NCBI GenBank assembly: GCA_035457485.1
Contig: DATIBO010000006.1
Coordinates: forward strand, 94,134-158,133
Source of the DNA: Candidatus Saccharimonadales bacterium
Lineage (GTDB): Bacteria; Patescibacteriota; Saccharimonadia; Saccharimonadales; EFPC-124
Direction of reading: 5' to 3'
DNA length: 64,000 bases
Shown here: positions 1-64,000 of the stretch, piece by piece
Position numbering within the stretch: the stretch's first letter is position 1
Layout: every line of letters begins with the position of its first letter
Position numbers and translations under genes: made by a program
Notes under the pieces: generated by a model
Told to the model about the DNA's origin: nothing
Seen by the model: only the letters and a program-made list of their open reading frames with translations
Databases searched by the model: none

Positions 1-527
1 TTTTACCAACCGCACGCCTAAACGCCGCCAGCAAAATTTTAAAAAGCTTTGGCTTAAACGAGCGCGAATATTATATGCCGTATCAGTTAAGCGGGGGTCA
101 ACTACAGAGAGTAGCGATTGCGAGAGCACTTGTAACTAAACCGTCGCTAATTTTAGCCGACGAGCCCACCGGCAATCTAGATACAAAGTCCAGCGAAATT
201 ATCATGGAAGAACTGGCCGACATCCATCGCCGCGGAAACACAATAATTATGGTCACACACAACCCGGACGTCGCGATTTACGCCGATCGGATAATCCAAA
301 TGGTTGACGGTAGGATCGCCAGCGACAGCAAGCACCCAATCGACGAAGTAGAAAAAGACAAACGCCCATTAAGCACCTTCCGCAAGGCTATGGAAGCGGC
401 CGTAAAAGCCAATGAGGATTTTGCGAACGCAACTGAGGCCATGACCGAAGAAGCCTTACCACAAAAGCCCACCCGAAAAAGTAAAAAAACGCGCCGCAAA
501 GCCGTTAAAAAAGGTCGCCGCAAATGA
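1..527 (+). CDS. ABC transporter ATP-binding protein (MacB/LolD-like), 5' partial. The reading frame is open from position 3 and continues the listed ORF upstream
   Basis: ABC signature [17 protein letters not shown] followed by Walker [12 protein letters not shown] and H-loop MVTHN; frame 3 is open back to the window edge; Lys-rich C-terminal tail; 4-nt ATGA overlap with the downstream permease. Confidence 0.8.
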
Positions 528-1753
528 GATTCTTCGCCAACTTTAAACTCGCTATTCAAAACTTGCGCTCTACTCGCGTTCGTACAACATTAACAATCGT
601 AGGTATTATAATTGGCATAACCTCGGTTACGGCAATTTTATCGCTAAGTGAAGGCGCAAAAAATAACATCCGCGGCCAAGTCAGTGAACTCGGCGACGAC
701 ATTTTGACTATTCGCCCTGGCAAAGCACATCGCGACGAAGACGGTTTTTTAAAAGACTACAACTACTTAGCGGCATTCGGCACGTCAACAATTACCGAGA
801 GTGACCTGGAATCGATTAAACACAATTCAAACGTTTCACAGATCGCACCCCTCATGCTAGTTACCGGAAGTGTATCTGATATGGACAAAAAACTTAGCAG
901 TGGCGTTATTGTCGGTACAACAGCCGATGGCGATGAAGCTTTGGGTTTATCAGTTAACGCCGGAGAGTTTATAAGCTCTACAAGCGGCACGGATAAAGTT
1001 GTTTTGGGGCGTAATCTTGCGCTCGAAATGTTTGGGAGCGAAGTAACTACGGGTCAAAAAGTTCTAATTCGTGGACACGAATACACCGTGGTTGGAGTTT
1101 TGGGCTACTTCCCATCGAGCACTACTGTTAGCACGGTTTTTGATCTTAACAATGCAGCATTTATTTCTCTGCCGGCGGCCAAATCTTTTAACCAAGGTGT
1201 GGCGCAAATTCAGCAACTCAACCTGCGCCTACAGCCCGGCGTAGACGCCAAAACCGAAGCCGAAACGATCCACCAAAAACTTATCAGCAACCACCACAAC
1301 GAAGACGACGTTGCTGTCTTATTGCCTGCCGAAACAATCCAAATCGCCGACAGTATCTTGGGAACCTTTAGCAACGTAATAAGTGCTGTCGCCGCGATCT
1401 CAATCATCGTGGGTGGAGTTGGCATAATGAACATCATGCTTGTTAGTGTAACCGAGCGCACTCGCGAAATCGGCATCCGCAAAGCCATTGGCGCAACAAA
1501 CAGCCAAGTGTTAAGCCAGTTTATGATCGAGGCCCTGGTTATGAGCCTAGCTGGCGGATTTTTGGGAATCGTCGTGGGTTTTGGGCTTGCCTATGCCGCC
1601 GGCACTTTCATAGGATTTATGCCTGGGTTCACCTGGCAAATTATTGCAGCAAGCCTGACAATCTCGTTAGCTGTTGGTGTAGTTTTTGGCGCATGGCCTG
1701 CAATTAAAGCGGCGCGCAAGGATCCTATAGAAGCCTTGCGCTCGTTTAATTAG
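524..1753 (+). CDS. ABC transporter permease, FtsX/MacB family
   Basis: N-terminal TM helix, large extracytoplasmic domain, C-terminal FtsX-like 3-TM bundle ([16 protein letters not shown]...); translationally coupled to upstream ATPase. Confidence 0.8.
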
Positions 1754-2778
1754 CCTAATGCAATCTTCAATTTCTCTACCAAATCTACCGGCGTTGGATT
1801 TATATTATTCAAAATCGCTAAGTAAACGGATGCGTGTTCACCCAGCATGATTGCGTAAACCATTTGCTCAAGCTGCGTATCGCCTTTTGCCTCAATCCTA
1901 AACGCTTTAGGTCGTTTACCCGATAGCAGTTTATCGACCACTTCAAAGCGAAGTTTAGTTCGCTCGTGCTCAAAGCTGCTTACAATATCAAAAACAGCGA
2001 ACGGTTTTTCGACTGGCAAACCGGACCAGCCAATAAACTCGTTATGACACATCTCGGGCACAATGTTACACCAAGCTGTATTTTTGGCGTTTTCGTTCAC
2101 ACAAATCTTCCATTTGACCGCCGCTGGATACATTAGTGGTCCACTATAAATAATTGGCGTTTTGCCAACCATATGCTGAGCAATTTGTTTAGCCAAGTTA
2201 TCTTTTTCGGGTACATTTGCGGCCCAGGTTTTTACTGTTTCAGCCATTTTTGAAGATAGATCGGTAAGCTGCTGACCAATATTTTTATCTGTTAAGCCGG
2301 CTGCACCTAAAATTGCTACAATTGCTTTGTAAAAATAAAAACTCGCCATTCGTGGTTGCGCACAATCTGGAATCTGAACAAACGGTAAATTGTACTGGGC
2401 AGCCTTAGCTTTTAGCTTGCCGCCGTTTGCCTGAATAACAATTTGTGTACCCTTTTTGCGAGCGTCTTCGAGAGAGCTTAGAGTTTCTTCGGTGTTACCC
2501 GAAAAGCTACTTACAATCACCAAGGTTTCAGTGCCAACAAAATCCGGCAAAACGTAATCGCGACTAATTAAAAATGGCACAGTAAGTTTAGGCCAGGTGC
2601 TAACAAAACCAGCCGGAAACGCACTACCGCCCATACCTGTTAAAACCACGTTCAAAACGGGTTTTGTTGGCGTAAAATCTACCGTAAATTCGTGTTTTAA
2701 CTGATCAGGCGAACTGGCTGCAATGGCGAGCGCACCCTGCGGATCTCGTTGTTTGATTACGTTGATGTCGTCAAGCAT
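1750..2778 (-). CDS. bifunctional phosphoglucose/phosphomannose isomerase (SIS-domain, archaeal/bacterial PGI-PMI type)
   Basis: SIS fold motifs GMGGSAF, VIVSSFSGNTEET; size ~340 aa typical of PGI/PMI family. Confidence 0.65.
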   Translation of the reverse strand: MLDDINVIKQRDPQGALAIAASSPDQLKHEFTVDFTPTKPVLNVVLTGMGGSAFPAGFVSTWPKLTVPFLISRDYVLPDFVGTETLVIVSSFSGNTEETLSSLEDARKKGTQIVIQANGGKLKAKAAQYNLPFVQIPDCAQPRMASFYFYKAIVAILGAAGLTDKNIGQQLTDLSSKMAETVKTWAANVPEKDNLAKQIAQHMVGKTPIIYSGPLMYPAAVKWKICVNENAKNTAWCNIVPEMCHNEFIGWSGLPVEKPFAVFDIVSSFEHERTKLRFEVVDKLLSGKRPKAFRIEAKGDTQLEQMVYAIMLGEHASVYLAILNNINPTPVDLVEKLKIALG

Positions 2779-2851
2779 GTCCCTCCTTTTAGGTATTTGC
2801 TATTTGCCAAAATACGCTATACTGTAGTTAAAGATTATAGCATTAAAAGGG

Positions 2852-3379
2852 GTGGGCATGAACGAAGATCAACACTTACAAACTCCAGTCAGCGGTGACG
2901 ATGATTTGGCAAAAGCATTAAGCGACCAGAGCGGCATGAAGTTCGAGGAAACCCCTATGCCAAGCATGATTACAGATGATTCCGCCAGCCAGCCGCCCGC
3001 TCCACAAGTTAGCGAACCGGAAAAAGATGAAGAAGTCGAAACTCCTGCTCCAAGTAGCTGGAGCCCTGGCGCTGATTCAAACGACACTAAAGATGAGCCC
3101 GAAACTCCTGCAGTTACAAGCCACAGCTCAACCAGCGACGACAGCTTAGACAAAATTAAGGATGATGTTGTTAATGCAATTAAACCTCTTTTAGGCAAGC
3201 TAGACCTTCCGCCTGAGGAAAAATTTGACACAATGCTTTTAGTAATCCGTTCTACTGACGACCAAAGTTTACTACAAGCTACATTTAACGCCGCGAAAGA
3301 AATTCCCGACGAAGCCAAGCGTGCCAAAGCATTGCTCGATGTAATGCGCGAAGTTAGCTATTTTAGCGGTAAAAAATAG
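2852..3379 (+). CDS. hypothetical acidic, low-complexity (disordered) protein
   Basis: Long ORF with SD-like GGGGTGGG upstream; D/E/S/P-rich N-terminal two-thirds, helical C-terminus; no recognisable domain. Confidence 0.4.
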   Translation: MGMNEDQHLQTPVSGDDDLAKALSDQSGMKFEETPMPSMITDDSASQPPAPQVSEPEKDEEVETPAPSSWSPGADSNDTKDEPETPAVTSHSSTSDDSLDKIKDDVVNAIKPLLGKLDLPPEEKFDTMLLVIRSTDDQSLLQATFNAAKEIPDEAKRAKALLDVMREVSYFSGKK

Positions 3380-3437
3380 CATCTAAGTACCCGGGGGTGG
3401 TTCGAAGGTTATTCTTACTAAGGTTATTAGATTTATA

Positions 3438-3767
3438 CTAGTTTAAGTTATGTATCTTAAAGCCCGCCACCCCAAGAGCTAGCTCCTTTTCGCCGTAAAA
3501 TTGGCGCATATCAGCTAAAAGTTCTCGCTCTGTTTTACCGAAACGCTCAGTTGGATAAGAATTAAACAACTCTTTAAAGCTTCCGAAACGCAAAATTCCT
3601 ACGACTTTTGCTACGATTTCTTTTTTAGTTTCGCGATTGATAAAAACAATCATGTCGCCAGCTTTTATTTTGGCGTGGATTTCATCGTATAATCGTGGTT
3701 CGATTATACGTTTCTTGCTTAAAATAAGTTCGAATGTTGGTTCGTCTACTTCACTTCTAAAGATCAT
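3438..3767 (-). CDS. ASCH-domain (PUA-like) protein
   Basis: ~110 aa, pattern resembles ASCH family small RNA-binding-like proteins. Confidence 0.5.
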   Translation of the reverse strand: MIFRSEVDEPTFELILSKKRIIEPRLYDEIHAKIKAGDMIVFINRETKKEIVAKVVGILRFGSFKELFNSYPTERFGKTERELLADMRQFYGEKELALGVAGFKIHNLN

Positions 3768-3784
3768 TCTTTAAGTGTAGCAGG

Positions 3785-3861
3785 AATTTCTGCGGGGCCC
3801 ACATCGCGACATTTCTGCGATGTGGGCCCCTTGGCGTCGGGAGCTGAGGAGGTCAGCTCCT
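3785..3861 (-). terminator. two consecutive GC-rich hairpins downstream of the high-GC gene. The first is a 14-bp perfect inverted repeat, GGGGCCCACATCGC-9nt-GCGATGTGGGCCCC. The second is an 8-bp inverted repeat, GGAGCTGA-GGAGG-TCAGCTCC
   Basis: Perfect inverted repeats read directly; located immediately 3' of the minus-strand CDS 3853..4914 (the second hairpin overlaps its stop); no strong U-tract (actinobacterial-style intrinsic terminator). Confidence 0.5.
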
Positions 3862-4914
3862 CTTTGACGCCCCGGGCTTCAGCTGTGTAGCCAGCCCGAT
3901 CTCCTTACCGAGCGCCGCAGCCGCATCAGCCAGTGGCTTAAGGTGAGCCAGTGCGGCCACCTCAGCTGTCAGCCGCTCGATCTCTCGCTTGAGCGATGCG
4001 ATCTCGCTGGCCTGCGTGCGGTTGGCTGAACGCGCCGCACTCAGGTCATCCGTCTTCTTGGACAGTCGACCTTCGAGCGAAGCGACCTTGATGCGAAGAT
4101 CACGAATCACCGCAGCCGCCTGAAGCAGGTTCGTCAGAGGGTTGGAGTTAACCTCTGTAGCCGGCTGCTCCTCGGCGACAGGAACCTCAGGCTCGTCGGG
4201 CGCGCCCGCCTTGACCGAAGTCTCGGTGGCCTTAGCCTTTTCTGCCTGTTTCACCATCTCCGTCGTGACTCGCGTGATGGAAGTATCGACGAAGTGTCGG
4301 CGGAGTCCACCGCCGACGTTATCGGTCCAGCGCAGACCCATCGCGTTCAGTAAGCTCGCGATGCTCGACGCCTGCCGCCTGGTGATCCCGGTCAGAACTT
4401 CAGCCGCCAGGCTGAGGATACTGTTGTGGTCGGGAATGAAATTGTGTTTGCCGCGGGTGTTGTGTTCGTAACACATGTCACCACCCTCACACTCGATAGA
4501 GACATCGTCTCCTTGCAAGTACGTCAGGAGCTTCGTAGCCTCTTCGGCACGACGCTCCACACTTAGCAATTCGGTCGGCTTGTCGGCTGACTCTCTCACT
4601 TCCGCCTCACCATCTTCCGGCTTCTTGTCGATCTTCGTCGTGGTAACGGGAGAGTTATGGGCGCCTCGAGGGAGCTTCTTCAACCCCATCTCGACGATCA
4701 CGTCCCCCTCTTTCTTGACCCATGTCCTCCGCTCACGGCACATGGTGGCGACCAGCGCATTGATTTCCGCAAGCGGAATCCCAAACGCCAGAGCGATTGC
4801 CACGGTCGGCTCCTCGAACTTACCACCGATCATGCGACCAGAGATACGCCCGTGGTGCTGCAGCAAGAATCCGACGATGCGATCTGCATCCGTCGACTTC
4901 GGGTTTTCGGCCAC
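3853..4914 (-). CDS. hypothetical protein encoded by a ~62% GC single-gene island; C-terminal coiled-coil
   Basis: Long ORF in a region whose GC (about 62% in sampled 60-mers) is ~20 points above flanks; opposite strand carries stop-free spurious ORFs typical of high-GC DNA; heptad-like C-terminal ~100 aa; N-terminal domain unrecognised. Confidence 0.55.
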   Translation of the reverse strand: MAENPKSTDADRIVGFLLQHHGRISGRMIGGKFEEPTVAIALAFGIPLAEINALVATMCRERRTWVKKEGDVIVEMGLKKLPRGAHNSPVTTTKIDKKPEDGEAEVRESADKPTELLSVERRAEEATKLLTYLQGDDVSIECEGGDMCYEHNTRGKHNFIPDHNSILSLAAEVLTGITRRQASSIASLLNAMGLRWTDNVGGGLRRHFVDTSITRVTTEMVKQAEKAKATETSVKAGAPDEPEVPVAEEQPATEVNSNPLTNLLQAAAVIRDLRIKVASLEGRLSKKTDDLSAARSANRTQASEIASLKREIERLTAEVAALAHLKPLADAAAALGKEIGLATQLKPGASKRS

Positions 4915-5036
4915 TTTTCCTCCTCGTGATACCGAAGAAAATATTATAACATAAAATTAAATAAGTTCTAGTGAGAGGACCGCGAGTAAGCGGCCCTTAA
5001 TCACCTAGCGCTCATGTAGGCGCTAAACAAGGTTAG

Positions 5037-6683
5037 CTACATCATGCCCATACCAGGCATGCCACCGCCAGCAGCTGCAGCTGGCTCATCCTTTGGAATA
5101 TCGACCACCAAAGCACCCATTGTCATTGCCGTTGCTGCAATCGACACGGCGTTTTGGATCGCTTCTTTAGTTACGCGGGCTGGATCGACTACACCTTTAC
5201 CCTTTAAATCAACTAGTTTTTCAGGGCTGTTTACATCAAAACCTTGACCGGTTTTTTTACTTGCCATAACTTGTGGAAGCTTTTCGTCGGCATTTAAGCC
5301 AGCGTTTAACATCAGTTGTTTAAACGGCTGAACAAGTGCGTTCTTCAAAAGCTGGTGCCCGGCTGCAACACTATCGTTGCCAGCAACATCGATTGTTTTA
5401 CTTAAGTCAACCAGCGTAACGCCACCACCGGCAACCACACCTTCGGCCAACGCAGCTTTAGTCGCAGCTACGGCGTCGTCTACTCTAAACTTCTTCTCTT
5501 CGATCTCAGTTTCGGTAACGCCACCAACTTTAATTACGGCAACTTTGCCACCCAAAGCTGCTGCACGCTTTTCGTAGTTTTCTTTGTCGTACTCGCTGGT
5601 TGCAGCGCTCGCTTGAGCTGTAATTTCGGCAATTCGCGCGTTTACTTCTTTGGTTGCTCCGGCGCCTTCGATAATTGTAGTTTCATCTTTACCTACAATC
5701 ACTTTGCGAGCTGAGCCAACCATGCTCAGTTCTGCATTTTCAAAGCTGTGACCTTGCTCTTTGGTGATTACGGTCGCACCTGTAAGCACAGCTAGATCCT
5801 GCAAAATCTCTTTGCGGCGGTCGCCAAATGCCGGAGCCTTAACCGCAACCGTGTTAAACACACCCTTTAATTTGTTCAAAACCAAAGTTGCGAGTACTTC
5901 ACCCTCGACATCTTCGGCAATTAATACTAAGTCTTTTTTGCCAGCTTGAGCTAACTTCTCGAGCATTGGTAAAAATTGTTGTACGCTAGTAATTTTTTCG
6001 TCAGTAATCACGATTGCCGGCTTGTCGTAGCTAGCTTCCATGCGTGCAGTGTCGGTCACCATGTAGCTGCTTACAAAGCCGCGGTCCATAGTGAAGCCTT
6101 CGACCACTTCGCTCTCTAGCTTCAGGCCTTGGCCCTCTTCAACGGTTACCACGCCGTCTTTGCCGATTTTACTGATTACATCAGCAATTAAGGTGCCTAT
6201 TTCTTTGTCGCCAGCGCTGATTGTTGCGACTTCGGCGATTCGCTCTTTTTTACTACCGATTTGCTCGGCCATGCCACTAAGTTTGGCAATGATTTCAGCT
6301 CCAGCCGCCTCAACTCCTTTGCGAAGCTCCATTGGATTGTGGCCAGCAGCAATCAAGCGATTGGCCTCAGCCAAAATGTTGTAAGTTAACACAGTAACAG
6401 TCGTAGTTCCGTCACCGGCTACGTCGTTCATTTTGTTGGCGGCTTGCTTAATTAGATCAGCTCCAACTTTAAAGCCCAATTCCTCGTTGTCTTCTTCGGG
6501 AAGTTCGATCGCTTTCGCTACACTCACACCGTCGTGCGTAACAGTTGGGCCACCGTAGCCTTTGCTTATAACTACGTTGCGGCCTTTAGGACCCATGGTA
6601 ACTTTCACGGCATCATACAGGGCTTTCGCTCCACCCAGAACACGGCGACGCGCATCATCATCATAAAAAACTTTTTTAGCCAT
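5037..6683 (-). CDS. groL: chaperonin GroEL (60 kDa)
   Basis: Canonical GroEL sequence (AKKVFYDDDARRRV..., GDGTTTVTVL, C-terminal GGM repeat GGGMPGMGMM). Confidence 0.97.
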   Translation of the reverse strand: MAKKVFYDDDARRRVLGGAKALYDAVKVTMGPKGRNVVISKGYGGPTVTHDGVSVAKAIELPEEDNEELGFKVGADLIKQAANKMNDVAGDGTTTVTVLTYNILAEANRLIAAGHNPMELRKGVEAAGAEIIAKLSGMAEQIGSKKERIAEVATISAGDKEIGTLIADVISKIGKDGVVTVEEGQGLKLESEVVEGFTMDRGFVSSYMVTDTARMEASYDKPAIVITDEKITSVQQFLPMLEKLAQAGKKDLVLIAEDVEGEVLATLVLNKLKGVFNTVAVKAPAFGDRRKEILQDLAVLTGATVITKEQGHSFENAELSMVGSARKVIVGKDETTIIEGAGATKEVNARIAEITAQASAATSEYDKENYEKRAAALGGKVAVIKVGGVTETEIEEKKFRVDDAVAATKAALAEGVVAGGGVTLVDLSKTIDVAGNDSVAAGHQLLKNALVQPFKQLMLNAGLNADEKLPQVMASKKTGQGFDVNSPEKLVDLKGKGVVDPARVTKEAIQNAVSIAATAMTMGALVVDIPKDEPAAAAGGGMPGMGMM

Positions 6684-6691
6684 AAAACTCC

Positions 6692-6961
6692 TTATTTAGC
6701 CAAAACAGCTAAAACATCTTCTTCTTTAACAATTAAATATTCGACTCCGCCGGTTTTTAATTCGGTTACGGAGTATTCTTTATACACAATAAGGTCGTCT
6801 TTTTTGACCTCTTTAACTTCTTTACCGACAGCTACAACCTTAGCCACTACTGACTTTTCTTTGGCTTCGTCTGGTAAAAATAAGCCCGATGCAGTTTTAT
6901 TTTGGGCTTGTTCGCGGACAGCGACAACTCGGTCTGCAAGCGGTTTAAGTGCTTGACTCAT
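6692..6961 (-). CDS. groS: co-chaperonin GroES
   Basis: 89 aa, LKPLADRVVAVREQAQNKTASGLFLPDEAKEK; immediately upstream of groL in same orientation. Confidence 0.92.
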   Translation of the reverse strand: MSQALKPLADRVVAVREQAQNKTASGLFLPDEAKEKSVVAKVVAVGKEVKEVKKDDLIVYKEYSVTELKTGGVEYLIVKEEDVLAVLAK

Positions 6962-7038
6962 GATAACCTCCAGTTTTTGTAACTACATATTTACTATAGT
7001 CTGACTAGCACTGTCAAGGCAAGAGTGCTAGCGAGTAT

Positions 7039-8385
7039 TTATTCTTCGATAATTTTAGTAACTTTATTAATCAGTTCGTCCAAATCCTGTTGGCTTTTTG
7101 CCTCGGCGTTTAAACGTAAAACCGGCTCAGTGTTACTTGGCCGAACATTAAACCATTTACCTTGATCCTCGTAAGCTACTGTAATTCCATCAAGCAGATC
7201 TTGTGCGCCATCGGTAAAAGTTGCCCGTACTCTTTCAATAACTTGCGGTTTGTTTTCGACCTCAAAGTTTATCTCGGGAGACGACACATATTTATTACGA
7301 TACTTATTCGCCAAATCGCTGAGCTTTTCGCCACTCTCGGCTAAGGCCTGGATAGATAAAATCATGCCAATTAAACCAGAGTCGGTGTAAAAATTATCCT
7401 TAAAGTAAAGATGCGCAGTGTGTTCACCTGCAAAAAGCGCCTTTTGTGTACGCATATCGGCCTTAATGTAGCCAAAGCCCACGCGCGTTCTAAACGGCTT
7501 ACCGCCGGCCGCAACAATTGCATCCCTGGCCGTTTGACCGCAAATTAAGTTATACAAAATTGTTGCCCCCGGATTTTTGCCAAGCAAATATGTTGCCAAA
7601 ATTGCGGTTATCACCTTGCCCGTTACCACCTCGCCTTGCTCATCGAGCATTAAAGCGTGATCGCCGTCAGCATCGAATGCGAATCCAAAATCGCAAGCTT
7701 CGATGCTAATTTTAGCTTTTATTTGAGTTAGATTGTCGCCATTCAACGGATCTGCCGGATGATTTGGAAAACTAGGATCCGGATCAAAATACATTGGAAA
7801 AATTTGCAGAGGCAATTTAGTGGCAATTTTTTGTAAAATTGGGCCGGCTGCCCCATTACCAGTATCTATCGCCACCCTATATTTTGGCCATTTTGTAAGA
7901 TCGGCAAAGCTTAAAACGTGCTCAATCCAATCATCGGCTATATCTTTTTTAATAACTTGCCCAGTCTGAGGAGGCGATACAAACTGATTACTTACCACGA
8001 GATCACGAATATTCATCAAACCCTCGCCCACTCCAATTGGTCGCGCTTGTTCGTGGCAGAACCTTAGACCATTGTATTCTGAGTGAATATGCCCAGATGT
8101 AATCATTGCTCCGCCGGCCAGCCCAAATTTCCCCACGCAAAAGTACATCATGTCAGAGGTGATCTGGCCCAAATCCCAAACATCCCTTCCCTGTTGACGT
8201 ACCCCGTTTATAAAAGCCTCGGCAAGTTGAGCTGAGTCCGTGCGAATATCGCGCCCTACAACAACCGCTCCTGCGGTTGGCAGCCATGTCGCTAGCGCGC
8301 GACCCAGCCGCTCGGCAACTTCGGGGGTTAAATCCTCGCCAACTTTGCCGCGGACATCGTATGCTTTAAAAATGTCTAAATTCAC
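7039..8385 (-). CDS. alpha-D-phosphohexomutase family protein, divergent paralog (phosphomannomutase/phosphoglucomutase-like) with non-canonical catalytic loop
   Basis: Four-domain PGM/PMM architecture; N-term KAYDVRGKVGEDLTPEV; catalytic loop reads ITSGHIHSEYNGLRF instead of SASHNPPEFNG; metal loop FDADGDHA. Confidence 0.7.
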   Translation of the reverse strand: MNLDIFKAYDVRGKVGEDLTPEVAERLGRALATWLPTAGAVVVGRDIRTDSAQLAEAFINGVRQQGRDVWDLGQITSDMMYFCVGKFGLAGGAMITSGHIHSEYNGLRFCHEQARPIGVGEGLMNIRDLVVSNQFVSPPQTGQVIKKDIADDWIEHVLSFADLTKWPKYRVAIDTGNGAAGPILQKIATKLPLQIFPMYFDPDPSFPNHPADPLNGDNLTQIKAKISIEACDFGFAFDADGDHALMLDEQGEVVTGKVITAILATYLLGKNPGATILYNLICGQTARDAIVAAGGKPFRTRVGFGYIKADMRTQKALFAGEHTAHLYFKDNFYTDSGLIGMILSIQALAESGEKLSDLANKYRNKYVSSPEINFEVENKPQVIERVRATFTDGAQDLLDGITVAYEDQGKWFNVRPSNTEPVLRLNAEAKSQQDLDELINKVTKIIEE

Positions 8386-8453
8386 GCCGCGCCCCCTTAA
8401 CTAAGTTCATTATAGGCGCCCTGGCAATAAAATCCAGGGCGCAAAGAGCAAAC

Positions 8454-9881
8454 TTAGTTTAAAGCATCTACGTTTGCGGCAATTTTGTTTTCCCATTCTA
8501 CTTCTGGAAAACTATGCAACAGATCTGACAGATATTTTTTGAGCTTGTCGTAGCCCGGCTGGGTTTTCGACTCAAGCTTAATACCTAGGTACGGGCCATT
8601 CTGCGAGTAGCGCACCACAAACATACTGTCATCCGTTTCAAGCCGTACGCCATCACCTGCGCGCTCGTCGTCAATGATCTCGGCGCTTGGGAAATCTTTT
8701 TTGAGTATTGGCACTAATTTTTCAACCAACTTAACCTTTTTGTCATCAGCACAGGCTAGCTTGATTTCTGGGCTCGAAACATATTGAGGCATAGCCGCCA
8801 CTATTTCGCTAAGTTTTTTACCTGTCTCACTTAGGTAACGGATCAGGCGCAAAGTCGAGAACAACCCATCGTCGTGATTATAAAAATCAGCCGAGAAAAA
8901 GAAGTGGCCAGAAAGCTCTCCAATAAACGCAGCCTTAACCTCTTGGTTCTTCTTTTTTAAGAACGAGTGGCCGGTGCGCCACATAAATGGTTCGCCACCT
9001 TTTGCGGTAATCGTTTCGGGCACTGCCTTTGAGCAAAATGTGTTGAACATAATTTTTGCACCGAGATGATCCATCAGAACCGCTTCGGCAAAAATTGCCA
9101 CAAGCATGTCATTCCAGATTATTCCACCCTTTTCGTCAACAATTCCAATACGATCACCGTCGGCGTCGTATGTAAAGCCAACGTCTGCCTTTGCCTCTAA
9201 CACCTCTTTACTTAGACGATCGAGCACGTGCTTTTCGGTTGGATCAGCTACACCAAGCGGAAAAGTAGGATCCACTTTTGTATTGTATTCAATCACCTCA
9301 CAACCGGCTTGGCGCAAAAGATCTGGCGCAATTCCACCAGCAGTTGTGCAGCTCGGATCGACCACCACACGCAACCCTTTTTTAATTGGTAATCGTTTTA
9401 AAATATCGTCAAAGTAAGCTTGGCGAATATCACGCTGTTCAACCTTGCCTGGTTTTTCTGCCATGTCGTAATCTTCTTCTTGCACCATTCGGCAAAGTTC
9501 GCGCATACCATCGCTCACTAAAGTTTCCGAAAAATCATTGGCAAACTTAAAACCGTTAAATTCCGGCGGATTGTGGCTCGCGCTCACGTAAACGCCACCC
9601 TTGCGATTCAAATAATATTGCGACCAATAAAACGTGCCGATCATATGCATACCAATATCGATCACATCAACACCTGTTGCATTAAGACCCTCGATCAAGC
9701 TGGCGGCATATTCCGGGCTGGTTTGACGACAATCGCGACCAACTACAGCTTCGGTAATCCCTTGTCTTTTTAGGTAGGTTCCAAACGCGCGACCAATATG
9801 CTCGGCAATTTCTGGATTTAAATCTTCGCCCACTAAACCTCTAAGGTCATACCCACGAAACATATGTGGATTAATTTTCAT
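8454..9881 (-). CDS. phosphoglucomutase/phosphomannomutase (alpha-D-phosphohexomutase)
   Basis: Canonical motifs VSASHNPPEFNGFKF (phosphoserine loop), YDADGDRIGIVDEKG (metal loop), GELSGH (sugar loop). Confidence 0.85.
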   Translation of the reverse strand: MKINPHMFRGYDLRGLVGEDLNPEIAEHIGRAFGTYLKRQGITEAVVGRDCRQTSPEYAASLIEGLNATGVDVIDIGMHMIGTFYWSQYYLNRKGGVYVSASHNPPEFNGFKFANDFSETLVSDGMRELCRMVQEEDYDMAEKPGKVEQRDIRQAYFDDILKRLPIKKGLRVVVDPSCTTAGGIAPDLLRQAGCEVIEYNTKVDPTFPLGVADPTEKHVLDRLSKEVLEAKADVGFTYDADGDRIGIVDEKGGIIWNDMLVAIFAEAVLMDHLGAKIMFNTFCSKAVPETITAKGGEPFMWRTGHSFLKKKNQEVKAAFIGELSGHFFFSADFYNHDDGLFSTLRLIRYLSETGKKLSEIVAAMPQYVSSPEIKLACADDKKVKLVEKLVPILKKDFPSAEIIDDERAGDGVRLETDDSMFVVRYSQNGPYLGIKLESKTQPGYDKLKKYLSDLLHSFPEVEWENKIAANVDALN

Positions 9882-9979
9882 TTTAACTCCTTGATTATGT
9901 ATTCAAACAAAGCGCTGGTTGCGCAAAAAGGCGTTGTCTTATACGTCCCTCCAACATTAGTACGAGCCCTCATTATAAC

Positions 9980-11008
9980 ATGAACCGGACTTGTTTATCG
10001 CCCCCCAGCGCGCATATACTAAATGTAATGACTAACTGGCAACCTGGTATTCCGGATCAAAAATGGGATGATCAATTATTTAAAAGCGGTGGCGCCTTTA
10101 CGCAAAGCAGCCATTGGGCGGCTGTGCAGGCTGCGCTCGGCAAAAAAACTTTTTATGCAAAAGGTGCCGGATGGCAATGCTTAGCGATTTTAGAACAAGG
10201 TCAGCTTGGCAACCGGATTTACTGCCCTTATGGCCCTCAGGTTTCCTCCCGCTCAGGTTTTGACTTAGCGCTTAGTGCCCTTAAACACTTATCTAAACAA
10301 GAAGAAGTTAGCTATTTTCGTGTAGAGCCCGTTGGAAATCTCACAACTAAACAATTACAGGTCCGGGGATTAAAGCGAGCGCCTAAAGATATACAGCCTC
10401 ACTACACCTGGGTTAAAGATTTAACCAGATCAACTGACGAGCTACTAAGTGAAATGACCAGCACCAACCGTAACTTGTACAACACGGCCGCAAAAAAAGG
10501 TCTAAAATTTAAGCAAAGCAGCTCGGCTGGCGACTTGCCAATATTTTTAGATATGATTCACGAGGTGGCAAAATTAACTGGGATCACCCCGCACAGCGAC
10601 AAAGTATTTCAGGCGATTGCAAGCACTCTGTTGCAGCGCGGTGCAGCTAAGATTTACATCGCCACACACAAAAATGAGCCAGTTGCCAGCGCTTTAGTCT
10701 ACGACAGCCCGACCACGCGTTATTACGCTCATGCCGCCAGCTACCGCGAAGCACGCAAGCTACACCCCGGTAGCCCGCTACTCAGTACCATGATTTTCGA
10801 CGCAAAACAAAACGGCCAGGCCAATTTTGACTTTTTTGGAATCGCTCCACCCAACGAAAAAAACCACAAATGGTCAGGCTTCACGCATTTTAAACAATCT
10901 TTCGGTGGACATATGCGGGAATTTTTGGGAACCTGGGAACTTCCGACTAAACCGCTACACTACGTAGCATATCGCCTAGCGCATAAAGCTAAAGGTTTGT
11001 TAAAATAA
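9980..11008 (+). CDS. FemAB-family (FemX-like) peptidoglycan peptide-bridge aminoacyltransferase, paralog 1
   Basis: ~340 aa, two GNAT-like halves pattern typical of FemABX (aminoacyl-tRNA-dependent) proteins; tandem with paralog 2, 1-nt overlap TAATG. Confidence 0.5.
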   Translation: MNRTCLSPPSAHILNVMTNWQPGIPDQKWDDQLFKSGGAFTQSSHWAAVQAALGKKTFYAKGAGWQCLAILEQGQLGNRIYCPYGPQVSSRSGFDLALSALKHLSKQEEVSYFRVEPVGNLTTKQLQVRGLKRAPKDIQPHYTWVKDLTRSTDELLSEMTSTNRNLYNTAAKKGLKFKQSSSAGDLPIFLDMIHEVAKLTGITPHSDKVFQAIASTLLQRGAAKIYIATHKNEPVASALVYDSPTTRYYAHAASYREARKLHPGSPLLSTMIFDAKQNGQANFDFFGIAPPNEKNHKWSGFTHFKQSFGGHMREFLGTWELPTKPLHYVAYRLAHKAKGLLK

Positions 11009-12036
11009 TGCGTTTTGCTCAAGTTCACGAGTTAGAACACTGGGATGAACTAATTATAGAATCTCCTAACGGCGGTGATGTGTTTCAAACAAAAGCGTTC
11101 GCACAAATCAAACAGTCGCAAGGTTGGATGCCACAATATGTCATTTATGACGTTAAAAACATTGCTTGCCTTTACTTAAGTCGTAAGGTTCCCTTAATTG
11201 GTGAACTTTGGTATTCACCCAAAGGCCCTGGCGCAACAAATGTCACAGACTTTGAGCAAATTTTAAAAGAGAACCAGGAATTTGCTCAAGACAAAAAAAT
11301 TTTTGCTTTTAAAATGGAGCCCGAGATTTTGCAGACAGATGGTTATCCAAAAGATTTACACAAAGTCCATAATATTCAACCTAACGCCAGCACCGTAATT
11401 ATCGATTTATCACCTAACGAAGCTGCTATTTTGGCTACATTCAGGCAACGTGCGCGTCGCGCAATTAGGCAAGCCGAAGCCGCAGGCGTAACGGCCGAAC
11501 CAGTCACCCCAACGCAAGAAAACTTTGAACAAATGTACAAACTTTACAAAGGCACCGGCGAACGAGCTGGGTTCCACGTACGTGACTTCAACTATCACAG
11601 ATCGTTATGGCAAAAATGGATCGACGCCCATCAAGGTCAACTATTTTTTGCATACCACAATAAACAAGTTATTGCCGGCGTTTTTATAGCTTTAATTGGC
11701 AAAAAAGGACTCTACAAAGACGGGGCATCGGATCGCGACGCACTAAAAAGTGGCGCTGCTCATTTATTACAGTGGCGAGTTATGCAGTGGTTAAAATCAA
11801 GGGGCGTAACTAAGTACGACCTCCACGGCACTCCCCCGGCCGATCAGCTAGAAAACACCCAGCACAAGTTTTATGGATTAGGACTTTTTAAAACATCCTT
11901 TAGCAATAGTTTGACCGAATTTGTCGGAACCCTCGATCAGCCAATCAATCAAAATGCCTACAAAGCCTGGTGCAAGCTTGGGGAGCGAGCCAGTCAAAGC
12001 CTAGAATACAGATTTAAAAATAGAACTTTTTACTAA
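11008..12036 (+). CDS. FemAB-family (FemX-like) aminoacyltransferase, paralog 2
   Basis: Same length (342 aa) and architecture as upstream paralog; pattern WYSPKGPG..., KYDLHGTPP similar to FemX family. Confidence 0.5.
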   Translation: MRFAQVHELEHWDELIIESPNGGDVFQTKAFAQIKQSQGWMPQYVIYDVKNIACLYLSRKVPLIGELWYSPKGPGATNVTDFEQILKENQEFAQDKKIFAFKMEPEILQTDGYPKDLHKVHNIQPNASTVIIDLSPNEAAILATFRQRARRAIRQAEAAGVTAEPVTPTQENFEQMYKLYKGTGERAGFHVRDFNYHRSLWQKWIDAHQGQLFFAYHNKQVIAGVFIALIGKKGLYKDGASDRDALKSGAAHLLQWRVMQWLKSRGVTKYDLHGTPPADQLENTQHKFYGLGLFKTSFSNSLTEFVGTLDQPINQNAYKAWCKLGERASQSLEYRFKNRTFY

Positions 12037-12060
12037 TTTACTGTTAGAATAACCTTCACC

Positions 12061-12948
12061 ATGAGTCCCGAGCGTTCCGAAAACCAGGAAGTTTTTACTG
12101 GAATCGATTTCTTTGCCACCGGTTTTACCGAAATTGCCCAACAACCACACCTAGGTAAAAATGCCAGCGGCCCACACACCGAAGTTATTAGGTCTGTTTT
12201 GAATAAAATTCAAGAAGAGCTCACTCAAATTGACGATCGGCTCGATCCTGGATTTCTTACAAGTCAGGATTATTTTACACCGGACATGCGCGCCTTAAGC
12301 GACACTTTGGCGCTACATAAGCGCGCACAAACATCTGACCTCGCCGGACACAAAGACACGAGTTTAGCGCATGTTTTTAACGAGGCAATTTGGCCTGATT
12401 TACAAAATCAACATATTGATTCGCACCTCCTAGCCGAACCGCCATTTGCCACAATGCGCGGCTTAAATATGCTGTACGATGGAATTGTTGGGATTCGTTC
12501 GTGTGCCAACGCATGCTTTAGGATGGTTTTTGCGGGAGTAACTGGCACGATGCCCGCAGCCCGCAGCGTTGCCTACGGTGCTACACAGGTTTTTGGCGAT
12601 CCCGTGATTGAAAATCATCAGTACTTAAACTTTTTTCACAGCACCGCTTTTAAAAAGTTTTACAAAAAGCGCGTCGCTACTGTTGATATTTTAGGATCAG
12701 ACTTTAGCACCATCGCTAACTTAGCACAGATCGCAAACAAACACGCCGCTAAGTTGTTTTGTATATTGCCTCTAAAATCAACAAACTCCAGCTTAGCTAA
12801 ACATCAGGTAATTTTAACTGGCGTTGCCCAAGATGAAGTTATGTTTACCGATCCGCTAAGCGGTCACAAAAATTTTGCACCAAAACAGCAATTTGCAGAA
12901 CGCTGGGCCCAAGCGCTGAATCAGGCCTTAATTGTGATTGCTTTTTAA
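12061..12948 (+). CDS. hypothetical protein, possible papain-fold C39-like cysteine peptidase
   Basis: Cys in IRSCANACFRMV and downstream His...Asp (HQVILTGVAQDEVMFTDP) resemble the Cys/His/Asp arrangement and the H-x-v-v-l...v-DP motif of peptidase C39 family; weak, motif-level only. Confidence 0.3.
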   Translation: MSPERSENQEVFTGIDFFATGFTEIAQQPHLGKNASGPHTEVIRSVLNKIQEELTQIDDRLDPGFLTSQDYFTPDMRALSDTLALHKRAQTSDLAGHKDTSLAHVFNEAIWPDLQNQHIDSHLLAEPPFATMRGLNMLYDGIVGIRSCANACFRMVFAGVTGTMPAARSVAYGATQVFGDPVIENHQYLNFFHSTAFKKFYKKRVATVDILGSDFSTIANLAQIANKHAAKLFCILPLKSTNSSLAKHQVILTGVAQDEVMFTDPLSGHKNFAPKQQFAERWAQALNQALIVIAF

Positions 12949-13064
12949 GTATTGAAGCCAACAGCGATCAAGCCGAAGCCCACGATAAAACTCCAGGTCA
13001 AAAAAAGCGTGACACTAGAGCGCGCGAATTAGCACGGCGCATTTTTAACAAACTCAGGCGAAAA

Positions 13065-14360
13065 TCACCGCCCAAGCTTAGCTAACTCTTCCTTCACAAC
13101 CCTGCGGTCATCCCAGTCGATTTTGCCTTCACCCATTCCACGGTAATCTTGATTTCCTAACCCCGGAATCAGCACAATGTCACCCGTTTTGGCCATTTTT
13201 AGCGCTGTCGCAATAGCTTCACGTCGCTCAATAACCTCTTTAAAGTCGATTTTCTTATTAGAGCTTTCTATTCCGCGTCTTATCATTGACCGGATCTTTT
13301 CGGAATCCTCGGTGTAATTTTCGAGTTCCGTTAGAATCACTACGTCAGAATTTTCGGCACATAACTTGCCAATTGGTTCACGTTTGCTTGCGTCACGATC
13401 ACCATCGCAACCAATCACGGTAATCAATCGCTTACCACCTAACCTTTTAACCTCACCAAAGAGTTTTTTAAGCGCGTCGGTTGTATGTGCGTGATCAATT
13501 AATACACTAAAGCCCTGACCTTCGTCGATAAATTGCATGCGGCCAGGAACATTTATCAATGCATTAAAACCCGTCTGGATCGCCTGATCATCCGCATCAT
13601 AAAACCTCGCAACCGTGATAGCCGCCATCGCGTTATAAACATTAAAAAGCCCAGTTAAATGCATTTTGAACTTCGATTTCTTTTCGTCTGTTTCTAAAAC
13701 AAATTCAGCACCTTTCGGATCCAACTTAACGGCAGTCAATTTAGTGTCGGCTAAATCTGCTTTGCCGTAGGTCAAAACGCGCGCGCGACTGGCGCTTTCA
13801 AAAGTATGAAAATATGCGTCGTCGATGTTTAGAACGCTCAGTTTTTTTGCGCGTTTAAATAGCATAGCTTTTGCGGCAGCGTAGTTTTCCATTGTGCCAT
13901 GATAGTCTAGATGGTCTTGAGTCAAGTTGGTCATCACAGCGACATCTACGGGGATTCCCCATACCCGGCCCTGAGTTAGTGCGTGACTGCTGACCTCTAA
14001 AACTAGAGTGTCACAGCCCGCAGCTTTGATCTGGCCAATTAAACTTTGCAGCTTCATACCGCCGGCAGTCGTTAAATGAGTGTCATTTTCATTGATCTCA
14101 CCACCCAAACTGGTTGTAGCTGTGCTCAGCAAGCCAACTTTATAACCGGTAGCAGTTAAAAGCGCAGCAATCATATTGCAAGTTGTAGTTTTACCGTTAG
14201 TCCCAGTTACAGCGATTACATTCATCCCCCATGATGGAAATCCGTGACGAACATTTGCTGCCATTGCTTCCGCATGATGTCGAGGAATCATAACTCTGTT
14301 ATATAAATTTTCTTCTACGTGCGCTCGCGCCCACCTTTTTACCGGTCCAAATGGGTTCAT
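13065..14360 (-). CDS. Mur ligase family protein, MurE-like, lacking the N-terminal UDP-substrate-binding domain
   Basis: P-loop VIAVTGTNGKTTT at residue ~50 (not ~110 as in MurE); DHAHTTDAL (cf. MurE DYAHTPDAL); C-terminal VIGCDGDRD...DVVILTELENYTED MurE-like. Confidence 0.65.
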   Translation of the reverse strand: MNPFGPVKRWARAHVEENLYNRVMIPRHHAEAMAANVRHGFPSWGMNVIAVTGTNGKTTTCNMIAALLTATGYKVGLLSTATTSLGGEINENDTHLTTAGGMKLQSLIGQIKAAGCDTLVLEVSSHALTQGRVWGIPVDVAVMTNLTQDHLDYHGTMENYAAAKAMLFKRAKKLSVLNIDDAYFHTFESASRARVLTYGKADLADTKLTAVKLDPKGAEFVLETDEKKSKFKMHLTGLFNVYNAMAAITVARFYDADDQAIQTGFNALINVPGRMQFIDEGQGFSVLIDHAHTTDALKKLFGEVKRLGGKRLITVIGCDGDRDASKREPIGKLCAENSDVVILTELENYTEDSEKIRSMIRRGIESSNKKIDFKEVIERREAIATALKMAKTGDIVLIPGLGNQDYRGMGEGKIDWDDRRVVKEELAKLGR

Positions 14361-15583
14361 AATAAATCCTCAAAAACTTTTTTATCACTCCACTTTTTGC
14401 GCTTTTCGCCGTGTTGACGGTATTGGCGTGCACTGTAACCACAAACAACAATAATGTCGCCACGACGTGCAATGTTGATCGCTTTTTCTAGCGCCTCTGC
14501 TCGATCTGGGACTTCTTCAATACTAGCATCGCCAGCAGATCGGCTTGCTCCCTCGAGTAATTGCGCCCTGACAGATTCCGGGGCCTCCGTTGACAAATAA
14601 TCACCGTCAGTAACAATTACGCGACCAGAGTGACTCGCCGCCACTTCGCCAACTGCACCACGCCAAGATGTTGGTTGCCCCAAGGACGCGCTTAAAACTG
14701 TGATTATTCGATTTTTGGCAAAGTGCTTAATACTTTCTAAAACTTCGTTGACCCCGCTTGGAGAAACTGAACTATCGAGGACTATCTGGTAAGGTCGTTC
14801 TGTTACAACATATTCCGCCGCGCCAGGCTGAACCGCAAGCTTAAAGACGCCCTCTTCAATTGTTTCCAGCGGAGCATGAATCATATATGCTGCGGCTGCA
14901 GCCGCCGTTAAGCTGTAGATTGCCTGCTTAGTCGTAAGTTTGCATGTTAATGAAATTCGGGTCTGTGTATCAAAGCTCAAATTAATCTCGCAACCTTTAG
15001 GGTGCATTTTAACGCCTTCGATTCGAGCCTCTGCTCGATCACTTGTCCCGTAACTTAATACTTTTTCTGACCCAACATGCTTAGCGATCTCGTTGTAACC
15101 GCTGTCGTCACTTGGCAAAATTATGTTGCCACTGACCTTTCCAGCTAATTGTCGCAGCTGCTCAATATTTGCTGCGAGCGCAACTTGGTCAAGATGCTCA
15201 TCGGTGATTCTCCTAACAACCAAGGTTGAAATCGGTAAGGACGTAAAACCATGATCTGGTAAAAATTGCGGCAGCTGCAAAATTGCAAAATTACATTTTG
15301 CGCGTTTAATTTGAGCTAAAAGTTCCTGCAGCCTAAATGCATCTTCAATTGGCTGGGCCTGGTCACTGCCGCTCGCTCGTTCGTTTGCGATCTCAACGTA
15401 GTCAGCGCTAATCACACCAACTCGTTCACCGGAAGTTTTTAAAATTTCGGTCAAAGCCGCGATGGTAACGTCGGCTCCATCTACCCCATACACACCAATG
15501 ACGTGTAGTTTTTTCCCAGGCATCCCATGACGTAAAGCCGCAGCATGAGCACTGATTTTAGAAGTAAGCTTATTTGGCGACAC
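14357..15583 (-). CDS. Mur ligase family paralog with degenerate ATP-binding motifs (probable non-catalytic MurE-like protein)
   Basis: P-loop position reads IGVYGVDGADVT (GTNGKTT degraded); DYAH motif replaced by DSSVSPSG; C-terminal ITVLSASLGQ...RVIVTDGDYLSTEAPE retains MurE-like pattern; ATGA overlap with downstream ligase. Confidence 0.5.
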   Translation of the reverse strand: MSPNKLTSKISAHAAALRHGMPGKKLHVIGVYGVDGADVTIAALTEILKTSGERVGVISADYVEIANERASGSDQAQPIEDAFRLQELLAQIKRAKCNFAILQLPQFLPDHGFTSLPISTLVVRRITDEHLDQVALAANIEQLRQLAGKVSGNIILPSDDSGYNEIAKHVGSEKVLSYGTSDRAEARIEGVKMHPKGCEINLSFDTQTRISLTCKLTTKQAIYSLTAAAAAAYMIHAPLETIEEGVFKLAVQPGAAEYVVTERPYQIVLDSSVSPSGVNEVLESIKHFAKNRIITVLSASLGQPTSWRGAVGEVAASHSGRVIVTDGDYLSTEAPESVRAQLLEGASRSAGDASIEEVPDRAEALEKAINIARRGDIIVVCGYSARQYRQHGEKRKKWSDKKVFEDLL

Positions 15584-15709
15584 CCCGAGACCCCGTTTAC
15601 ATACATCTATAATAGCAAATTCAACTAACGTATATGAAATTAAAGCATAAGTATATTGACTTCTGCAATTTTATGTGGTTAAAATAAGAACAGTAAAAGG
15701 CAAACAAAT

Positions 15710-16261
15710 ATGTCAACACTCGAAAAACCAGGGTATAACCCAAATTCACAAAAACAACCTAAAAGAAAGGGCTTAGGCGCGCGTTTCATGGGAATGTTCG
15801 GCGGGCCAAGAACCAATGAAGGTCCACAGCCTACCGACGAAGAATTATATGGTCCAACTCCTGAGCATTTAAAAACTGATGCAGAACGAGCGAAGGACGC
15901 GAAAGATGCAGAAGTAAGAGACTTGCACGCGGAAGGGACAGCCAAAAGAGTCACAGAAACTTATCAAAATCCAAGAAGCTGGTACAACAGGGGTATTGAT
16001 AGCGCTAATGAATACAAAAAACTGGCTGTTGATGCCACTTACGAAGGAGACATCAACAAAGCCGTGGATTACACTAAAACCATGCGCGAACATCAAAACC
16101 AGGCTATTAAAGAAGTGGAAAACCAGATGGATAGCCCATACAGCACTGGTCACTCTCAAGTTGGCAAGCAAGAAGTTATGGATAAATTACATGAACACGC
16201 GCTAAAGCAAGCCGAACAAGAGGGCGTCGACATTAAAACACCAGACGACAGCGAAAAATAA
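15710..16261 (+). CDS. hypothetical K/E-rich protein
   Basis: ORF preceded by plausible sigma70-like promoter (TTGACT-17-TTAAAAT) and followed by intrinsic terminator; no domain recognised. Confidence 0.4.
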   Translation: MSTLEKPGYNPNSQKQPKRKGLGARFMGMFGGPRTNEGPQPTDEELYGPTPEHLKTDAERAKDAKDAEVRDLHAEGTAKRVTETYQNPRSWYNRGIDSANEYKKLAVDATYEGDINKAVDYTKTMREHQNQAIKEVENQMDSPYSTGHSQVGKQEVMDKLHEHALKQAEQEGVDIKTPDDSEK

Positions 16262-16266
16262 AGCAA

Positions 16267-16292
16267 ACTCCGGAGCAATCCGGAGTTTTTAA
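16267..16292 (+). terminator. rho-independent terminator (ACTCCGG-AGCAAT-CCGGAGT + TTTTT)
   Basis: Perfect 7-bp stem followed by T5 immediately after stop of 15710..16261. Confidence 0.6.
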
Positions 16293-16330
16293 TCTTGCAC
16301 TTCCACCCCCGTTTAGGCTAATCTTAGTGC

Positions 16331-17359
16331 ATGACTATTTTAGGTATCGAATCCAGCTGCGACGAGACGGCAGCCGCCGTTGTTAAAGACGGTTCTATTT
16401 TGCTTAGTAATATTGTACAAAGTCAGATCGATATCCATAAAATGTACGGTGGCGTTGTGCCAGAGGTTGCAGCACGCAGCCATATTGAAGTTATTCTGCC
16501 GGTGATCGATCAGGCCTTGTCGGCTGCTAAAACTACCTGGGACGACATCGATGCAATCGCTGTAACCTACGCTCCAGGCTTGATTGGGTCCCTTTTAATT
16601 GGATCCCTCGCGGCCCGCACATTAGCCCTACTTAAAAACAAGCCGCTTTACGCAATTCATCACGTTGAGGCTCATGTTTACGCAAACTTCTTGGTTAATC
16701 CACAGCCTAAACTACCCACATTAGCCCTTATCGTTAGTGGCGGTCATAGCCAACTTGTTTTATTTAACGACCATAAAGACTACAAACTGCTTGGCCAAAC
16801 ACAAGACGACGCCGTCGGCGAAGCTTTTGATAAAGTCGCTAAAATTATAGGCCTCCCCTACCCTGGCGGTCCATCAATTGCAAAAGCAGCCGAACTTGGC
16901 AATGCACTTGCCTATAAACTACCCAAGGCCCGCTTAAGTGGCAAATATGATTTTAGTTTTAGCGGCCTTAAAACAGCTACGCTGAGACTTGTACAGCAAA
17001 TGTGTGGTGTTGATCACAATTTCCCTTCAAGCCAACTTGCAGGCCTTTTAAACGATTCTCAGCGTAACGATATTGCCGCTAGCTTTCAGCGTGCTGCAGT
17101 CGAGACATTAGTCGATAAGACTCTTCTAGCTTTTAAAGATTACTCCCCTGCCTCGGTTGTGATTGCAGGTGGCGTTGCCTCTAGTGCTGCCCTGCGAAAA
17201 GAACTCTCCGACCGCCTACCGATCGAGATTAACTACCCAGCACCAAACCTTTGTACCGACAATGCAGCAATGATTGCAACGCTCGCTTTTTATCAAGCGC
17301 AAAAGCAAAAACCTGCAGATCCATTAGAGCTGCAGGTTGTACCAAGTTTAAGTATGTAA
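16331..17359 (+). CDS. tsaD: tRNA N6-adenosine threonylcarbamoyltransferase TsaD (Kae1/Gcp family)
   Basis: MTILGIESSCDETAAAVV start, HxxH metal motif HHVEAHVYA, full-length 342 aa. Confidence 0.92.
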   Translation: MTILGIESSCDETAAAVVKDGSILLSNIVQSQIDIHKMYGGVVPEVAARSHIEVILPVIDQALSAAKTTWDDIDAIAVTYAPGLIGSLLIGSLAARTLALLKNKPLYAIHHVEAHVYANFLVNPQPKLPTLALIVSGGHSQLVLFNDHKDYKLLGQTQDDAVGEAFDKVAKIIGLPYPGGPSIAKAAELGNALAYKLPKARLSGKYDFSFSGLKTATLRLVQQMCGVDHNFPSSQLAGLLNDSQRNDIAASFQRAAVETLVDKTLLAFKDYSPASVVIAGGVASSAALRKELSDRLPIEINYPAPNLCTDNAAMIATLAFYQAQKQKPADPLELQVVPSLSM

Positions 17360-17364
17360 AGCTA

Positions 17365-17688
17365 CTACTGGCTGATGCCACGTGCAATCTGATAAATCTT
17401 AAATGCACTGTCAAAGTACGGCTTCGCATCACCTCTTGCGCAGGTAAAGTCTCGCAATGCCTGAATACTTTCTTCAGAGTTCTCGTATAAATAATTACTG
17501 CCGTCGCTGCAGTATTTTGCTACGCCATTTTCGATCTGAACTGCATCAAGTGCGTTCGTAAAGAACATCGTAAAGAACAATACAATAAACGCAATGTTAA
17601 GAACTACCGATGCGGAAATCATTAAGTTCTTCCATGACATTTGCCATTTTCCGCTGCCGGCTGGTTTTTTTGTAACTTTATTAGCCAT
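17365..17688 (-). CDS. hypothetical small membrane-anchored protein
   Basis: Basic N-terminus followed by one TM helix (ISASVVLNIAFIVLFFTMFF) and ~60-aa extracytoplasmic tail with two Cys. Confidence 0.35.
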   Translation of the reverse strand: MANKVTKKPAGSGKWQMSWKNLMISASVVLNIAFIVLFFTMFFTNALDAVQIENGVAKYCSDGSNYLYENSEESIQALRDFTCARGDAKPYFDSAFKIYQIARGISQ

Positions 17689-17865
17689 ATACCACTCCCT
17701 TTTGATTTTAATATATCATGCTTTTGCTTTTGTTTTAACATTTTACGTGCCTGCTCGAAGCTGTGATATACTTACAAGCGTAAAACAAAAAGGTGAGGAA
17801 GTTCTATTTTTGTTCTAACCTGGAGGTGAAACTATCTGGTATAGTTTCATGTGAATTTTTTTATT

Positions 17866-20421
17866 ATGAAATTAGCTAAAACCTACGAACCCCAAGCCTA
17901 CGAGCCAAGAATTTATCAGCTCTGGGAAGAGTCCGATTCCTTCTCCCCTATTGGCGACCCCAAAAAGGGTTATTTTAGCATCGTCCTTCCTCCGCCTAAT
18001 GCCAATGGAAATCTACATGTAGGCCATGCACTTACAATTGCAGTCGAGGACGCGTTAATTCGCTACAACCGGCTCAAGGGTAACTCTACCCTATTTATTC
18101 CTGGCGCAGATCATGCAGGCTTCGAGACTTGGGTGGTTTTTGAACGAAATCTAGAAAAGCAAGGCAAGTCGCGATTTGACTTTTCACGTGATGATTTGTA
18201 CCAGATGACGTGGGATTTCGTTCAGGAGCAGCGAGGCAATATGGAAGTCCAGCTGCGCGAACTGGGCGCAAGCTTAGATTGGAAAAACCTTGTTTTCACT
18301 CTAGATAAAAAAGTTATCGATCGCACATACAAAACTTTCAAAAAATTGTGGGATGACAAACTGATCTATAGGGGAGAGCGGATCGTTAACTACTGCACAA
18401 AACATCAAACCTCTTTTGCCGATATTGAAGTAGATCACAAGATTGAAAAATCTAAACTATGGAGCGTTGCCTATAAACGCGTCGATGGAGAAGGGGAGAT
18501 AGTAATTGCTACAACTAGACCTGAGACGATATTAGGTGATGGCGCGGTCGCTGTTTATCCGGGTGATACTCGTTATACGGATTTTGTAGGCAAAATGGTA
18601 ATTGAGCCGGTTTCAGGTAGGCATATCCCCGTCATTACAGATGAAGCTGTTGAAACTGATTTTGGCACGGGCGCCGTTAAGGTAACTGTTGCTCACGACC
18701 CTACCGACTTCGAAATAGGGGAGAGACATAACATCCCTCAGATCCAAGTAATCGGCTTCGACGGCAAAATGACCGACAAATGTCCGCCAGAATACGTTGG
18801 ACTTGACGTTCTAGAGGCCCGCAAATTGGTGCTTGAGTATCTAACGGATAAAGGCTTGTTGCGAGAGGCTAAAACTTATAGCCATTCGGTGGGGCATTGT
18901 TACAAATGCGGCACGACCATTCAGCCACTAATAAAAGATCAGTGGTTCATTAAGGTGCAACCGCTTGCTCAAAAAGCAATTCACGCCATTGAATCCGGAA
19001 AAATCAGCTTCACCCCCGAAAACAAGGGTAAGGTTTTGCTAAACTATTTAAAAAACTTGCGTGATTGGAACCTGAGCAGGCAAATTCCATGGGGAATACC
19101 AATTCCAGCGTTCCAAAGCACCGAAGATCCTACAAAATGGATTTTTGATGATCGCGTTAATGAGCAGCATATTACAGTAGATGGTATTGAGTACAAGCGC
19201 GAAGATGACACATTTGACACGTGGTTCAGCTCAGGACAATGGCCATTTATTACCACCGACTATTTAGACGGTGGCGATCTAAGCCCATACTATCCGCTAA
19301 GTGTCATGGAAACTGGGCACGACATTCTTTTCCCATGGATATCACGCATGATTATGCTGGGCATTTATGCGACTGACGAAGTTCCATTTAAACACGTCTA
19401 CTTACATGGTTTAGTTTTAGATGAACACGGTCAAAAAATGAGCAAAAGCAAAGGTAACGTTATTAACCCGCAGGACGTTGTTAAAGAATACGGCTCCGAT
19501 GCGCTTAGAATGGGACTCCTAGCTAGCCGCAGCCCAGGGATAAATCAAGCTTTTTCGACTGGAAATGTCGTAGCTGGCCGCAACTTTTGCAACAAACTTT
19601 GGAACATCGCGAGATTCATAGAAGACAAAGTCGGTGATGAATATACGCACGAAAAACCATTGCCTCAGACAAACGACGAGCATTGGATTATTGACACTTT
19701 GAATCAAGCAAGCAAGAAAATCGGTTCTTTGCTTGACCAGTACAGATTTGCGGAAGCTTACGAACTGATGTACCACACCATTTGGGACGAGGTAGCGGAT
19801 TGGTATGTGGAGTGTAGTAAAAATGGCAACAATAAAAGCGTCATGGTTTATGTGCTTGAAACCTGTCTTAAGATCGCACACCCTTTCGCGCCGTTTGCCA
19901 CCGAAACAATTTGGCAGACTCTTGCATGGCAAAAAGAACTTTTAATCACAAGTAGCTGGCCTAACGAAGTAAAAATCGACCACCATAAAGCGGAAGCTTT
20001 TGCGAGCATACAACAAATCGTGATAGAAGCTCGCTTTGTAAGCGCAAGTCTTGCGAGTGGCAAGCAAAAATTGATTTTTACAAATGACCCGTTGATTGAA
20101 CAAAATAGCGATTTAATTCGCCGACTTGCTAACCTAGAAATTGTTCAAAAAGTGGAGAAGGGGAGTGGACTGCGTTTAGCCGTAGCTAACCATGAGATTT
20201 GGCTAGATGTAACTGCAGAGACCTTAAAAAAGCACACCGATAAACTTCAGGGTCGACTCGAACAGTCCATGACTCAAGTTAAGCATCTAGAGCAACGCCT
20301 TAGTAATAAGGGTTACGTCGACAACGCGCCAGAAAAAGTCGTTCAAGAAACTCGCAGTCAACTTGAAGAAAGCAAAACTCTGGTTGAGCGTCTACAAAAA
20401 GAGCTCGAGCTTTTAGGCTAG
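17866..20421 (+). CDS. valS: valine--tRNA ligase (class I aaRS). The ORF track starts at GTG 17851; ATG 17866 is preferred
   Basis: HIGH motif PPPNANGNLHVGHAL, KMSKS motif KMSKSKGN, editing domain, C-terminal coiled coil typical of ValRS. Confidence 0.85.
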   Translation: MKLAKTYEPQAYEPRIYQLWEESDSFSPIGDPKKGYFSIVLPPPNANGNLHVGHALTIAVEDALIRYNRLKGNSTLFIPGADHAGFETWVVFERNLEKQGKSRFDFSRDDLYQMTWDFVQEQRGNMEVQLRELGASLDWKNLVFTLDKKVIDRTYKTFKKLWDDKLIYRGERIVNYCTKHQTSFADIEVDHKIEKSKLWSVAYKRVDGEGEIVIATTRPETILGDGAVAVYPGDTRYTDFVGKMVIEPVSGRHIPVITDEAVETDFGTGAVKVTVAHDPTDFEIGERHNIPQIQVIGFDGKMTDKCPPEYVGLDVLEARKLVLEYLTDKGLLREAKTYSHSVGHCYKCGTTIQPLIKDQWFIKVQPLAQKAIHAIESGKISFTPENKGKVLLNYLKNLRDWNLSRQIPWGIPIPAFQSTEDPTKWIFDDRVNEQHITVDGIEYKREDDTFDTWFSSGQWPFITTDYLDGGDLSPYYPLSVMETGHDILFPWISRMIMLGIYATDEVPFKHVYLHGLVLDEHGQKMSKSKGNVINPQDVVKEYGSDALRMGLLASRSPGINQAFSTGNVVAGRNFCNKLWNIARFIEDKVGDEYTHEKPLPQTNDEHWIIDTLNQASKKIGSLLDQYRFAEAYELMYHTIWDEVADWYVECSKNGNNKSVMVYVLETCLKIAHPFAPFATETIWQTLAWQKELLITSSWPNEVKIDHHKAEAFASIQQIVIEARFVSASLASGKQKLIFTNDPLIEQNSDLIRRLANLEIVQKVEKGSGLRLAVANHEIWLDVTAETLKKHTDKLQGRLEQSMTQVKHLEQRLSNKGYVDNAPEKVVQETRSQLEESKTLVERLQKELELLG

Positions 20422-20733
20422 GCTCATAAATAAGTTATGTTGCCAGTTTTTAATCAGCTTACTGATCATTTTTTTGATATCTTGACTATGCTTTTCGCGA
20501 ACCCTAAGAGAACGATTATCCGCTAACGGATTATCGCCGGCTAAGTTTTTACCAGTTTGCTTATCGACATGATTATGAAGCTCGCTATAAGACTTTACCG
20601 TAGTGTCATCGTGCTGAACGGCCTTGGCAGTATCTTGAGCGTTAGGTAACGCAGCTAGATCTTTGGCGTGTGCACCGCTCAAAACTAGTGCAAAGACTAA
20701 GGTTAGCGCTAATGTTGCAAAGAAATTTTTCAT
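20413..20733 (-). CDS. hypothetical small secreted protein
   Basis: Signal peptide MKNFFATLALTLVFALVLSGAHA; 9-bp convergent overlap with valS end. Confidence 0.35.
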   Translation of the reverse strand: MKNFFATLALTLVFALVLSGAHAKDLAALPNAQDTAKAVQHDDTTVKSYSELHNHVDKQTGKNLAGDNPLADNRSLRVREKHSQDIKKMISKLIKNWQHNLFMSLA

Positions 20734-20822
20734 GTTTGTTTTTATATACTAACAATTTAAACATTAGCACAATGTTGCAGTACTGTCAATTAGGGTTCAA
20801 GATTGGTTAGATTAGTTAAGCT

Positions 20823-21215
20823 TTAAAAAGCTAGCTTTTTAGCCATTTCAGCGAGCGCCTCATGGTCAGGTTCGTCATTAGACGGAGGTTTCATGAAATC
20901 CTCGGCCACTCTACAGGGGATAATAACCACATGAACGTGCGGGACGATGAAGCCTTCGACCCGCACACATGCACGATACTCTTTGCCAAAGACCTCGACT
21001 ATTCGCTTCATTACTTTTTTAACTGAGCTCATTAACGCATGATAATCTTCTTCGGATAAGTCTTCTATTCGATCGACCTGCATTTTAGGCACAACTAGAG
21101 TTTGGCCAGGCTGTATAGGATGAATATCTAGAAACGCGAAGGTCTTATCATCTTCGAAAACTTTATGGCTTGGCAGCTCGCCGTGGATAATTTTGGTAAA
21201 AATAGAGGTTTGCAT
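20823..21215 (-). CDS. HIT-family (histidine triad) hydrolase. The ORF track start at 21263 is probably an over-extension
   Basis: HIT motif VPHVHVVIIP; N-terminus MQTSIFTKIIHGELP matches HIT family starts; the 16 extra codons in the track encode a GC-rich palindrome. Confidence 0.7.
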   Translation of the reverse strand: MQTSIFTKIIHGELPSHKVFEDDKTFAFLDIHPIQPGQTLVVPKMQVDRIEDLSEEDYHALMSSVKKVMKRIVEVFGKEYRACVRVEGFIVPHVHVVIIPCRVAEDFMKPPSNDEPDHEALAEMAKKLAF

Positions 21216-21293
21216 AAGGCAATTATACCTCAAATGCAAACGGGCCCCGGAGGGCCCGTGCACGTTACGCAGCGGTCATAGCTTGTTGGCCTT

Positions 21294-22481
21294 TCATGCT
21301 CTGATCGCGGTCCTGGCCTGAAACATTGCAAGCGCTGCGCTACTCACCACAAGCACGCCGGCGAATGCAATACCGTACAGAAGTGAGCCGCTAATTTCCC
21401 CAACTTTGCTCGAGATCCACCAGATCAAGGCAGACGACCCCCATAGAATCGTTCGCGAGATTGAGTGAATAGTTGCTCGCATGCGATCGTCGCCGATTTG
21501 CTCATTGAGCATCTGGTTGCTCATGGGGATGATGTTGGCGCGAACAAAATAAGTGATTGCAATCGCGCCGACAGCCACGAGTCCCGGCTTAACTACCAGG
21601 AGACCATAGCATAAGGCGGTAGCCGTGATCATAAAACTGAAGCTGGTCCACTGCATTTTAGACAGCCGTTTAATGAACGTCTGCCATACAAACACCGAGC
21701 CTAGTAACAGTGCCCAGTACACACTATAGATCCATCCGCCTGCGCCCTCGCCAATCTTAAGTCCGGAAAACTCGGAGTAGTAGACTGGCGTCCACCAAAC
21801 CAGAACGAACGACAAGTTCCCAGCTGTAGCTGCAAAAAGCAGCGCCCACAGCAAGTTCTTGTTATTCGTCACAGCCTTTCTCACCAACCCTACGCTAGGA
21901 ATCTCGTCATGAGAAAGAGGGTCATAAAGAACGAACGCGATCGCCGCAGCGACTGCATATAGGCCGGCCTGAACCCATAGGAGAGTCGAGATTTCGACAC
22001 CCAGTTCCACAACTAGCCATGCGCCCACCAACGAACAAGACGCTTCGAAGACTCCAGCGATCCCACGAGCCCTCGCATCAGCCTTCTTAGCCAGGTGGCT
22101 AATTCTAAGCCTTGCGAAGGTCTCAAACAGAAGTGCAGCATCGGCACCAACCATCAGGCTAGTGCCAAAACCCAGAATGGCGGCCGCTACACAGAACTGG
22201 GTCAGTGAATCTCCGGTTGCGTATGTGATCATCGCCAGCGCAGACAGAAGCGTGCCTGCGATCAGACTCTTTCGACGACCGTACGAGTCAGCCCAGCGGC
22301 CCGTCGGGATCTCGAAAATTGCCGACACCGCGGTACCAACCCCAATAACGACTAGGGTCGCCGTTGCGCCCATCCCTTGTGTCGTCAAGAATGGAGTAAG
22401 GATTGGGACATACATGAATGATCCACGGAGTCCGTAAAACAACAACAACCGATAGATGTTGCTCTTGAGCTTTGGGTACAA
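21294..22481 (-). CDS. MFS transporter
   Basis: 12-TM profile, motif GRWADSYGRRK in loop 2-3 (MFS signature G-x-x-x-D-R/K-x-G-R-R/K). Confidence 0.7.
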   Translation of the reverse strand: MYPKLKSNIYRLLLFYGLRGSFMYVPILTPFLTTQGMGATATLVVIGVGTAVSAIFEIPTGRWADSYGRRKSLIAGTLLSALAMITYATGDSLTQFCVAAAILGFGTSLMVGADAALLFETFARLRISHLAKKADARARGIAGVFEASCSLVGAWLVVELGVEISTLLWVQAGLYAVAAAIAFVLYDPLSHDEIPSVGLVRKAVTNNKNLLWALLFAATAGNLSFVLVWWTPVYYSEFSGLKIGEGAGGWIYSVYWALLLGSVFVWQTFIKRLSKMQWTSFSFMITATALCYGLLVVKPGLVAVGAIAITYFVRANIIPMSNQMLNEQIGDDRMRATIHSISRTILWGSSALIWWISSKVGEISGSLLYGIAFAGVLVVSSAALAMFQARTAIRA

Positions 22482-22632
22482 CCCTACCTCCCGTAGTAAC
22501 GTGCAGCCTCGAGTTCACGAGGCCATAATAAAGCAAGAAAATGCACTCTTATCACTCCGCAAACTGTCAAACTATAACATAATTAATTGTTTTCTTCAAT
22601 TCATCGCTTATCTGTTATAATGTGTTCGGCGC

Positions 22633-22724
22633 GGAGAGGTGTCCGAGTGGTTGAAGGTGCCGCTCTCGAAAAGCGGTGTAGCCAGCAATGGTTACCGAGG
22701 GTTCGAATCCCTCCTTCTCCGCCA
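22633..22724 (+). tRNA. tRNA-Ser (anticodon CGA), type II with long variable arm, CCA encoded
   Basis: Acceptor GGAGAGG/CCTCTCC, anticodon stem CCGCT/AGCGG with loop CTCGAAA, T-arm GAGGG-TTCGAAT-CCCTC, 3' GCCA. Confidence 0.88.
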
Positions 22725-22784
22725 ATAGGTAGTCAGTGTAAAAGCTGGCTATTTATTTTGCCCACAAAACCGTACAATAGCTAT

Positions 22785-23816
22785 ATGGATTTTTTACGCG
22801 CCACTCTTCGCGCATTGTTTGTTGTTATAACTTCGGCCAGCTTAGCCACACTAATCAGCGTGGCGACAATGCAGGCAACGATTTTAAACCGCTCGACAGT
22901 TTTGCGTTGGATGGAGAATAGTGGAATTTATCAAAACATCGTTAACATAGCAGTGCAGCTCCAACCTGATTCAGCACCAGAGAGTCAGCAGTTTTTGGGC
23001 GAAACTACCATTCGCGATGCAATTAATCAAACTCTAGATCCAGCTTTCTTAAGAACTTCAACCGAAAAAATTATTAATAGTACTTACGATTGGTTAGAAG
23101 GCAAGAGCGAAACAATCACGTTTTCGATTCCATTAAGCGAAAAACGCGATCTTTTAAAGCAAAATTTAGCCAAGCAAATCGAACCCAAAATTTCGAGCCT
23201 TCCAACCTGTAGCTCAAATTTTAGCGGTGTAACTAGTCAGCAAGTCCAATGTATTCCTAAAAACTCCAATGCCCAAACTTATGCCGCCGATCTTGCGAGC
23301 CGAGCGGTGGATAGTTCTGACTTTTTAGTGCAGCCCCTAACCCAGCAAAATATTCAGCTGCCAACGCTCCCAGCTGTTAACGTTTTACGATTTTTGGCAA
23401 GCAATTTACAGATCATAATCTCCGGACTAGCTGTCCTGGCGGTTCTAAGCGCAACGGGTTATGTTTTGTTGAGTAAAGATAAACTTCGCGGCATTCAAGC
23501 TGTGGGTCGACGTGCTTTTTTTGGTACTTTAATTTTAGTCATTGGCGGTGGAGTTCTTTGGTATTTCTCGAACAAGCTAACTCTAAGTGCATTCGGCGAT
23601 CAAGCAATTATCACCAGCATAGTTGATCCGTTAGCACGACAAATTGCTGCAGATGTTGGAATGTGGTTATTCATTTTTAGCGGAATTGTTTTTGCAACCG
23701 GTGGTTTGATCTGGCTTGGTGCATTTTTGACAATCAAAAATCTAGAGAAAAAACTAAAAGCCGCACATGCTGGCCCGCCGAAAGATTTGCCGCCAATCGG
23801 TCCCGCTGCTATATAA
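22785..23816 (+). CDS. hypothetical polytopic membrane protein. The track start at 22587 overlaps the tRNA; ATG 22785 is preferred
   Basis: N-terminal TM, large extracytoplasmic region, three C-terminal TM helices. Confidence 0.45.
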   Translation: MDFLRATLRALFVVITSASLATLISVATMQATILNRSTVLRWMENSGIYQNIVNIAVQLQPDSAPESQQFLGETTIRDAINQTLDPAFLRTSTEKIINSTYDWLEGKSETITFSIPLSEKRDLLKQNLAKQIEPKISSLPTCSSNFSGVTSQQVQCIPKNSNAQTYAADLASRAVDSSDFLVQPLTQQNIQLPTLPAVNVLRFLASNLQIIISGLAVLAVLSATGYVLLSKDKLRGIQAVGRRAFFGTLILVIGGGVLWYFSNKLTLSAFGDQAIITSIVDPLARQIAADVGMWLFIFSGIVFATGGLIWLGAFLTIKNLEKKLKAAHAGPPKDLPPIGPAAI

Positions 23817-23824
23817 TAAACTTT

Positions 23825-24325
23825 GTGAAGCACGGCGACTACTTAGTTGATATTTTAGACAAACAAGGTAGGTTAATTGGCAAAAAACCGCGACGCGAAA
23901 TAAATAAGCAAGTCGATATTTGTCATACTGTTTTTGGACTTTTAAAAGTTGGTGAAAATATGTTTGTCCTAGGTTTAATAGATGACTCCCGATTTGGAAC
24001 CAGTCTGTACAACGGGCTTTATGGAGCCCCCATGGCAACAATAAAACGCTACCAAGAAGCTGCAGAGCAAGCAGCTATAAGAGGGTTTAAAGAAGAGCTC
24101 GACATAGCACAAAAGCCAGAATTAATAGGCGAAGGAATGCTTCAATTGCAAGATGGAATTTTTAAGTTTGCGAGCATTTTCGTTGTAAATCTTAGGTCGG
24201 TCGAAAAGCTTAAAGTTAAAAATCCCATCTGTTTAACAAGTCATGGGCTAGATACTAAGATTGACGAGCCAAATTTTGCCCCGACCCTACAAGAAATCTG
24301 GCGAACGTACCGTGCAAAATTGTAA
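23825..24325 (+). CDS. Nudix-fold-like protein with degenerate Nudix box
   Basis: Pattern GAPMATIKRYQEAAEQAAIRGFKEELDI approximates Gx5Ex7REUxEExGU with substitutions; N-term resembles IDI/Nudix beta-strand region. Confidence 0.3.
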   Translation: MKHGDYLVDILDKQGRLIGKKPRREINKQVDICHTVFGLLKVGENMFVLGLIDDSRFGTSLYNGLYGAPMATIKRYQEAAEQAAIRGFKEELDIAQKPELIGEGMLQLQDGIFKFASIFVVNLRSVEKLKVKNPICLTSHGLDTKIDEPNFAPTLQEIWRTYRAKL

Positions 24326-24393
24326 AAAAGGGCTCGCACAACAGATCAATTAATGTTACAATATGTTGGTTAACCGCCCAGACCAGAACTCAC

Positions 24394-24486
24394 GGAGGAG
24401 TACCCAAGTGGCTGAAGGGGACGGTTTGCTAAATCGTTAGAGTGGAGCAATCTGCTGCGAGAGTTCGAATCTCTCCTCCTCCGCCA
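24394..24486 (+). tRNA. tRNA-Ser (anticodon GCU), type II, CCA encoded
   Basis: Acceptor GGAGGAG/CTCCTCC perfect, anticodon stem ACGGT/ATCGT loop TTGCTAA, T-arm GAGAG-TTCGAAT-CTCTC, discriminator G + CCA. Confidence 0.88.
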
Positions 24487-24523
24487 AGAAAATAGAGCTG
24501 CTTTTGCCAGCTCTATTTTCGTT

Positions 24524-25114
24524 TTAGCGGGTTTGGGCGTCACGAACAGCCAACATTGCCGCTAAACCCATTCTGTAGACCACCAGAGGCTGCGGCGCAT
24601 GCTTTTTGCGACCCCCTTCCGTCATCAAGTCTCGATCAAAGTCATCAAACCGATACAACCTCACACCCTGAACTTCATCGTCCTGAATATTAACCTTACT
24701 TAAGTCTAACACGGGGTCATATACCACAAAATCTTTGCTTACAACCCTGTGAGGGTGTGACCAGTCCTTAAAAAACATCTCCGTTCCCAAGCGCCCAATT
24801 GGCAAAAAACGCTCACGCGGATAGCGCAAACTGAGCTCCTCCTCGGTTTCGCGCACTGCAGCATCTAAGTAATCTTCGCCGACATCCACGTGCCCAGCGA
24901 CAGAGATATCCCAAGTGTTAGGCATTATTTTTTTATTAGCGGCTCGGTGTTGCTGCAAAAAACCTTCGTCGTTAAAAACCCAGATGTGAGTATCGCGGTG
25001 CAACAAACCTTGCGCGTGAATCTGCGCCTTTGTGGCAGTTTTGCCGGTTGGTCGCCCAAATTCATCAACAATATCAAGTAGCTCCTCTTGGTGAGGGCCG
25101 GTAAATCTTTCCAT
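24524..25114 (-). CDS. Nudix hydrolase
   Basis: Nudix box GHVDVGEDYLDAAVRETEEELSL. Confidence 0.7.
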   Translation of the reverse strand: MERFTGPHQEELLDIVDEFGRPTGKTATKAQIHAQGLLHRDTHIWVFNDEGFLQQHRAANKKIMPNTWDISVAGHVDVGEDYLDAAVRETEEELSLRYPRERFLPIGRLGTEMFFKDWSHPHRVVSKDFVVYDPVLDLSKVNIQDDEVQGVRLYRFDDFDRDLMTEGGRKKHAPQPLVVYRMGLAAMLAVRDAQTR

Positions 25115-25204
25115 ACTTCTCCTAATTTTTTACGAGGAAGCTTCCTAAAATTAACAATACAACAAGCTCCTAAACAGATATAGATTGTTTGTTTTGACGC
25201 AATT

Positions 25205-25260
25205 AAATATGTGTCAGCCAACTTTGTGACAAACAAATTTATGTCAAATCGTTTTGACAT
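25205..25260. promoter_or_regulatory. palindromic TGACA/TGTCA repeats in divergent Nudix intergenic region (candidate operator)
   Basis: Perfect 8-bp-arm palindrome ATGTCAAA-TCGT-TTTGACAT (25241..25260) plus two further TGACA half-sites upstream. Confidence 0.35.
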
Positions 25261-25288
25261 AACAGAGGTAAAAGCGTAGAATACTTCC

Positions 25289-25948
25289 GTGCACCATATA
25301 CAAAAAAGCATTGTCAGCCTATTAATGTACTCGGAAAGCCTAAAATACGCTCAAATGCGACCAAAAGGCGTAGAGAGCAATCAGTTTGCATATCACCTTG
25401 AACAATTATTAAAATCAAAGATCATCCAAAAAAACGGGCGAGATTACAGTCTAACCGGGACCGGACTAATGCTGGCTGATCGATCAAGTCATAAAAATAT
25501 CGATCTCCGTAAACAGCCGCATATTGTAACTACAATTTGCGTTATGAGTGGCAATAAAATTTTGCTTTTTGAACACAAATTTCAGCCGTATATTGGGCTT
25601 AAGGGCTTTGTGCAAGGGCGAACTCATTTCAACGAAACAGTACAAGAATCGGCTCGACGTGAATTGTTTGAAAAAACTGGCCTAGAAAACGTCGATTTAG
25701 TCCTACGAGGAACAGTCTATATTACAGCAAAAAAAGACGGCGAAGTTATTAGTAAGTTACTTAGTCACGTTTTTTATGGCGAGCTTACCGGGCAGCCAAA
25801 ACTTGAGTCCGACAACCCAAAGAAAGGTGAGGCGTTTTGGGTGGAGGAGTCTGAGATCAAAGGTGGCACGATGCCAGGATTTAGAGAGATAAGCAATCTT
25901 CTTAAAAACGAAAGTGGTTTTTTTAAGGAAATTGAAGCCACTATTTAG
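25289..25948 (+). CDS. winged-helix (HTH) domain fused to Nudix hydrolase domain; putative Nudix-related regulator
   Basis: N-terminal ~70 aa helix-rich wHTH-like segment; C-terminal Nudix box GRTHFNETVQESARRELFEKTGL. Confidence 0.55.
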   Translation: MHHIQKSIVSLLMYSESLKYAQMRPKGVESNQFAYHLEQLLKSKIIQKNGRDYSLTGTGLMLADRSSHKNIDLRKQPHIVTTICVMSGNKILLFEHKFQPYIGLKGFVQGRTHFNETVQESARRELFEKTGLENVDLVLRGTVYITAKKDGEVISKLLSHVFYGELTGQPKLESDNPKKGEAFWVEESEIKGGTMPGFREISNLLKNESGFFKEIEATI

Positions 25949-26016
25949 ATCAAAGCAACTTTAGGTTGTCATAAAACAAAATAACTCCCGCATAAGGAGT
26001 TATTTTTAATAATTTC

Positions 26017-26093
26017 TGGTACACCCGACAGGATTTGAACCTATGACCTTTGGCTCCGCAAGCCAACGCTCTATCCAGCTGAGCTACGGGTGC
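26017..26093 (-). tRNA. tRNA-Arg (anticodon GCG as read), 77 nt with CCA
   Basis: Reverse complement GCACCCG-TA-GCTC-AGCTGGATA-GAGC-G-TTGGC-TTGCGGA-GCCAA-AGGTC-ATAGG-TTCAAAT-CCTGT-CGGGTGT-A-CCA; A20 in D-loop and G37 consistent with Arg (CGN). Confidence 0.85.
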
Positions 26094-26205
26094 ATATTGC
26101 AGCCTTGAAGGCGTATAAACGTCTACATGGCTGCACCTTGAACTAGAAGGTACTTCCCACATTTCGATGCAGAACAGATGTGATTATATCAAGGTTTGGC
26201 AAGAT

Positions 26206-26757
26206 TTAAAAGTGTAATCTGCGCATTATTACATCAAAGGGGTCGGGGGTAGTTTTTTCAAGAGGTAAATGATCACTAATTATATTAAGTACGGCCTCTG
26301 CCTGGTCGTTACCAAAATAAATATTTACAGCCGGCGACAGGCGCTTGACGGGAACCAATACGATGGAATAAAAAGCTCCGTCTTCATGAACGCTAAAGGC
26401 ACGAAAGTCTTTAAAAGAGTACTCTCGGCCATCAATAACTAAGTTTTCTTGAGTAAGGTGGTAACTCACGATTCGCGGCTTTTTGAATCCAAAATAACAA
26501 AATGCAACAGCCATAACTGTAATAAGAACTGCGAAAGTCCATTGCTTAAAGTAAACAGTTACACCGATCAAAGCAAGTGATACGGCAATTACAGCGATCA
26601 ACCAGCCGAAGCCCTTGTCGTGCTGAACATATTCGGAGGCTTTCCAGTCGATAAAATCAGGTCTAGGTGCGTCAACGTCAAATTCACGCTCCGGCGCATC
26701 GTACCCCTGTTGTTGCGGCGTGTAAAGACTATTCTCCCTATGTTGATCTGACTGCAT
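26206..26757 (-). CDS. hypothetical membrane protein (two TM helices followed by a small beta-rich cytoplasmic domain, bacterial PH-like)
   Basis: TM pair GWLIAVIAVSLALIGVTVYF / FAVLITVMAVAFCYFGF then ~100-aa soluble domain. Confidence 0.4.
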   Translation of the reverse strand: MQSDQHRENSLYTPQQQGYDAPEREFDVDAPRPDFIDWKASEYVQHDKGFGWLIAVIAVSLALIGVTVYFKQWTFAVLITVMAVAFCYFGFKKPRIVSYHLTQENLVIDGREYSFKDFRAFSVHEDGAFYSIVLVPVKRLSPAVNIYFGNDQAEAVLNIISDHLPLEKTTPDPFDVIMRRLHF

Positions 26758-26832
26758 AAATAAAGTATATCACTAAACATAAACGCGTAGTACTCGATTT
26801 TATTAACAGATGTGGTAAAATACATAACTAAT

Positions 26833-26922
<90 letters not shown>

Positions 26923-26943
26923 AACAAAGTAGACTAGCGATTG

Positions 26944-27621
26944 CTAGTCTTTTTTTGTTGGAGCCTGCCAAGCAACTACAGCGGCGTCTATTTGGCCTGC
27001 GCCAGCTACTCGCAAAAGGTTAGCCGCCACATACAAGCTAGCTCCTGTGGTACAGACGTCGTCTATTAAAATTACGTTGGATTCTAGAATCTGACCAGGT
27101 TTTATGCAAATACTGCTTTTTGCCTGCAAAAAACGTTCTTTTTTACTAGCACCAACTTGTCGTTGATCCGAACTCCTATACAACGGGGTTATCATTTTTA
27201 AACCACGAAGCCGAGCGAATTCCTTTGCAACCAAGTAAGCATGGTCGTAACCACGTTGCCTAATGTGGGTTAGTGACGTGGGCACGGGAACGACGACTGT
27301 ATTTCGCGGCAAATATGAAACAGTAGCATCAATTGCTGATGCAAGCGGTTTATACGCAGCTTTTGCTCTATGAAACTTGAAGTCTTTTATAAGTTTTGCC
27401 ACATCATACTTGTACTCTGCGGCTATGTAAACTCGATTTAACTTTGATTCTTGGCAGTTCGCGCAAACCTTATACAATTCCGTGATGCCAGAACACATTG
27501 CGCAGACTGTTGCAATTTCGCAAAATTTTTCAGCCAAGCAGTTAGCGCAAAATATGTTGTTATTATGTCCACAGGCTAGGCACTGGTGCGGAGCTATCAG
27601 CTCAATAATTCTCTCGATCAT
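26944..27621 (-). CDS. comFC: ComF family protein (competence protein ComFC, zinc-ribbon + phosphoribosyltransferase fold)
   Basis: N-terminal double Cys pairs CLACG...CANC...CAMC...CANC; C-terminal PRTase motif VILIDDVCTTGASL. Confidence 0.75.
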   Translation of the reverse strand: MIERIIELIAPHQCLACGHNNNIFCANCLAEKFCEIATVCAMCSGITELYKVCANCQESKLNRVYIAAEYKYDVAKLIKDFKFHRAKAAYKPLASAIDATVSYLPRNTVVVPVPTSLTHIRQRGYDHAYLVAKEFARLRGLKMITPLYRSSDQRQVGASKKERFLQAKSSICIKPGQILESNVILIDDVCTTGASLYVAANLLRVAGAGQIDAAVVAWQAPTKKD

Positions 27622-27739
27622 TGATGTCTTTTTTACTTCTTTTGCTTATAATATTGCCATAACTTGCAATTTTCCGCTATAATTGGCGTACAGTAACCTC
27701 AAGTGCAGACCTAATTTGAAGTGGAGGAGGTGAACACAC

Positions 27740-28216
27740 ATGGCACGAGGACAAAAGCAAAATGATGATTTGCTGATTGAAGATGAGTTAGCAGCAGCAT
27801 TTTTAGGTGACGACGACGTCGACGTTTCGACGCCACAGAACGATGATCGAGCTGTCGCTCAGCAAGAAGCGACCTGGGAAGAGGATGACGCTGTTCCTGG
27901 TCAGCTTGCTGTTGACGTATTTGAAACAAAAGATAAATTAGTTGTTAAGGCTCGTACAGCAGGCGTAAACAAACAAGACCTAGACGTCAGTATTTCTGAT
28001 GGCATCTTGACCATTAGCGGAACTCTTACAAGCGGCGAAGAAGAAGTTGAACAATGGCATTTGCAAGAATGCTATTGGGGAGAATTCTCTCGTACTTTAG
28101 CTTTGCCGGTTCAAGTCAAAGAAGAAGAAGTTGAAGCTATGCTAAAAGATGGCGTTCTTACAATTAGCTTTGCGAAAATTAAGCAAGAACAAGCTCGTAA
28201 AATTCAGATCCAATAA
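27740..28216 (+). CDS. Hsp20/alpha-crystallin family small heat-shock protein
   Basis: ACD motifs AVDVFETKDKLVVKARTAGV...GVLTISFAK; strong SD GGAGGAGG 8 nt upstream of ATG. Confidence 0.85.
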   Translation: MARGQKQNDDLLIEDELAAAFLGDDDVDVSTPQNDDRAVAQQEATWEEDDAVPGQLAVDVFETKDKLVVKARTAGVNKQDLDVSISDGILTISGTLTSGEEEVEQWHLQECYWGEFSRTLALPVQVKEEEVEAMLKDGVLTISFAKIKQEQARKIQIQ

Positions 28217-28238
28217 GCTACTGAATTAATAAAAAATA

Positions 28239-28266
28239 TGCCCGTCAATGCGGGCTATTTTTATAT
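28239..28266 (+). terminator. rho-independent terminator after hsp20 (GCCCG-TCAAT-GCGGGC + T-run)
   Basis: Hairpin followed by TATTTTTTAT. Confidence 0.55.
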
Positions 28267-28370
28267 TCGTTGACAGTCAGAATGTTTCGGATGGACTAAC
28301 TTAGTCTACTTAAGTTTGCCTACAGCACAGCCTCTAATCTGTGCTGGGCTACTCAGCCTAAATTTGCCAA

Positions 28371-28408
28371 ACAAAAAACCGCCCAAAAAGGCGGTCTTTG
28401 TTTTTTTG
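28371..28408. terminator. bidirectional intrinsic terminator (A-run, ACCGCC-CAAAAAG-GCGGT, T-run) at 3' end of pilin array
   Basis: Hairpin flanked by AAAAAA on the left and TTTGTTTTTTT on the right; lies 10 bp downstream of the minus-strand stop at 28418. Confidence 0.6.
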
Positions 28409-28417
28409 AACCGATCT

Positions 28418-28849
28418 TTAGGTAAGCTCGTTTGTAACAAACTGAACTGCACCAAAGGCTAGAACTGCAACAACTATACCAATGATTGCGTATAGAATTG
28501 TATTTTTGGCACTTGTGATTGCATTTTGGTCACCCTGTGAAACAGTGTAGCGAATACCACCGATGATCAACATGATTACGGCGATAGAACCGATGATGAA
28601 TATCAAAATGTTGGTGACAATTACAAAGATACCAGTTGAGCCGAACAGTTGCGTGTCGGCACTAGGGCGAACACATTCTGCGCCACCAGCAGGACCCTGA
28701 GAAATATCTGGGTTTGCAGCGTTACATGTTGTTGTAGTAGTTGGTGTTGGACCTGCGTTAACTGCAACTGGGACAACGAACGAAAGACCTAAAACCAACA
28801 ATGGCGCGATCATTAAAGTTTGTGCTGCTTTTTGCAAAAAAGATTTCAC
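28418..28849 (-). CDS. VirB2/TrbC-like T4SS pilin paralog 1 (signal peptide, Thr-rich Cys-pair head, conserved C-terminal core)
   Basis: Core GGIRYTVSQGDQNAITSAKNTILYAIIGIVVAV flanked by two hydrophobic helices; signal peptide ...PVAVNA. Confidence 0.65.
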   Translation of the reverse strand: MKSFLQKAAQTLMIAPLLVLGLSFVVPVAVNAGPTPTTTTTCNAANPDISQGPAGGAECVRPSADTQLFGSTGIFVIVTNILIFIIGSIAVIMLIIGGIRYTVSQGDQNAITSAKNTILYAIIGIVVAVLAFGAVQFVTNELT

Positions 28850-28914
28850 TTAATTTTTCTCCGATTATGCTTTCATTGTAACATTTATTACACAAAATTC
28901 TAGATAGTTTAACT

Positions 28915-29388
28915 TTAGCTGAATTGCCCGGTCACAAACCCGACTATTCCGAAGGCTGCGACAGATAAAACTACACCAACAATGGCGTACAAAATTGTAT
29001 TTTTGGCGGCGCTAATTGCATTTTGGTCGCCCTGCGCGACAGTGTAGCGAATAGCACCGATAATTACCATAATTACCGAAATCGCTCCGACGATAAAGAT
29101 TAGGATATTCGCAACTTGCTGCAAAGTTCCAGTCACGGTTCGGCCGTCTGGACTAGTGCAAGTCGTGCCATCCCAGGTTCCACCAGACCCTAAACAGGCA
29201 GATTCTTTCGCCGTTGAAGACGAAGTGGCTGCAGGAATACAAGTCGTGCCATCCCAGGTTCCACCACCTCTAACACAAGCTGCCTCGAGCGAAGGGTTCG
29301 CCGCAACCGGAGCAATCACAAACAGCGATAAAAACGCCGAAACAAAAGTTATTTTTACAATTCCAGAAAATTTAGCTAAATATCTCAT
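28915..29388 (-). CDS. VirB2/TrbC-like pilin paralog 2 (duplicated Cys-pair head motif)
   Basis: Core GAIRYTVAQGDQNAISAAKNTILYAIVGVVL; head contains GGTWDGTTC twice. Confidence 0.65.
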   Translation of the reverse strand: MRYLAKFSGIVKITFVSAFLSLFVIAPVAANPSLEAACVRGGGTWDGTTCIPAATSSSTAKESACLGSGGTWDGTTCTSPDGRTVTGTLQQVANILIFIVGAISVIMVIIGAIRYTVAQGDQNAISAAKNTILYAIVGVVLSVAAFGIVGFVTGQFS

Positions 29389-29756
29389 ATATTTGTTAAT
29401 ACAAAGTTTACTATTGCATTGGCCATTACTGCAACTATTAGCGCAACCACGGCGTATATAATTGTGTTCTTAGCAGATGTAACTTGAGCCTGATCGCCGC
29501 CGCTAACCGCATATCTAATTGAGCCGATGATTATCATCAGCACGGCAATAGCACCGACTACAAAAGTTAGGGCATTTAAGATATTGTTCCAAATACTATT
29601 AGCACCGAATAGGCTGTCATCTCCACTTGCCGCTGCACAAAGCTCGGTGTTTACTAAATCTGGATCAAGGCATGGATCGATCACCGCCGCACTAGCGGGC
29701 ACAGCAACAAGAGTTGCAATAATGCTAAGTGCTACTAAAATACTTTTTAATTTCAT
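29385..29756 (-). CDS. VirB2/TrbC-like pilin paralog 3
   Basis: Core GSIRYAVSGGDQAQVTSAKNTIIYAVVALIV; signal peptide; single Cys pair; ATGA overlap with paralog 2. Confidence 0.65.
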   Translation of the reverse strand: MKLKSILVALSIIATLVAVPASAAVIDPCLDPDLVNTELCAAASGDDSLFGANSIWNNILNALTFVVGAIAVLMIIIGSIRYAVSGGDQAQVTSAKNTIIYAVVALIVAVMANAIVNFVLTNI

Positions 29757-30028
29757 TATATTCTCCCTAAAACAAATTGAATTAAAGCTACTGCACTCGA
29801 TGAAACAATCAAGCCGATCACTGCATACAAAATTGTATTTTTTGCCTGACCGATCTCTTTTTGCTCGCCATTACTAGTTGCATAGCGAATCGCGCCAATC
29901 AAAATAAAAAGTACACAAATCCCACCAATTGCCGTAAATGTAAGCGACATCGCTGTTCCAATAACCGTATTGTCTAAAGCAACTTTGGGGATTCCGGGGA
30001 TTACTACTGTTTGAGCAAAATTCTTCAT
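29756..30028 (-). CDS. VirB2/TrbC-like pilin paralog 4 (minimal, no variable head)
   Basis: 90 aa consisting only of hydrophobic helix-core-helix: GAIRYATSNGEQKEIGQAKNTILYAVIGLIV. Confidence 0.6.
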   Translation of the reverse strand: MKNFAQTVVIPGIPKVALDNTVIGTAMSLTFTAIGGICVLFILIGAIRYATSNGEQKEIGQAKNTILYAVIGLIVSSSAVALIQFVLGRI

Positions 30029-30459
30029 GATGAGACAAAGCCCCTATATATAAACTGAGTGATTGCGATCGACGAAAGAACAATTATAAGACCAATGATT
30101 GCGTTTTTAATAGTGTCTTTCGCGGCCGACAGGTTACTTGGTTCACCTTGGCTTTTAGTATATTGAATTCCGCCCCATATCACAAAACCGATCGCAATGT
30201 AGCCAGCGAGTTTTAAGACATCGTTAAATAGGGGAATTATTATCTTCCAGATATCGCGAATCGAATTAATAACAACTGTTTGTTCGCAATCACCCTGATT
30301 GTTGCAGGTCTCAACTCTTGTCAGACAGTGATCCCAAGATTCTAAACCTAGGAATTCGAGAGGTGTGCCTTCGCAAGCCGCGAAATTAGTTAAAGGAGCG
30401 GAGGTGAAAGAAAAAATCATTCCTAAACTCAGAATGCCTTCTACGAAAAAACTGATCAT
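30025..30459 (-). CDS. VirB2/TrbC-like pilin paralog 5 (divergent core, four-Cys head)
   Basis: Core GGIQYTKSQGEPSNLSAAKDTIKNAIIGLII; head ACEGTPLEF...DHCLTRVETCNNQGDCEQT. Confidence 0.5.
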   Translation of the reverse strand: MISFFVEGILSLGMIFSFTSAPLTNFAACEGTPLEFLGLESWDHCLTRVETCNNQGDCEQTVVINSIRDIWKIIIPLFNDVLKLAGYIAIGFVIWGGIQYTKSQGEPSNLSAAKDTIKNAIIGLIIVLSSIAITQFIYRGFVSS

Positions 30460-30881
30460 CCTAAAATTCCTCCGGGGATAATAAAGTTCAAAATCGCGAA
30501 CATAAATATGAATAGCAGCAGTCCAACGCAGGCGTTAATGATCACTGTGATCGCTTGTTGCGTTTGCGAACTGTTGCCGCGGGCTGTCATATATAAAAAA
30601 CCTCCCCAAACAATTCCGCCTACAACCACAAGGCCAACTCCACCAGCAAAAAGCGCCAAAACAGCTACTAAAACTTGAACAATTGGATTGGTTTGAAATG
30701 TTGATCCATTCTCGATACAACGTTCGCCGACCAGGGCGATTGAGGTCTTAATTCCTTGCTCGCCTGAGCTCGTTGTGCACCGCAAATTCTGAGGAATCGG
30801 ATTAGCAAGTGCTGCATTAGACATTAAAAAACAGCTGAATAAAGAAACTATCGCAAACAGAATTGGCCGCTTAAAACTCAT
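30456..30881 (-). CDS. pilin-like paralog 6 (most divergent). The ORF track starts at a TTG at 30929; ATG 30881 with a signal peptide is preferred
   Basis: Signal peptide MSFKRPILFAIVSLFSCFLMSNAALA, Cys pair head, C-terminal GGFLYMTARGNSSQTQQAITVIINACVGLLL between two hydrophobic helices. Confidence 0.4.
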   Translation of the reverse strand: MSFKRPILFAIVSLFSCFLMSNAALANPIPQNLRCTTSSGEQGIKTSIALVGERCIENGSTFQTNPIVQVLVAVLALFAGGVGLVVVGGIVWGGFLYMTARGNSSQTQQAITVIINACVGLLLFIFMFAILNFIIPGGILG

Positions 30882-30950
30882 ATCCACATTGTATGCCAAA
30901 ATCGTGCGATAATCTATACGCAAATACAATAATGGCGTATTATATAAACA
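30882..30950. promoter_or_regulatory. 69-bp AT-rich divergent promoter region between pilin array and T4SS operon
   Basis: Only non-coding DNA between the two divergent transcription units; contains TATTATATAA. Confidence 0.35.
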
Positions 30951-32273
30951 ATGAGTCGGACAATTAAATTAGTAGGGCGGTTTTTGTTCTTTGTCGCAAT
31001 AACTCTCGCGGCGAACTTCACACTCCAAGCCACCTCTGCGCACGCAGAAGGCACGATTAGCGGTGGTAATTTTTGCGTAGAAGTAACATTAGGCGACGGT
31101 GAAAAAGCCTGCGCCGTAATCGAGGATGACTTGATAGAAGTTACACTCGATCCAGCCGCAGCCGGCAGCAGTCAAACTATAGATAACGGCAAAATCGATA
31201 TCACAAACGTGCCACGCGGTACCTACACAGTAACTGTCCAATTTGAGCTCACAAAAGAGCTCTGCAGCTCAGTGACTAGTATTATTGGGGATATCATTCC
31301 AATTTCACGAATTATCGACGTTATCACTGGCGGCTTTAACCCAGTAGATACGGTTCTGAGCGCCCGTCTATGTGACAATGACGGCGTTTACCGCGCAAGC
31401 AGAGTTTTTTCTAACGTAAGAGTAGAGGACGGCCAGACCACGTTTTTAATGGGAGACAATAACACAGATAACAGGGTGTTGGCACATGCCATCAGGGTTG
31501 ATCCCGAAACTGGCTTGCCCGTAATTGTCTGTGCGGGCGAAAGCAACTTATTTGTTGACTGGGTTATTTGTCCGGCGATCGAATTCACATTTAGAGCAAT
31601 AGACTTAGCAATTACCTACATTTTAGTGCCTTTTTTGAGCATTAATCCGCTCACAGTCACCACTGTTAACGATCAAGGGCAGACGGTTCAAACCGAGCTC
31701 TATCAGATCTGGGACAACGTCAGAAATGCAACCAATATTTTGTTCATTTTGGTTTTCTTTGTAATGATCTTTTGGCAGGCAATTGGTAGTGTTTATGGTG
31801 TTAAAAAAATTCTTCCGCGGCTTATTCTTATGGCAATCGCAGCAAACTTGTCGTTCTTTATTTGTCAAATAATGATCGATATTTCTAACGTTCTAGGCAT
31901 TGGAATTGCTTCATTACTAACAGCTGCCATTATCGGCGACCAGCCTGTCCTTGACCTTAGCGGAATCATTGCGCCGTTATTTGGGGCATCGGTGCCTATA
32001 CTTGTTGCACTCTTTATTATGATTATTTTCTCTGCGGTTATGATCATAATTGGTGTGCTTGTACTTATTTTCCGACAAATTGTGCTTATATTCTTAGTTC
32101 TAATTTCGCCGGTGGCTTTTGCCGCGGGGGTTTTGCCGAACACCGCCAATTTGCTAAACCAATGGTTCAATATGTTGATTCGACTAGTCTTAATGTACCC
32201 AATTTGTATGTTGATTCTTTCGGCTGCCAGAATAGCTGGTCATATCATAACTAACATAGGAGCACAGTTCTAA
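30951..32273 (+). CDS. VirB6/TrbL-like polytopic T4SS membrane protein
   Basis: Signal peptide, ~200-aa extracytoplasmic domain, then 5-6 TM helices with a long hydrophobic core; first gene of operon. Confidence 0.5.
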   Translation: MSRTIKLVGRFLFFVAITLAANFTLQATSAHAEGTISGGNFCVEVTLGDGEKACAVIEDDLIEVTLDPAAAGSSQTIDNGKIDITNVPRGTYTVTVQFELTKELCSSVTSIIGDIIPISRIIDVITGGFNPVDTVLSARLCDNDGVYRASRVFSNVRVEDGQTTFLMGDNNTDNRVLAHAIRVDPETGLPVIVCAGESNLFVDWVICPAIEFTFRAIDLAITYILVPFLSINPLTVTTVNDQGQTVQTELYQIWDNVRNATNILFILVFFVMIFWQAIGSVYGVKKILPRLILMAIAANLSFFICQIMIDISNVLGIGIASLLTAAIIGDQPVLDLSGIIAPLFGASVPILVALFIMIIFSAVMIIIGVLVLIFRQIVLIFLVLISPVAFAAGVLPNTANLLNQWFNMLIRLVLMYPICMLILSAARIAGHIITNIGAQF

Positions 32274-33532
32274 TGGATTTTATGTTTGACATACTGAATC
32301 ATTTTGCGACAGGCAACGTTATATCTGAGGTTGCACAAAGCTCGATGTTCGCTGCGGCAGGTTTTATAGTTACGGCTGCTGGAATTGGTGGGTTTGCATT
32401 TTCTTTTGGAGCCGCGGACAAAGCCACCAAAGCCATGTACCAGGCAGGGATGAGTGGAGTAAAAAGAGTTGGCAAAATCGGGGCTGGTGCTGCTAAATTT
32501 GGTGCCAAAGAAGCCGTTCGTAACTCTCGCCCAATGCAAGCTTGGCAAGAAGCCAAACGCGAAAAAGCCTTCGCAAGGAAAGGTCGTGCACAGAGAGATT
32601 ACGCAGCCGCATCTTCGAGCGACTCTCTACTGGGTCGAGCATTGCGCGCCTACACCTTTGGTGCTGGTGATAAGAACTTGGCTTTCGCGCAACAAGGTAT
32701 GGTTCGCGACATGCGTGACCGCTCGACAGAGCTTGGATCAACAATTGGCCACATGAACCCGTCAAATCTTAAAGCTCACTTATCCAGTATTGCTAGAGGT
32801 GGCGCTGGAACTGGCATGGACAGTGAGTTGAACGCAGCCGGCATAACATTCAGAGGTCACGGAGCTGCAGCTTCGTCGCTTGCAGTTATGAATCACTTAG
32901 CACAAACAGGTGATCTAAACGAAGACATCATGTCTTACTTAACCGACTCATACTCAGACAATGATAAGCAAGGCACCCCTAAACTCGAGCAAGCAAGATT
33001 GTCCTACTGGTCTGGTCAAGTTCAGGCCGCCCAGCGTGCTGCGGGTGCAAACGGCAACCCATCTATGCTAAAAAACACCGTCGATATTTCTATGGGACCT
33101 CTTGGCACATACACTGCGAGCTACAAGTCGAACGTTGGCGACACCCTAAAGAAGGTTACTGCCGAAAGCTACAAGGGTATGAGTGGCGATGGTGTGGAGT
33201 CTACTGCACGCGCCGTAATGACTCAGGCTCCGAAAGCCACACCAGGCACACCTGGCTTTGTTCCTGGCGCAGTTACATTCCCAGTAAAGACCGTGACCAT
33301 GAAAAAATACAACCCCACAACTGGGGCAACAGAAAGCTTCCCACTCACTCGTTTCGTTGACGACGGGCTACATGAGCTTGCCACAGCTTATGTCCAGGGT
33401 GAAGTTAACGGCACAAGCGCAGCCTACAAAGATCAAGGTGCCCGCGAAAAACTTAATAGCCTGCTTAACGCTAATCCGGCATTTAAAGCACAGCTTGATC
33501 AAATGGTTACTGAGCGCGAACCTCACATGTAG
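32273..33532 (+). CDS. hypothetical T4SS-associated bitopic protein
   Basis: N-terminal TM (AAAGFIVTAAGIGGFAFSF) then ~370-aa soluble domain; translationally coupled (TAATG). Confidence 0.4.
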   Translation: MDFMFDILNHFATGNVISEVAQSSMFAAAGFIVTAAGIGGFAFSFGAADKATKAMYQAGMSGVKRVGKIGAGAAKFGAKEAVRNSRPMQAWQEAKREKAFARKGRAQRDYAAASSSDSLLGRALRAYTFGAGDKNLAFAQQGMVRDMRDRSTELGSTIGHMNPSNLKAHLSSIARGGAGTGMDSELNAAGITFRGHGAAASSLAVMNHLAQTGDLNEDIMSYLTDSYSDNDKQGTPKLEQARLSYWSGQVQAAQRAAGANGNPSMLKNTVDISMGPLGTYTASYKSNVGDTLKKVTAESYKGMSGDGVESTARAVMTQAPKATPGTPGFVPGAVTFPVKTVTMKKYNPTTGATESFPLTRFVDDGLHELATAYVQGEVNGTSAAYKDQGAREKLNSLLNANPAFKAQLDQMVTEREPHM

Positions 33533-33538
33533 GAATCC

Positions 33539-34384
33539 ATGGCCACTTATAAAGTACCTCAAGATGTTGAAGCCGAAGATAAGCTACTTGGACCTTTTAG
33601 CTTTAGACAGTTTGTCTATTTAGCAATTGCTCTTGGGGCAGCAGTAATCGCTTTCTTTTTGTTCAGGGTTTTTCCGCTTTTGTTTTTAATCCCGCTACCT
33701 ATAACCATTTTCTTTGGCGCTTTGGCTTTGCCACTACGAAAAGATCAGCCAATGGAAACATACTTATTGGCCATTGTGAGATTTAATCTAAAACCAAAGC
33801 TTCGTAAGTGGGATCCAGAGGGTGTAATTAGTTATGTAGAAATAATCGCGCCAAAGTTAATGGAGAAACAGCTTACAAAAGAATACGGCGCGGATTCGGC
33901 TCAAGAACGCTTAGACTATCTTGCGCGCGTTATGGACAGTCGTGGTTGGGCTCATAAAGGTGTGGAAACAACCACAAATCCAAGCGTAACTGCAACAGTA
34001 GCGGCCGAAGCTAGATCGACAGTTGATGTCCTAGACGAAGACCAGGCGTTGTCGCGAACCTTTAAGGAGCTTATGGACCAAAAAGCAGAAGAGCAAAGGC
34101 AGGCGGCGATTGAAATGATGAAAAAAGCGCAAACCGAACCCGCTCTGGCAACTCCGGTGAATATAAACTACAACCCTTACCCAACTTCAATGCATCAAAA
34201 AGTTATTCTGCCTGCCGGACAACAAAAGCCCGCACCTGTTGCGCAAAAACCTGCGATGACACCGCCAGTATCACCTGATATAATTAGACTCGCGAACAGC
34301 AATCTGAAGGTGAGTACAATTGCACACGAAATCCAGAAGCTTGAACTTAATAAGGGTGCAGTAGTAGATATTAAACTTCATTAA
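33539..34384 (+). CDS. VirB3/PrgI-like small membrane domain with C-terminal extension
   Basis: N-terminal ~90 aa: charged lead-in then two TM helices (FVYLAIALGAAVIAFFLF / LLFLIPLPITIFFGALAL), position directly upstream of VirB4 as in many T4SS. Confidence 0.35.
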   Translation: MATYKVPQDVEAEDKLLGPFSFRQFVYLAIALGAAVIAFFLFRVFPLLFLIPLPITIFFGALALPLRKDQPMETYLLAIVRFNLKPKLRKWDPEGVISYVEIIAPKLMEKQLTKEYGADSAQERLDYLARVMDSRGWAHKGVETTTNPSVTATVAAEARSTVDVLDEDQALSRTFKELMDQKAEEQRQAAIEMMKKAQTEPALATPVNINYNPYPTSMHQKVILPAGQQKPAPVAQKPAMTPPVSPDIIRLANSNLKVSTIAHEIQKLELNKGAVVDIKLH

Positions 34385-34406
34385 AAATACAGGGAGGGCT
34401 GGTTAA

Positions 34407-35285
34407 ATGCCACCCAACAATCAACAGACAGCTAATCAACAACCGGTTAATGCAACCCTCCCACAGGGTGCTTCACCTTTAGCGGCTCTTCCGCCAACTC
34501 CGGCGGGCAACATCGTGGCAGGTGGCTCACCCCAGGTAGCAAGTACGGGTAACAAACAAAAAAATCCGAATAGCGCGCAAAACAGCTTGCTCATCTCTGA
34601 ACTTCGCGATGGAATGGCCATATTAAACGATGGCACTATGCGCGCTGTAATTGCTTGCCGTTCGATTAACTTTGATCTTATGAGCTCACGCGAACGCGAA
34701 GCAGTTGAATTTTCTTATCAGCAGTTCTTAAACTCACTTTACTTTCCAATGCAAATATTTGTTCGATCCCAAAAAGTCGACATCGGCCCGTATCTTGAAC
34801 GCTTGGGTAAAATTCGCCGCGAACAAGACAACATGCTCCTTGGTGTTTTAATGGACGATTATGTCGACTTTATTGGTATTCTTGCGCAAGAAACCAACAT
34901 TATGGAAAAGAGCTTCTTTATAATAGTGCCTTACTACCCGGGCGGCGATGTTGGAAGCGCAGTCAATACTAGTAAGAACTTTTTAGCAAACTTGTTTTCA
35001 CCGCAGACCCAGCAGCGAATCAGAATCGACGAAAAAACTTATGCAAAAGCTGTCGATGAGCTTCGCAATCGCACCGATACGGTCATAAACGGACTGCTTC
35101 AAATTGGAATCCGTGCCGTCCGATTAAACACAAAAGAGCTAGGCGAACTATACTACAATGTCTACAACCCAGACACAGCTGTGCGCGAACCACTAGGTAA
35201 GTTCGAAAACCTAACTAGTGCTGCAGTCGTTACCAAGGGCGAAGGCAAAGCTCCGCAACCACACTTAGATAAGGAGGCGATGTAA
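34407..35285 (+). CDS. VirB4 N-terminal domain encoded as separate ORF (Q/P-rich disordered lead + VirB4 N-domain)
   Basis: Segment ELRDGMAILNDGTMRAVIACRSINFDLMSSREREAVEFSYQQFLNSLYFPMQIFVRSQKVD matches the N-terminal domain pattern of Gram-positive VirB4 (TrsE/PrgJ/TcpF); SD GGGAGGG upstream. Confidence 0.5.
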   Translation: MPPNNQQTANQQPVNATLPQGASPLAALPPTPAGNIVAGGSPQVASTGNKQKNPNSAQNSLLISELRDGMAILNDGTMRAVIACRSINFDLMSSREREAVEFSYQQFLNSLYFPMQIFVRSQKVDIGPYLERLGKIRREQDNMLLGVLMDDYVDFIGILAQETNIMEKSFFIIVPYYPGGDVGSAVNTSKNFLANLFSPQTQQRIRIDEKTYAKAVDELRNRTDTVINGLLQIGIRAVRLNTKELGELYYNVYNPDTAVREPLGKFENLTSAAVVTKGEGKAPQPHLDKEAM

Positions 35286-35286
35286 T

Positions 35287-37182
35287 ATGGCATTCGGTAA
35301 AAAACCTGATCCAATTGACTTAGCCCAAGCTCAACGCTACCGCGAGCAACAAGAAATCGAGCAAGAATTTTTGCGCGGTATAACAACTCTGCGCGACATC
35401 ATCGCGCCAAGCTCACTCGAAATCCAGAGTGGCTACTTTAGGCTTGGCACAAAATACGCTCGCACACTTTACGTTTATGGCTACCCGCGTCAAATCTTTA
35501 CTGGCTGGCTAAGTCCGATCATCAATATCGACGAAGTTATAGATGTAAGCATGTTTGTTTATCCAGTTGAAAGCCAGGTAGTTTTAAACAATTTGCGCAA
35601 AAAAGTAGGCCAGCTAGAAGCCAGTATTAGCATTAACGCTGAGCGCGGTAAGGTGCGCGATCCGGGCCTACAGGCTGCTATCCAAGACGCCGAGGAACTG
35701 CGTGACCAACTGCAAGTTGGTGCTGAACGCTTTTTTAGGTTTGGCTTGTATATTACAGTTTACGGTGACAGTTTAGATGAGCTGCAGTTTGTGCAACATA
35801 AGATCGAAACAATTCTAGGTCAGCAATTAGTGTTCAGTAAGGTTGCTAGCAGTCAAATGGAGCAAGGAATGAACAGTACGATTCCGCAAATGACCGACCA
35901 GCTACAGATTCGCCACAACATGAATACGGGCGCACTTAGCACAAGTTTTCCGTTTACAAGTGCCGACCTCACCCAAGAAAAAGGTGTGCTTTATGGAATC
36001 AACATGCATAATAACGGCCTTGTGATTTTTGATCGATTCAGTTTAGAGAACGCCAACATGGTGGTGTTTGCAAAATCTGGTGCCGGTAAATCTTTTGCGG
36101 TCAAGCTAGAGGCTTTGCGTAGCTTAATGATGGGTACCGAAGTAATTATCGTAGACCCAGAAAACGAATATCAGCGACTTTGCGATGCGGTAGGCGGAAG
36201 TTATGTTAATCTAAGTTTAAACTCGACCACTCGAATAAATCCATTTGATCTACCAAAAGTAGTTGAAAGCGAAGAGGCCGAGGACGCTCTACGTGCCAAT
36301 CTAATTAACTTACACGGGCTTTTGCGACTTATGATGGGTGGCGCACAAATGTTACCTGGTGGCGTAACTTTGCCAGCGCTCAGCCCAGTAGAAGAAGCTG
36401 ATCTTGATCAAGCTCTGATCGATACCTATGCCCGAGCAGGAATCACGAGCGACCCATTAACTCATACCGGGCAGCCGCCAACAATCAACGATCTTTACGA
36501 GACGCTATTACATATGGGCGGGAGTGGTCCGCAACTTGCACAACGGTTGCGAAAATATACAACTGGAACATTTGCCGGTATCTTTAGTCAGCAATCAAAT
36601 GTGGACATCAACAATAAAATGGTTGTTTTTAGCATCCGAGACCTAGAAGACGAGCTTCGCCCGGTTGCAATGTATATCGTTTTGAGCTACATCTGGAATA
36701 AAACACGCGCCGAGCGACGCAAGCGTTTATTAGTAGTTGATGAGGCTTGGCAGCTAATGAAATATGAAGACTCGGCAAACTTCTTATTCAGCCTCGCTAA
36801 GCGCGCAAGAAAATACTTTTTGGGTATGACCACCATAACTCAGGACGTTGAAGACTTTATGACCAGTAAAATGGGTCGTGCAATTGTGGCGAATGCCAGT
36901 ATGCAAATTCTACTTAAACAGTCCACTTCGGCAGTTGACGTTTTGGCGGATGTGTTTAAGCTAACCGAAGAAGAAAAAAAGCGTTTGGCTCAATTCCCGG
37001 TAGGGCAGGGGTTGTTCTTTGCCGGACCAAATCATGTGCACTTACAGATTATTGCTAGCCCAACTGAGACCGGCTTGATTACAACCAATCCTCAGCAGCT
37101 TCAACAGTTACAACAGCTTTATGCACAGCAACCTAACCCACAGCAACCAATACCAGGTCAAGGAGTAGAAGGTGCCCTATAA
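35287..37182 (+). CDS. virB4: VirB4/TraE-family T4SS ATPase (C-terminal ATPase portion)
   Basis: Walker A AKSGAGKSFAV, Walker B LLVVDEAWQLM, motif ITQDVEDF; SD AAGGAGG 11 nt upstream of ATG; starts 1 nt after stop of upstream N-domain ORF, different frame. Confidence 0.8.
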   Translation: MAFGKKPDPIDLAQAQRYREQQEIEQEFLRGITTLRDIIAPSSLEIQSGYFRLGTKYARTLYVYGYPRQIFTGWLSPIINIDEVIDVSMFVYPVESQVVLNNLRKKVGQLEASISINAERGKVRDPGLQAAIQDAEELRDQLQVGAERFFRFGLYITVYGDSLDELQFVQHKIETILGQQLVFSKVASSQMEQGMNSTIPQMTDQLQIRHNMNTGALSTSFPFTSADLTQEKGVLYGINMHNNGLVIFDRFSLENANMVVFAKSGAGKSFAVKLEALRSLMMGTEVIIVDPENEYQRLCDAVGGSYVNLSLNSTTRINPFDLPKVVESEEAEDALRANLINLHGLLRLMMGGAQMLPGGVTLPALSPVEEADLDQALIDTYARAGITSDPLTHTGQPPTINDLYETLLHMGGSGPQLAQRLRKYTTGTFAGIFSQQSNVDINNKMVVFSIRDLEDELRPVAMYIVLSYIWNKTRAERRKRLLVVDEAWQLMKYEDSANFLFSLAKRARKYFLGMTTITQDVEDFMTSKMGRAIVANASMQILLKQSTSAVDVLADVFKLTEEEKKRLAQFPVGQGLFFAGPNHVHLQIIASPTETGLITTNPQQLQQLQQLYAQQPNPQQPIPGQGVEGAL

Positions 37183-39820
37183 CGTTCCAACGGGAAACGA
37201 ACCAGACTACGAACCGGATTGGCGTTCAAGATTAAATAACTTTGAGGGCCAGCCACAAATACCTGAGGTCCAAGAGCAGGGCCGGCTTTCGCGTGCTGGT
37301 GAACGCATCGGTGACGAAGTAAGCTCACGAGCAGGCGATCTTGCTAGAAAAGGTATCGAAAAAGGCTTTAAAAAAGGCGCTGAACAAGGTGCTAGGACCG
37401 CTGCACAAGCTGGTGGCGAGGCCCTGGCTAACACGGCCGGATCGGCAATTGCTAGCGGGGCTACAGCCGGAACAGCCGAAACCGCGGGCGCATTAGGAGC
37501 TGCTGGTGCCGCCGGTGCTGCAGGTGCCGCGGGCACTGCGGGAACAGCGGGAGCAGCAGGAACGTTGGCTGCGGCGGAAGCGGGGATAGCAGCGGCGGGC
37601 GCCGCATCAGCACCCGAGACAATGGGAGCTGGTTTAGTTGTTGCTGGTGGAGCAATGGCCACTACCGCTGCAGCCGCAGCTACCCCAGTAGCCGTTAAAG
37701 CTGCAACTGGGGTAGATGTTTCGCCGAGTGGAGTTATAAAAGCAGCCACTGGCTCAAAAAGATCACTTTTAGAGACAATAAAAAGCCATAAAGTCATAAT
37801 TATAGCCGTAGCCGTTTTATCGCCACTATTACTTATTTTCGGAGTAGTGTTCTTGGCGTCGCCGTTTAAAGGCGATATCGCAACAAAATCTGTGGCAGAC
37901 AAAGCCTTTTCACCCATAAAAACAATTGTAGAGCTAAGAACTCGCACAATCTTAGCCGGCTATGTAATCGGCGGATCTAAAGCTAGCATTGAGGTCGGGT
38001 TGCCGCAAGCTGGCGGTAAAGCCGGTCAGCTATACACCGCCATGCGCGATTTAGGTTTCGAAGAAGTTATAAAAGATAAGTATTTGCTCGCATTTGAAAG
38101 AGGCAACGAAGCCGGAACCGTACGCGTTGTAAGCCGTGGAATTGGCCTGGGCGACGCAAACACAAACCTTGAGGCATTGGCACTTTTAAACAAAAGCACT
38201 GGGGTGAGAGGTGTTATTCAAAACGAAATGCACTCTTGGGATTGGGCGCAGCATAGCAAAATTGCACAACCAGCCAAGGCTCTTTATCAAAACCCACGAT
38301 TAAACATTCCTGGTGCCGACGAAGCTCAAAGCGGCGAACAGCTAAGCGAAGTTGCCAAATATCGCGTTTCGACCACAACTCAACCGACGGTCACAAACGT
38401 TGGCAGCGCAATGGGCTGTATGCTCGGCACAGGAGTTTGCAACCAAGAGAACGTTCAGCCCGACATAACCGCAAACTCAACCTTACAAGAGAACGAATCG
38501 AGTTCACTAGTAACCGCAACTCAAAAAGCCTTCAATGATAATCTTGAAACAATAAGCCCCGAAACCAACTACGAAGCTCCAACTTTACGCGACAAATCAA
38601 GGAGCAACCTAACAACCCAGCTAACACAAGCTAGTTTGCCACTTTTTGGTTGGCTGGATGTAGGAACAGTAACAGATTACGGCAGCACAGACCCTGCTTA
38701 CAAGGATCTCCCTGTGAATATGCGTCGCCAACAAGCCGGAAGCCTTTTCTTGATGTCGTGGATAGGGACCAGCCAGAGCACAGCCGAGGAAGTTAACTAC
38801 AAATCGGCCGGCATCATGGCAAAAAACTTTGTTGATATGGAAGACTCGCAAGCGTACAACTATATATCCTACGACGACACCAGCAGGGGTAAGCCGCTCG
38901 AAACTTACCAAAAAGTTAACAGCGCCGCCGAAAATCCAATGCAGACCTTCAAGGATTCGTGGTTTACCGAAAACTCCGAACTACAAAATACTTTTGGAAT
39001 TTTTGCCGCCTGGAATGCAATCCGAGACTTGCCGATCTTCGGTTCGATAATTGAACAGTTGGTTACGACAATGGTAAACAACCCGCTAATCAACATCGGT
39101 GGGGAGATAATTGCCAACTCTCCTTTAGTACTTTTACTAAAAAACTTCGGTCCGCAACCCGTTCAAGATTTACTAACATTCTTAACCGAACGCCCTTTAA
39201 GCGAAGTTATTGGCACGAGCTTCGGATTGTCTTCGGATATGTTAATTAACGAATGTGATATGTCTTTAAGGTCATTCAACTTCTTAAACTGCATGGTATC
39301 GGGCGCACAAGACCTATACGTAACCACCTGCGAACAAAACTTTGGTTGTGGCAACTTAAGCGAGCAGGAACTGCAAGAACTCTACGCCTACCGCGCCCAG
39401 GCCGATAAAGAAAACTTAGCCGCATTGCCATGGCAAGAAAGAATGTTCAGTTTAAATACCCCAGGTTCATTGGCGAGTGTAGCAGTTTTGCGATCACCAA
39501 TGCCTATAGATTCAACACAAAACATGGCCTCTTTTGCCAAGGGAATTGCCCGAGCAGTAGCCAGAATTCCAGACAACCTAGCGACAATTTTTGCAGGCAA
39601 AGCACTGGCTGCGGCCAACGATCCAAACAGTATTAGCGGCATAAATAACAATCAGGGCATTCCTCTGGGCACATTGCAAAACACCCAACTTTCGCCGCAA
39701 ATGCTACAAAACGACGGAACCTGCCCCGAAAAACAAGAAGGCGTAGAGGATGTTTGCTGGGCCGATAATGCCACAATCGACGGACTGCTTACTAAATACG
39801 TAACTTACAAATACTTATGA
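37172..39820 (+). CDS. large bitopic protein: Ala/Gly-rich cytoplasmic N-terminus (Gly-X-Y-like repeats), single TM, ~650-aa extracytoplasmic domain (T4SS-associated surface component). GTG start
   Basis: SD AAGGAG 6 nt before GTG; low-complexity (GCN)n DNA 37440..37700; TM IIIAVAVLSPLLLIFGVVFLA; no recognised fold in ectodomain. Confidence 0.5.
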   Translation: MPYNVPTGNEPDYEPDWRSRLNNFEGQPQIPEVQEQGRLSRAGERIGDEVSSRAGDLARKGIEKGFKKGAEQGARTAAQAGGEALANTAGSAIASGATAGTAETAGALGAAGAAGAAGAAGTAGTAGAAGTLAAAEAGIAAAGAASAPETMGAGLVVAGGAMATTAAAAATPVAVKAATGVDVSPSGVIKAATGSKRSLLETIKSHKVIIIAVAVLSPLLLIFGVVFLASPFKGDIATKSVADKAFSPIKTIVELRTRTILAGYVIGGSKASIEVGLPQAGGKAGQLYTAMRDLGFEEVIKDKYLLAFERGNEAGTVRVVSRGIGLGDANTNLEALALLNKSTGVRGVIQNEMHSWDWAQHSKIAQPAKALYQNPRLNIPGADEAQSGEQLSEVAKYRVSTTTQPTVTNVGSAMGCMLGTGVCNQENVQPDITANSTLQENESSSLVTATQKAFNDNLETISPETNYEAPTLRDKSRSNLTTQLTQASLPLFGWLDVGTVTDYGSTDPAYKDLPVNMRRQQAGSLFLMSWIGTSQSTAEEVNYKSAGIMAKNFVDMEDSQAYNYISYDDTSRGKPLETYQKVNSAAENPMQTFKDSWFTENSELQNTFGIFAAWNAIRDLPIFGSIIEQLVTTMVNNPLINIGGEIIANSPLVLLLKNFGPQPVQDLLTFLTERPLSEVIGTSFGLSSDMLINECDMSLRSFNFLNCMVSGAQDLYVTTCEQNFGCGNLSEQELQELYAYRAQADKENLAALPWQERMFSLNTPGSLASVAVLRSPMPIDSTQNMASFAKGIARAVARIPDNLATIFAGKALAAANDPNSISGINNNQGIPLGTLQNTQLSPQMLQNDGTCPEKQEGVEDVCWADNATIDGLLTKYVTYKYL

Positions 39821-41094
39821 ACAACTTAGCTAAACGATTTATCCTAATTTTACTGGCGGCAACACTACTTATCGCGAACGGTGCCAGCGAAGTCAGTGCT
39901 TATAACACTCCTCAAACTGTAGAGAGGGGAGGGCCGGCTTTTGAGGAAGGTTCGTGCAGCGCCACGCCGCAAACATCGGAACTTGAAGGCTTCAAGCTAC
40001 CGGCAACCAAAGGTTATATGGGCAATGAAGATCCAGTAGACGAAAACGGCAATCTTACAACCACCGGAGAGGGCATGGCTTACGGTAAGTTTGCAAAACT
40101 TGGCCAAAATTACCGTGACTTCTACATCACAATGCGGTGGACTACACATGAATGGTTCTGGGACGGCAGCGCCAGAGTGGCCGATCAGGCTCAAATTGCT
40201 TGGCTAAATGAAGCCCCACGAAAAGTTCTAGTAACCAATCCAAGATCAAACAGAAGTATTATTGCCGTTGTTATGGAATCTGGCCCAGCGCCATGGACGG
40301 GCGTAGACACTGAGCGAAATAACGATCCTAAGCAAGGCTGGCAACAGCCACAATTAGGAACACCTGCAGAGTATGGCGGTCGCGTTTCCGGGTTCCCGCC
40401 AGTGGCGGTCGAAGCTTTGCTCGCTCAGCAACGAACGGGTGGTCAAACTAATGGTGATGAGCTGCTTTATTCCTGGGCACCAGACCAAAACGCTGAGCCC
40501 GGACCTACGGACTTATCGGTTCAAAACTCGGACAGTACGGCAATTTGTGCTCCAACAGGTTTAGGTGTAAGCCCAGACGGTTTCGTATTCCCACTAATCA
40601 CAACAAAAACAGAACTCAAAAAAGGTGGCTGGAACCCTAATTGTGTTAACAAAGTTTCATCTATGGGTGCGCTAGGAACAGTCGTGAGAATACAAGGCCT
40701 CTGTCACCACGATTACTTAGCAGCAGACATTCTTGATCCAGTTGGAACTAAAGTTGTTGCCGTACGACCCGGCAGAGTTATTAGGGCGAACTCAGAGATT
40801 AGCTGCTTTAGCCCAAGTGTAACAATATTTAGCGACCCAGCTCTTGGCGGCGACGGTAACACATACTACACAACCCATATGGGGCAGCAAGGCAGGCCTA
40901 CCGAAGACACAATTGTGAATGCGGGCGATATTATTGGCGAAATTGGCGACCCGCACGGTTGCTTCCCACCACACTTGCACATAGACGTCAGTCCGATCCA
41001 AACGGGATTCCCGAGAAATAGCGGTGGAACACACGGCCCTTTACTCGATCCTCAGCCGGCATTAAAAGCTTCTTACCAAACATTACCGGAGTAA
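39817..41094 (+). CDS. secreted M23-family metallopeptidase (peptidoglycan hydrolase)
   Basis: Signal peptide; C-terminal M23 motifs HHDYLAADI and HLHIDV with TYYTTHMGQ between them; ATGA overlap with upstream. Confidence 0.65.
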   Translation: MNNLAKRFILILLAATLLIANGASEVSAYNTPQTVERGGPAFEEGSCSATPQTSELEGFKLPATKGYMGNEDPVDENGNLTTTGEGMAYGKFAKLGQNYRDFYITMRWTTHEWFWDGSARVADQAQIAWLNEAPRKVLVTNPRSNRSIIAVVMESGPAPWTGVDTERNNDPKQGWQQPQLGTPAEYGGRVSGFPPVAVEALLAQQRTGGQTNGDELLYSWAPDQNAEPGPTDLSVQNSDSTAICAPTGLGVSPDGFVFPLITTKTELKKGGWNPNCVNKVSSMGALGTVVRIQGLCHHDYLAADILDPVGTKVVAVRPGRVIRANSEISCFSPSVTIFSDPALGGDGNTYYTTHMGQQGRPTEDTIVNAGDIIGEIGDPHGCFPPHLHIDVSPIQTGFPRNSGGTHGPLLDPQPALKASYQTLPE

Positions 41095-41097
41095 AAA

Positions 41098-42300
41098 ATG
41101 AGAAGAAAAATAATAATTTTCGTCATCGTAGCAGTGGTCCTTGTAGCAATCGGTTTTTTCGCATATAACTTTTTCACCACAGAACAAGTGAACATAAAAA
41201 GCAATAGCCAAAACGCCAAGGTATCTATCTACACATTGCAAAACCAGGTTGTTGACTCTAAAAACGCGCCATACAGCACCCGACTTAAGCCAGGTATATA
41301 CTCGGTAGTTGTTACCGATAACCAAAAAGAGACGCGATCGATTTTTACGTTAAAACAAGGTACCCCTGTAGACCTAACACTCGATTTAGTTGATGTAAAG
41401 TCTCCAAAAAAAATAGCACCCTATTCCTCAAAATACATTTTTGCAGATGAAAACTTTTTGAATTTTATACGCAAGGACGTTAATCAATTAGATAGATTAA
41501 CTTTTGGCGAGAAGTACCTTAAAGAGTTGTCTCAGGGATCATACTCTCAAGCATATTGGGCAAACGCCGATCAAGCCATATTAACTGATACAGCTAATAA
41601 AAGCCACTATTACGACTTTGGGACAATTTCTCCTCTAGGCTATAAAATCACTAACCCAGGTACGATCTCGTTTTTAGGTGATTCACTGGCTTACATAGAA
41701 CAAAAGGTCGTCTACATAAGGCCTACAATCACAGCGGCTCCTGTGGTCGAAGTTCCTGTTAGATTCCTTCAACCGCAATTATCACTTGGTCCAAATAATC
41801 AATTTGTCGTCTTTGAAACAGGCGTGTTTGTGGATGAGACTGAAGGCGAAGAAGGGCAGGCGCAATCCGAATTGAGTAACGCAACTCCCGAAATTTATTC
41901 CGGAAACGAAAGGCTTCAAAAGCAAAGTGATGCGTTGAAAAACTACGTAATCGACGGGGCGACTTGGTCGCCCGATGGCCAGAAACTCGCCTTTAGTGCA
42001 GGCGATGGTATTTATATAATGGATATAAATACATCTTCGATTAGACAACTCTACCTAAGTTATACAACTCATCCACAAAGTATAAAGTGGCTCGACGAAC
42101 AAACATTGATATATTTTCTAGACCAAGGAATATGGAAAATTACGCTAAACGAAACGCCAACATGGAATCTGTTGGCGAAAGTGGAGGGCAGCTTGGGTTG
42201 GAGTGCGCCGCTTTCACTATCTCCCTCAAAAAAGGAGATCTATTACTCATCAGATGAACTACAATCCAGTAATGATGCAGTATACCAGATCGATTTATAA
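41098..42300 (+). CDS. membrane-anchored TolB-like beta-propeller (PD40 repeat) protein
   Basis: N-terminal TM IIIFVIVAVVLVAIGFFAY; PD40-like WSPDGQKLAFSAGDGIYIMD. Confidence 0.5.
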   Translation: MRRKIIIFVIVAVVLVAIGFFAYNFFTTEQVNIKSNSQNAKVSIYTLQNQVVDSKNAPYSTRLKPGIYSVVVTDNQKETRSIFTLKQGTPVDLTLDLVDVKSPKKIAPYSSKYIFADENFLNFIRKDVNQLDRLTFGEKYLKELSQGSYSQAYWANADQAILTDTANKSHYYDFGTISPLGYKITNPGTISFLGDSLAYIEQKVVYIRPTITAAPVVEVPVRFLQPQLSLGPNNQFVVFETGVFVDETEGEEGQAQSELSNATPEIYSGNERLQKQSDALKNYVIDGATWSPDGQKLAFSAGDGIYIMDINTSSIRQLYLSYTTHPQSIKWLDEQTLIYFLDQGIWKITLNETPTWNLLAKVEGSLGWSAPLSLSPSKKEIYYSSDELQSSNDAVYQIDL

Positions 42301-42351
42301 TTTCTAAGAATAGAAGGGGCAGAGGTGGCTTTGGCCACGTACCCCTTATCC

Positions 42352-43914
42352 CTATGCTGGAAGCATAGTACAAATTTTTCTTCGGAGGTCAGGACTGATA
42401 TTACGACAAACGTAACTATCGCCCGTTAATCCACTCGACCCCCCCATATAGTAGACCCATCTACCATCCTTCCATTCAAGAGCAATGGAATATCCGTCTC
42501 CCCAAGTACCATAATCCTCGAGGTAAGAGTTGGCGTCGGCAACTATCCAGTTGTCGCTGCACCAAACCCGAAAAACTTCAGCATTACCTGGAAGTTGAGC
42601 AATCGCCTTAACCTCTTTTGCAGTCAAACATGGTACAATTCGAGTTACTTTGATTTGCAAAGTCCCGACGATCTGCATCCGCACCCCCTCCAGCGCGCTC
42701 ATCACCGTTGTCCATCCGAGTTTTACACCCTCGACGACGGCAAAAAAGCGGCCAAAGAACTTTTCGGTGAAGGTCATTGGATCGGCGAAGCCGCCCATTA
42801 CCCTCAACACGGTTTCGCCGCATTTGCTTGCCACGATTTCGTAAAAATCGTAGAAGCTCATTTTGGCGATGTCTTTGCCGAGCTTGGCAGCGTTACCCAG
42901 GCAACTCACGACATCTTGGATGTCGAGCAGCGCCCTGGCTCGCTTGACCGAAGTTGTTAGGTCCTCGCCGGTGGCAATACTAGCCAAGAACTTCAGCGAT
43001 CCCCAAATAGCTTCGGCCAAAAACACGTTAGGCTCAGCTCGCAACTCCACAGTTGCCGGCAGATTACTGGCCGTTAACTGCGCATCAAGCACGGCTCGTC
43101 GCGGCAAAAATGCCTGAGTTGCCTTGTTGTTGAACAGCTGCTTTGCCAGCTCAATGGTGTAGCGCTCGTCGTCGGTGGTCTCGCCGCCAACATCGAACTT
43201 AACACCCTTCGTGGCTGCAACCGACAAAATGTACTCGACGCGATTACTAACGCTGAGCATCGCTGTTTTGCCGGCGGCGTTCAGGCAGGCTCGAATCGGA
43301 CTGTCGGGTTTGGTCGTCGACCAGCCTGTCATACCGCTGATTTTGACCTTGCCGAGCTCGTTGGTCTTGACCTCGGTTTTACAGTCACCATCTTGCGGCG
43401 TACCTAGCAGAGACGGGCTGACGATTCCGCGCAGTGGCTCGTCGAGCAAGTATGACACTGTCTTGGGCGACAGATGCGGAACTTGCGCCTTGAGCACGTC
43501 ACCCTCGACGATTGCCGGCAAAAGCCGCCAGCCATCGCCATTGGGCGCGGGAGTGTAGAGCAGCGCTTGATCTGGCCGAACGCCAGCGGGCAAAAACTTG
43601 CCCTGCAGCTTCAGCTCGATCGTAAGCGGTTTAAGCGGTTGTGCTCCGCCCTCAAAACTGAGGTCGAACGTGCTCGAAGCCTTGAACAGGCTCGAAGCCG
43701 GCTTGTAGCTCTTAGGCTCGATCATGGTCAGGCGTGTGCCAACCTTAACCGCGCCATCCGGCACATGTACGGTAAGTTCGCCGAGAGTGTACGTGCCACT
43801 CTTATCGATCTTAACGGTGTGCTTCGCCGGCTCGTCACTACGAGTGCAGGCCGCACCAGCAGCCAGCATCAGCATCGAACAGGCGAGCGCAATTGTGCGC
43901 TTAATCTTAACCAC
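42352..43914 (-). CDS. hypothetical lipoprotein encoded by a ~62% GC single-gene island
   Basis: Lipobox LAAGAAC after basic n-region; 520 aa; GC about 62% versus about 43% in flanks; multiple stop-free antisense ORFs. Confidence 0.55.
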   Translation of the reverse strand: MVKIKRTIALACSMLMLAAGAACTRSDEPAKHTVKIDKSGTYTLGELTVHVPDGAVKVGTRLTMIEPKSYKPASSLFKASSTFDLSFEGGAQPLKPLTIELKLQGKFLPAGVRPDQALLYTPAPNGDGWRLLPAIVEGDVLKAQVPHLSPKTVSYLLDEPLRGIVSPSLLGTPQDGDCKTEVKTNELGKVKISGMTGWSTTKPDSPIRACLNAAGKTAMLSVSNRVEYILSVAATKGVKFDVGGETTDDERYTIELAKQLFNNKATQAFLPRRAVLDAQLTASNLPATVELRAEPNVFLAEAIWGSLKFLASIATGEDLTTSVKRARALLDIQDVVSCLGNAAKLGKDIAKMSFYDFYEIVASKCGETVLRVMGGFADPMTFTEKFFGRFFAVVEGVKLGWTTVMSALEGVRMQIVGTLQIKVTRIVPCLTAKEVKAIAQLPGNAEVFRVWCSDNWIVADANSYLEDYGTWGDGYSIALEWKDGRWVYYMGGSSGLTGDSYVCRNISPDLRRKICTMLPA

Positions 43915-43965
43915 TCCTTACGGGCTTAGGATTTTTACGGACACCATACTTTTAACATACTTTGG

Positions 43966-45039
43966 TTAAGCTTGCAACTTTTCGGTGCTAATTATTTTAT
44001 GTTCTGCCAAAAAACTTTTCTCAACGACATCAGCATCCGTGGTAGTTATAAACGTTTGGTAAGTCTTGGTAATATCCGTCAAAGCTCTACGGCGAGTGCT
44101 ATCGAGCTCCGAAAACACGTCGTCGAGCAATAGTATTGGCGGATTTTCGTTTTGCTTGGCTAAAAGCTTGAGTTCAATTATTTTAAGCGCTAAAAGCATG
44201 CTACGAACCTCACCACGCGACGCAGCAGCCGCAGCGGGCTTGTTATTGATTTTTACCGCAAAATCGTCACGGTGGGGTCCAAACGACGTAAAACCGCGAT
44301 GTAAGTCGCTTGCCGCATTGCGCGACAACGCATTCAGCAGGTTTGCTTGATAATTTTCGGCAGGTAGTGAACTTTTGTATTCAATTTGTAAATCAGTTTT
44401 TACGCCCGCGATCGAAGAATAAACTTCTCCAAAGACTTTATTTAAATCGTTAATCAGCGATACGCGTCGCTCTACAATCACAGCTCCCAAATCAGCTAGG
44501 CGAACATCCCATGCAAAAAGTTGATCTTCGACCTGGCTCAAGCCGAATTTATTTTTAAGCAACGAGTTGCGCTGTTGTAAAACCCGTTCGTATTGATGTT
44601 TTGTCCAGGTAAAATCAGGGTGAATTCGCGCAAGCAGGTTGTCTAAAAAATCACGGCGCCCAGTAGGCGAGGAGCGCAAAAGCCGCAAATGATCTGGCTC
44701 AAACAAAACTACGGGTAATTTGTACTGGTGGGTTAGTCGAGCTTTTTTAGATCCATCAATATCAAACTGTTTTTCGAGTTTTTCAGGCTGAACTTTGTAA
44801 ACAATTGTGCGTTTTTGATCGTTATATACTCCTTCGATTTTCAACCAAGGCTCTCCATGCCTAATCATATCTCGATCCACACCCCTAAAGGAACTTCCAG
44901 CCGAAAGCACATAAAGCGCCTCTAGTAGATTGGTTTTTCCACTACCATTTGGTCCAACAATAACAGTTACGCCCGGCGAAAACTCGACGTCGTAGTTTGT
45001 GTATGATCTAAAATTGTGCAGCGAAACCGAACCAAACAT
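43966..45039 (-). CDS. recF: DNA replication and repair protein RecF
   Basis: Walker A GPNGSGKTNLLEA, SMC-like signature, D-loop LLLDDVFSELD. Confidence 0.9.
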   Translation of the reverse strand: MFGSVSLHNFRSYTNYDVEFSPGVTVIVGPNGSGKTNLLEALYVLSAGSSFRGVDRDMIRHGEPWLKIEGVYNDQKRTIVYKVQPEKLEKQFDIDGSKKARLTHQYKLPVVLFEPDHLRLLRSSPTGRRDFLDNLLARIHPDFTWTKHQYERVLQQRNSLLKNKFGLSQVEDQLFAWDVRLADLGAVIVERRVSLINDLNKVFGEVYSSIAGVKTDLQIEYKSSLPAENYQANLLNALSRNAASDLHRGFTSFGPHRDDFAVKINNKPAAAAASRGEVRSMLLALKIIELKLLAKQNENPPILLLDDVFSELDSTRRRALTDITKTYQTFITTTDADVVEKSFLAEHKIISTEKLQA

Positions 45040-46130
45040 TAGCTTTTAAGCGGCATTATAACGTGTTTATAGCCCGCGTCGGGGTTGTCTGCGGCGGTTA
45101 CTATGCAGGGCGCCAATTTTCCGCTAAAGCGAAACTCCACGGTCTTAGCGTCTACACACCCCAGCGCTTCGAGCAGATAGCGTGAGTTAAGTGTTACGCT
45201 ACCTTCGGCACTGACTTTTGCCTCAGCCTCACTCGTATTCTCACCTAGTTGTGAGGCGATCGAATGAATACTTAATTTATCAGATTCAGCTTTCAAGGTT
45301 ACACTGCCGCCAGATTCTCGCGCAAATAAGCTTGCGACTTTAGTAATTCGCGTGAACTCATCCTTGGGTAAGGTTACTTTACTCTCGCTTTCGCTTGGAA
45401 TAAGCGCGCGATAGTCGGGGAACGTACCGTCTATTAAACGTGAAGTTATCTCCACATCATCTAGTAAAATTCTTACCTGGTTTTCTCCGAACACGAACTT
45501 AACATCTGCGCCATCGTCACTCATAATTCTAATTACATCATTCATAGCTACAACTGGAATAATCGCGCTAATCTCTAGTGGAGAACTGATTAACTTTCGC
45601 TCAGCCAATCTGTAGCCATCTGTTGCTGCAAAATAAATACTTCCCTCAAAGCTGTGACAGTAAACACCAGTTAATACTGGGCGGGTGTCGTCGGCCGATG
45701 CTACAACCACTGTTTGCTGAATTGCACGTTTTAAATCCCCAGCCGGAACACTTAAAACGTTCTTTTCCTCAATTGTGGGTAATTCTGGAAATTCATCAGG
45801 AGTCATGCCGTTGATCGTAGATTTATAGGCGCCGCACTTAATGTGAAGTTTTGCACCGTCCGCCTCGAGTTCAACATTACCTTTAGGCAAGTTCATTACA
45901 AATTCAGTTGTGAGTTTTGCAGGAACTGTAACGCTGCCCTCGGTTTCAATTTTACTTCCTACACGTTGTGTTATGGCTAATTCCAGATTCGTCGCCGCAA
46001 GTAGTAGACGATTATTTTGAGTTCGAAGCAAAATATTGTTCAAAATAGGTAGGGGTGTTTTACCCGAAGCAACTCTGCCGACAGTTTGCAAAGCTTTGCT
46101 TAGGTTTTCTTGTGTGACTGTAAGCTTCAT
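45039..46130 (-). CDS. dnaN: DNA polymerase III subunit beta (sliding clamp)
   Basis: Three-domain ~360 aa clamp; conserved start MKLTVTQENLSKAL; synteny dnaA-dnaN-recF. Confidence 0.9.
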   Translation of the reverse strand: MKLTVTQENLSKALQTVGRVASGKTPLPILNNILLRTQNNRLLLAATNLELAITQRVGSKIETEGSVTVPAKLTTEFVMNLPKGNVELEADGAKLHIKCGAYKSTINGMTPDEFPELPTIEEKNVLSVPAGDLKRAIQQTVVVASADDTRPVLTGVYCHSFEGSIYFAATDGYRLAERKLISSPLEISAIIPVVAMNDVIRIMSDDGADVKFVFGENQVRILLDDVEITSRLIDGTFPDYRALIPSESESKVTLPKDEFTRITKVASLFARESGGSVTLKAESDKLSIHSIASQLGENTSEAEAKVSAEGSVTLNSRYLLEALGCVDAKTVEFRFSGKLAPCIVTAADNPDAGYKHVIMPLKS

Positions 46131-46387
46131 TCTTTCTTCTTTCTTATTATATTTATATATAAGTAGTAATAGTAGTAATAGGGCGTGTGCAAAGTGGGTA
46201 AAAACCCTGAACTTTATCTGTTAAAGTTCGCCCAAGGCTGTGTAAAAATTGTGTGCAAACGTGTGTAAGTTGTGTGTGAATTATGTGGGTGTTTATGTGT
46301 TTGGTGCTAGTAGGGTTGTGGTGGGTTGTGGAACTTGTGGATGAACACCCCACCAAGTTTCCATAGTTTTTGAACAGGTTTTGCACA
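46131..46387. promoter_or_regulatory. oriC part 2: dnaA-dnaN spacer with AT-rich DUE-like stretch and TGTGGA-type DnaA-box-like repeats
   Basis: 46141..46182 is an AT-rich stretch TTCTTATTATATTTATATATAAGTAGTAATAGTAGTAATAG; it is followed by TTGTGGATGA (46335..46344), GTTGTGGAAC, GGTTGTGGTGG and several TGTGTG repeats. Confidence 0.5.
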
Positions 46388-47758
46388 CTACGCATACAAT
46401 TTGTCCCTAATCTCGGTGATTTGTTGCCGAATTACATAATCAAGCTTTGAAGCTTTTTGGATTTTTTCGACCGAATGAATCGCAGTAGTGTGATCTTTGC
46501 GACCTAGTTCCGATGCGATTTTAGGGAAACTCAAGTGCAGCTCACTGCGTAAAAGATACATGGCGATCTGCCGTGGCACAACAATGTGTTTGTCACGTTT
46601 AGGGCTAGTTATGTCCGCAGATTCGATCTGGAAGTGCTTTGCAGTTTTTTCTATGATTTGCCTGGCGGTTACGTGGTGTGGGCGAGTCGTGCGCGCGCTG
46701 CTAAATAAAGCTTTGGCAGTATCTACATTCGGCTCTAAGCGTTGAAGCTCGCAGTGTGCGATCAGCTGGTTTAGGGCGCCCTCCAGCTCGCGGACGTTGT
46801 TTTGAATGTTGGCGGCCAAATACTCCACGGTATCGCGGGGTAGACTAACATTACTTTGGCTAGCTTTGGTTTGTAAAATTGCGCAACGTGTTTCGAAATC
46901 CGGCGATTGGATGTCGATCGCCATACCCCATTCAAAGCGCGAGCGTAAGCGATCTTCTAATGTAGGGATTGCTTTAGGCGGCTTGTCGGAACTGATGATA
47001 ATCTGTTTGTTTGCCTGGTGCAATGCGTTAAAGGTGTGAAAAAACTCTTCCTGTGTACGCTCTTTGCCGGCTATAAACTGAATATCGTCGATTATCAATA
47101 GGTCAACATTGCGATATCGGTTAGAGAAACCCTTCTTTTTGAACCTAATGCTGTCCAAAAATTCATTAACGAAAGTCTCACTCGAAATGTAAAGTACGCG
47201 TGTACCAGGGTTTTTGCGGCAGATTTCATTGCCAACAGCTTGTATTAAGTGGGTTTTGCCTAGTCCCACACCCCCGTATAAAAATAGAGGGTTGTATTTT
47301 GTGCCTGGAGTGGCCGCTACCGCTTGACAAGCAGTGTAGGCGAGTTCGTTGCTTGATCCAACGATAAAATTTTCAAAGTTGTATTTAGGGTTAAGACCCG
47401 AACTCCCGTTTTGGCTACTAGTAAAAGTGGTGGACTCTGCGCGAGTTTCGGCTACAACTGGAGCCTGCATGAGTAGTGGTTTCTCGGTTTGAGCTACGGC
47501 TTTTTTCCGTTTTGTCTCAGAGATTATGGTGTAGCTAACTTTATTTACTTCGACTCCATTTTTTTGCAAAACGTCCAAAATTAGGCTGTTAAATCTAGCC
47601 TCCATTTGTTCTTTTGCAAAGATGTTCACAACCCCAATGACAATCTCGCCACCCTCGTTAGAAAGCATCTCTGATGTTTTGAACCAAGTAATAAAGTTGG
47701 CGCGCGACACGCTTAACTCAATTTCACCTAAAACGGTTTGCCACAGTGCGTTTTTCAT
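46388..47758 (-). CDS. dnaA: chromosomal replication initiator DnaA
   Basis: AAA+ Walker A GGVGLGKTHL, Walker B LLIIDDIQF, C-terminal DNA-binding domain with basic loop and signature helix. Confidence 0.95.
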   Translation of the reverse strand: MKNALWQTVLGEIELSVSRANFITWFKTSEMLSNEGGEIVIGVVNIFAKEQMEARFNSLILDVLQKNGVEVNKVSYTIISETKRKKAVAQTEKPLLMQAPVVAETRAESTTFTSSQNGSSGLNPKYNFENFIVGSSNELAYTACQAVAATPGTKYNPLFLYGGVGLGKTHLIQAVGNEICRKNPGTRVLYISSETFVNEFLDSIRFKKKGFSNRYRNVDLLIIDDIQFIAGKERTQEEFFHTFNALHQANKQIIISSDKPPKAIPTLEDRLRSRFEWGMAIDIQSPDFETRCAILQTKASQSNVSLPRDTVEYLAANIQNNVRELEGALNQLIAHCELQRLEPNVDTAKALFSSARTTRPHHVTARQIIEKTAKHFQIESADITSPKRDKHIVVPRQIAMYLLRSELHLSFPKIASELGRKDHTTAIHSVEKIQKASKLDYVIRQQITEIRDKLYA

Positions 47759-47991
47759 TCCCCTCCACTTTGTTTTAAAGCGTTATTAAAACTATAACCC
47801 CATAAGCCTGTTTTCCACAACCATAAGCAATGAAAGTTTGCACGGTGTCAAGATTGGCGAGTTATGCACAGGCGAGCGTCACATCTGTGAATATGTGGAT
47901 AACCTATTGATAATTGTGGAAAAATCTGGCAATATTGTGGGTAGTATTTGTAAAAGTTTGTTTACCCAAGCACAGAAAAGGATATTAAAAC
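47759..47991. promoter_or_regulatory. oriC part 1 / dnaA promoter region with DnaA boxes
   Basis: Perfect TGTGGATAA at 47894..47902; near-consensus TTTTCCACA 47811..47819, TTATGCACA 47862..47870, TGTGGAAAA 47915..47923. Confidence 0.55.
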
Positions 47992-48138
47992 ATGCCAAAA
48001 CGAACTCACCAGCCAAAAAAAGCTCGTCGCGTTAAAGTTCACGGTTTTCGCGCTCGCATGGCTACTAAAGACGGCCAAGCCGTTCTTAAGCGTCGTCGCA
48101 TTAAAGGTCGCGCAAAAATCGCCGTTTCTAACAAGTAA
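47992..48138 (+). CDS. rpmH: 50S ribosomal protein L34 (missed by ORF track, 48 aa)
   Basis: Translation [48 protein letters not shown]; immediately upstream of rnpA. Confidence 0.9.
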
Positions 48139-48154
48139 TTGTTAAACTAAATAT

Positions 48155-48505
48155 ATGCTAGCAAGCAAGTACAGGTTCCATGGTTATGGATCGCTGAAAT
48201 TTTTGTTTAGTCATGGTAAAACTTACAGATCAAAAAGTCTGTCTGTTCGTGTTACGCTAAATACTCGTCGCCAAAATAGTCGAGTAGCTGTAGTTATCAG
48301 TAAAAAAGTCATCAAGGCTTCGCCAAAACGCAACCGAGTACGCAGGCGAGTTTACGAAGTTTTGCGAACCGAGTGGCAACATATTAAACCTGCGCACGAT
48401 ATTTTGATTAGCGTTTATGACCCAGCTTTTTTTGACGCGGATCACAGCGTAATTGCTGCCGAGATCAAAAGGGTCTTAATTACCGCCCAAGTTTGGGTGG
48501 ACTAA
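48155..48505 (+). CDS. rnpA: ribonuclease P protein component
   Basis: 116 aa basic protein, RNR-like motif KRNRVRRRV; rpmH-rnpA-yidC synteny. Confidence 0.8.
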   Translation: MLASKYRFHGYGSLKFLFSHGKTYRSKSLSVRVTLNTRRQNSRVAVVISKKVIKASPKRNRVRRRVYEVLRTEWQHIKPAHDILISVYDPAFFDADHSVIAAEIKRVLITAQVWVD

Positions 48506-48538
48506 ACTAGTTATCATTTTGTAAAACTAGTAATCCAT

Positions 48539-49474
48539 TTGTTATCTGATATTATAGATTTCAGTATGAGTATATTCGACATAATTTTAGTTCAACCAAT
48601 TTTTAACATCCTAGTGTTTATTTACGGGGTTTTGCCAGGTCACGATTTTGGTGTAAGCCTTATTATTTTCACGATTTTAGTTCGCTTGTTAATGTGGCCA
48701 CTTGTCAAAAAGCAGCTTAATCAGACAAAGGTTATGCGTGCATTGCAGCCAGAGCTTGCAAAAATTAAGGCAAAAACCAAGGGAAACAAGCAACTAGAAA
48801 ACCAACTTATGTTGGAACTGTACAAGGAAAAGGGCGTCAATCCATTTGGATCAATCGGCCTGTTGCTTGTTCAGCTGCCCATCTTTATTTCCTTATTTGC
48901 AGTTGTTCGTTTAATCACAGAAAACCCTGATAACATCGATAAGTATACTTACCATATTCTTGATCAGTTACCAGCCGTACAGTCTGCAATTTCTGACGGT
49001 TTTCAAGCGTCGTTGCTTGGATTGATAGATCTAACTAAGCACGCAATTGAGCCAGGAAGCGGTGTAATTTACTGGCCTCTGCTAATTATGGCAATTATTG
49101 CGGCAATACTGCAGTATTTCCAATCAAAACAGCTTTTACCGGCTCCTAAAGAAAAGAAAAAACTTCGCGATTTACTAAAAGAACAAGCTGCTGGCAAGCA
49201 AGTTGATCAAGCAGAGATGAGCGCGCTTGTGACTAACAAGATGTCGTGGTTGTTCCCAGTCTTAACTTTTATGGTTGCAATTTACTTGGCTGGAGCCCTA
49301 GTTCTTTATCTGATGATTACCAGCCTTGTTGCCGTGCTACAGCAGTACCTTGTTCTTAAGAAAGACGAAACAGAACTAGATAAGATTAGCAATAAAACTA
49401 AAGCACGTGCCGAAAACGCTCAAACGGCCGAGATTGTGGAAGGGAAGAAAAGCAAAAAGAAAAGGAGAAAGTAA
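48539..49474 (+). CDS. yidC: membrane protein insertase YidC (short Gram-positive/Oxa1 type)
   Basis: Five-TM core with conserved hairpin ...LVKKQLNQTKVMRALQPELAKIKAK..., Lys-rich C-tail. Confidence 0.85.
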   Translation: MLSDIIDFSMSIFDIILVQPIFNILVFIYGVLPGHDFGVSLIIFTILVRLLMWPLVKKQLNQTKVMRALQPELAKIKAKTKGNKQLENQLMLELYKEKGVNPFGSIGLLLVQLPIFISLFAVVRLITENPDNIDKYTYHILDQLPAVQSAISDGFQASLLGLIDLTKHAIEPGSGVIYWPLLIMAIIAAILQYFQSKQLLPAPKEKKKLRDLLKEQAAGKQVDQAEMSALVTNKMSWLFPVLTFMVAIYLAGALVLYLMITSLVAVLQQYLVLKKDETELDKISNKTKARAENAQTAEIVEGKKSKKKRRK

Positions 49475-49932
49475 TGGACGCTAATGCTTCAGTTGAATTT
49501 GCAAAGAAATATCTAGAAGATTTACTTTCGTTTTTTGGGCTAAACACGGTTGTATCTGTTCATCTTGAGGAAGATGTGATTGAGCTTAGCGTTCCATCGA
49601 CGCACCTTAACGGTTTTTTAATTGGACAGCGCGGAGAGACTTTGCGCAGTTTACAATTTTTGCTTTCACAAAGCCTAAAAAATGAAAATGCTGAGCTGAA
49701 CCGCGTGAATATTGATGTTGCCAACTACAAGAAACATCGAGCTGAGCGCGTGGCTGACCAGGTTAAGGATTGGTGTAGGCAAGTCATGGATAGTGGAGAA
49801 GATATGCATTTGCGCCCTATGAGCCCAGCGGATCGTCGGACTGCCCATCGAGTAGTTGCAGAGTTCTCAAATCTTCAGAGCGAATCCCAAGGGGAGGGGA
49901 GAGACCGTCATTTAGTAATTAGCCTTGCTTAA
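49474..49932 (+). CDS. jag: Jag/KhpB-like RNA-binding protein (KH + R3H)
   Basis: KH-like GQRGETLRSLQFLL and R3H PMSPADRRTAHRVVAEF; ATGG overlap with yidC stop. Confidence 0.7.
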   Translation: MDANASVEFAKKYLEDLLSFFGLNTVVSVHLEEDVIELSVPSTHLNGFLIGQRGETLRSLQFLLSQSLKNENAELNRVNIDVANYKKHRAERVADQVKDWCRQVMDSGEDMHLRPMSPADRRTAHRVVAEFSNLQSESQGEGRDRHLVISLA

Positions 49933-50005
49933 AAAATATATTTTAGAATTTTTTTACAAAAAAGCAAATTATATACGAAACAAGTAAGGGTAGTGGGGCG
50001 TGAAA

Positions 50006-50047
50006 ATAAAAGTGCGTCTGAACCAAATTCTCAGACGCACTTTTATT
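50006..50047. terminator. bidirectional intrinsic terminator between jag (+) and GT4 (-)
   Basis: AAAATAAAAGTGCGTCTGA-ACCAAATTC-TCAGACGCACTTTTATT: 10-13 bp perfect stem flanked by A-run and T-run. Confidence 0.65.
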
Positions 50048-50143
50048 GTGGAAAACTATGTGTTGTAAAAATATACATCAGACTTGTTGTAGCTCCCTAC
50101 TGCCACTTCTCTATTTTGGGCTAACAGATTGACATCTGTTAAT

Positions 50144-51235
50144 TTATTTTTCAAGGACTTTATTATAAACCTGCAGAGTTTCGGTTGCCATTTTTTTCCA
50201 GGAATATTTTTTTTGCTGCAGTATACCCTTTTTACTTAGCGTGTCTCGAAGTTTTTTATTCGTCAGAATATCATTAACGGCCCGAGCAATATCATCTGTA
50301 CTATGTGGGTTAAAGTAATGAGCCGCATCTTGGTAAACCTCAGGCAAACAGCTGGCGCTACTACTAGCCACTGGCGCTCCGTATGCCATAGCATCTAGAG
50401 CTGGTAACCCGAAGCCTTCCATAAAGGACGCAAAAACGTAAGCCCTGCAATTGCTATATAGCCAGGCGGCAGCCGAGTCACTTACGAAACCTAAAAAATG
50501 CACGTTTTTGTACTGGTTTTGTTCAACCCAGTCTTTGTCTGCTTGACGCAGCTCGTCTATCTTGCCGGCAATAGCCAAATGTAAATCGGGGTGTTCTTGC
50601 AGAAGTTTTTGATGAGCTTTAATTAAACGGCGATTATTCTTGTACGGCTCCGCTCTGCCCAAGTACATTATAAACTTTTTCCCTTTAAGTTCTTGAACCT
50701 CTTGCTGTTCGGAAATAACTTCTAAAGAGCCTTCATATGTTACCGTTACCTTGTCTGGGTTTATATGACTAAAATTTACAAGGTCATTCTTGGTGAATTT
50801 GGTCGGAGTAAGTATCTGTTTGGAGCGTTTGGCAACTGCCAATAAAAGTCCACGAAATATAAGCTTTTTAGTGGCTAGTTCGACCGGATTCATATCGTTT
50901 TTGGTAATGCGTAACAAGTTTAAATCATGAACTGTAGTGACAGCAGGACGGGTGAACAAAAGCGGCTGTTGTGGCATACAGAAATGGACAAGATCGGGTT
51001 TTAATTTTTGCAACAGTTTCGCAAAACCTATTTGCTCACCAAAACTGTAGTCCTCAAAATCAGCGATTACGATTTTAAAATTTTTGGTCTTTGGTTTGTA
51101 GTAGTCCTTGTCTCTTTCGCGAACCAAGATCAAGAATTCGTGATGAGGCTTTAAGTCTTCGAGATAATTTATAAGCCGCTCAACGTATCGACCGGTGGTT
51201 GAATTTATAATTCGTGCGTCAATGGCAATTTTCAC
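50144..51235 (-). CDS. GT4 family glycosyltransferase (GT-B)
   Basis: C-terminal GT4 motif FASFMEGFGLPALDAMAYGAPVASS (E-x7-E). Confidence 0.7.
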   Translation of the reverse strand: MKIAIDARIINSTTGRYVERLINYLEDLKPHHEFLILVRERDKDYYKPKTKNFKIVIADFEDYSFGEQIGFAKLLQKLKPDLVHFCMPQQPLLFTRPAVTTVHDLNLLRITKNDMNPVELATKKLIFRGLLLAVAKRSKQILTPTKFTKNDLVNFSHINPDKVTVTYEGSLEVISEQQEVQELKGKKFIMYLGRAEPYKNNRRLIKAHQKLLQEHPDLHLAIAGKIDELRQADKDWVEQNQYKNVHFLGFVSDSAAAWLYSNCRAYVFASFMEGFGLPALDAMAYGAPVASSSASCLPEVYQDAAHYFNPHSTDDIARAVNDILTNKKLRDTLSKKGILQQKKYSWKKMATETLQVYNKVLEK

Positions 51236-51258
51236 TTTTTATAGTATACAATTAATCC

Positions 51259-52413
51259 ATGAGCAAGACAAAAATCTTTATAGAGGCGGTTCCTCTTGTT
51301 GATAAGCAAATGAGCGGAGTTCCCCACGCGCTTGCCGGTATTGTTGCCGCGATGGCTGCTAACAAAGAAATCATGAAAAATTATGAACTGATTTTAGTTG
51401 CGCCAAAAAATCGTCTTCACCTTTTGGATCGCTGGCCTGGTCTGCAGAATTGCTCTCGCAAAGCTATACCTATGAAGTTTCGAATAATGAACGGTTTAGG
51501 TAGACGCGGCTTGTTGCCACCGATGGATTTACTACTTGGTAGAGGTATTTATTTTTTTGGTAACTTTTTCAACTGGCCACTTACAAAATCTTCAAAATCT
51601 TTTACTTATATCCATGATATTTGTTTTGCGACCCACCCCGAGCTTGTTCAACCTGATAATCAAAAAATGCTAGCAAAAAATGTCCCCCGCTATATTCGCC
51701 AAACCGATTATGTCATCGCGGTATCCGAGACTTCACGTCGCGAAATAATTAGTGAATTTAATGTTCCAGAAAGCAAAGTAAAGGTTGTTTATAACGCAGC
51801 TGATACCAGTGCTTATTCTAAGACCTATTCTGTCGAAGAGGTTAAGCAAACCCAGCAAAAGTACGGCGTTTTTGGGGACAAGTATTTTCTATTTATTAGT
51901 AATATCGAGCCTCGCAAAAATATCGAGAGATTAATTGGGGCGATTGAAAAGCTACCTAAAGATGTTGGCTTATTTTTGGTCGGCGGCGATGGCTGGCTCA
52001 ACGAAAAAGTCTTTAAAATGATTGATGAGCAAAATAAAAAAGGTCGCAAGGTGATAAAGCCTAAAACGTATGTAGATGATGAGGATGCCGCAAAACTATT
52101 GCAGGGCTCGCTTGGATTAACCATGCCGTCAATTTACGAAGGCTTCGGAATGCCTGCGCTAGAGTCTTTAACTATGGGCAAGCCAACTGTGGTCAGTAAT
52201 ATCCCACAATTTAAAGAGGTCGCGGGGGAAGTCGGATTTTACTGCGATTACAAAAATATTGATTCAATTGCGACAGCGTTGCAAAAAGTTTTAGATATGA
52301 ACGATACAGAACGCACAAATTACTCACAAAAAGCAAAAAAACAAGCCAGTAAATTTTCTTGGGACAAAAGTGCAGCAGTGCTCGCTTCCCTATTTAATCA
52401 AGTTAAATTGTAA
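51259..52413 (+). CDS. GT4 family glycosyltransferase
   Basis: PSIYEGFGMPALESLTMGKPTVVSNI motif. Confidence 0.7.
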   Translation: MSKTKIFIEAVPLVDKQMSGVPHALAGIVAAMAANKEIMKNYELILVAPKNRLHLLDRWPGLQNCSRKAIPMKFRIMNGLGRRGLLPPMDLLLGRGIYFFGNFFNWPLTKSSKSFTYIHDICFATHPELVQPDNQKMLAKNVPRYIRQTDYVIAVSETSRREIISEFNVPESKVKVVYNAADTSAYSKTYSVEEVKQTQQKYGVFGDKYFLFISNIEPRKNIERLIGAIEKLPKDVGLFLVGGDGWLNEKVFKMIDEQNKKGRKVIKPKTYVDDEDAAKLLQGSLGLTMPSIYEGFGMPALESLTMGKPTVVSNIPQFKEVAGEVGFYCDYKNIDSIATALQKVLDMNDTERTNYSQKAKKQASKFSWDKSAAVLASLFNQVKL

Positions 52414-52487
52414 ATAAAGTGCCGCCAAAATATATTCGCTTGTAATAATTTCCAATAACCTTAACTCGGGGTATAATATAATCTGAC

Positions 52488-53297
52488 GTGAATAAGATTT
52501 TACAAAAATACCGCTATTCAGCAATTTTGCTGCGCCAACTTGTAATAACAGATTTCAAACTGCGATACCAAGGCTCTTTTTTGGGGTATTTGTGGTCGCT
52601 CCTTAGACCGTTGGCAATTTTCTTAATTTTGTATGTGGTGTTTGTCAGATTCTTAAAAGTTGGCGCAGATGTACCACATTTTCCGGTTTACTTGCTTTTG
52701 GGGATTGTAATTTGGAACTACTTTGCCGAAGTGACCAACAATGGCGTTAAGGCTGTGGTCGATCGCGGCGATGTATTGCGCAAAATTAATTTTCCCAAAT
52801 ATGTAGTTGTTTTATCTGGATCGCTCTCGGCGCTAATTAACTTGGCGATCAACCTGATTGTGGTTGGTGTTTTTATGGCGCTTAACGGAGCCGACACACA
52901 GGTAGGCTTGTTGATTTTTGTGCCCTTGTTAATCGGTGAGCTGTTCATATTCGCCTTATCGGCAGCATTTTTATTAAGCTCGATGTTTGTGCGATTCCGC
53001 GATGTTAATTATATTTGGGAAGTAATAATGCAAGGTGCATTTTACGCTACACCGATTCTGTATCCCCTTACACCTTATGTTCCTGCTACGTTGCAATCAA
53101 TTGTTTTGATGAACCCGATTGCGCAAATTATTCAGGATTTGCGATTTATATTAATTACAGATCAAACCCAAACAATTGCAGCTGTTTGCGGTAGTGAGTG
53201 GGCACGTTTGATTCCACTTGCAATCGTGGCGACTGTGGCCCTGGTCTCGGCCGCATACTTTAAAAAACGCTCGCCATATTTTGCGGAGGATATTTAA
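52488..53297 (+). CDS. ABC-2 type polysaccharide/teichoic-acid export permease (Wzm/TagG-like)
   Basis: 6-TM ABC-2 profile, N-terminal LVITDFKLRYQGSFLGYLWSLLRP signature. Confidence 0.75.
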   Translation: MNKILQKYRYSAILLRQLVITDFKLRYQGSFLGYLWSLLRPLAIFLILYVVFVRFLKVGADVPHFPVYLLLGIVIWNYFAEVTNNGVKAVVDRGDVLRKINFPKYVVVLSGSLSALINLAINLIVVGVFMALNGADTQVGLLIFVPLLIGELFIFALSAAFLLSSMFVRFRDVNYIWEVIMQGAFYATPILYPLTPYVPATLQSIVLMNPIAQIIQDLRFILITDQTQTIAAVCGSEWARLIPLAIVATVALVSAAYFKKRSPYFAEDI

Positions 53298-54502
53298 TGA
53301 ATGATGATCTAGCCATTGAAGTAAAAAGTGTCTATAAAAACTTTTTACTGCCTCACGAAAAGCATAAATCCATAAAATCGACGTTTACTAGTTTGTTTAG
53401 AAGCAGGCTAAACAGCAAAAAAGAGATCCAGCACGCACTTCGCGACATTAGCTTTGATGTAAAAAAGGGCGAATTTTTTGGAATTGTTGGTCGCAACGGC
53501 AGCGGTAAAAGCACAATGCTTAAAATGCTGGCCGGAATTTACCAACCAACCAAGGGCCAGGTTAGCGTGCGCGGCAAACTGGTGCCATTTATTGAGCTCG
53601 GAGTTGGTTTTAACCCAGAACTCACTGGTCGCGAGAATGTTTATTTAAATGGGGCTCTTCTTGGATTCTCTAAGTCTGAAATTGATCAGAGATATGATCG
53701 CATTGTTGATTTCGCTGAGCTCGAGAAGTTCATGGACCAAAAGCTTAAAAACTACTCGTCCGGTATGCAAGTCCGATTGGCCTTTTCGGTTGCAATTATT
53801 GCTGACGCTGATATTTTGCTGGTTGACGAAGTGTTGGCTGTGGGTGACGCGTCTTTTCAGCGTAAATGTTTTGAATATTTTCATTTACTTAAAAAGAACA
53901 AAAAAACTGTTATTTTTGTTACGCACGATATGGGTGCTGTACGCGAATATTGCGACCGTGCGATCTTGATTGACCAAAGCAAATTAGTTAAAAAGGGTAA
54001 ACCAAGCGACATTGCTGAATCTTATACTCGCCTGTTCAACGAAGAGGCCGAGGCTGCAATTAGCGAGGACAAGTCTGCGACTCGCTGGGGCAATAAAAAA
54101 GCAATTGTAGATTGGGTAAAAGTTGCCGACAAAAAATTAACTCCCGAGCAAAAGACAATTATAGTAGAGATGCAAGTTACGGCTAACCAAGATATAGAAA
54201 ACCCCGTGGTCGGTTTTTCGATCAAAGACAGCGCTGATAACCGTTTGTTTGGAACCAACACCTTTATTAAGGGTAAAAAACTCGGGCTTCTTAAGCAGGG
54301 TGAATCGTTTAAAATCACTTGGCAAGCTCCAAATATTTTAGCTGACGGCAGGCACTATGTTGATGCCACAATCGAGGAAGCTGATAAAATTACAGTTTGT
54401 GATTGGTGGGTTGAGGCGGCTCAGTTTAACAGCTTCAATCCCGAGAAAACGGCCTATCATATTACCCCGTCAATTTCTGTAAAAATTACCGGAGACAAGT
54501 AA
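53297..54502 (+). CDS. ABC transporter ATP-binding protein (Wzt/TagH-like) with C-terminal substrate-binding extension
   Basis: Walker A GRNGSGKST, signature YSSGMQVRLAF, Walker B ILLVDEVLAVGD; ~150-aa C-terminal beta-rich domain. Confidence 0.8.
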   Translation: MNDDLAIEVKSVYKNFLLPHEKHKSIKSTFTSLFRSRLNSKKEIQHALRDISFDVKKGEFFGIVGRNGSGKSTMLKMLAGIYQPTKGQVSVRGKLVPFIELGVGFNPELTGRENVYLNGALLGFSKSEIDQRYDRIVDFAELEKFMDQKLKNYSSGMQVRLAFSVAIIADADILLVDEVLAVGDASFQRKCFEYFHLLKKNKKTVIFVTHDMGAVREYCDRAILIDQSKLVKKGKPSDIAESYTRLFNEEAEAAISEDKSATRWGNKKAIVDWVKVADKKLTPEQKTIIVEMQVTANQDIENPVVGFSIKDSADNRLFGTNTFIKGKKLGLLKQGESFKITWQAPNILADGRHYVDATIEEADKITVCDWWVEAAQFNSFNPEKTAYHITPSISVKITGDK

Positions 54503-54951
54503 TGTCAGAAGATGAAAAGATTAAACGTTTAGAGTCGAGAAATTTAAAATTAGAATTTGAAATCTCTAGGCTTAACCGCGACAATGCAAGACTGCATGCA
54601 GAGATTGGATTTTTGCGGGGTCGCGGCGTTAAGCTTTTAATGCACGAGATTATCCACAAAGTTGACAGCAAAATAACCAACAACCTAAAAAAACTTAATA
54701 AGCCGAGCGTTGGTCTTGTTGCAGACGACGAGCTGAACTTAGTTGAAAAGTCACATTCAAGAGCCGATTTGCTTAAAATTGCCCAAAGTGTAGATCTAAA
54801 AGCGTACTACGTAATTCCAAAAGCAAACTTAGCTTATCGGATTCCAATGATCGCCTACAAAACTGCTTTTAATAGTTTCTTACTTGGTGGTAGGGTTTTG
54901 TGGCGAGGTTGGTCAAAGGCTAAAAAATCAGTTAAAAAAGTGGTGAAGTAA
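54502..54951 (+). CDS. hypothetical coiled-coil protein in glycopolymer operon
   Basis: N-terminal heptad region RLESRNLKLEFEISRLNRDNARLHAEI; translationally coupled both sides. Confidence 0.4.
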   Translation: MSEDEKIKRLESRNLKLEFEISRLNRDNARLHAEIGFLRGRGVKLLMHEIIHKVDSKITNNLKKLNKPSVGLVADDELNLVEKSHSRADLLKIAQSVDLKAYYVIPKANLAYRIPMIAYKTAFNSFLLGGRVLWRGWSKAKKSVKKVVK

Positions 54952-54952
54952 T

Positions 54953-57301
54953 ATGAAAAAAACGATTTTAGTTGATGCTCAAGTTTTGCAAAGTAGCGCC
55001 TGGGATAGAGGAATGGGCAAATCTACTTTTAAACTTTTAAATGCTTTGCATAAGTTTTACAAGGGTGAGATTCATTTAATTTTTAACACTAACCTTCCTA
55101 AAAATCCGGTTATGCGTAAGCTAATTGTAAAAGAAATGCCGAATTTCGTGCAGCATGATATTGCGCTGCTGATTCCGAGCGATGTCAAAAAAGTGCATCT
55201 ACTTCAAGAGCCTAATAAGCAGTTACTTGATGAATTTGTGTTAAAAAATCAGTTTGACCCCGAAAACACAATCTTTTATATTCCAGCTTTATTTTTGTGG
55301 CCGGCTTGTTCGGTCTTCCCTAGCGGAACTATAAACACAATTTTAATGCATGATATTATTCCGCTACTTTATTCTGATAAATATTTTTCTAGCATGCGTG
55401 TCGAAGACTACTTGGCTCAATTCAAGATGATCATGCAGGCTGACCATATTTTTACAGTATCCGAATCGGTGCGCGATGATATGCTTACGCATTTGGGGAT
55501 TGAGGGCTCGCGTGTTAGTGCAATTAACGGCGCCGCTGTTATAGATGTTGAGCCAAGCAAAAGCTATGGCAAACAGTTTAAAAAACCGTTTGTTTTAATG
55601 CCGACGGGGAATGATTTACGCAAGAATAATCAGCGCTCTGCCGCCGCGTTTGCAAAATATCTAGAAAAAACTGGGCAAGATGTTGATCTTGTTACTACCT
55701 CTTTTTATACCGATTTTGAACAACAAGAGCTACGTCGCATCGTTGGTAGTATTAAATTCACCGGTAATGTCCAGGACCCCGAGTTAGTTTGGCTATTTGA
55801 AAACTGCCAAAGCGTATTGTTCGCATCTGAAAGCGAAGGTTTGGGCCTGCCGATGCTTGAGGCGGTTATGCATGGCAAGCCTGTAGTTTGCTCTGATATC
55901 CCAGTTTTTAAAGAGATTTCCCATGATGGTTTTTATTACGCCGACCCTTATAGTACAGAGAGTATCACAGTGGCGATTGAAAAAGCTCAAACGATTGGAC
56001 TAAGCGCTGAAATGAAAAAGGAATATCAGCGAATAAAAGCGGACTTTACTTGGAACAATGTCGCTCAGCGTTTTGATGCCGCGATTGCCAACTTAAAACC
56101 AGCTCGCGGAATCGTTAAGCCAAAAATTGCAATTTTAGGACCAACGCCTTCTGGATACTCCGGTCCGGGTAAAATGTTAGGACAAATGCACCCAGCGTTG
56201 AGCCGCGCCTTTGATATTGATTACTATTTGGAAGCTAGTATTGTAGATGATCGAGATATTCGTCCTAACTATTTAAAATACGTGGCGGACTGTTACCCTG
56301 TTAAGTTCTTTAACGCCAAGCGTTATCGTGAATATGACGCGGTCGTTTACCACATGGGAAATAGCGAAAATCACTTAATAATTACCCAGCACGCTTTGGC
56401 GCTGCCAGGAATTGCTATAATTCATGACACACACATGTTCAATGTTTACCGCTTTTTGCGCGAAGAAGGCGTTATGGATAAGAGGCGAGTTGAGCTAGAA
56501 GAAAAATTAAACGCTTTGGTAAAAAATGAATTAAGTAGCTATGTTACGTCTATTGCTAACTCGCAGCTAGGATTAATAGTGCATTCGGATTACGCTAAGA
56601 ACGCAGTTAATGATTTGCTTGAAGGCAAAGTTGAGCTTGTGCGCGCCGATCTCCCCTACCAAAACCCTGGCTTTAACGTGCATGAGCGCAAAGTTAACCA
56701 GATTCATATTGGCGTTGCCGGAATGTTAGCTGGAGTAAAAGGTTTGACTATGATCGAGGATTTAGCTAACGATCAACGATTTAAAAACTGCATTTTTGAT
56801 GTTTTTGGCTTTAACTTTGCTGAGGCTGGTCTGTTAGAACGGTTAGAGTCGGTGGATAATATTCGCCTGACAACGAACTTAACCGATCAGGAATATCAGA
56901 CTCGGATGCAGCATGTTGATGTTATTATAAATTTCCGTAACGAATATCGAGGCGAAAGCTCCTCTGTGACACTAGAGGCTATGCGCTTTGGAATTCCTTC
57001 GATCGTGCGAAATATCGGTTGGTATTCCGAGCTACCGGACGATTGCGTTATTAAAGTTGAATCTCAAAATCAGGTTGCCGAAGCTTTGGCGAAAATTGTA
57101 AAAGACGATAAACTGCGTGAGCAGATCGGCCTGACCGGCAAGAAGTTTATCGACGACAAGATTTTACATGAGTATTATGTTGAAAAACTTCAGCACTTGA
57201 TAGAAAAAACTAACACTAATGATACATTGTCGCGCAGTAAGCTAGCCGGCGGAATTAAAAAAGGTGAAAAACTAGAGAAGTTACTGAGCTATGAGCAATA
57301 A
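54953..57301 (+). CDS. large two-module glycosyltransferase (tandem GT4-like GT-B domains)
   Basis: Two E-x7-E-containing regions: SESEGLGLPMLEAVMHGKPVVCSDI and GESSSVTLEAMRFGIPSIVRNI. Confidence 0.6.
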   Translation: MKKTILVDAQVLQSSAWDRGMGKSTFKLLNALHKFYKGEIHLIFNTNLPKNPVMRKLIVKEMPNFVQHDIALLIPSDVKKVHLLQEPNKQLLDEFVLKNQFDPENTIFYIPALFLWPACSVFPSGTINTILMHDIIPLLYSDKYFSSMRVEDYLAQFKMIMQADHIFTVSESVRDDMLTHLGIEGSRVSAINGAAVIDVEPSKSYGKQFKKPFVLMPTGNDLRKNNQRSAAAFAKYLEKTGQDVDLVTTSFYTDFEQQELRRIVGSIKFTGNVQDPELVWLFENCQSVLFASESEGLGLPMLEAVMHGKPVVCSDIPVFKEISHDGFYYADPYSTESITVAIEKAQTIGLSAEMKKEYQRIKADFTWNNVAQRFDAAIANLKPARGIVKPKIAILGPTPSGYSGPGKMLGQMHPALSRAFDIDYYLEASIVDDRDIRPNYLKYVADCYPVKFFNAKRYREYDAVVYHMGNSENHLIITQHALALPGIAIIHDTHMFNVYRFLREEGVMDKRRVELEEKLNALVKNELSSYVTSIANSQLGLIVHSDYAKNAVNDLLEGKVELVRADLPYQNPGFNVHERKVNQIHIGVAGMLAGVKGLTMIEDLANDQRFKNCIFDVFGFNFAEAGLLERLESVDNIRLTTNLTDQEYQTRMQHVDVIINFRNEYRGESSSVTLEAMRFGIPSIVRNIGWYSELPDDCVIKVESQNQVAEALAKIVKDDKLREQIGLTGKKFIDDKILHEYYVEKLQHLIEKTNTNDTLSRSKLAGGIKKGEKLEKLLSYEQ

Positions 57302-58541
57302 AAGTACAATTTGGGTTGACCTAACTCACCTTCTTAACTGGGAGGGGCGTTTTACCGGAATTGAGCGACTTGAATATAATGTCGCAAAACATCTAGCTAA
57401 ATTACCAAGGGTAAAATTTTTCTCGTATAATCAGTCAGCGCGCGCTTTTAATGAACTACCAGCGGAAACCTTGCATATTTTTGCCGACGGCTATGGTGGA
57501 ATAAAAAAATCTAGTGCGCCCAGGAACGTTTCGCTACTCAATAAAATACTACCAATGGCTAAAAAAATTGCGCCACGTAAGGTCAGGACTTTTATTAAGA
57601 AGAACTTAATGATTAACGATGCGGCAAGTCGACTAGTTGTACCTCATCCGTTTATTGCTGGCGATACAGTTTTTGTAGCTGCTACCTTTAGCGACGTCGG
57701 TTTTTTGGATAACTTAATCGAGCTCAAAAAGAACGCTGGCGTTAAGCTGACTTACTTGGTTCATGACATAATTCCAATTGTTCGACCAAACTATGTCAAG
57801 CAATGGGATACTGATCATTTCAGTACATACTATTCTCGATTGATGCCTGCTGCCGATAAAATTCTGGCGGTTTCTAAGTCTACTAAAAATGATCTTTTGG
57901 AATTTTGCGAATCGCGTCGCATTGTTCCGCCATCGATTGAAGTTATTCACGAAGGCGGTGATTTTAACATCGTAAAAAATCCTGTTCGACCGGCTGAGCT
58001 CGGTAAAATAAAAGATTTTCTTCTTTGCGTAGGTACGTTCGAAGTCCGCAAAAATTACACAATTCTTTATTATGCCTACAAACAGGCTGTGCGCGAGGGC
58101 ATAAAGCTGCCGCCGATTGTTTTGGTTGGTCGCACCGGATGGTTGGTTAACGACATCCAACACATCATTAGCAAAGATCCGGAGGTGAAAGATCTAATTT
58201 TACACTTTGACAGTATCGACGACAAGGGTCTGGCATGGGTTTTTAAAAACTGCATGTTTACGGTGCAGCCAAGTTTTTACGAAGGTTGGGGCTTGCCAGT
58301 TGATGAATCGTTGCACTATGGCAAACTTTGCTTAAGTTCAGATGCTAGCTCTTTGCCGGAGGTGGGGCAAGATTTCACAGAATATTTCTCTCCTTTTGAT
58401 TCACGGGAGTGTATGGAAAAAATCGCATATTTCGCATCGCACCCTAGTGAAGTTAAAAAGCGCGAAGAAAAAATTGCCAAAAAATATAAACCTGTTTCTT
58501 GGCAGCAAAGCGCTCAACAGATATACGAAAAAATTAGCTAA
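57291..58541 (+). CDS. GT4 family glycosyltransferase
   Basis: PSFYEGWGLPVDESLHYGKLCLSSD motif. Confidence 0.65.
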   Translation: MSNKSTIWVDLTHLLNWEGRFTGIERLEYNVAKHLAKLPRVKFFSYNQSARAFNELPAETLHIFADGYGGIKKSSAPRNVSLLNKILPMAKKIAPRKVRTFIKKNLMINDAASRLVVPHPFIAGDTVFVAATFSDVGFLDNLIELKKNAGVKLTYLVHDIIPIVRPNYVKQWDTDHFSTYYSRLMPAADKILAVSKSTKNDLLEFCESRRIVPPSIEVIHEGGDFNIVKNPVRPAELGKIKDFLLCVGTFEVRKNYTILYYAYKQAVREGIKLPPIVLVGRTGWLVNDIQHIISKDPEVKDLILHFDSIDDKGLAWVFKNCMFTVQPSFYEGWGLPVDESLHYGKLCLSSDASSLPEVGQDFTEYFSPFDSRECMEKIAYFASHPSEVKKREEKIAKKYKPVSWQQSAQQIYEKIS

Positions 58542-59661
58542 TAAATTTACTTTTACGTAGATGACTAATCACGATTTGTGACGGTGATAGTTTTTGGTCT
58601 ACGGCTTTAAACTGATCTTTTTTAGGTGGATTGTTCAAAAAGTCGATCACCTTTTTAATGTCCAATCCAGAAAGTTGTACGTTATAGCCAAGGCCTTCTT
58701 GGCGTTCGGTTGCGAGCCGGTGGATCATCGTCGGCACACCAACAAAAAATGCATCTTCTTGTAAGCCACCACTGTCGGTAACGATGAACTCGGCATTTTT
58801 TACAATCTGCATGAAGTCAAAGTACGGTTGTTTTGGGATTCGCACGATATTTTTGCCTTGCAGGTATTTATTAAACCCGAGTGTTTTAATCTTTTCTTCG
58901 GTAGTAGAATGGTCTACGAAAACTAGCGGCAAGGCAGATTTTAAACTGTAACTGTATATGGCTTCTAAAATTTGCTTAAGCTCAGCTTTGCGCTCTAAAA
59001 GTTCGGTGCGATGTATCGATACTAAGCCGTATTTTGTAGGTAGCTTAAGTTTTTTAAAATCATTGGTTACGTAGTCTTCAGATTGATCCAACGCGTCCTT
59101 AGATGTATTTAGCTGCGTGTTAATAATCTCGCCCTTTGTGCTCTCTTTTTTAAGATCATCAACCGCACGTTTGGTTGGTGAGTAGTGTACCCGTGCAATT
59201 TTGGCAACTATTCTGCGGTCAATTTCTTCTGGGAATGGGTGCATGATTCTACCGCTGCGAAGCCCAGCCTCGACGTGGCCCACCGGCAACCCCAATGCTC
59301 GACCGAGGTAAGCCCCCACTACAGTTGTGAGTGTGTCGCCATGAACCAAAACAATGCTTTTAGTTTTATATTTTTTATCTGTTTTTTTGATAATACTTTT
59401 AATTTTGCCAAATTGTTTTGCGAAGTTGCCATGAATTGCGAGCATAGTCAGAAGCATTTGTGTCATGGTAACTACATCGCCACCCTTCCAGCCCTGAGAT
59501 AAGTAAATATCAGGCTCAATGCCAGACATTTCATGGAAGTAGCTTATTTGCTTTCTCTGTTGCGAAGTGCAAATAAGTAATTGCTGGTCGCGCGGTACGC
59601 CTTTTATAATCCCCAACATTTTAATAAGTTCAGCACTTGTTCCATAAAAGATGACTATCAT
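58534..59661 (-). CDS. wecB: UDP-N-acetylglucosamine 2-epimerase (non-hydrolysing)
   Basis: N-term IVIFYGTSAELIKM, GDTLTTV, HVEAGLRSG, final GNP-like motifs. Confidence 0.8.
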   Translation of the reverse strand: MIVIFYGTSAELIKMLGIIKGVPRDQQLLICTSQQRKQISYFHEMSGIEPDIYLSQGWKGGDVVTMTQMLLTMLAIHGNFAKQFGKIKSIIKKTDKKYKTKSIVLVHGDTLTTVVGAYLGRALGLPVGHVEAGLRSGRIMHPFPEEIDRRIVAKIARVHYSPTKRAVDDLKKESTKGEIINTQLNTSKDALDQSEDYVTNDFKKLKLPTKYGLVSIHRTELLERKAELKQILEAIYSYSLKSALPLVFVDHSTTEEKIKTLGFNKYLQGKNIVRIPKQPYFDFMQIVKNAEFIVTDSGGLQEDAFFVGVPTMIHRLATERQEGLGYNVQLSGLDIKKVIDFLNNPPKKDQFKAVDQKLSPSQIVISHLRKSKFIS

Positions 59662-59710
59662 GTATATAGTTTACCAATTTTTGCAATATATTGCATGATA
59701 TACTTAAAAC

Positions 59711-61012
59711 ATGAAAATTAGCGTAATTGGAACGGGCTATGTTGGTTTAGTTACCGGAACTTGCTTGGCTGAGGTCGGTCACGACGTTACTTGCGTTGAT
59801 ATAGATGAAACAAAAATATCAAATCTAAAAAAAGGGATCATCCCAATCTACGAGCCTGGTTTATCTGAACTAGTTTTAAAAAACTTTGAGTCGGGTAGCC
59901 TAAAATTTACAAACCAAAGCCCAGGAGTCAAAGATCCTGAGGCGATCATTTTTGCTCTGCCTACTCCACCAAATGGTGATGGCGAAGCTGACTTAAGCTA
60001 TCTTTTGGGTGCAATTACTCATATTGCGCCGCAACTCAAGAAATATACTGTCTTGGTCAATAAAAGTACGGTGCCGGTGGGAACGGCTGCAAAAGTCACA
60101 GAGCTTGCGGGGAGTTTAACTAAAACTCCGTTCGATGTCGTATCTAATCCGGAGTTTTTAAAAGAGGGCTTTGCGGTAGAAGATTTTATGAAGTCAGATC
60201 GAATCGTAATTGGAAGCTCATCGCCAAAGGCAGTAAAGGTTATGCAACGGCTTTATGCTCCGTTCGCACAACAAGGTGTGCCAATTATTGTTATGGATGA
60301 AGCGTCATCGGAAATGACAAAATATGCCGCGAACTCGTTTTTGGCTACCAAGATCAGTTTTATGAACGAGATCGCCAATATTTGTGAGTTAACTGGAGCA
60401 AACGTAGAAGATGTGCGCCGAGGAATTGGCATTGATCCGCGAATAGGCGGCAGTTTTTTGCGGGCTGGCATTGGCTATGGTGGAAGCTGTTTTCCTAAAG
60501 ATGTTTTGGCGTTGCATACAAGTTCGCAACTGCATGATTATGACTTTAAAATTCTTGAAGCAGTCATGCAGGTGAACGAGCGACAACGCGATATATTTTG
60601 CGACAAAGTTGCGAAGTACATAGGAGACTTAAAAGGTAAAAAACTTGCGGTTTGGGGGTTGTCTTTCAAACCCAACACCGATGATATTCGTGAATCTCCA
60701 CCGCTCGGAATTATTTCTCGCCTACTTGGGTTGGGTGCGAATATCGTAGCTTATGATCCTGAGGCGGCTGAGAATGTTAAGAAAATTTTAGGCGATAAAA
60801 TAATTTACGCAAAAACTGCGATTGAAGCCACAAAAAATGCCGATGCTTTATTATTGCTGACTGAATGGGACGAATTTGTAACTGCCGACCTTAAACAGGT
60901 AGCGTTAAGTTTAAAAAACAAACTAATAGTAGATGGGCGCAACGCGTATAACTCCCAAGACGTTAAAAACGCAGGCATAAAATACGTCAGTGTTGGAAGA
61001 AAGGTGATGTAA
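59711..61012 (+). CDS. ugd: UDP-glucose 6-dehydrogenase (nucleotide-sugar dehydrogenase)
   Basis: Rossmann GTGYVGL, catalytic GGSCFPKD, close pattern match to Ugd. Confidence 0.85.
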   Translation: MKISVIGTGYVGLVTGTCLAEVGHDVTCVDIDETKISNLKKGIIPIYEPGLSELVLKNFESGSLKFTNQSPGVKDPEAIIFALPTPPNGDGEADLSYLLGAITHIAPQLKKYTVLVNKSTVPVGTAAKVTELAGSLTKTPFDVVSNPEFLKEGFAVEDFMKSDRIVIGSSSPKAVKVMQRLYAPFAQQGVPIIVMDEASSEMTKYAANSFLATKISFMNEIANICELTGANVEDVRRGIGIDPRIGGSFLRAGIGYGGSCFPKDVLALHTSSQLHDYDFKILEAVMQVNERQRDIFCDKVAKYIGDLKGKKLAVWGLSFKPNTDDIRESPPLGIISRLLGLGANIVAYDPEAAENVKKILGDKIIYAKTAIEATKNADALLLLTEWDEFVTADLKQVALSLKNKLIVDGRNAYNSQDVKNAGIKYVSVGRKVM

Positions 61013-61959
61013 TGAAAACTGTTTTAGTGGCGGGAGGGGCTGGATTTTTAGGCACTAATCTATGTGCGGCATTGCTCGATAAAAATTACAAAGTTGTTTG
61101 CGCCGACAATCTTTGTACCGGGCGCGAAAAAAATATTAAAGATTTAAAAACCAACAAGAATTTTGAATTTTTAAATTGTGATATTACAAAGGCATTACCA
61201 CCTGCGATAACGTCGCAAAAATACGAATACATTTTAAATTTGGCTAGCCCGGCGAGTCCACCAAAATATGTTGAGCTCGCCATAGAGACTTTGATGGTCG
61301 GGTCGGTCGGAACTAAAGCTTTGCTTGATCTGGCCCTAAGCAATAAAGCGCGCTATGTTCACACTTCGACTAGCGAAGTTTATGGTGATCCGCTAGTGCA
61401 CCCGCAACCTGAAAGCTACTGGGGTAATGTTAATTCGTACGGCAATAGATCAATGTACGATGAATCCAAACGCTTTAGCGAGGCATTAATTTGGGTTTAT
61501 AGAAACCAAAAAAACCTAAATACCGGAATTGTACGAATTTTTAACACCTATGGACCACATATGGATCCACAAGATGGCAGGGTTGTTTCTAACTTTATAA
61601 TCCAGGCGCTAAAAGGAGATCCAATAACACTTTATGGCGAAGGCCAACAGACTCGCAGTTTTTGCTACGTAGACGATCAGGTAGCAGGGATAATTGCGTT
61701 GATGGAGAGCGATGTCGAAGGTCCTGTAAATGTTGGAAATCCAGATGAGTTTACAGTCAAAGAGTTGGCTGACGAAGTTTTAAAGCAGACTGGCAGTAAA
61801 TCTAAAATGGTTCATATGCCCTTGCCGCCCGACGATCCGACACGCAGACAACCTAATATTGAGCTGGCAAAAAAGCTGCTTAATTGGCAACCAAAAGTTA
61901 ATCTACAACAAGGCTTAAAACCGACCATAGTCTATTTTAAAGGTGAGCTTGGGGTCTAG
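61012..61959 (+). CDS. UDP-glucuronate decarboxylase (UDP-xylose synthase-like SDR)
   Basis: GGAGFLG Rossmann, catalytic TSEVY...K region, NTYGP, SNFIIQAL pattern of UXS family. Confidence 0.72.
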   Translation: MKTVLVAGGAGFLGTNLCAALLDKNYKVVCADNLCTGREKNIKDLKTNKNFEFLNCDITKALPPAITSQKYEYILNLASPASPPKYVELAIETLMVGSVGTKALLDLALSNKARYVHTSTSEVYGDPLVHPQPESYWGNVNSYGNRSMYDESKRFSEALIWVYRNQKNLNTGIVRIFNTYGPHMDPQDGRVVSNFIIQALKGDPITLYGEGQQTRSFCYVDDQVAGIIALMESDVEGPVNVGNPDEFTVKELADEVLKQTGSKSKMVHMPLPPDDPTRRQPNIELAKKLLNWQPKVNLQQGLKPTIVYFKGELGV

Positions 61960-62915
61960 TTTTTAGTAATTTGACGAACAACGTAAAGCGGACGACCCTG
62001 GCTCTCGTTTAAGACGCGCGCGATATAAACGCCGATGAGGCCTTGTGCGGCCAAAACCATGCCAACTAAAAACAGAATTACAAAACCAAGAACTGCGGTT
62101 CCGGTAATGTGCAGCCGCATAGGATCACCTAAAATTACCTGTTCGATTAGCCAAAAAAGTCCGGCACCAGTGCCCAAAAAGATAAACAAAAGCCCCACGT
62201 ACCCCGAAATGTAAAGCGGTACGGCACTTAGCGACACGAAGGAGTTAATTGCCGTTTTAGTAAGTTTTTTAAAATTGTAGCTGGCTTTGCCGAACTTGCG
62301 TTCGTTGGCGTCAAAATAAACGTAATCACGGCGATAGCCTAGCCAGTCGATTAAGCCACGTGCAATGCGGTCGTTTTCTTTAAACTTATTAAATTCGTCT
62401 ATGACCTTGCGGTCAACCAGTCTGAAGTCGGTTGATTTTGGTACGACTTCTCTTTCTGATATTTGGCGGGTAATTGAGTAATAAGCCTTTGATCCGTAGC
62501 GTTTTACAAATCCTTCTTTTTGGTTTTTGTCGCGCACACCAATTACTACATCGGCGCCCCTTTGCCATTTTTCTATAAATTTGCCAATTAGTTCAACTGG
62601 GTATTGACCATCGGCATCGACAAAAATTGCTCCGTCGCCTTTACAAATTGCCAGACCGGCACTAAGGGCTGCCTCTTTGCCGAAGTTGCGCGAAAATTCG
62701 ATTATCTGGACGCTGATTTTTTCTTGCGGCTTAAGGCTCTGTAGAACTTCTTGAGACTTATCAACGCTGCCGTCATTAACGTAAATTACCTCAAAACTGT
62801 GAGGTTTAAGAGATTTTAAAGATTTGATTAAAGTTTCGTGTAGCCAAACTAGGCCATCTTGCTCATCTTTTACTGGGATGATAACGCTAATAAGTTTAGA
62901 TTGTTCGCTTTTCAC
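61956..62915 (-). CDS. GT2 polyprenyl-phosphate glycosyltransferase (ArnC/GtrB/DPM1-like) with C-terminal TM helices
   Basis: SVIIPVKDE, YVNDGSVD, VDADGQ (DxD); two C-terminal TM helices. Confidence 0.75.
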   Translation of the reverse strand: MKSEQSKLISVIIPVKDEQDGLVWLHETLIKSLKSLKPHSFEVIYVNDGSVDKSQEVLQSLKPQEKISVQIIEFSRNFGKEAALSAGLAICKGDGAIFVDADGQYPVELIGKFIEKWQRGADVVIGVRDKNQKEGFVKRYGSKAYYSITRQISEREVVPKSTDFRLVDRKVIDEFNKFKENDRIARGLIDWLGYRRDYVYFDANERKFGKASYNFKKLTKTAINSFVSLSAVPLYISGYVGLLFIFLGTGAGLFWLIEQVILGDPMRLHITGTAVLGFVILFLVGMVLAAQGLIGVYIARVLNESQGRPLYVVRQITKN

Positions 62916-62993
62916 TTTAAACTCCTACTTTTTACATAATAACAGCAACTTTGCAAACCTGCGAGCTTTAACTTCTGTGCTAAGATATAAAAT

Positions 62994-64000
62994 ATGAATT
63001 TATCGCAAAACCTTCGCGGCCATTGGAAAAAAAATACCTTTTTGCGCAACAATATTATTGTTTTTTTTGGTTCCATTTTAACCTCAGCCTTTAGCTACTT
63101 CTATTATCCGATCATGGCGCGCATGCTCTCGATCGAAGAATTTGGCGAGATTCAAACTCTTGTCTCGCTTCTTACTCAGGCTTCGTTAATTTTCGGCGCC
63201 ATCAATATTGTGTCAGTCGTCTTGATCGCAAGTAGTAAACGCAACAAGCACGGCGAGCGTTTTATTTTTGAGCTGCAAAAACTTACGCTTTATATTGCGA
63301 TTGGGGTTAGTCTGACTGTGGCAATTTGTTCTATGTGGGTCACAAATTTCTTTCACTTCCCGTCAGTTTGGCCGCTCTTAATTACGCTTGCGGCCTTTAT
63401 AGCTGGAGTGCCGGTGGTTTTTTGGAATTCATATTTGCAGGCAAGGCAAAATTTTACCGCCATGAACGCATTTGGCTTGGTTGGTGCGGCAGGTAAATTG
63501 ATCTTAGCTGTTTTTTTGGTTTTCCTTGGTTGGGGGGCGATTGGTGCGGCCTTGGCAGTGCTTTTAGGCCAGTTTGCGGCGTTAACTTTTGCCCGAATGC
63601 GGTACGATGTGCCACGGTTAACGGAGCTGTTTAAGGAGCGCCTACCAAACTGGAAAGTCTTAAAAGTGGAACTCAGATATACCGCTATGGTAATTGTAGT
63701 GAGCTTAAGTATAACCTTACTTTATTCCGGTGATATTTTGCTGGTTAAGCACTATCAAAGTCCCGAAGAAGCTGGAGCATATGCTGGAATTGCCTCCATC
63801 GCTCGAATTATCTTCTTTTTGACTCTGCCATTTGCAACTGTACTTTTGCCTGCCGTTCATAGCGAATGGAAACAACGCGAAAAAACCTTAAAGCGATCGT
63901 TTACTTTAGTTATTGGGCTTGGCGCGTTCGTTGCGGTGGTCTTTTGGGCGTTTGCACCACAAATCGTAAGCCTAATGGTTGGATCGCGCTACATTGATTA
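62994..64000 (+). CDS. polysaccharide biosynthesis protein/Wzx-like flippase (MOP superfamily), 3' partial
   Basis: Open frame from ATG 62994 to window end; successive TM helices, typical Wzx N-terminus (NTFLRNNIIVFFGSIL...). Confidence 0.6.
   Translation, partial: MNLSQNLRGHWKKNTFLRNNIIVFFGSILTSAFSYFYYPIMARMLSIEEFGEIQTLVSLLTQASLIFGAINIVSVVLIASSKRNKHGERFIFELQKLTLYIAIGVSLTVAICSMWVTNFFHFPSVWPLLITLAAFIAGVPVVFWNSYLQARQNFTAMNAFGLVGAAGKLILAVFLVFLGWGAIGAALAVLLGQFAALTFARMRYDVPRLTELFKERLPNWKVLKVELRYTAMVIVVSLSITLLYSGDILLVKHYQSPEEAGAYAGIASIARIIFFLTLPFATVLLPAVHSEWKQREKTLKRSFTLVIGLGAFVAVVFWAFAPQIVSLMVGSRYID

Follow-up and report, generated by a model that had tools for sequence, protein, structure and literature searches.

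The 64-kb window (the whole stretch of 64,000 nucleotides that was analysed) holds a self-contained, GC-rich, single-gene cassette between groEL and an ASCH-domain gene. We lean, with moderate confidence, towards reading it as the occupant of a hypervariable slot, whose content either has been replaced from a GC-richer Saccharibacteria pool or is diverging very fast. The features of the locus are as follows.

3438..3767, minus strand: ASCH-domain gene, downstream neighbour of the slot gene (Pfam ASCH, E 4.8e-5)
3794..3830, minus strand: 3′ hairpin 2, perfect GC-rich stem of 14 bp with a 9-nt loop
3833..3871, minus strand: 3′ hairpin 1, 6 + 8 bp, overlapping the stop codon
3853..4914, minus strand: coding sequence of the slot gene, 353 aa, GTG start (HSE29072.1, 'hypothetical protein VLA77_00605')
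3883..4140, minus strand: C-terminal coiled coil, aa 259-344, predicted as a long helix (pLDDT 82-93)
4210..4572, minus strand: domain 2, aa 115-235, conserved family core (pLDDT 71-95)
4444..4491, minus strand: putative zinc-binding motif C142-x5-C148-x2-H151-x5-H157, present in five of six members and lost in L070
4675..4902, minus strand: predicted winged-helix domain 1, aa 5-80 (AlphaFold2 with family alignment, pLDDT ~83-92)
4919..4925, minus strand: Shine-Dalgarno sequence AGGAGG, 5 nt before the GTG start
4943..4951, minus strand: putative extended -10 promoter-like element TGTTATAAT, read from the sequence
4977..4996, minus strand: stem-loop GGGCCGC-UUACUC-GCGGUCC, from the RNA fold of 4905-5045(-), just past the groEL stop codon (5037)
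5037..6683, minus strand: groEL, upstream flank of the slot gene

The ORF and its two 3′ hairpins form the strongest GC anomaly of the window. Along 200-nt windows, GC rises from 0.375 (3601-3800) to 0.64 (3801-4000), is held at 0.55-0.64 to about position 4900 and then drops to 0.475-0.50. The ORF has a GC content of 0.598 vs 0.442 for the remainder of the window, and the 1.1-kb segment starting at 3801 is the GC maximum of all 64 kb (0.599; mean 0.445, sd 0.036). The GC1/2/3 values of the ORF are 0.63/0.46/0.70 vs 0.53/0.38/0.41 in the host, and its GC3 of 0.703 departs strongly from the host value of 0.41±0.05 (z = 5.45). Synonymous codon usage lies ~7.7 sd outside that of 51 host genes (codon log-likelihood difference) and is fitted better by a model of GC-rich Saccharibacteria (-1.77 vs -2.02 bits per codon). 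This usage is moderate: GGT, GCT, CGT and CGA codons are numerous, unlike in a genome of 65-72% GC. The slot gene is compositionally foreign to its genome. Such a composition marks either a lateral origin or a non-neutral process and does not identify the donor.

Most of what the initial annotation had described at this level is borne out. The abrupt GC rise over the ORF and the low-GC flanks are seen in the 200-nt profile; the quoted ~62% somewhat exceeds the mean of the ORF, although local peaks do reach 0.64. The stop-poor spurious ORFs that it had pointed out on the plus strand are found at 4142..4471, 4475..4954 and 4657..4929, and the codon-usage comparison that it had proposed gives a foreign composition (GC3 z of 5.5, and the codon distance given above). 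The flanks are indeed groEL on one side and the ASCH gene on the other. The latter has a host-like GC3 and is a conserved member of the frame, outside the GC island. The neighbourhood comprises groESL, the ASCH gene, a SIS isomerase gene and phosphomannomutase genes. A CIRCE-like operator lies upstream of groES (7005-7031); since groESL has an operator of its own, the slot protein need not regulate that operon.

The edges of the island likewise lack an integrase, a direct repeat and a tRNA, as had been noted. No integrase-like ORF occurs between 1750 and 6961, the nearest tRNA is 22.6 kb away and tandem iteron-like repeats are absent from 3400-5300. The sole flanking direct repeat (15 nt, 87% match, 3722-3736 / 4959-4973) was considered as a target-site duplication and rejected: it is probably a chance match, because its downstream copy falls within conserved ASCH codons.

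The anatomy of the cassette is best followed on the minus strand, in comparison with two related loci, L085 and L087. The stem-loop at 4977..4996 is a probable groEL 3′ terminator or stabiliser and marks the upstream edge of the frame; an orthologous hairpin, GGGGCTGC...GCGGCCCC, occupies the same position in L085/L087. The spacer around TGTTATAAT is AT-rich and host-like in composition, and L085 carries TTTTATAAT at the matching position. A simple -35/-10 scan did not call this element, as it is not preceded by a good -35. At the nucleotide level, the promoter/5′UTR block 5006..4909 is 72-74% identical to L085, and a 13-nt string of the Shine-Dalgarno region, AGGAGGAAAAGTG, is identical in L085/L087.

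At the 3′ end, the 14-bp and 8-bp inverted repeats are both present where the initial annotation had placed them. Hairpin 1 contains the 8-bp repeat (3840-3847/3853-3860) and is extended by 6 bp more (GGCGUC/GACGCC, ~3833-3871). The arms of hairpin 2 (3794-3807/3817-3830) form the palindrome GGGGCCCACATCGC-N9-GCGATGTGGGCCCC, which stops 27 nt short of the ASCH start codon. Together, the two hairpins reach -61.5 kcal/mol (z = -8.0), a stability equalled by none of 200 shuffles; no U-tract comes after either of them. Hairpin 2 is the only perfect local inverted repeat in the 64 kb to be GC-rich. It has no copy elsewhere in the window, so it is not a dispersed repeat there, and no Rfam match. Its ortholog in L085/L087 differs by one compensatory change (G-C to A-T) and one wobble-compatible change (A-U to G.U). 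The hairpins had been called actinobacterial in style, but this orthologous conservation of hairpin and promoter/RBS speaks against a recent actinobacterial import. Since these elements are conserved in L085/L087, the cassette frame is older than the split of those lineages. Taken as a unit, the AT-rich promoter, the strong RBS, the GC-rich coding sequence and the two GC-rich stem-loops would constitute a single-gene expression cassette.

The structural model of the slot protein was built with AlphaFold on a 5-sequence alignment; the single-sequence prediction (pLDDT 45) was unusable. The whole model (pLDDT 76) shows two winged helix-turn-helix (wHTH) domains and a coiled coil, in place of the 'novel N-domain plus C-terminal coiled coil' suggested initially. 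In the predicted order, a linker joins the first winged helix to the second, which carries a Cys/His (probably zinc) knuckle, and a further linker leads to the long coiled coil. Domain 1 adopts an H-beta-H-H-beta-beta topology in the AlphaFold2 model. In local Foldseek superpositions it resembles Z-alpha (4kmf, TM 0.79, rmsd 1.9 Å) and AspA (4rs8, TM 0.63), while superpositions on the MarR/ArsR-type wHTH proteins CadC, SmtB and MepR give rmsd values of 2.4-3.7 Å. Domain 2, the region matched by all relatives, consists of a helix, the Cys/His knuckle and a helix-turn-helix with a beta-hairpin wing. Sixteen positions are invariant in 5 sequences: T127, E141, C142, C148, H151, H157, Q181, L189, G193, L194, G201, G203, H207, V209, T217 and M220. 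The knuckle would probably bind zinc, and the coiled coil of the model is a probable oligomerisation module.

The fold matches are exclusively wHTH DNA/RNA binders. Whole-chain TM-scores in the fold libraries are low (0.15-0.26), and the PDB yields no significant fold match (best E 0.023). In BFVD, Foldseek retrieves phage multi-wHTH proteins annotated as 'HTH / replisome organizer / replication initiator' (E 3e-4 to 1e-3, TM 0.16-0.26). The coiled coil matches P22 gp26 (E 2.5e-6) and PHROG 18412 (E 3.6e-4), which reflects heptad-pattern similarity. Pfam, PHROGs, NCBIfam and PADLOC searches with all six members return coiled-coil-type noise only, and sequence matches of the slot protein in the PDB are of this type as well. 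Membership in MarR, ArsR-SmtB or other Pfam winged-helix families was rejected, as aa 1-235 have no Pfam or NCBIfam match in any of the six. Both globular domains being predicted winged helices, the protein is comparable to tandem-WH proteins such as Rep initiators, replisome organisers, ScpB and RPC62-type extended WH proteins. The winged-helix fold also links it to MarR/ArsR-SmtB repressors, which have a single WH domain, and to AspA, the centromere-binding protein of pNOB8; at the sequence level it belongs to none of these groups. Unlike the known WH families, it has a Cys/His knuckle before the second HTH and a long C-terminal coiled coil. The slot protein would most likely bind specific DNA sequences as an oligomer. 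Its role would most likely be accessory, that of a conflict-type regulator or DNA binder, for instance against mobile elements, rather than housekeeping.

The slot-protein family is very rare and so far found only in Saccharibacteria-type contexts. A first search matched nothing but the slot protein itself. An exhaustive phmmer search with aa 1-240 against 1.84 billion representatives of ~15 billion proteins yielded only four relatives; profile and cluster look-ups gave two further loci. When 80 groEL loci of Saccharibacteria were scanned with an HMM, L070 was the sole addition. The family is thus present in 1 of 80 GTDB-representative loci and in 5 metagenomic loci. This scarcity, together with the operator already in place, led us to reject a dedicated groESL regulator of the HrcA/CIRCE type. 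A degenerate motif scan of DNA found only an already-known contig in the metagenome collection and had no match in 2.9 million viral contigs; the viral-contig scan with the slot protein had none either. Tblastn against 50,697 phage records (including actinophages) and 72,556 plasmid records found nothing. Among the 1.84e9 representatives, no homologue was found in Actinomycetota or in any other non-Saccharibacteria context. We found nothing in the literature specific to this post-groEL slot locus.

Identity to the window protein is 38% for L085, 36% for L082, 31% for L083 and 19-25% for L070. In L085 the match (37.5% aa identity) covers the mid-domain only: the L085/L087 slot proteins have 118 aa and consist of this domain, vs 353 aa and three modules in the window. 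The assemblies come from ENA (L083), JGI (L084) and Logan (L085 and L087). Two contigs are so short that slot and taxon are unconfirmed: that of L085 (1.1 kb), placed only via the adjacent ASCH gene and an identity of 91.5% to L087, and that of L081 (1.5 kb), which has no informative flank. As a synteny probe of genome contigs, ASCH detected no relatives, whereas groEL succeeded. Two sets of candidates for distant membership were set aside: the GC-rich slot ORFans L001 (226 aa), L002 (154 aa), L004 (121 aa) and L074 (199 aa), with profile-profile E values of 0.13-0.69, and a small ORF upstream of the L087 slot gene considered as a split-off N-terminal domain (in register, E 0.25, nothing by BLASTP).

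Wherever the flanking sequence suffices, the relative is found in one and the same slot of other Saccharibacteria, groES-groEL-[slot]-ASCH/acidic protein-SIS. The order is groES-groEL-gene-acidic(-)-SIS in L083/L084 and groEL-...-gene-acidic(-) in L082; in L070 the gene directly follows groEL, ahead of the acidic protein-SIS pair. L085 and L087 show gene-hairpin-ASCH, with an ASCH protein 73-75% identical in amino acids to that of the window, and beyond it L087 continues with the acidic protein (74%) and SIS (84%). More widely, the frame groES-groEL-[26..5506 nt]-acidic-SIS is kept in ~63 of 80 loci. Homologues thus stand in the same slot in L070, L082, L083/L084 and L085/L087. The presence/absence comparison recommended in the initial annotation does not indicate a recent gain.

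The conserved frame is set against a divergent cargo. Between the window and L085, the hairpin and ASCH are 70-72% identical in nucleotides, and no DNA similarity is detected across the slot coding sequence. Between L083 and L070, groEL is 91%, groES 85%, the acidic protein 67% and SIS 64% identical, vs just 28-31% for the slot protein. Overall, flanking genes of close relatives share 64-91% of amino acids and slot proteins 28-38%. At several of the other loci this slot is filled by unrelated GC-rich ORFans. A general GC enrichment of the slot cargo is not statistically significant: of 53 loci, 9 have their GC maximum there, vs 5.8 expected (P = 0.11).

The elevated GC content recurs in the family. 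The slot gene exceeds its host in L083 (0.575 vs 0.456), L085 (0.546 vs 0.431) and L087 (0.56 vs ~0.43), and the family GC3 is 0.61-0.73 where neighbouring genes have 0.35-0.40. In the GC-rich L082, the slot gene matches its host (GC3 0.626, groEL 0.615). Slot-gene GC3 is 0.63 in L083 and 0.47 in L070, and the 4-fold sites of this pair are saturated (GC-class difference of 0.499, the maximum being 0.485). A single acquisition before the split of the window and L087 lineages would need an ancestral GC3 of ~1.0. All these amelioration figures are rough two-state estimates near saturation. The GC-rich slot gene is not a decaying relic of one transfer. As GC3 is high despite saturated neutral sites, re-import or active maintenance is needed.

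In the mechanism that we favour, the cassette sits in a hypervariable slot directly downstream of the groES-groEL operon, a slot common to Saccharibacteria, and the family would circulate within this group, the actinobacterial host not being the source. The coding part would be repeatedly replaced, or extremely fast diverging, inside a vertically inherited frame. Incoming alleles may stem from a pool of ~55-60% GC, a value met in GC-rich Saccharibacteria, in which slot gene and host agree in composition, and replacement would proceed by recombination through the conserved flanks. It is the pattern of conserved frame and divergent, GC-rich cargo that points to replacement from a Saccharibacteria pool; the closest relative is just ~38% identical, over one domain.

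The initial annotation had proposed a recent acquisition from the high-GC actinobacterial host of the epibiont. Its compositional premise stands, the gene having a GC of 0.60 and a GC3 of 0.70 vs 0.44 and 0.41 in the host; the actinobacterial donor and the implied recency do not. Many actinobacterial terminators are GC-rich hairpins without a U-tract, like those of the cassette, and for the window/L087 pair alone a donor GC3 of ~0.95-1.0 near their split would fit neutral decay. The best matches had been expected in Actinomycetota, but phmmer returned only four relatives, those with context lying in Saccharibacteria groEL or ASCH/SIS neighbourhoods, and no homologue from any other context appeared among the protein representatives or in the phage, plasmid and viral collections. 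The relatives with context all share one Saccharibacteria slot, the hairpin and promoter recur in a low-GC relative, the promoter is AT-rich and host-like, and the moderate codon usage does not resemble that of a 65-72% GC genome. Moreover, homologues of similar GC were found in low-GC relatives (L083, L085 and L087 are GC-elevated in low-GC hosts), the observation named beforehand as contrary to the proposal. By its own criterion the actinobacterial-donor reading is largely refuted, and we consider it very improbable. Still less weight falls on an assembly artefact, in which a high-GC fragment was chimerically joined into a low-GC contig. The GC boundaries are abrupt and the genome is metagenome-assembled, but these boundaries coincide with functional signals (RBS/start codon at one end, hairpin and then ASCH start at the other) and the promoter and hairpin straddling them are orthologous in L085/L087. 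A chimera is effectively excluded because independent assemblies (L083, L084, L085 and L087) reproduce the GC-rich gene in a low-GC frame.

Vertical inheritance since an early Saccharibacteria ancestor, with loss from most lineages, fast diversifying selection and active maintenance of high GC3, is possible, though we hold it unlikely. High GC3 might be upheld by selection on mRNA/DNA properties, or else by a recombination hotspot where gene conversion is GC-biased. Family divergence roughly follows genome relatedness (from L085 at 38% through L082 at 36% and L083 at 31% to L070 at 19-25%), L085/L087 have orthologs of the promoter, RBS and hairpin of the window, GC3 stays high at saturated neutral sites, and the family has kept its reading frame and invariant residues. 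However, the sisters L083 and L070, with groEL 91% identical, differ in slot-gene GC3 (0.63 vs 0.47), which is unexpected under one locus-specific force, and domain content jumps between close relatives from 353 aa in the window to 118 aa in L085/L087. Independent evidence of gene conversion is lacking, and the general GC enrichment of the slot is not significant. Quite improbable, in our view, is a remnant or cargo of a Saccharibacteria mobile element, be it a unit of the moron type or a repressor, partition or replication-organiser gene left over from the element; the composition of the element would then explain the GC, and an insertion preference the post-groEL position. The promoter-ORF-hairpin layout with deviant GC fits the 'moron' concept, the BFVD fold matches include phage HTH, replisome-organiser and replication-initiator proteins (E 3e-4 to 1e-3), the coiled coil matches P22 gp26 and PHROG 18412 (E values above), and unrelated GC-rich ORFans share the slot in several other loci. 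Yet in all member loci the slot lacks an integrase, an att-like repeat, a tRNA and other mobile-element genes, and neither the phage and plasmid records nor the 2.9 million viral contigs gave a sequence match. The coiled-coil matches are heptad-pattern similarity and the TM-scores of the fold matches are low.

Several known systems resemble the locus in part. Phage 'morons', as reportedly described by Hendrix, Juhala and colleagues, are autonomous promoter-ORF-terminator units of deviant GC lying between conserved genes. The slot cassette is similarly a single ORF of deviant composition that lies between conserved genes and has a 3′ stem-loop and a promoter-like element of its own. Unlike morons, it lies in a bacterial chromosome beside groESL and not in a prophage, no phage homologue was found, its 3′ hairpins are devoid of a U-tract and the same family recurs in the same slot across genomes. 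The O-antigen clusters (galF-gnd) and the pneumococcal cps locus (dexB-aliA) are hypervariable loci which are recombined via conserved flanks and keep an atypical GC. They share with the slot a fixed position between conserved genes, a divergent content and a GC anomaly that persists across lineages; they differ in that the cargo here is a single regulatory-type gene with a GC above that of the host, and recombination would be the presumed route. Classical genomic islands or islets show the same abrupt compositional break and atypical codon usage, but the slot unit measures 1.1 kb and has one gene, no integrase, no tRNA and no convincing direct repeats. Integron attC sites are imperfect inverted repeats with R''/R' core sites (GTTRRRY) and an IntI integrase nearby. 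An integron gene cassette was rejected, the 14-bp stem being perfect and without a GTTRRRY core, and no integrase-like gene adjoining.

Beyond the origin of the cassette, a conserved frame with swapped or diversifying DNA-binder alleles may tentatively be viewed as a single-gene conflict or immunity locus with actively maintained GC, an idea that we regard as unlikely. Its product could exclude phages or mobile DNA, or recognise host or competitor DNA. Gene conversion, or else a steady influx of alleles from a common pool, would keep the composition GC-rich, and the 14-bp palindrome could be a putative binding site of the slot protein itself.

Host-to-epibiont gene flow in Saccharibacteria is a live question, and a sharp, high-GC, single-gene island would be flagged as host-derived. 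The slot gene illustrates that such a signal can mislead about host origin. It also provides a compact example of a locus with a conserved frame and a hypervariable cargo in a reduced genome, and its product represents an uncharacterised, predicted architecture of the DNA-binding type, in which a pair of winged helices is combined with a Cys/His knuckle and a coiled coil. Should the cargo act in conflict or immunity, it would extend the very sparse knowledge of defence and regulation in the genomes of ultra-small epibionts.

The abrupt GC island described in the initial annotation is real. Measured over 200 nt at a time, GC climbs from 0.375 at 3601-3800 to 0.64 at 3801-4000, stays at 0.55-0.64 to ~4900 and then settles at 0.475-0.50. 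The flanking groEL and ASCH genes and the shadow ORFs on the plus strand opposite the island ORF were likewise confirmed, as was the absence of any tRNA or integrase close by and of direct repeats that convince, and both 3′ hairpins were found where they had been placed. The features discussed below are as follows.

2852-3379, plus strand: acidic low-complexity protein
3438..3767, minus strand: ASCH protein
3722-3736 and 4959-4973: direct repeat, 15 nt, 87% (AAATAAGTTCGAATG / AAATAAGTTCTAGTG)
3853..4914, minus strand: island ORF, 353 aa, GTG start
5037..6683, minus strand: groEL
7005-7031: CIRCE-like inverted repeat
21294-22481, minus strand: MFS transporter gene
42352-43914, minus strand: 520-aa ORFan

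The island ORF has a GC of 0.598 against 0.442 for the remaining window, and the 1.1-kb window from 3801 (0.599) is the maximum of the entire 64 kb (mean 0.445, sd 0.036). GC1/2/3 amounts to 0.63/0.46/0.70 compared with a host mean of 0.53/0.38/0.41 (n = 53 host genes), GC3 lying 5.5 sd above that mean. Synonymous codon usage was scored as the log-likelihood under a host model minus that under a GC-rich-Saccharibacteria model: the island scores -0.25 bits per codon and the host genes +0.29 ± 0.07 (minimum +0.15, 51 genes), ~7.7 sd apart. The 15-nt repeat brackets the cassette; its origin is probably chance since one copy lies within conserved ASCH codons, a relic of an insertion event being the less probable reading.

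Two further genes of the window are atypical. The 520-aa ORFan is the second-strongest GC anomaly (GC 0.544, GC3 0.618, codon score -0.11); it matches no Pfam or NCBIfam model, starts with a lipoprotein-signal-like N-terminus (lipobox-like LAAGAAC) and may be another laterally acquired surface protein. The MFS transporter gene (Pfam MFS_1, E 1.6e-20) has a high GC (0.532; GC3 0.596) and a non-host-like codon score of -0.01 against +0.29 for host genes.

The island protein is deposited as HSE29072.1, a hypothetical protein on an 889-kb contig of a Candidatus Saccharimonadales MAG. Pfam, PHROG, NCBIfam and PADLOC models matched its coiled-coil segment alone, and a first search, covering 5.8 billion clusters, recovered nothing but the protein itself. 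Exhaustive phmmer with residues 1-240 against 1.84 billion representatives yielded four relatives, P0002 to P0005 (E 2e-9 to 2e-4), all matching within residues ~103-231. The family alignment reveals a common three-part architecture and invariant T127, E141, C142, C148, H151, H157, Q181, L189, G193, L194, G201, G203, H207, V209, T217 and M220. AlphaFold2 was useless without an alignment (pLDDT 45) and reached pLDDT 76 with the five-sequence alignment, giving the following model.

aa 5-80: winged helix, followed by a disordered linker
aa 115-235: second domain with a helix, a Cys/His knuckle and an HTH with β-hairpin wing, followed by a second linker
aa 259-344: coiled coil

Against the PDB, Foldseek returned winged-helix proteins only (Z-alpha, AspA, CadC/SmtB, MarR-type, ScpB, RPC62, Roquin ROQ domain) and no significant match for the entire chain; in BFVD the best hits (E 3e-4 to 1e-3, low TM) come from phages and are labelled ‘HTH domain’, ‘replisome organizer’ or ‘replication initiator’. 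In a profile comparison the coiled coil matches P22 gp26 (E 2.5e-6), most simply through heptad-pattern similarity. The protein is best described as a predicted oligomeric, probably zinc-stabilised, tandem winged-helix protein of DNA-binding type whose family is new and very small; that it binds DNA and zinc and oligomerises is predicted.

Among 80 Saccharibacteria loci collected around groEL (nearest groEL 83% identity), the order groES, groEL, gap, acidic protein (minus strand), SIS isomerase is kept in ~63, and the gap between groEL and the acidic protein varies from 26 to 5,506 nt (median 1,362). The island therefore occupies a hypervariable slot in a conserved frame. The acidic protein has counterparts among these loci (L001-L080), adjoins the SIS-type isomerase in ~65 of the 80 and keeps a C-terminal motif, LPPEEKFD..LLxIRSTDD...ALLDxxxExxYF; neither Pfam nor NCBIfam has a family for it, and it seems to be conserved across the phylum.

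Table. Loci carrying relatives of the island gene
L083, L084 (P0004; two independent assemblies): groES, groEL (75%), gene, acidic (-), SIS; in L083 gene GC 0.575, GC3 0.63, neighbours GC 0.456, GC3 0.39-0.40
L082 (P0003; GC-rich host): groEL (81%), 80-aa ORF, gene, acidic (-); gene GC3 0.626, groEL GC3 0.615
L070 (HMM scan, E 1.2e-9; Cys/His motif lost): gene directly 3′ of groEL; gene GC3 0.47, neighbours GC3 0.42-0.45
L085 (P0005): gene, hairpin, ASCH (73-75% to the window ASCH, as in L087); gene GC 0.546, GC3 0.61, ASCH GC3 0.345
L087 (P0006): gene, hairpin, ASCH, then acidic protein (74%), SIS (84%); gene GC 0.56, GC3 0.65, neighbours GC3 0.355-0.38
L081 (P0002; 1.5-kb contig): flanks uninformative; gene GC 0.604, upstream 200 nt GC 0.37

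These contexts are the decisive evidence on the island's origin. The initial annotation had proposed a recent gain from a high-GC donor, with the actinobacterial host as the likely source, and had itself named similarly GC-rich homologs in low-GC relatives as contrary evidence. Such homologs exist: where the host is low in GC, the family gene stands above it as the island does, and relatives with informative flanks lie in the Saccharibacteria slot, so that an actinobacterial origin is not supported. Slot-gene GC3 equals the host level in L082 and is nearly host-like in L070. Searches of phage records, plasmid records and viral contigs turned up no relatives, scanning the metagenome collection with a degenerate motif added no contig beyond one already known, and only 1/80 species-representative groEL loci carries a family member.

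Other Saccharibacteria carry unrelated GC-rich ORFans in the slot (L074 8423-9022, L066 ~8400-9000, L001 7769-8449, L002 ~8315-9007, L004 6549-6914; GC 0.61 against a background of 0.43 in L074 and 0.69 against 0.57 in L001). They match no Pfam model and show no relation to the family by hhalign (E 0.13-0.69). Over all loci, GC enrichment of the slot cargo is not significant (P = 0.11). A ~20-nt element, AAGTCCTCG(C/T)TCTGGGGCAA, is common to the only distantly related L082 (~3080-3105) and L083 (~4165-4190), in the convergent region between slot gene and acidic-protein gene.

The frame is conserved around a divergent cargo. Between the window and L085, a short metagenomic contig, the block of post-groEL hairpin, AT-rich promoter (TGTTATAAT versus TTTTATAAT) and RBS/start is 72-74% identical, the RBS/start string AGGAGGAAAAGTG being unchanged, and identity is 70-72% over the 3′ hairpin and ASCH. 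Between these blocks, ~1.07 kb of coding sequence shows no significant DNA similarity; in protein, the mid-domain alone aligns (37.5%), the slot gene of L085 and L087 comprising this domain only (118 aa). Similarly, L083 and L070 share 91% identity in groEL, 85% in groES, 67% in the acidic protein, 64% in SIS and 75-78% in flanking nucleotides, and their slot proteins are 28-31% identical without DNA similarity. In L087, whose genome is rather closely related to that of the window, an ~81-aa ORF with a winged-helix-like pattern (~118-360, plus strand) precedes the slot gene and aligns in register with the family N-terminal domain, though not significantly (hhalign E 0.25); the gene may be split in two in this lineage. 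The same contig has an additional 460-aa ORFan between the ASCH and acidic-protein genes.

In the flanking genes, four-fold degenerate sites have reached or nearly reached saturation, the closest pairs included. Between the window and L087 their identity is 0.39 (chance 0.27; JC distance 1.25), and a single acquisition before the split followed by neutral decay would require an ancestral GC3 of ~1.0, which is extreme but not strictly impossible. For the sisters L083 and L070, the GC-class difference (0.499) has reached its saturation value (0.485); no ancestral compositional memory should remain, and slot-gene GC3 is 0.63 and 0.47, respectively. Saturated neutral sites with a retained GC3 therefore imply either replacement from a GC-richer pool after the splits or a non-neutral force maintaining the GC-rich state of the coding part. 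We favour replacement within Saccharibacteria because the family is native in composition in the GC-rich L082, because island codon usage fits GC-rich Saccharibacteria genes, and because sister genomes differ abruptly in domain content and GC3, a pattern that resembles allele swapping. Under replacement, the coding part would be exchanged after lineage splits through the conserved flanks; the homology for this inferred step would come from groEL on one side and, on the other, from the hairpin, ASCH, acidic protein and SIS.

The 8-bp hairpin stem is longer by another 6 bp and overlaps the island stop codon. The pair has a predicted fold of -61.5 kcal/mol (z = -8.0), neither hairpin is followed by a U-tract, and the island inverted repeat is the sole GC-rich one among the window's perfect local inverted repeats, the rest being A/T-flanked and canonical terminator-like. 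Compared with L085/L087, the stem has one compensatory (G-C to A-T) and one wobble-compatible (A-U to G.U) change. The stem-loops could serve transcription termination or transcript stabilisation, or act as double-stranded DNA, in which case the 14-bp palindrome that lies 27 nt before the ASCH start could be a candidate site for a dimeric winged-helix protein.

By the tests applied, the cassette is neither a classical genomic island (it has no tRNA or integrase nearby and no convincing direct repeats) nor an integron cassette. Its layout resembles that of a phage moron, but it is not in a prophage and has no homologues in the phage records and viral contigs searched. In population behaviour the slot resembles O-antigen or capsule loci (recombination-replaced, hypervariable, persistently atypical in GC), but it carries a single regulatory-type gene and its GC is higher, not lower. 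The predicted fold places the protein in the winged-helix class; by sequence it is a member of no described family. We rate the gene as an accessory one that occupies a hypervariable slot and is exchanged laterally.

Upstream of groES, a CIRCE-like inverted repeat (CTAGCACT-N11-AGTGCTAG; 3 mismatches to consensus, chance expectation 0.02) suggests that this Saccharibacterium regulates groESL in the HrcA manner. As groESL has its own CIRCE-like operator and the family occurs in so few loci, the island protein is not its dedicated regulator. Judged by sequence, the cassette looks like an autonomous unit, with a promoter, a strong SD, one ORF and a pair of very stable stem-loops. Accessory genes related to conflict, not housekeeping factors, are typically rare, patchily distributed, extremely divergent and foreign in composition as this one is, and our best guess is a predicted DNA-binding regulator or exclusion-type factor. 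The island remains a real, compositionally foreign single-gene cassette encoding a very rare new winged-helix family confined to one Saccharibacteria slot; its one unusual aspect is that, inside an expression frame that is conserved, the GC excess has persisted from lineage to lineage.

Follow-up and report, generated by a model that had tools for sequence, protein, structure and literature searches.

The second of the two Mur-like genes in the five-gene block at positions 9980–15583 of the window (the whole 64,000-nucleotide stretch of DNA that was analysed) encodes, as judged from its sequence, a conserved copy of MurE without any ATP-binding residue. This is the sole unusual part of the locus, which we read as the Saccharimonadales version of a cytoplasmic stem-peptide locus for cell-wall precursors, mostly ordinary for its phylum; for this explanation taken as a whole our confidence is moderate. 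The host is a Saccharimonadales MAG (Saccharibacteria, CPR) with a genome of 889 kb. The peptidoglycan chemistry of the CPR/Patescibacteria is essentially unmeasured, and no literature was found on Saccharibacterial muropeptides, FemAB or MurE variants. The locus does not overturn current understanding. It does allow several predictions: that the wall is of some type other than meso-DAP, that it carries a FemX-built side chain on residue 3 of the stem peptide, that this side chain is longer in the subclade with a second FemX, and that MurE is able to work without its UDP-binding domain.

In the pathway that we propose, MurE (13065–14360), a naturally N-domain-less and probable housekeeping ligase, would add residue 3, probably a Lys- or Orn-type diamino acid whose side-chain amine would be free. 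Family membership and a Phe-Lys motif suggest that fem1 would move the first amino acid from aminoacyl-tRNA onto this amine, and that fem2, in this subclade only, would add a second residue to give a two-residue side chain or cross-bridge, as do MurM/MurN or BppA1/BppA2. The 408-residue duplicate of MurE, without ATP, Mg2+ or substrate binding, would act as a non-enzymatic partner of MurE, while the C39/C70-like protein would be an accessory beside the pathway and no part of its core.

Gene layout and synteny

The original prediction of five open reading frames proved exact in every coordinate. The features of the locus are as follows.

8454–9881, minus strand: phosphohexomutase (PGM/PMM or GlmM-like), divergent from fem1, with Pfam PGM_PMM domains I–III
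9980–11008, plus strand: fem1, FemX-type FemAB transferase (Pfam FemAB), 342 amino acids as called; ancestral, MurE-linked copy
11008–12036, plus strand: fem2, second FemX-type transferase (Pfam FemAB), 342 amino acids, overlapping the end of fem1 by one nucleotide
12061–12948, plus strand: C39/C70-like papain-fold protein, 295 amino acids, 24 nt downstream of fem2; N-terminal helical domain and C-terminal papain fold
13065–14360, minus strand: MurE, 431 amino acids, predicted to add residue 3 of the UDP-MurNAc stem peptide (NF001126, TIGR01085)
14357–15583, minus strand: pseudo-MurE, 408 amino acids, apparently catalytically dead MurE paralogue, immediately upstream of MurE
14357–14372, minus strand: paralogue–MurE junction, an ATGA stop/start overlap with a Shine-Dalgarno-like GAGGA, located in the 3′ end of the paralogue, 8 nt upstream

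The gene order TsaD–MurE–FemAB–PGM–GroES/EL is kept in distantly related Saccharibacteria with only one MurE, and the adjacency of MurE and FemAB is also seen in Moranbacteria. The phosphohexomutase is a conserved syntenic neighbour, found also in L001, L002, L005 and L006; it scores 373 bits with the NCBIfam PgmG profile and 313 bits with Arch_GlmM, both below the cut-offs. The block had been placed directly downstream of the phosphohexomutases, a relationship that is not upheld, as the phosphohexomutase genes are divergent from fem1 and do not lie upstream of the block. Loci for comparison came from a scan of genome contigs with a MurE alignment, in which the matches listed were mostly generic MurE of all phyla and included at least about eight useful Saccharibacteria loci, and from a metagenome scan with a profile of the 408-residue paralogue, which returned eight true loci. 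We call type I those loci that carry fem2 (this window, labelled WIN, with L005, L008, L092 and L103) and type II those that have the 408-residue paralogue and only one FemAB; the gene order is swapped between the two types. A promoter/terminator scan gave counts close to those of shuffles.

A conserved MurE paralogue apparently devoid of catalytic residues

Both Mur-like proteins had been taken for MurE-like ligases. The domain assignment holds for the 408-residue protein, which exceeds the Pfam cut-offs for Mur_ligase_M (33.4 bits) and Mur_ligase_C (55.1 bits), but its assignment as a ligase does not: the P-loop Lys/Thr and the other residues for ATP, Mg and substrate are missing in 41 of 41 family members. 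It is 26% identical to MurE, and the MurE profiles miss their cut-offs on it (153.8 bits against 373, and 127 against 257.3). Its P-loop reads GVDGADV; the equivalents of Lys57, Arg274 and His292 are each found in 0/41 sequences, Thr58 and the DGDRD motif are lost, the carbamyl-Lys position is a lysine in 14/41 and His150 is kept in 8/41. With the ATP-binding residues all gone the protein cannot be a ligase, and the reading of the alignment is that catalysis has been lost.

Within the family, 45 alignment columns are invariant and a further 40 near-invariant, and these differ from the MurE motifs. The family's open reading frames are intact, at 383–418 amino acids in about 42 sequence clusters, and dN/dS is 0.07–0.10, with dS near saturation. 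The AlphaFold model shows a confident MurE-like fold (pLDDT 89.8, pTM 0.89), for which the top PDB match in Foldseek is the MurE structure 8G6P (TM 0.85), with TM-scores of 0.85–0.87 to 8G6P, 1E8C and 4C12. The second-best match in both sequence and fold is plant PAP11. We therefore read the 408-residue protein as a conserved pseudoenzyme under strong purifying selection. A PADLOC search for defence systems gave zero matches for the 295-, 408- and 183-residue proteins.

Linkage of the paralogue to MurE

The paralogue adjoins MurE in 11 of the 11 loci examined, even though the MurEs of those lineages are only about 40% identical to one another. The ATGA overlap and the GAGGA sequence upstream of it suggest translational coupling of the two genes. 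Elsewhere the genes overlap by 4 nt (L005) or are separated by 2 nt (L092), 4 nt (L103), 8 nt (L006) and 134 nt (L008), so that in most loci the pair either overlaps at ATGA or lies at most 8 nt apart, while the long gap in L008 means that coupling is not universal. In a neighbour-joining tree the groupings inside the paralogue clade mirror those of the partner MurEs. The same tree, which has no bootstrap and a long branch here, places the paralogue clade beside the L002-type MurE and not beside its own neighbours, and the history of the paralogue thus requires losses or transfer; it appears to have arisen inside the Saccharimonadales, independently of plant PAP11.

From this linkage we infer that the paralogue is probably a partner of MurE, acting as a non-enzymatic scaffold or regulator. 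A stronger form of the proposal, which we put forward tentatively and regard as possible rather than likely, is that this family would be the first Mur-ligase pseudoenzyme from bacteria, one that in soil Saccharimonadales is co-expressed with the N-domain-less MurE, pairs with it as an obligate heterodimer partner without catalysis of its own, and controls its activity, its choice of substrate or the hand-over of its product to FemX. Precedents for Mur-fold proteins that operate in fixed pairs or as scaffolds are the MurE–MurF fusion or complex (Bordetella, 8F5D) and MurT–GatD; in those systems, however, the Mur-fold partner or partners are ATP-dependent enzymes, whereas here one partner would be dead. 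A parallel for a non-catalytic role is plant PAP11 (8R5O, 8W9Z, 8XZV), a subunit of the plastid-encoded RNA polymerase that is derived from MurE and has a structural rather than a ligase role. PAP11, a eukaryotic protein with long extensions at its N terminus, forms part of a transcription complex, while the 408-residue protein is bacterial, N-domain-less and encoded beside an active MurE. A dead but conserved relative of MurE would be a bacterial addition to the few Mur-ligase-fold proteins with non-catalytic roles, and could shed light on the regulation of precursor synthesis in ultra-small epibionts.

The partnership has one rival, which we regard as less likely: the dead paralogue may have taken up a new, ATP-independent role, such as the binding or sensing of precursors or some other catalysis, its position next to MurE being merely a relic of duplication. 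Many of the invariant and near-invariant columns are charged or nucleophilic, and the family has conserved residues of its own (GSDQA, Cys97/His111/Asp128, HPKG, RPY, KNR and ARRGD), all held under strong purifying selection; the swapped order of the genes in type I and type II loci, together with the L008 gap, implies that strict coupling is not required. Against such a role stand the constancy of the MurE neighbour across divergent lineages, the overlap or short spacing in most loci, and the failure to find either a precedent or a known catalytic family with matching motifs. The partnership with MurE is accordingly preferred.

Two other proposals for the paralogue were ruled out. It does not substitute for the missing N domain of MurE, given that MurE without this domain is found on its own in most Saccharibacteria, and in Moranbacteria as well, and it does not co-occur with fem2 or with an altered MurE pocket, given the type II loci, where a single FemAB is found and the MurE pocket is of the GMGHE type. 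The type II arrangement, with one FemAB, also means that the paralogue is not tied to a second FemX.

FemAB-family transferases and the predicted side chain

The presence of two FemAB-like transferases was confirmed, fem1 and fem2 scoring 106.1 and 94.4 bits respectively with Pfam PF02388 against a cut-off of 24. The two are 21% identical. The true start of fem1 is probably the ATG at 10028, because its orthologues are 325–327 amino acids long and begin MTxWQ. The product aligns with both halves of Staphylococcus aureus FemX (6SNR), the coiled coil being skipped and the segment FKKVWG included. Its F304-K305-x-S-F sequence (FKQSF) is invariant in 11 orthologues and is retained in fem2 as FKTSF; we take this to correspond to the conserved Phe-Lys active-site motif that contains Lys305 in Weissella viridescens FemX. 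Like the W. viridescens enzyme, fem1 and fem2 are short and have no coiled coil, and share its architecture of two GNAT-like halves typical of the aminoacyl-tRNA transferases. As a tandem pair they resemble murMN, whose products add successive side-chain residues, and may also be compared with BppA1/BppA2 and FemX/A/B. They differ from the known FemX systems in their very low similarity to them (26 bits for fem1 and 63 bits, over the full length, for fem2 with NCBIfam FemX NF047883, cut-off 500), in the host, which here is a CPR epibiont, and in the linkage to MurE, which is conserved here.

Orthology separates the two genes. The counterpart of fem1 is the single MurE-adjacent FemAB of L002, L006, L012, L096, L098 and L099, and its dN/dS is 0.08–0.11, with dS near saturation; orthologues of fem2 occur solely in type I loci (WIN, L005, L008, L092 and L103). 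By this distribution fem1 is the ancestral FemX next to MurE and fem2 a lineage-specific extra copy confined to one subclade, whose side chain or cross-bridge may accordingly be longer. The elaborated cross-bridge or stem-peptide chemistry of the original prediction can thus be retained in part: a pair of FemX-type transferases, of which one is lineage-specific, is consistent with a stem-peptide side chain or cross-bridge of more than one residue, and the MurE pocket is non-canonical, but the Mur pair does not consist of two ligases that add amino acids.

The C39/C70-like protein

The 295-residue protein had been described as C39-like with a Cys/His/Asp triad. The label fails at the Pfam threshold, since a Pfam search gave zero matches at E ≤ 0.1, the precomputed PF13529 match is flagged ‘weak’, and PF13529 matches just 3 of the 60 family members at E ≤ 0.01; it is supported by the alignment of the triad (Cys148 in 59/60, His248 in 60/60 and Asp264 in 56/60), by the AlphaFold fold and by a profile match to AvrRpt2 (E 1.1e-5). 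The model has a pLDDT of 93.5 and its best PDB matches are the C39-like 3ERV, CtaG, PCAT1/ComA and AvrRpt2, with TM-scores of only 0.22–0.36 when taken over the whole protein. With the C39/C70 peptidases (3ERV, ComA, PCAT1, AvrRpt2) and CtaG it shares the fold, the order Cys…His…Asp and the motif C-x-x-A-C-x-x-M, and it differs from them by an extra N-terminal helical domain of about 135 amino acids. Classical C39 domains accompany an ABC exporter and double-glycine leaders; no ABC transporter is fused or adjacent to the 295-residue protein, which is stand-alone and cytoplasmic, without a signal peptide.

A word-index search for relatives returned only the protein itself, whereas a full HMMER scan found relatives. 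The closest homologues adjoin PALP, aminotransferase or chorismate-mutase genes, contexts unrelated to peptidoglycan. The putative peptidase had been counted as a member of the block, a view that its distribution contradicts: none of the ten other loci with the paralogue carries the gene, and these include all the other type I loci. The slot after fem2 is variable, being occupied by unrelated genes in other genomes, of which only L092_191 and L008_207 are homologous. The gene is a lineage-specific accessory in this variable slot and not a core part of the system; in this genome alone it probably shares a transcript with fem1 and fem2.

That the protein works within the pathway, either as a peptidase that trims the side chain or recycles stem peptides or as a CtaG-like ligase or transacylase that forms an amide on the precursor, seems improbable to us. 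Its gene follows fem2 by 24 nt on the same strand, the triad is conserved in a protein without a signal peptide, and CtaG, a papain-like amide-forming ligase (PMC12865890), is among the best fold matches; a transglutaminase-like Cys/His/Asp protein in the same slot of L103 is a further point in favour. Its absence from the other paralogue-bearing loci, the unrelated contexts of its nearest homologues and the filling of the slot by unrelated genes count against a pathway role and favour the accessory one.

The protein in the L103 slot scores 29.7 bits with the transglutaminase-like Pfam profile (cut-off 23) and gave zero match to the A1 profile; its presence means that a papain-fold enzyme may be linked to fem2 above chance.

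The 431-residue MurE

The Mur ligase label of the 431-residue protein was corroborated by the Pfam scan, in which Mur_ligase_M (179.7 bits) and Mur_ligase_C (85.4 bits) both exceed their cut-offs. It also passes the equivalog thresholds for MurE, with 384.3 bits against 373 for NF001126 and 382.2 against 257.3 for TIGR01085, and its top PDB match is Thermotoga maritima MurE (4BUB). In an alignment of 31 MurE sequences, the window protein among them, the GTNGKTT P-loop, Glu122, His150, Lys164, Arg274, His292 and DGDRD do not vary, so that the ATP/Mg machinery of domains 2 and 3, carbamyl-Lys included, is intact and is shared with MurE enzymes of known structure (1E8C, 4BUB, 4C12, 8G6P).

From canonical MurE the protein differs in lacking the N-terminal UDP-binding domain and in its amino-acid pocket. 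Both Mur proteins had been called N-domain-less, and rightly so: the 431- and the 408-residue proteins align only from about position 86–87 of the MurE profiles, and hence neither has the N-terminal domain. A tblastn search across the window revealed no coding sequence for it (best E 0.42). The best 120 homologues of the 431-residue MurE are 397–488 amino acids long and lack PF01225 in 120 of 120 cases; absence of the N domain is thus the norm for MurE in Saccharibacteria and other Patescibacteria, and no sign of special chemistry. In the pocket, the positions that align with DNPR and GKGHE read LENY and GLGNQ respectively. The DNPR and GKGHE residues select meso-DAP in MurE. Since they are missing here, residue 3 is probably another diamino acid; the altered pocket would argue against the meso-DAP subtype, not against membership of MurE.

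The 431-residue protein is probably the housekeeping MurE, because it passes the equivalog cut-off, has a syntenic orthologue across Saccharibacteria and, in L012, its orthologue adjoins murF. No other Mur ligase was found within the window beyond the 431- and 408-residue pair. What the original prediction had named as telling against it, that these genes are merely the housekeeping set, is closely approached by this identification.

It is very unlikely that both Mur-like proteins are active ligases that form, with the two FemX proteins and the peptidase, a dedicated tailoring pathway beside a canonical murC–F set elsewhere. Such a pathway would account for the Mur_ligase_M and Mur_ligase_C domains in both proteins, the non-canonical pocket and the tight clustering of the genes. 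It conflicts with the loss of the P-loop Lys/Thr, the ATP-binding Arg and His and DGDRD throughout the 408-residue family, with the orthology of the 431-residue protein to the sole MurE that this locus carries across Saccharibacteria, and with a peptidase gene that is not conserved with the block. Decay of the 408-residue gene into a functionless pseudogene after tandem duplication would fit the loss of all catalytic motifs and the low identity to the neighbouring MurE, but is effectively refuted by conservation, namely the intact reading frames, low dN/dS, invariant columns and confident predicted fold of the family. The probable housekeeping MurE itself has a dN/dS of 0.04, with dS near saturation.

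The stem-peptide locus

The block is for the most part a normal Saccharibacterial stem-peptide locus, in which three features can defensibly be described as new: a conserved MurE paralogue, catalytically dead and adjacent to MurE in every case, a lineage-specific second FemX, and a MurE without an N domain and with a non-canonical pocket. A literature search returned nothing on any of the three. The five ORFs, whose coordinates match the original prediction exactly, are as follows.

Confirmed ORFs of the block
9980-11008, plus strand: fem1, FemX-type protein of the FemAB family, 342 aa as annotated
11008-12036, plus strand: fem2, second FemX-type protein, 342 aa
12061-12948, plus strand: C39-like protein, 295 aa
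13065-14360, minus strand: MurE, 431 aa
14357-15583, minus strand: MurE paralogue, 408 aa

The plus-strand unit of three ORFs and the minus-strand unit of two are convergent, with a spacer of 116 nt between them, and their composition is that of the surroundings (about 45% GC). Elsewhere the window encodes GroES/EL, TsaD, ValRS, dnaA/dnaN and a Patescibacteria-type T4SS block.

On the NCBIfam MurE equivalog model the 431-aa protein reaches 384 bits (cut-off 373), and none of its catalytic residues varies within the family. The syntenic locus of L002, a distant Saccharibacterium (46% identity), contains a single MurE and a single FemAB, in the order ValRS-TsaD-[MurE]-[FemAB]-PGM-GroES/EL. It is strongly suggested that the 431-aa protein is the housekeeping MurE. 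As originally predicted, both MurE-like proteins lack the N domain: the MurE profile alignment begins at position 86-87 in each, so that the N-terminal UDP-binding domain is missing from both, and tblastn of the window with the N domains of nine full-length MurEs gave no match. None of the best 120 homologues of the 431-aa MurE (397-488 aa) has an N-domain match, and the domain is likewise absent from the MurE ORFs of other Saccharibacteria and of Moranbacteria. The loss looks like a phylum-level trait, of which no description was found in the searchable literature. Across these two groups (the window and the compared loci L002, L012, L020 and L027) MurE without the UDP-binding domain measures about 425-450 aa; in L012 it is convergent with murF.

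In MurE structures the DNPR and GKGHE motifs bind meso-DAP. Alignment of the window MurE to canonical MurE places LENY at the DNPR position and GLGNQ at the GKGHE position, while most Saccharibacteria present E-E-(S/P)-Y and GMGHE there. Since both motifs are replaced and a FemX is the conserved neighbour, residue 3 of the stem peptide is probably of the Lys/Orn type.

A conserved, catalytically dead MurE paralogue

The original prediction of two MurE-like ligases holds for the 431-aa protein, whose catalytic motifs are intact, and fails for its 408-aa neighbour, which reaches only 154 bits against the equivalog cut-off of 373. Throughout the paralogue family the P-loop Thr is lost and the P-loop Lys is replaced by A, G, S or T (41 of 41 members), the equivalents of the ATP-binding residues Arg274 and His292 are present in none of the 41, L-x-Q-P stands in place of DGDRD, the SSH, TNL and DHLDYH motifs are gone, and a Lys occupies the carbamylated-Lys position in just 14 of the 41. 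With catalytic and ATP-binding motifs lost over the whole family, the paralogue, judged from its sequence, cannot be an ATP-dependent ligase.

That it is instead a pseudogene is ruled out by its intact ORFs, its own invariant columns, its dN/dS and its confident fold. The ORFs are intact at 383-418 aa in about 42 sequence clusters, and the family has a conservation pattern of its own, with 45 invariant and 40 near-invariant columns that include the motifs GSDQA, HPKG, RPY, KNR, ARRGD, YRQxG and WxD. With dS near saturation, dN/dS is 0.07 (L098/L099) and 0.10 (L008/L092) for the paralogue, compared with 0.04 (MurE) and 0.11 (fem1). The AlphaFold model (pLDDT 89.8) retrieves MurE structures in Foldseek at TM 0.85-0.87; the second match is plant PAP11, a MurE-like protein that serves the plastid RNA polymerase as a non-enzymatic subunit.

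The dead paralogue adjoins MurE in every locus that has it (the window, L005, L006, L008, L092, L094, L096-L099 and L103), in one of two arrangements: type I loci have the paralogue followed by MurE and carry two FemAB genes, and type II loci have MurE followed by the paralogue and carry one. At the window junction the paralogue's stop codon and the MurE start codon share an ATGA, and a GAGGA lies 8 nt upstream; at the other junctions the spacing varies between an overlap of 4 nt and a gap of 8 nt, with the exception of L008 (134-nt gap). In an NJ tree built without support values the paralogues form a single long-branched clade nested within Saccharimonadales MurE, beside the L002-type MurE, and the topology inside this clade mirrors that of the partner MurEs. 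L104, whose clade is sister to type I, carries no paralogue and no FemAB at this locus. Its MurE (region 7132-9314) is preceded by a 283-aa protein of unknown function without a match to Pfam or to the paralogue profile; with FemAB missing from the vicinity and an IS1595 transposase close by, the locus has been rearranged.

The FemAB pair

Both proposed FemAB-like transferases lie well above the Pfam FemAB cut-off of 24 bits (fem1 106 bits, fem2 94 bits). They share just 21% identity; in alignment with S. aureus FemX (6SNR) each covers both GNAT-like halves and skips the coiled-coil insert, and the Phe-Lys motif is kept in both. fem1 is the orthologue of the sole MurE-linked FemAB in L002, L006, L012, L096, L098 and L099, and a FemAB adjoins MurE in Moranbacteria too, while fem2 is restricted to type I among the loci compared. 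In Gram-positive bacteria it is ordinary for FemAB genes to occur in tandem and to add side-chain residues one after another, as MurM/MurN and BppA1/BppA2 do; the elaborated cross-bridge first suggested for this block is thus plausible without being exotic.

The orthologues of fem1 measure 325-327 aa and begin with MTxWQ, so the true start in the window is probably ATG 10028 (the Met17 equivalent), which would make the annotation 16 codons too long; no clear Shine-Dalgarno sequence precedes either candidate ATG (9980 or 10028).

A 4.3-kb stretch (22633-26922), some 10 kb away from the FemAB pair, contains three tRNA-Ser genes (CGA, GCT, TGA) and a tRNA-Arg(GCG), probably the usual set of isoacceptors. 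Because the tRNA-Ser(CGA) gene runs into the 5' end of a mechanically called ORF (22587-23816), the start given for that ORF is wrong.

The C39-like protein and its variable slot

A Pfam scan of the 295-aa protein gave no match; a full HMMER scan yielded 143 relatives. In an alignment of 60 of these, Cys148 is conserved in 59, His248 and Trp282 in all 60 and Asp264 in 56, and the cysteine lies in a C39-type motif, S-C-A-N-A-C-F-R-M-V. The AlphaFold model (pLDDT 93.5) has a helical N-terminal and an alpha/beta C-terminal domain, and its best PDB matches are a B. anthracis C39-like peptidase, the papain-like ligase CtaG, the peptidase domains of PCAT1 and ComA, and AvrRpt2, which the family profile also matches (E 1.1e-5) over the Cys and His/Asp motifs. 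The description as a C39-like Cys/His/Asp protein is borne out.

None of the ten other paralogue-bearing loci has the gene. Other genomes fill the slot between the two convergent units with unrelated genes: L005 has a NUDIX gene and a gene for a 259-aa protein, L008 and L092 have three and two genes, respectively, for proteins of unknown function, and L012 has murF. The nearest homologues of the C39-like gene adjoin PALP, aminotransferase or chorismate-mutase genes. In L103, a type I locus, a 314-aa transglutaminase-like Cys/His/Asp protein (9881-10825, minus strand; PF01841, 29.7 bits, cut-off 23) lies just downstream of fem2 in the position and orientation of the C39-like gene; the two are unrelated in sequence and both belong to the broad papain-like class. 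There may be a recurrent, weak link between fem2 and papain-fold enzymes.

Other features of the window

Two phosphohexomutase paralogues occupy 7039-9881, both below the curated equivalog cut-offs (GlmM, PgmG, ManB); the 475-aa one is the divergent neighbour of fem1 and is conserved at all syntenic loci. Either of the two may be the enzyme that supplies GlcN-1-P for UDP-GlcNAc. The block at 33539-41094 resembles the Patescibacteria monoderm-type T4SS (compare PMC12102498), with genes for a PrgI-family protein, a TraG/VirB4-like P-loop ATPase, an 882-aa protein of unknown function and an M23 peptidase. Genes for recF-like, dnaN and dnaA lie on the minus strand at 43966-47758, and the cumulative GC skew has its minimum at about 44-46 kb of the window, so that the replication origin probably adjoins dnaA.

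Follow-up and report, generated by a model that had tools for sequence, protein, structure and literature searches.

A conserved, probably non-catalytic MurE paralogue encoded next to an intact short MurE in Saccharimonadales

Two adjacent genes on the minus strand of a 64,000-nucleotide stretch of a Candidatus Saccharimonadales contig (the window) were found to encode MurE-like proteins, one with the catalytic motifs of the enzyme intact and the other with all of them gone. The downstream protein (DOWN) is probably a bona fide MurE, and the upstream one (UP) is very probably a dead but selected pseudo-enzyme. As a joint explanation of the pair we moderately favour one in which DOWN is a working MurE and UP a selectively maintained pseudo-ligase that binds a ligand or a partner and acts with the stem-peptide machinery. 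Neither a dead MurE paralogue nor a MurE lacking domain 1 was described in the literature searched; UP would be an undescribed non-catalytic MurE relative and is the founding member of a small conserved family of Saccharimonadales.

Both open reading frames were present where a first-pass annotation of this DNA had placed a tandem of MurE-like ligases, and the ATGA overlap between them was likewise recovered (Table 1). A pairwise comparison of UP and DOWN (398 aa, 26% identity, 4 gaps, E=1e-47) shows them to be true paralogues. The first-pass annotation had recognised that a wrong start call could have hidden a longer N-terminus, a possibility that was excluded by in-frame stops that precede the starts by 3 codons in DOWN and 29 in UP, and by the next gene, which lies on the opposite strand only ~126 nt from UP.

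Table 1 Coordinates, within the window, of the gene pair, its motifs and the neighbouring FemAB genes
Feature	Position	Strand	Remarks
UP, predicted catalytically dead MurE paralogue	14357..15583	-	408 aa, GTG start, no domain 1
DOWN, predicted catalytically intact short MurE	13065..14360	-	431 aa, no domain 1
ATGA overlap, UP stop/DOWN start	14357..14360	-	GAGGA 6 nt upstream of the DOWN ATG
DOWN P-loop GTNGKTTT	14181..14204	-	Confirmed by translation
DOWN TNLTQDHLDYHG motif (Mg2+/substrate His region)	13896..13931	-	Translation and family alignment
DOWN putative carbamylated Lys K164	13869-13871	-	Role assigned from S. aureus MurE K219 (PMC3829189)
DOWN DHAHTTDAL motif	13470..13496	-	Confirmed by translation
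DOWN GCDGDRD motif	13392..13412	-	Translation and family alignment
DOWN LENY, at the DNPR/DNPA specificity-motif position	13314..13325	-	Opposite DDPR in the alignment with T. maritima MurE (4bub)
UP P-loop remnant GVDGADVT	15464..15487	-	Family pattern G-x-D-G-x-x-x-T, never Lys
UP GSDQA loop, replacing the TT(P/A) substrate loop	15356..15370	-	Family-specific invariant motif
UP R124-R125, replacing Thr-Asn of TNxxxDH	15209..15214	-	New (near-)invariant Arg-Arg
UP DSSVSPSG, replacing DHAHTTDA	14753..14776	-	His lost; D270 and G277 invariant
UP SASLGQP, replacing GCDGDRD	14672..14692	-	L301 invariant; then W307 for Lys
UP ARRGD, C-terminal-domain motif	14456..14470	-	A372, R373, R374, G375 and D376 invariant
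Two tandem FemAB-family transferase genes	9980-11008, 11008-12036	+	PF02388, E 2e-30 and 8e-27; convergent with the ligase pair

The only Pfam matches in either protein were Mur_ligase_M and, for the C-terminal domain, Mur_ligase_C (PF02875), and PF01225, the N-terminal uridine-binding domain 1, was found by Pfam in neither. The alignment to the NCBIfam MurE model NF001126 began at model position 87 of 486 for DOWN and 86 of 486 for UP, MurE chains of the PDB matched the two proteins from residue ~86-94 onward, and in the AF2 models of both (pLDDT 89-90) strand 1 and the P-loop were preceded by no more than two N-terminal helices. All four lines agree that domain 1 is missing from both proteins, as had been proposed. 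A neighbouring small ORF (15710-16261) was considered as a separately encoded domain 1 and rejected, its low-complexity helical sequence having no Pfam match.

DOWN scored above the cut-offs of both MurE models, with 384.3 bits on NF001126 (cut-off 373) and 382.2 bits on TIGR01085 (cut-off 257.3; match from model position ~87). Its AF2 model (pLDDT 89.3) resembled most closely the MurE structures 8g6p, 4bub and 2wtz (TMq 0.86-0.87), and its best PDB sequence match was the Lys-adding MurE of T. maritima (223 bits). Translation verified the GTNGKTT, DHAHTTDAL and GCDGDRD motifs that the downstream copy had been said to retain, and the full catalytic set is kept, comprising GxxGK(T/S), the Mg Glu, TNxxxDHxD(Y/F)H, the carbamylated Lys, the adenine Asn residues, DxAH and G(D/G)RD. 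The catalytic columns were all invariant across 40 short MurEs; T52, G53, T54, N55, G56, K57, T59 and T60 of the P-loop did not vary (T58 was present in at least 90%), and neither did D289, A291, H292, T293, D295 and A296. DOWN is thus predicted to be a working, ATP-dependent ligase that would add residue 3 onto UDP-MurNAc-L-Ala-D-Glu. In MurE the Asn and Arg of the DNPR motif bind the distal carboxylate of mDAP (PMC3829189). This motif of meso-DAP-adding MurE is absent from DOWN, which has LENY and misses the Arg for that carboxylate, and the short-MurE family has x-E-x-Y at the position (E347 invariant, Y349 90%). Together with the adjoining FemAB genes, the replacement of DNPR by x-E-x-Y suggests a residue of the Lys/Orn type rather than meso-DAP.

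Of the Mur-family enzymes that lack domain 1, those characterised (MurT, FolC, the CphA M domain and CapB) use non-UDP substrates, and the first-pass annotation had taken the loss of this domain to imply the same for both proteins, that is, a lipid-linked or peptide substrate as in MurT, with UP as the adaptor of a heterodimeric ligase. That the domain missing from both is the one holding the uridine pocket (PMC3829189) speaks for such a reading, but we consider it very improbable, since DOWN passes the MurE equivalog and subfamily cut-offs and the short form is general among Saccharibacteria. All of the best 120 database relatives of DOWN (397-488 aa; two further rows were fragments) lacked PF01225, and in two related genomes (L001 and L009) a single short MurE was the sole MurE-like gene at the same conserved locus. 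The domain-1-less form is thus the usual MurE type of Saccharibacteria, so its missing domain 1 is no argument for a non-nucleotide substrate. In S. aureus MurE, moreover, the contribution of domain 1 is limited to the uridine pocket, and it is domain 2 that makes most of the contacts to the substrate (PMC3829189). Nor did the likeness to MurT hold, with DOWN reaching 53.5 bits on the MurT model NF052464 (cut-off 800), UP giving no match to it at E <= 0.01, MurT structures absent from the top 50 fold matches of either protein, and neither a GatD-type gene nor an ATP-grasp partner found flanking the pair. CphA models gave 71-147 bits, far under their cut-offs of 850-877, and only the Mur-like module aligned. 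The structural comparison with MurE, MurT and CphA that had been suggested hence placed both proteins nearest to MurE.

UP stayed well below the same MurE cut-offs, with 153.8 bits on NF001126 and 127 bits on TIGR01085. Its AF2 model was nonetheless confident (pLDDT 90.4, pTM 0.90) and its best fold matches were MurE structures (TMq 0.84-0.86); the idea that the degenerate copy might align better to a different, intact family was not borne out, its best sequence matches being MurE as well. Translation and pairwise alignment established GVDGADVT and DSSVSPSG at the positions of the P-loop and DHAH, and the proposal that the upstream copy is non-catalytic agreed with every sequence criterion, across the whole family. 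Lost throughout the family (DOWN numbering) were K57, T58 and T59, T144/N145 (changed to R/R), H150, Y153/H154, K164 (the carbamylated Lys), N240/N243, R274, H292, G320-D323 and K326. Functionally, these losses take away the P-loop Lys/Thr, the Mg/His motif, the carbamylated Lys, the adenine Asn residues, DxAH and GDRD (roles from PMC3829189 and general Mur-ligase knowledge). Some ten former active-site columns had become fixed to new residues (D35, S73, R124, R125, Q220, R263, G277, L301 and W307). R124 was present in 100% and R125 in 95% of the family, vs 100% for T144/N145 in the active short MurEs; in the GSDQA loop, G72 and S73 were invariant and D74, Q75 and A76 occurred in at least 90%. 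ATP binding and catalysis would accordingly be completely lost in UP, leaving a folded two-domain MurE-like protein kept by purifying selection, in whose remodelled and newly conserved cleft a ligand may bind.

The family comprised ~42 homologues of 407-418 aa, found in Saccharimonadales only and 41-78% identical; the alignment of 40 of them had 63% mean column identity and 43 invariant columns. A scan of GTDB genomes with the UP sequence by itself returned nothing, and an alignment-based scan returned 10 loci. Since synonymous sites were saturated (pS 0.74-0.88), pN comparisons were used instead of dN/dS. The pN values were 0.21-0.32 for UP, 0.15-0.24 for its partner and 0.19-0.23 for ValRS, non-synonymous divergence of UP being ~1.3-1.5x that of its neighbour. 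Several UP regions, among them the GSDQA region and the ARRGD window, were better conserved than the equivalents of the active partner in the same genomes. UP is hence an enzyme homologue with its catalytic residues lost, its fold kept and purifying selection acting on it, which is how a pseudo-enzyme is defined operationally. A profile search also brought up further degenerate MurE-like proteins, one of them in the murE slot of a dcw cluster, a case from which the phenomenon may be recurrent.

These data bear on two readings of UP that do not involve a non-catalytic function. A decaying pseudogene, the functionless relic of a recent duplication, could be suspected from the disappearance of all catalytic motifs and from a partly degenerate relative (P0185) in another genome, but a frame kept intact at a near-constant length among homologues that diverge down to 41% identity, the invariant columns, a pN comparable to that of ValRS at saturated pS and a confidently modelled fold leave it a negligible chance, and we regard it as effectively refuted by the conservation data. 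Alternatively, UP could still be an enzyme, either a ligase with a non-canonical nucleotide site or some other, ATP-independent catalyst working in the remodelled cleft. The changes at former active-site positions are indeed non-random, with R124, R125, D35, S73, R263 and W307 fixed, and the equivalent of the Mg-binding Glu is kept in 90% of the family, although UP itself has a Gln there. Against this, the whole conserved ATP/acyl-phosphate machinery of Mur ligases has gone at once and family-wide, and no Pfam or NCBIfam match to families other than Mur ligases was obtained, which makes a surviving catalytic activity quite unlikely.

The surroundings of the pair consist of FemAB, an unknown 295-aa ORF, a small ORF and TsaD, and the locus is otherwise made up of wall-precursor genes (FemAB and GlmM-like mutases). 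No other Mur ligase was found in the 64-kb window, which points to a dcw cluster elsewhere. The pairing of the upstream copy with an intact MurE was confirmed beyond this genome, the dead and intact copies being co-oriented neighbours in 16/16 informative loci, in two gene orders: dead-then-active, as here, and active-then-dead elsewhere. FemAB is present in two copies in the dead-then-active loci and in one copy in the other arrangement and in the single-MurE relatives. The 4-bp overlap occurs in three loci (here, L006 and L008). UP would be co-transcribed with the active ligase and, in this genome, translationally coupled to DOWN.

On the UP family HMM, the single resident MurEs (P0149/P0043 type) scored 400-420 bits, and the neighbours of the dead copies themselves ~308 and ~207-231 bits. 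Identities followed the same line, at 33-40% between the dead copy and the single resident MurEs vs 22-33% to its own neighbours, so that UP would descend from the resident MurE lineage of the locus. In the arrangement of the window, identity of the active neighbour to every other short MurE was just 40-45%, against 58-73% for ValRS, which argues that the dead copy outlived a change of neighbour; the lineage of the active neighbour differs between the two arrangements. A NJ tree of 112 sequences gave the dead family a long branch, basal to all short MurEs. This basal placement is probably long-branch attraction, and the affinity to the P0149/P0043-type MurE is therefore drawn from the HMM scores and identities.

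UP would most likely be a non-catalytic component of stem-peptide assembly that binds a ligand or a partner and regulates, adapts or scaffolds MurE and/or the FemAB step, and we infer that it acts with MurE. Direct physical partnership with DOWN is possible, although we lean somewhat against it; a UP/DOWN heterodimer, as the first-pass annotation had pictured, is plausible. The dead family is acidic (pI 6.8, net -2.6) and the short MurEs basic (pI 8.6, net +6), and this opposite net charge may lend weak support to a complex of the two, to which the constant adjacency and the 4-bp overlap are further indirect pointers. Binding of tRNA or another nucleic acid through the many conserved Arg of UP was also considered and is not favoured, the family being mildly acidic. 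A stricter form of partnership, in which a heteromeric MurE has UP as its obligate, non-catalytic subunit and the remodelled, Arg-lined cleft of UP binds the UDP-MurNAc-peptide or the incoming amino acid and passes it on to DOWN or FemAB, is unlikely. Those MurC-F enzymes that have been characterised are generally regarded as working alone, and most short MurEs lack a dead partner gene, so that short-MurE activity as such does not depend on one; tight co-evolution as an obligate pair is likewise not favoured, as the two arrangements have the genes in reversed order and an active neighbour of different lineage. Were the obligate-subunit form true, UP would determine how substrate is recognised or which stem-peptide chemistry is used in this Saccharimonadales clade, and the pair would be the first case of a pseudo-ligase paralogue regulating a Mur ligase. 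The change of neighbour that the dead copy outlived fits an independent role as well as it fits a partnership, and UP could be a repurposed MurE whose function, structural or regulatory, belongs to another process than that of its neighbour, adjacency merely reflecting tandem duplication. The persistence of the family through two gene orders and two lineages of active neighbour, and the new constraint seen in its new invariant residues and in the regions better conserved than the enzyme, are in keeping with this. So is the high rank, in both sequence and fold searches, of chains of plant PAP11, a documented precedent for structural use of the MurE fold (PMC11561172). Adjacency and co-orientation maintained in every informative locus despite ~40-50% divergence of the dead copy, the start/stop overlap in three loci and the dedication of the rest of the locus to wall precursors speak for a link with the neighbour, and make a wholly unrelated function improbable.

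Textbooks present Mur ligases as enzymes that work alone and as antibiotic targets, and a dead MurE paralogue that selection maintains, always encoded next to an active copy, would bring a level of regulation or adaptors into the cytoplasmic part of peptidoglycan synthesis. Annotation is affected too: members of the UP family are publicly named 'MurE', 'Mur ligase family protein' or 'cyanophycin synthetase', the last of which, given by NCBI to two members, is an annotation artefact, and the MurE that is standard in Saccharibacteria comes without the uridine-binding domain, which bears on how the nucleotide substrate is recognised.

Among known systems, MurE itself (T. maritima 4BUB, S. aureus 4C12, E. 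coli 1E8C) is the best sequence and fold match of the middle and C-terminal domains of both proteins. DOWN differs from it in lacking domain 1 and in having x-E-x-Y for DNPR/DNPA and GLGNQ for GKGHE, and UP in lacking domain 1 and every catalytic residue and in scoring far under the cut-offs. MurT-GatD resembles the pair in that a Mur-ligase-family protein without domain 1 forms a heteromer with a partner encoded alongside, but MurT is active, carries a DUF1727 C-terminal domain and has a glutaminase as partner rather than a dead paralogue. The M domain of CphA is also a Mur-ligase-like module without domain 1; unlike CphA, the pair has neither ATP-grasp nor N domain, and fold TM-scores to CphA were below those to MurE. 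The MurE-MurF fusion of Bordetella (8F5D), which appeared among the fold matches, shows Mur ligases associated in one assembly, although both of its halves are active, catalyse consecutive steps and belong to one chain. The degenerate LytM factors EnvC and NlpD are dead paralogues of cell-wall enzymes that activate cell-wall amidases; with their different fold, periplasmic location and action on hydrolases, they offer a conceptual analogy only. Plant PAP11 was the top PDB sequence match of the dead-family profile and the second-best fold match. It uses the MurE fold as a structural subunit of the plastid RNA polymerase (PMC11561172) and is, like UP, a MurE-fold protein in a role other than peptidoglycan ligation. 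PAP11 differs from UP in being eukaryotic, in its intact P-loop and domain 1, in its extra C-terminal inserts and in having no active MurE paired with it; UP would be its bacterial counterpart.

The source genome is a Saccharibacteria/TM7 (CPR) MAG, in which the stop of the upstream Mur-ligase-like gene with degenerate motifs (UP) and the start of its neighbour with intact motifs (DOWN) are joined by an ATGA overlap, with GAGGA 6 nt 5' of the DOWN start. Mur_ligase_M and Mur_ligase_C were the sole Pfam domains in both proteins, their matches to the NCBIfam MurE model NF001126 began at model position 87 (DOWN) or 86 (UP) of 486, and alignments to PDB MurE chains began at residue ~86-94 of those chains. 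In-frame stops lie 3 (DOWN) and 29 (UP) codons 5' of the starts, which excludes longer N-termini and hence a wrong start call as the source of the missing domain 1. Since the confident AF2 models (pLDDT 89.3 for DOWN, 90.4 for UP) contain only two N-terminal helices before strand 1 and its P-loop, the alpha/beta domain 1 is absent from both. UP and DOWN are paralogues that align collinearly, sharing 26% identity across 398 aa with 4 gaps, and the first-pass annotation of tandem MurE-like ligases lacking domain 1 was right in every particular of the sequence.

DOWN scored above the curated MurE cut-offs (equivalog, 384.3 against 373; subfamily, 382.2 against 257.3), its closest solved relative was the Lys-adding MurE of T. 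maritima, and the top fold matches of its AF2 model were MurE structures (TMq up to 0.87). When tested for domain 1 (PF01225, uridine-binding) DOWN proved to lack it, a trait common to its whole lineage: PF01225 was absent from all of its best 120 database relatives, which measured 397-488 aa except for two fragments and several of which were located on 0.5-1.3-Mb contigs. Every catalytic column was invariant across 40 such short MurEs in the DOWN-type alignment. Related Saccharibacteria share the order ValRS, a conserved small ORF and/or TsaD, MurE, FemAB and GroES/EL, in some cases with a phosphohexomutase between FemAB and GroES/EL, and at this locus L001 and L009 carry a single short MurE and a single FemAB. 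DOWN is thus very probably a bona fide MurE, normal for the short type of its lineage. Loss of domain 1 is a lineage-wide trait of genuine MurE and consequently gives no evidence for the non-nucleotide substrate previously deduced from it. At the position of the DNPR specificity motif the short MurEs have x-E-x-Y (LENY in DOWN, E347 being invariant), so that a Tyr stands where the Arg of DNPR, which binds the distal carboxylate of mDAP (PMC3829189), would be; this motif and the FemAB genes jointly suggest that the stem peptide is of the Lys/Orn type.

The earlier view of UP as non-catalytic gained family-wide support from a column-by-column comparison of 40 members of its family (hereafter, the dead family) with 40 short MurEs. 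Gone from the family were the P-loop Lys and Thr residues (the pattern being G-x-D-G-x-x-x-T), the SSH of EVSSH, the TN and H...YH of TNLTxDHLDYH, the carbamylated Lys, both adenine-site Asn residues, the Arg of PGR, the His of DxAH, and GDRD plus the next Lys. Judged by these motifs, UP is incapable of Mur-ligase ATP/acyl-phosphate chemistry, and neither curated score nor motifs made it a MurE; by model scores it is not MurT or CphA either. Its fold is nevertheless that of MurE: TMq reached 0.84-0.86 to ligand-bound MurE structures, with plant PAP11 second, CphA ranking lower than MurE and MurT not among the best 50 matches.

Despite this loss, UP is with high confidence selectively maintained. 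It has 42 full-length homologues (407-418 aa, 41-78% identity), and the alignment of 40 family sequences shows 43 invariant columns and a mean column identity of 63%. Among four genomes synonymous sites were saturated, and pN was 0.21-0.32 in UP, compared with 0.15-0.24 in its active neighbour and 0.19-0.23 in ValRS. At about 10 columns of the former active site, a residue other than that of the short MurEs has become fixed, among them N→D35, N→S73, TN→R124R125, F→Q220, Q→R263, A→G277, G→L301 and K→W307. Within the same genomes, the catalytic motifs were less conserved in UP than in the enzyme, and UP exceeded the enzyme in conservation at 55-95 (including the GSDQA loop), 182-212, 228-247, 278-297 and 359-378 (ARRGD). 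As read from the alignments, this pattern marks a site or surface that has been remodelled but remains in use, not one in decay.

An exhaustive profile search of 1.84 billion representatives retrieved only four full-length cluster representatives of the dead family and three fragments with family-type sequence, and a gap in score separates the lowest-ranking full-length member (534 bits) from the highest-scoring intact MurE (306 bits). The family occurred in 10 of 185,579 GTDB species representatives, all Saccharibacteria bar one 4,489-bp contig (DATLJN010000082.1) titled as a Magnetospirillaceae MAG, which carries a dead MurE of the Saccharibacteria type with FemAB convergent to it and is probably a binning contaminant. 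In each of the 16 loci whose contig permits judgement, an intact short MurE lies next to the dead copy on the same strand. In type II loci (L003-5, L010-14, L017-19) the order is active, dead and one FemAB convergent with them, and the slot of the single MurE of L001 is taken by the dead copy. In type I loci (this window, L006-8, L015) it is dead, active and two FemAB genes where the contig reaches, that of L015 stopping short of the FemAB region; one FemAB is found in type II and single-MurE relatives. In L010 an extra Mur-ligase-like fragment (7219-7941; 94 bits to the short-MurE HMM) directly follows the dead copy and may be a remnant of further duplication.

The dead-family HMM scored the single resident MurEs of related genomes highest (P0149/P0043 type, 400-420 bits), the family's own active neighbours reaching ~308 bits in type II and ~207-231 bits in type I; identities were 33-40%, 27-33% and 22-27%, respectively. 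Identity between the type I active copies and all other short MurEs is only 40-45%, ValRS being 58-73% identical, and L004 has the type II arrangement, yet its ValRS groups it with type I organisms. On these distances the simplest reading, left without resolution by an NJ tree, is that the resident MurE was joined by a second copy and thereafter lost catalysis, and that the lineage of the window subsequently had its active copy replaced, or saw it diverge strongly, and duplicated FemAB. In L020, a Saccharibacteria-type locus, the partly degenerate MurE P0185 (6001-7305; P-loop GADGRTVT) is 41% identical to P0149 and 31-32% to the dead family, suggesting that loss of catalysis is recurrent or caught midway; the short MurE downstream (7461-8768) has an intact P-loop, with DFAS for DxAH and GRRD for GDRD. 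Dead MurE-like genes may also recur outside Saccharibacteria: P0299 (L021, 6001-7512), P0273 and P0322 are ~500-aa long-form proteins whose P-loop is degenerate (e.g. GTIGQHQT) and which lack DHLDYH, DxAH and GDRD, P0299 taking the place of murE in a dcw cluster (mraZ, rsmH, ftsL-like, ftsI, P0299, murF, mraY, murD ... ftsW). The short Mur-ligase-like P0190, P0210 and P0257 (394-457 aa) keep GK(T/S) and lack DHLDYH/DxAH/GDRD.

Around the pair, phosphohexomutase doublets similar to that of the window also occur in L004 and L005. The 295-aa ORF had no Pfam match and a faint C39-peptidase-like one (E=0.0056), and its slot holds different genes in L006-L008. The 5' end of the mechanically listed 409-aa ORF overlaps a tRNA-Ser, so its true start is probably further downstream. 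The co-oriented block, with several large ORFs lacking a Pfam match, resembles a system for type IV secretion or a conjugation-like process.

Features of the window
Feature	Position	Strand	Remarks
Phosphohexomutase (PGM/PMM, GlmM-like) family	7039-8385	minus	adjacent to next
Phosphohexomutase (PGM/PMM, GlmM-like) family	8454-9881	minus	
FemAB family	9980-11008	+	342 aa, tandem
FemAB family	11008-12036	+	342 aa, tandem
ORF between FemAB pair and MurE	12061-12948	+	295 aa
DOWN	13065-14360	minus	431 aa
UP	14357-15583	minus	408 aa, GTG start
ORF	22587-23816	+	409 aa, TTG start
tRNA-Ser	22633-22724		
Co-oriented gene block	30951-42300	+	
TraG/VirB4-like P-loop ATPase	35287-37182	+	within block
M23 peptidase	39817-41094	+	within block

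The searchable literature yielded no account of the dead family or of catalytically dead MurE paralogues in bacteria. In public annotations members of the family go under MurE, 'Mur ligase family protein' or 'cyanophycin synthetase'; the family is an offshoot of the Mur ligases made up of pseudo-enzymes. UP combines a MurE-like fold and purifying selection with a constant position beside, and on the same strand as, an active MurE gene. Its cleft may bind something anionic, as two invariant Arg residues replace TN beside the reacting carboxylate/gamma-phosphate site, and it would act with the stem-peptide machinery. The physical UP-DOWN complex proposed in the first-pass annotation is possible though rather doubtful: the adjacency seen throughout, the 4-bp overlap present in three loci and an acidic UP family facing a basic short-MurE family speak indirectly for it, and the lack of such a partner in most short MurEs, the variable gene order and the changing lineage of the neighbour speak against it. 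The dead family would be of greater interest if UP were indeed a subunit or regulator of MurE. The main rival, that the role of UP is unrelated to MurE, appears unlikely, and it has a precedent in PAP11, a MurE-like protein in an unrelated role (PMC11561172).
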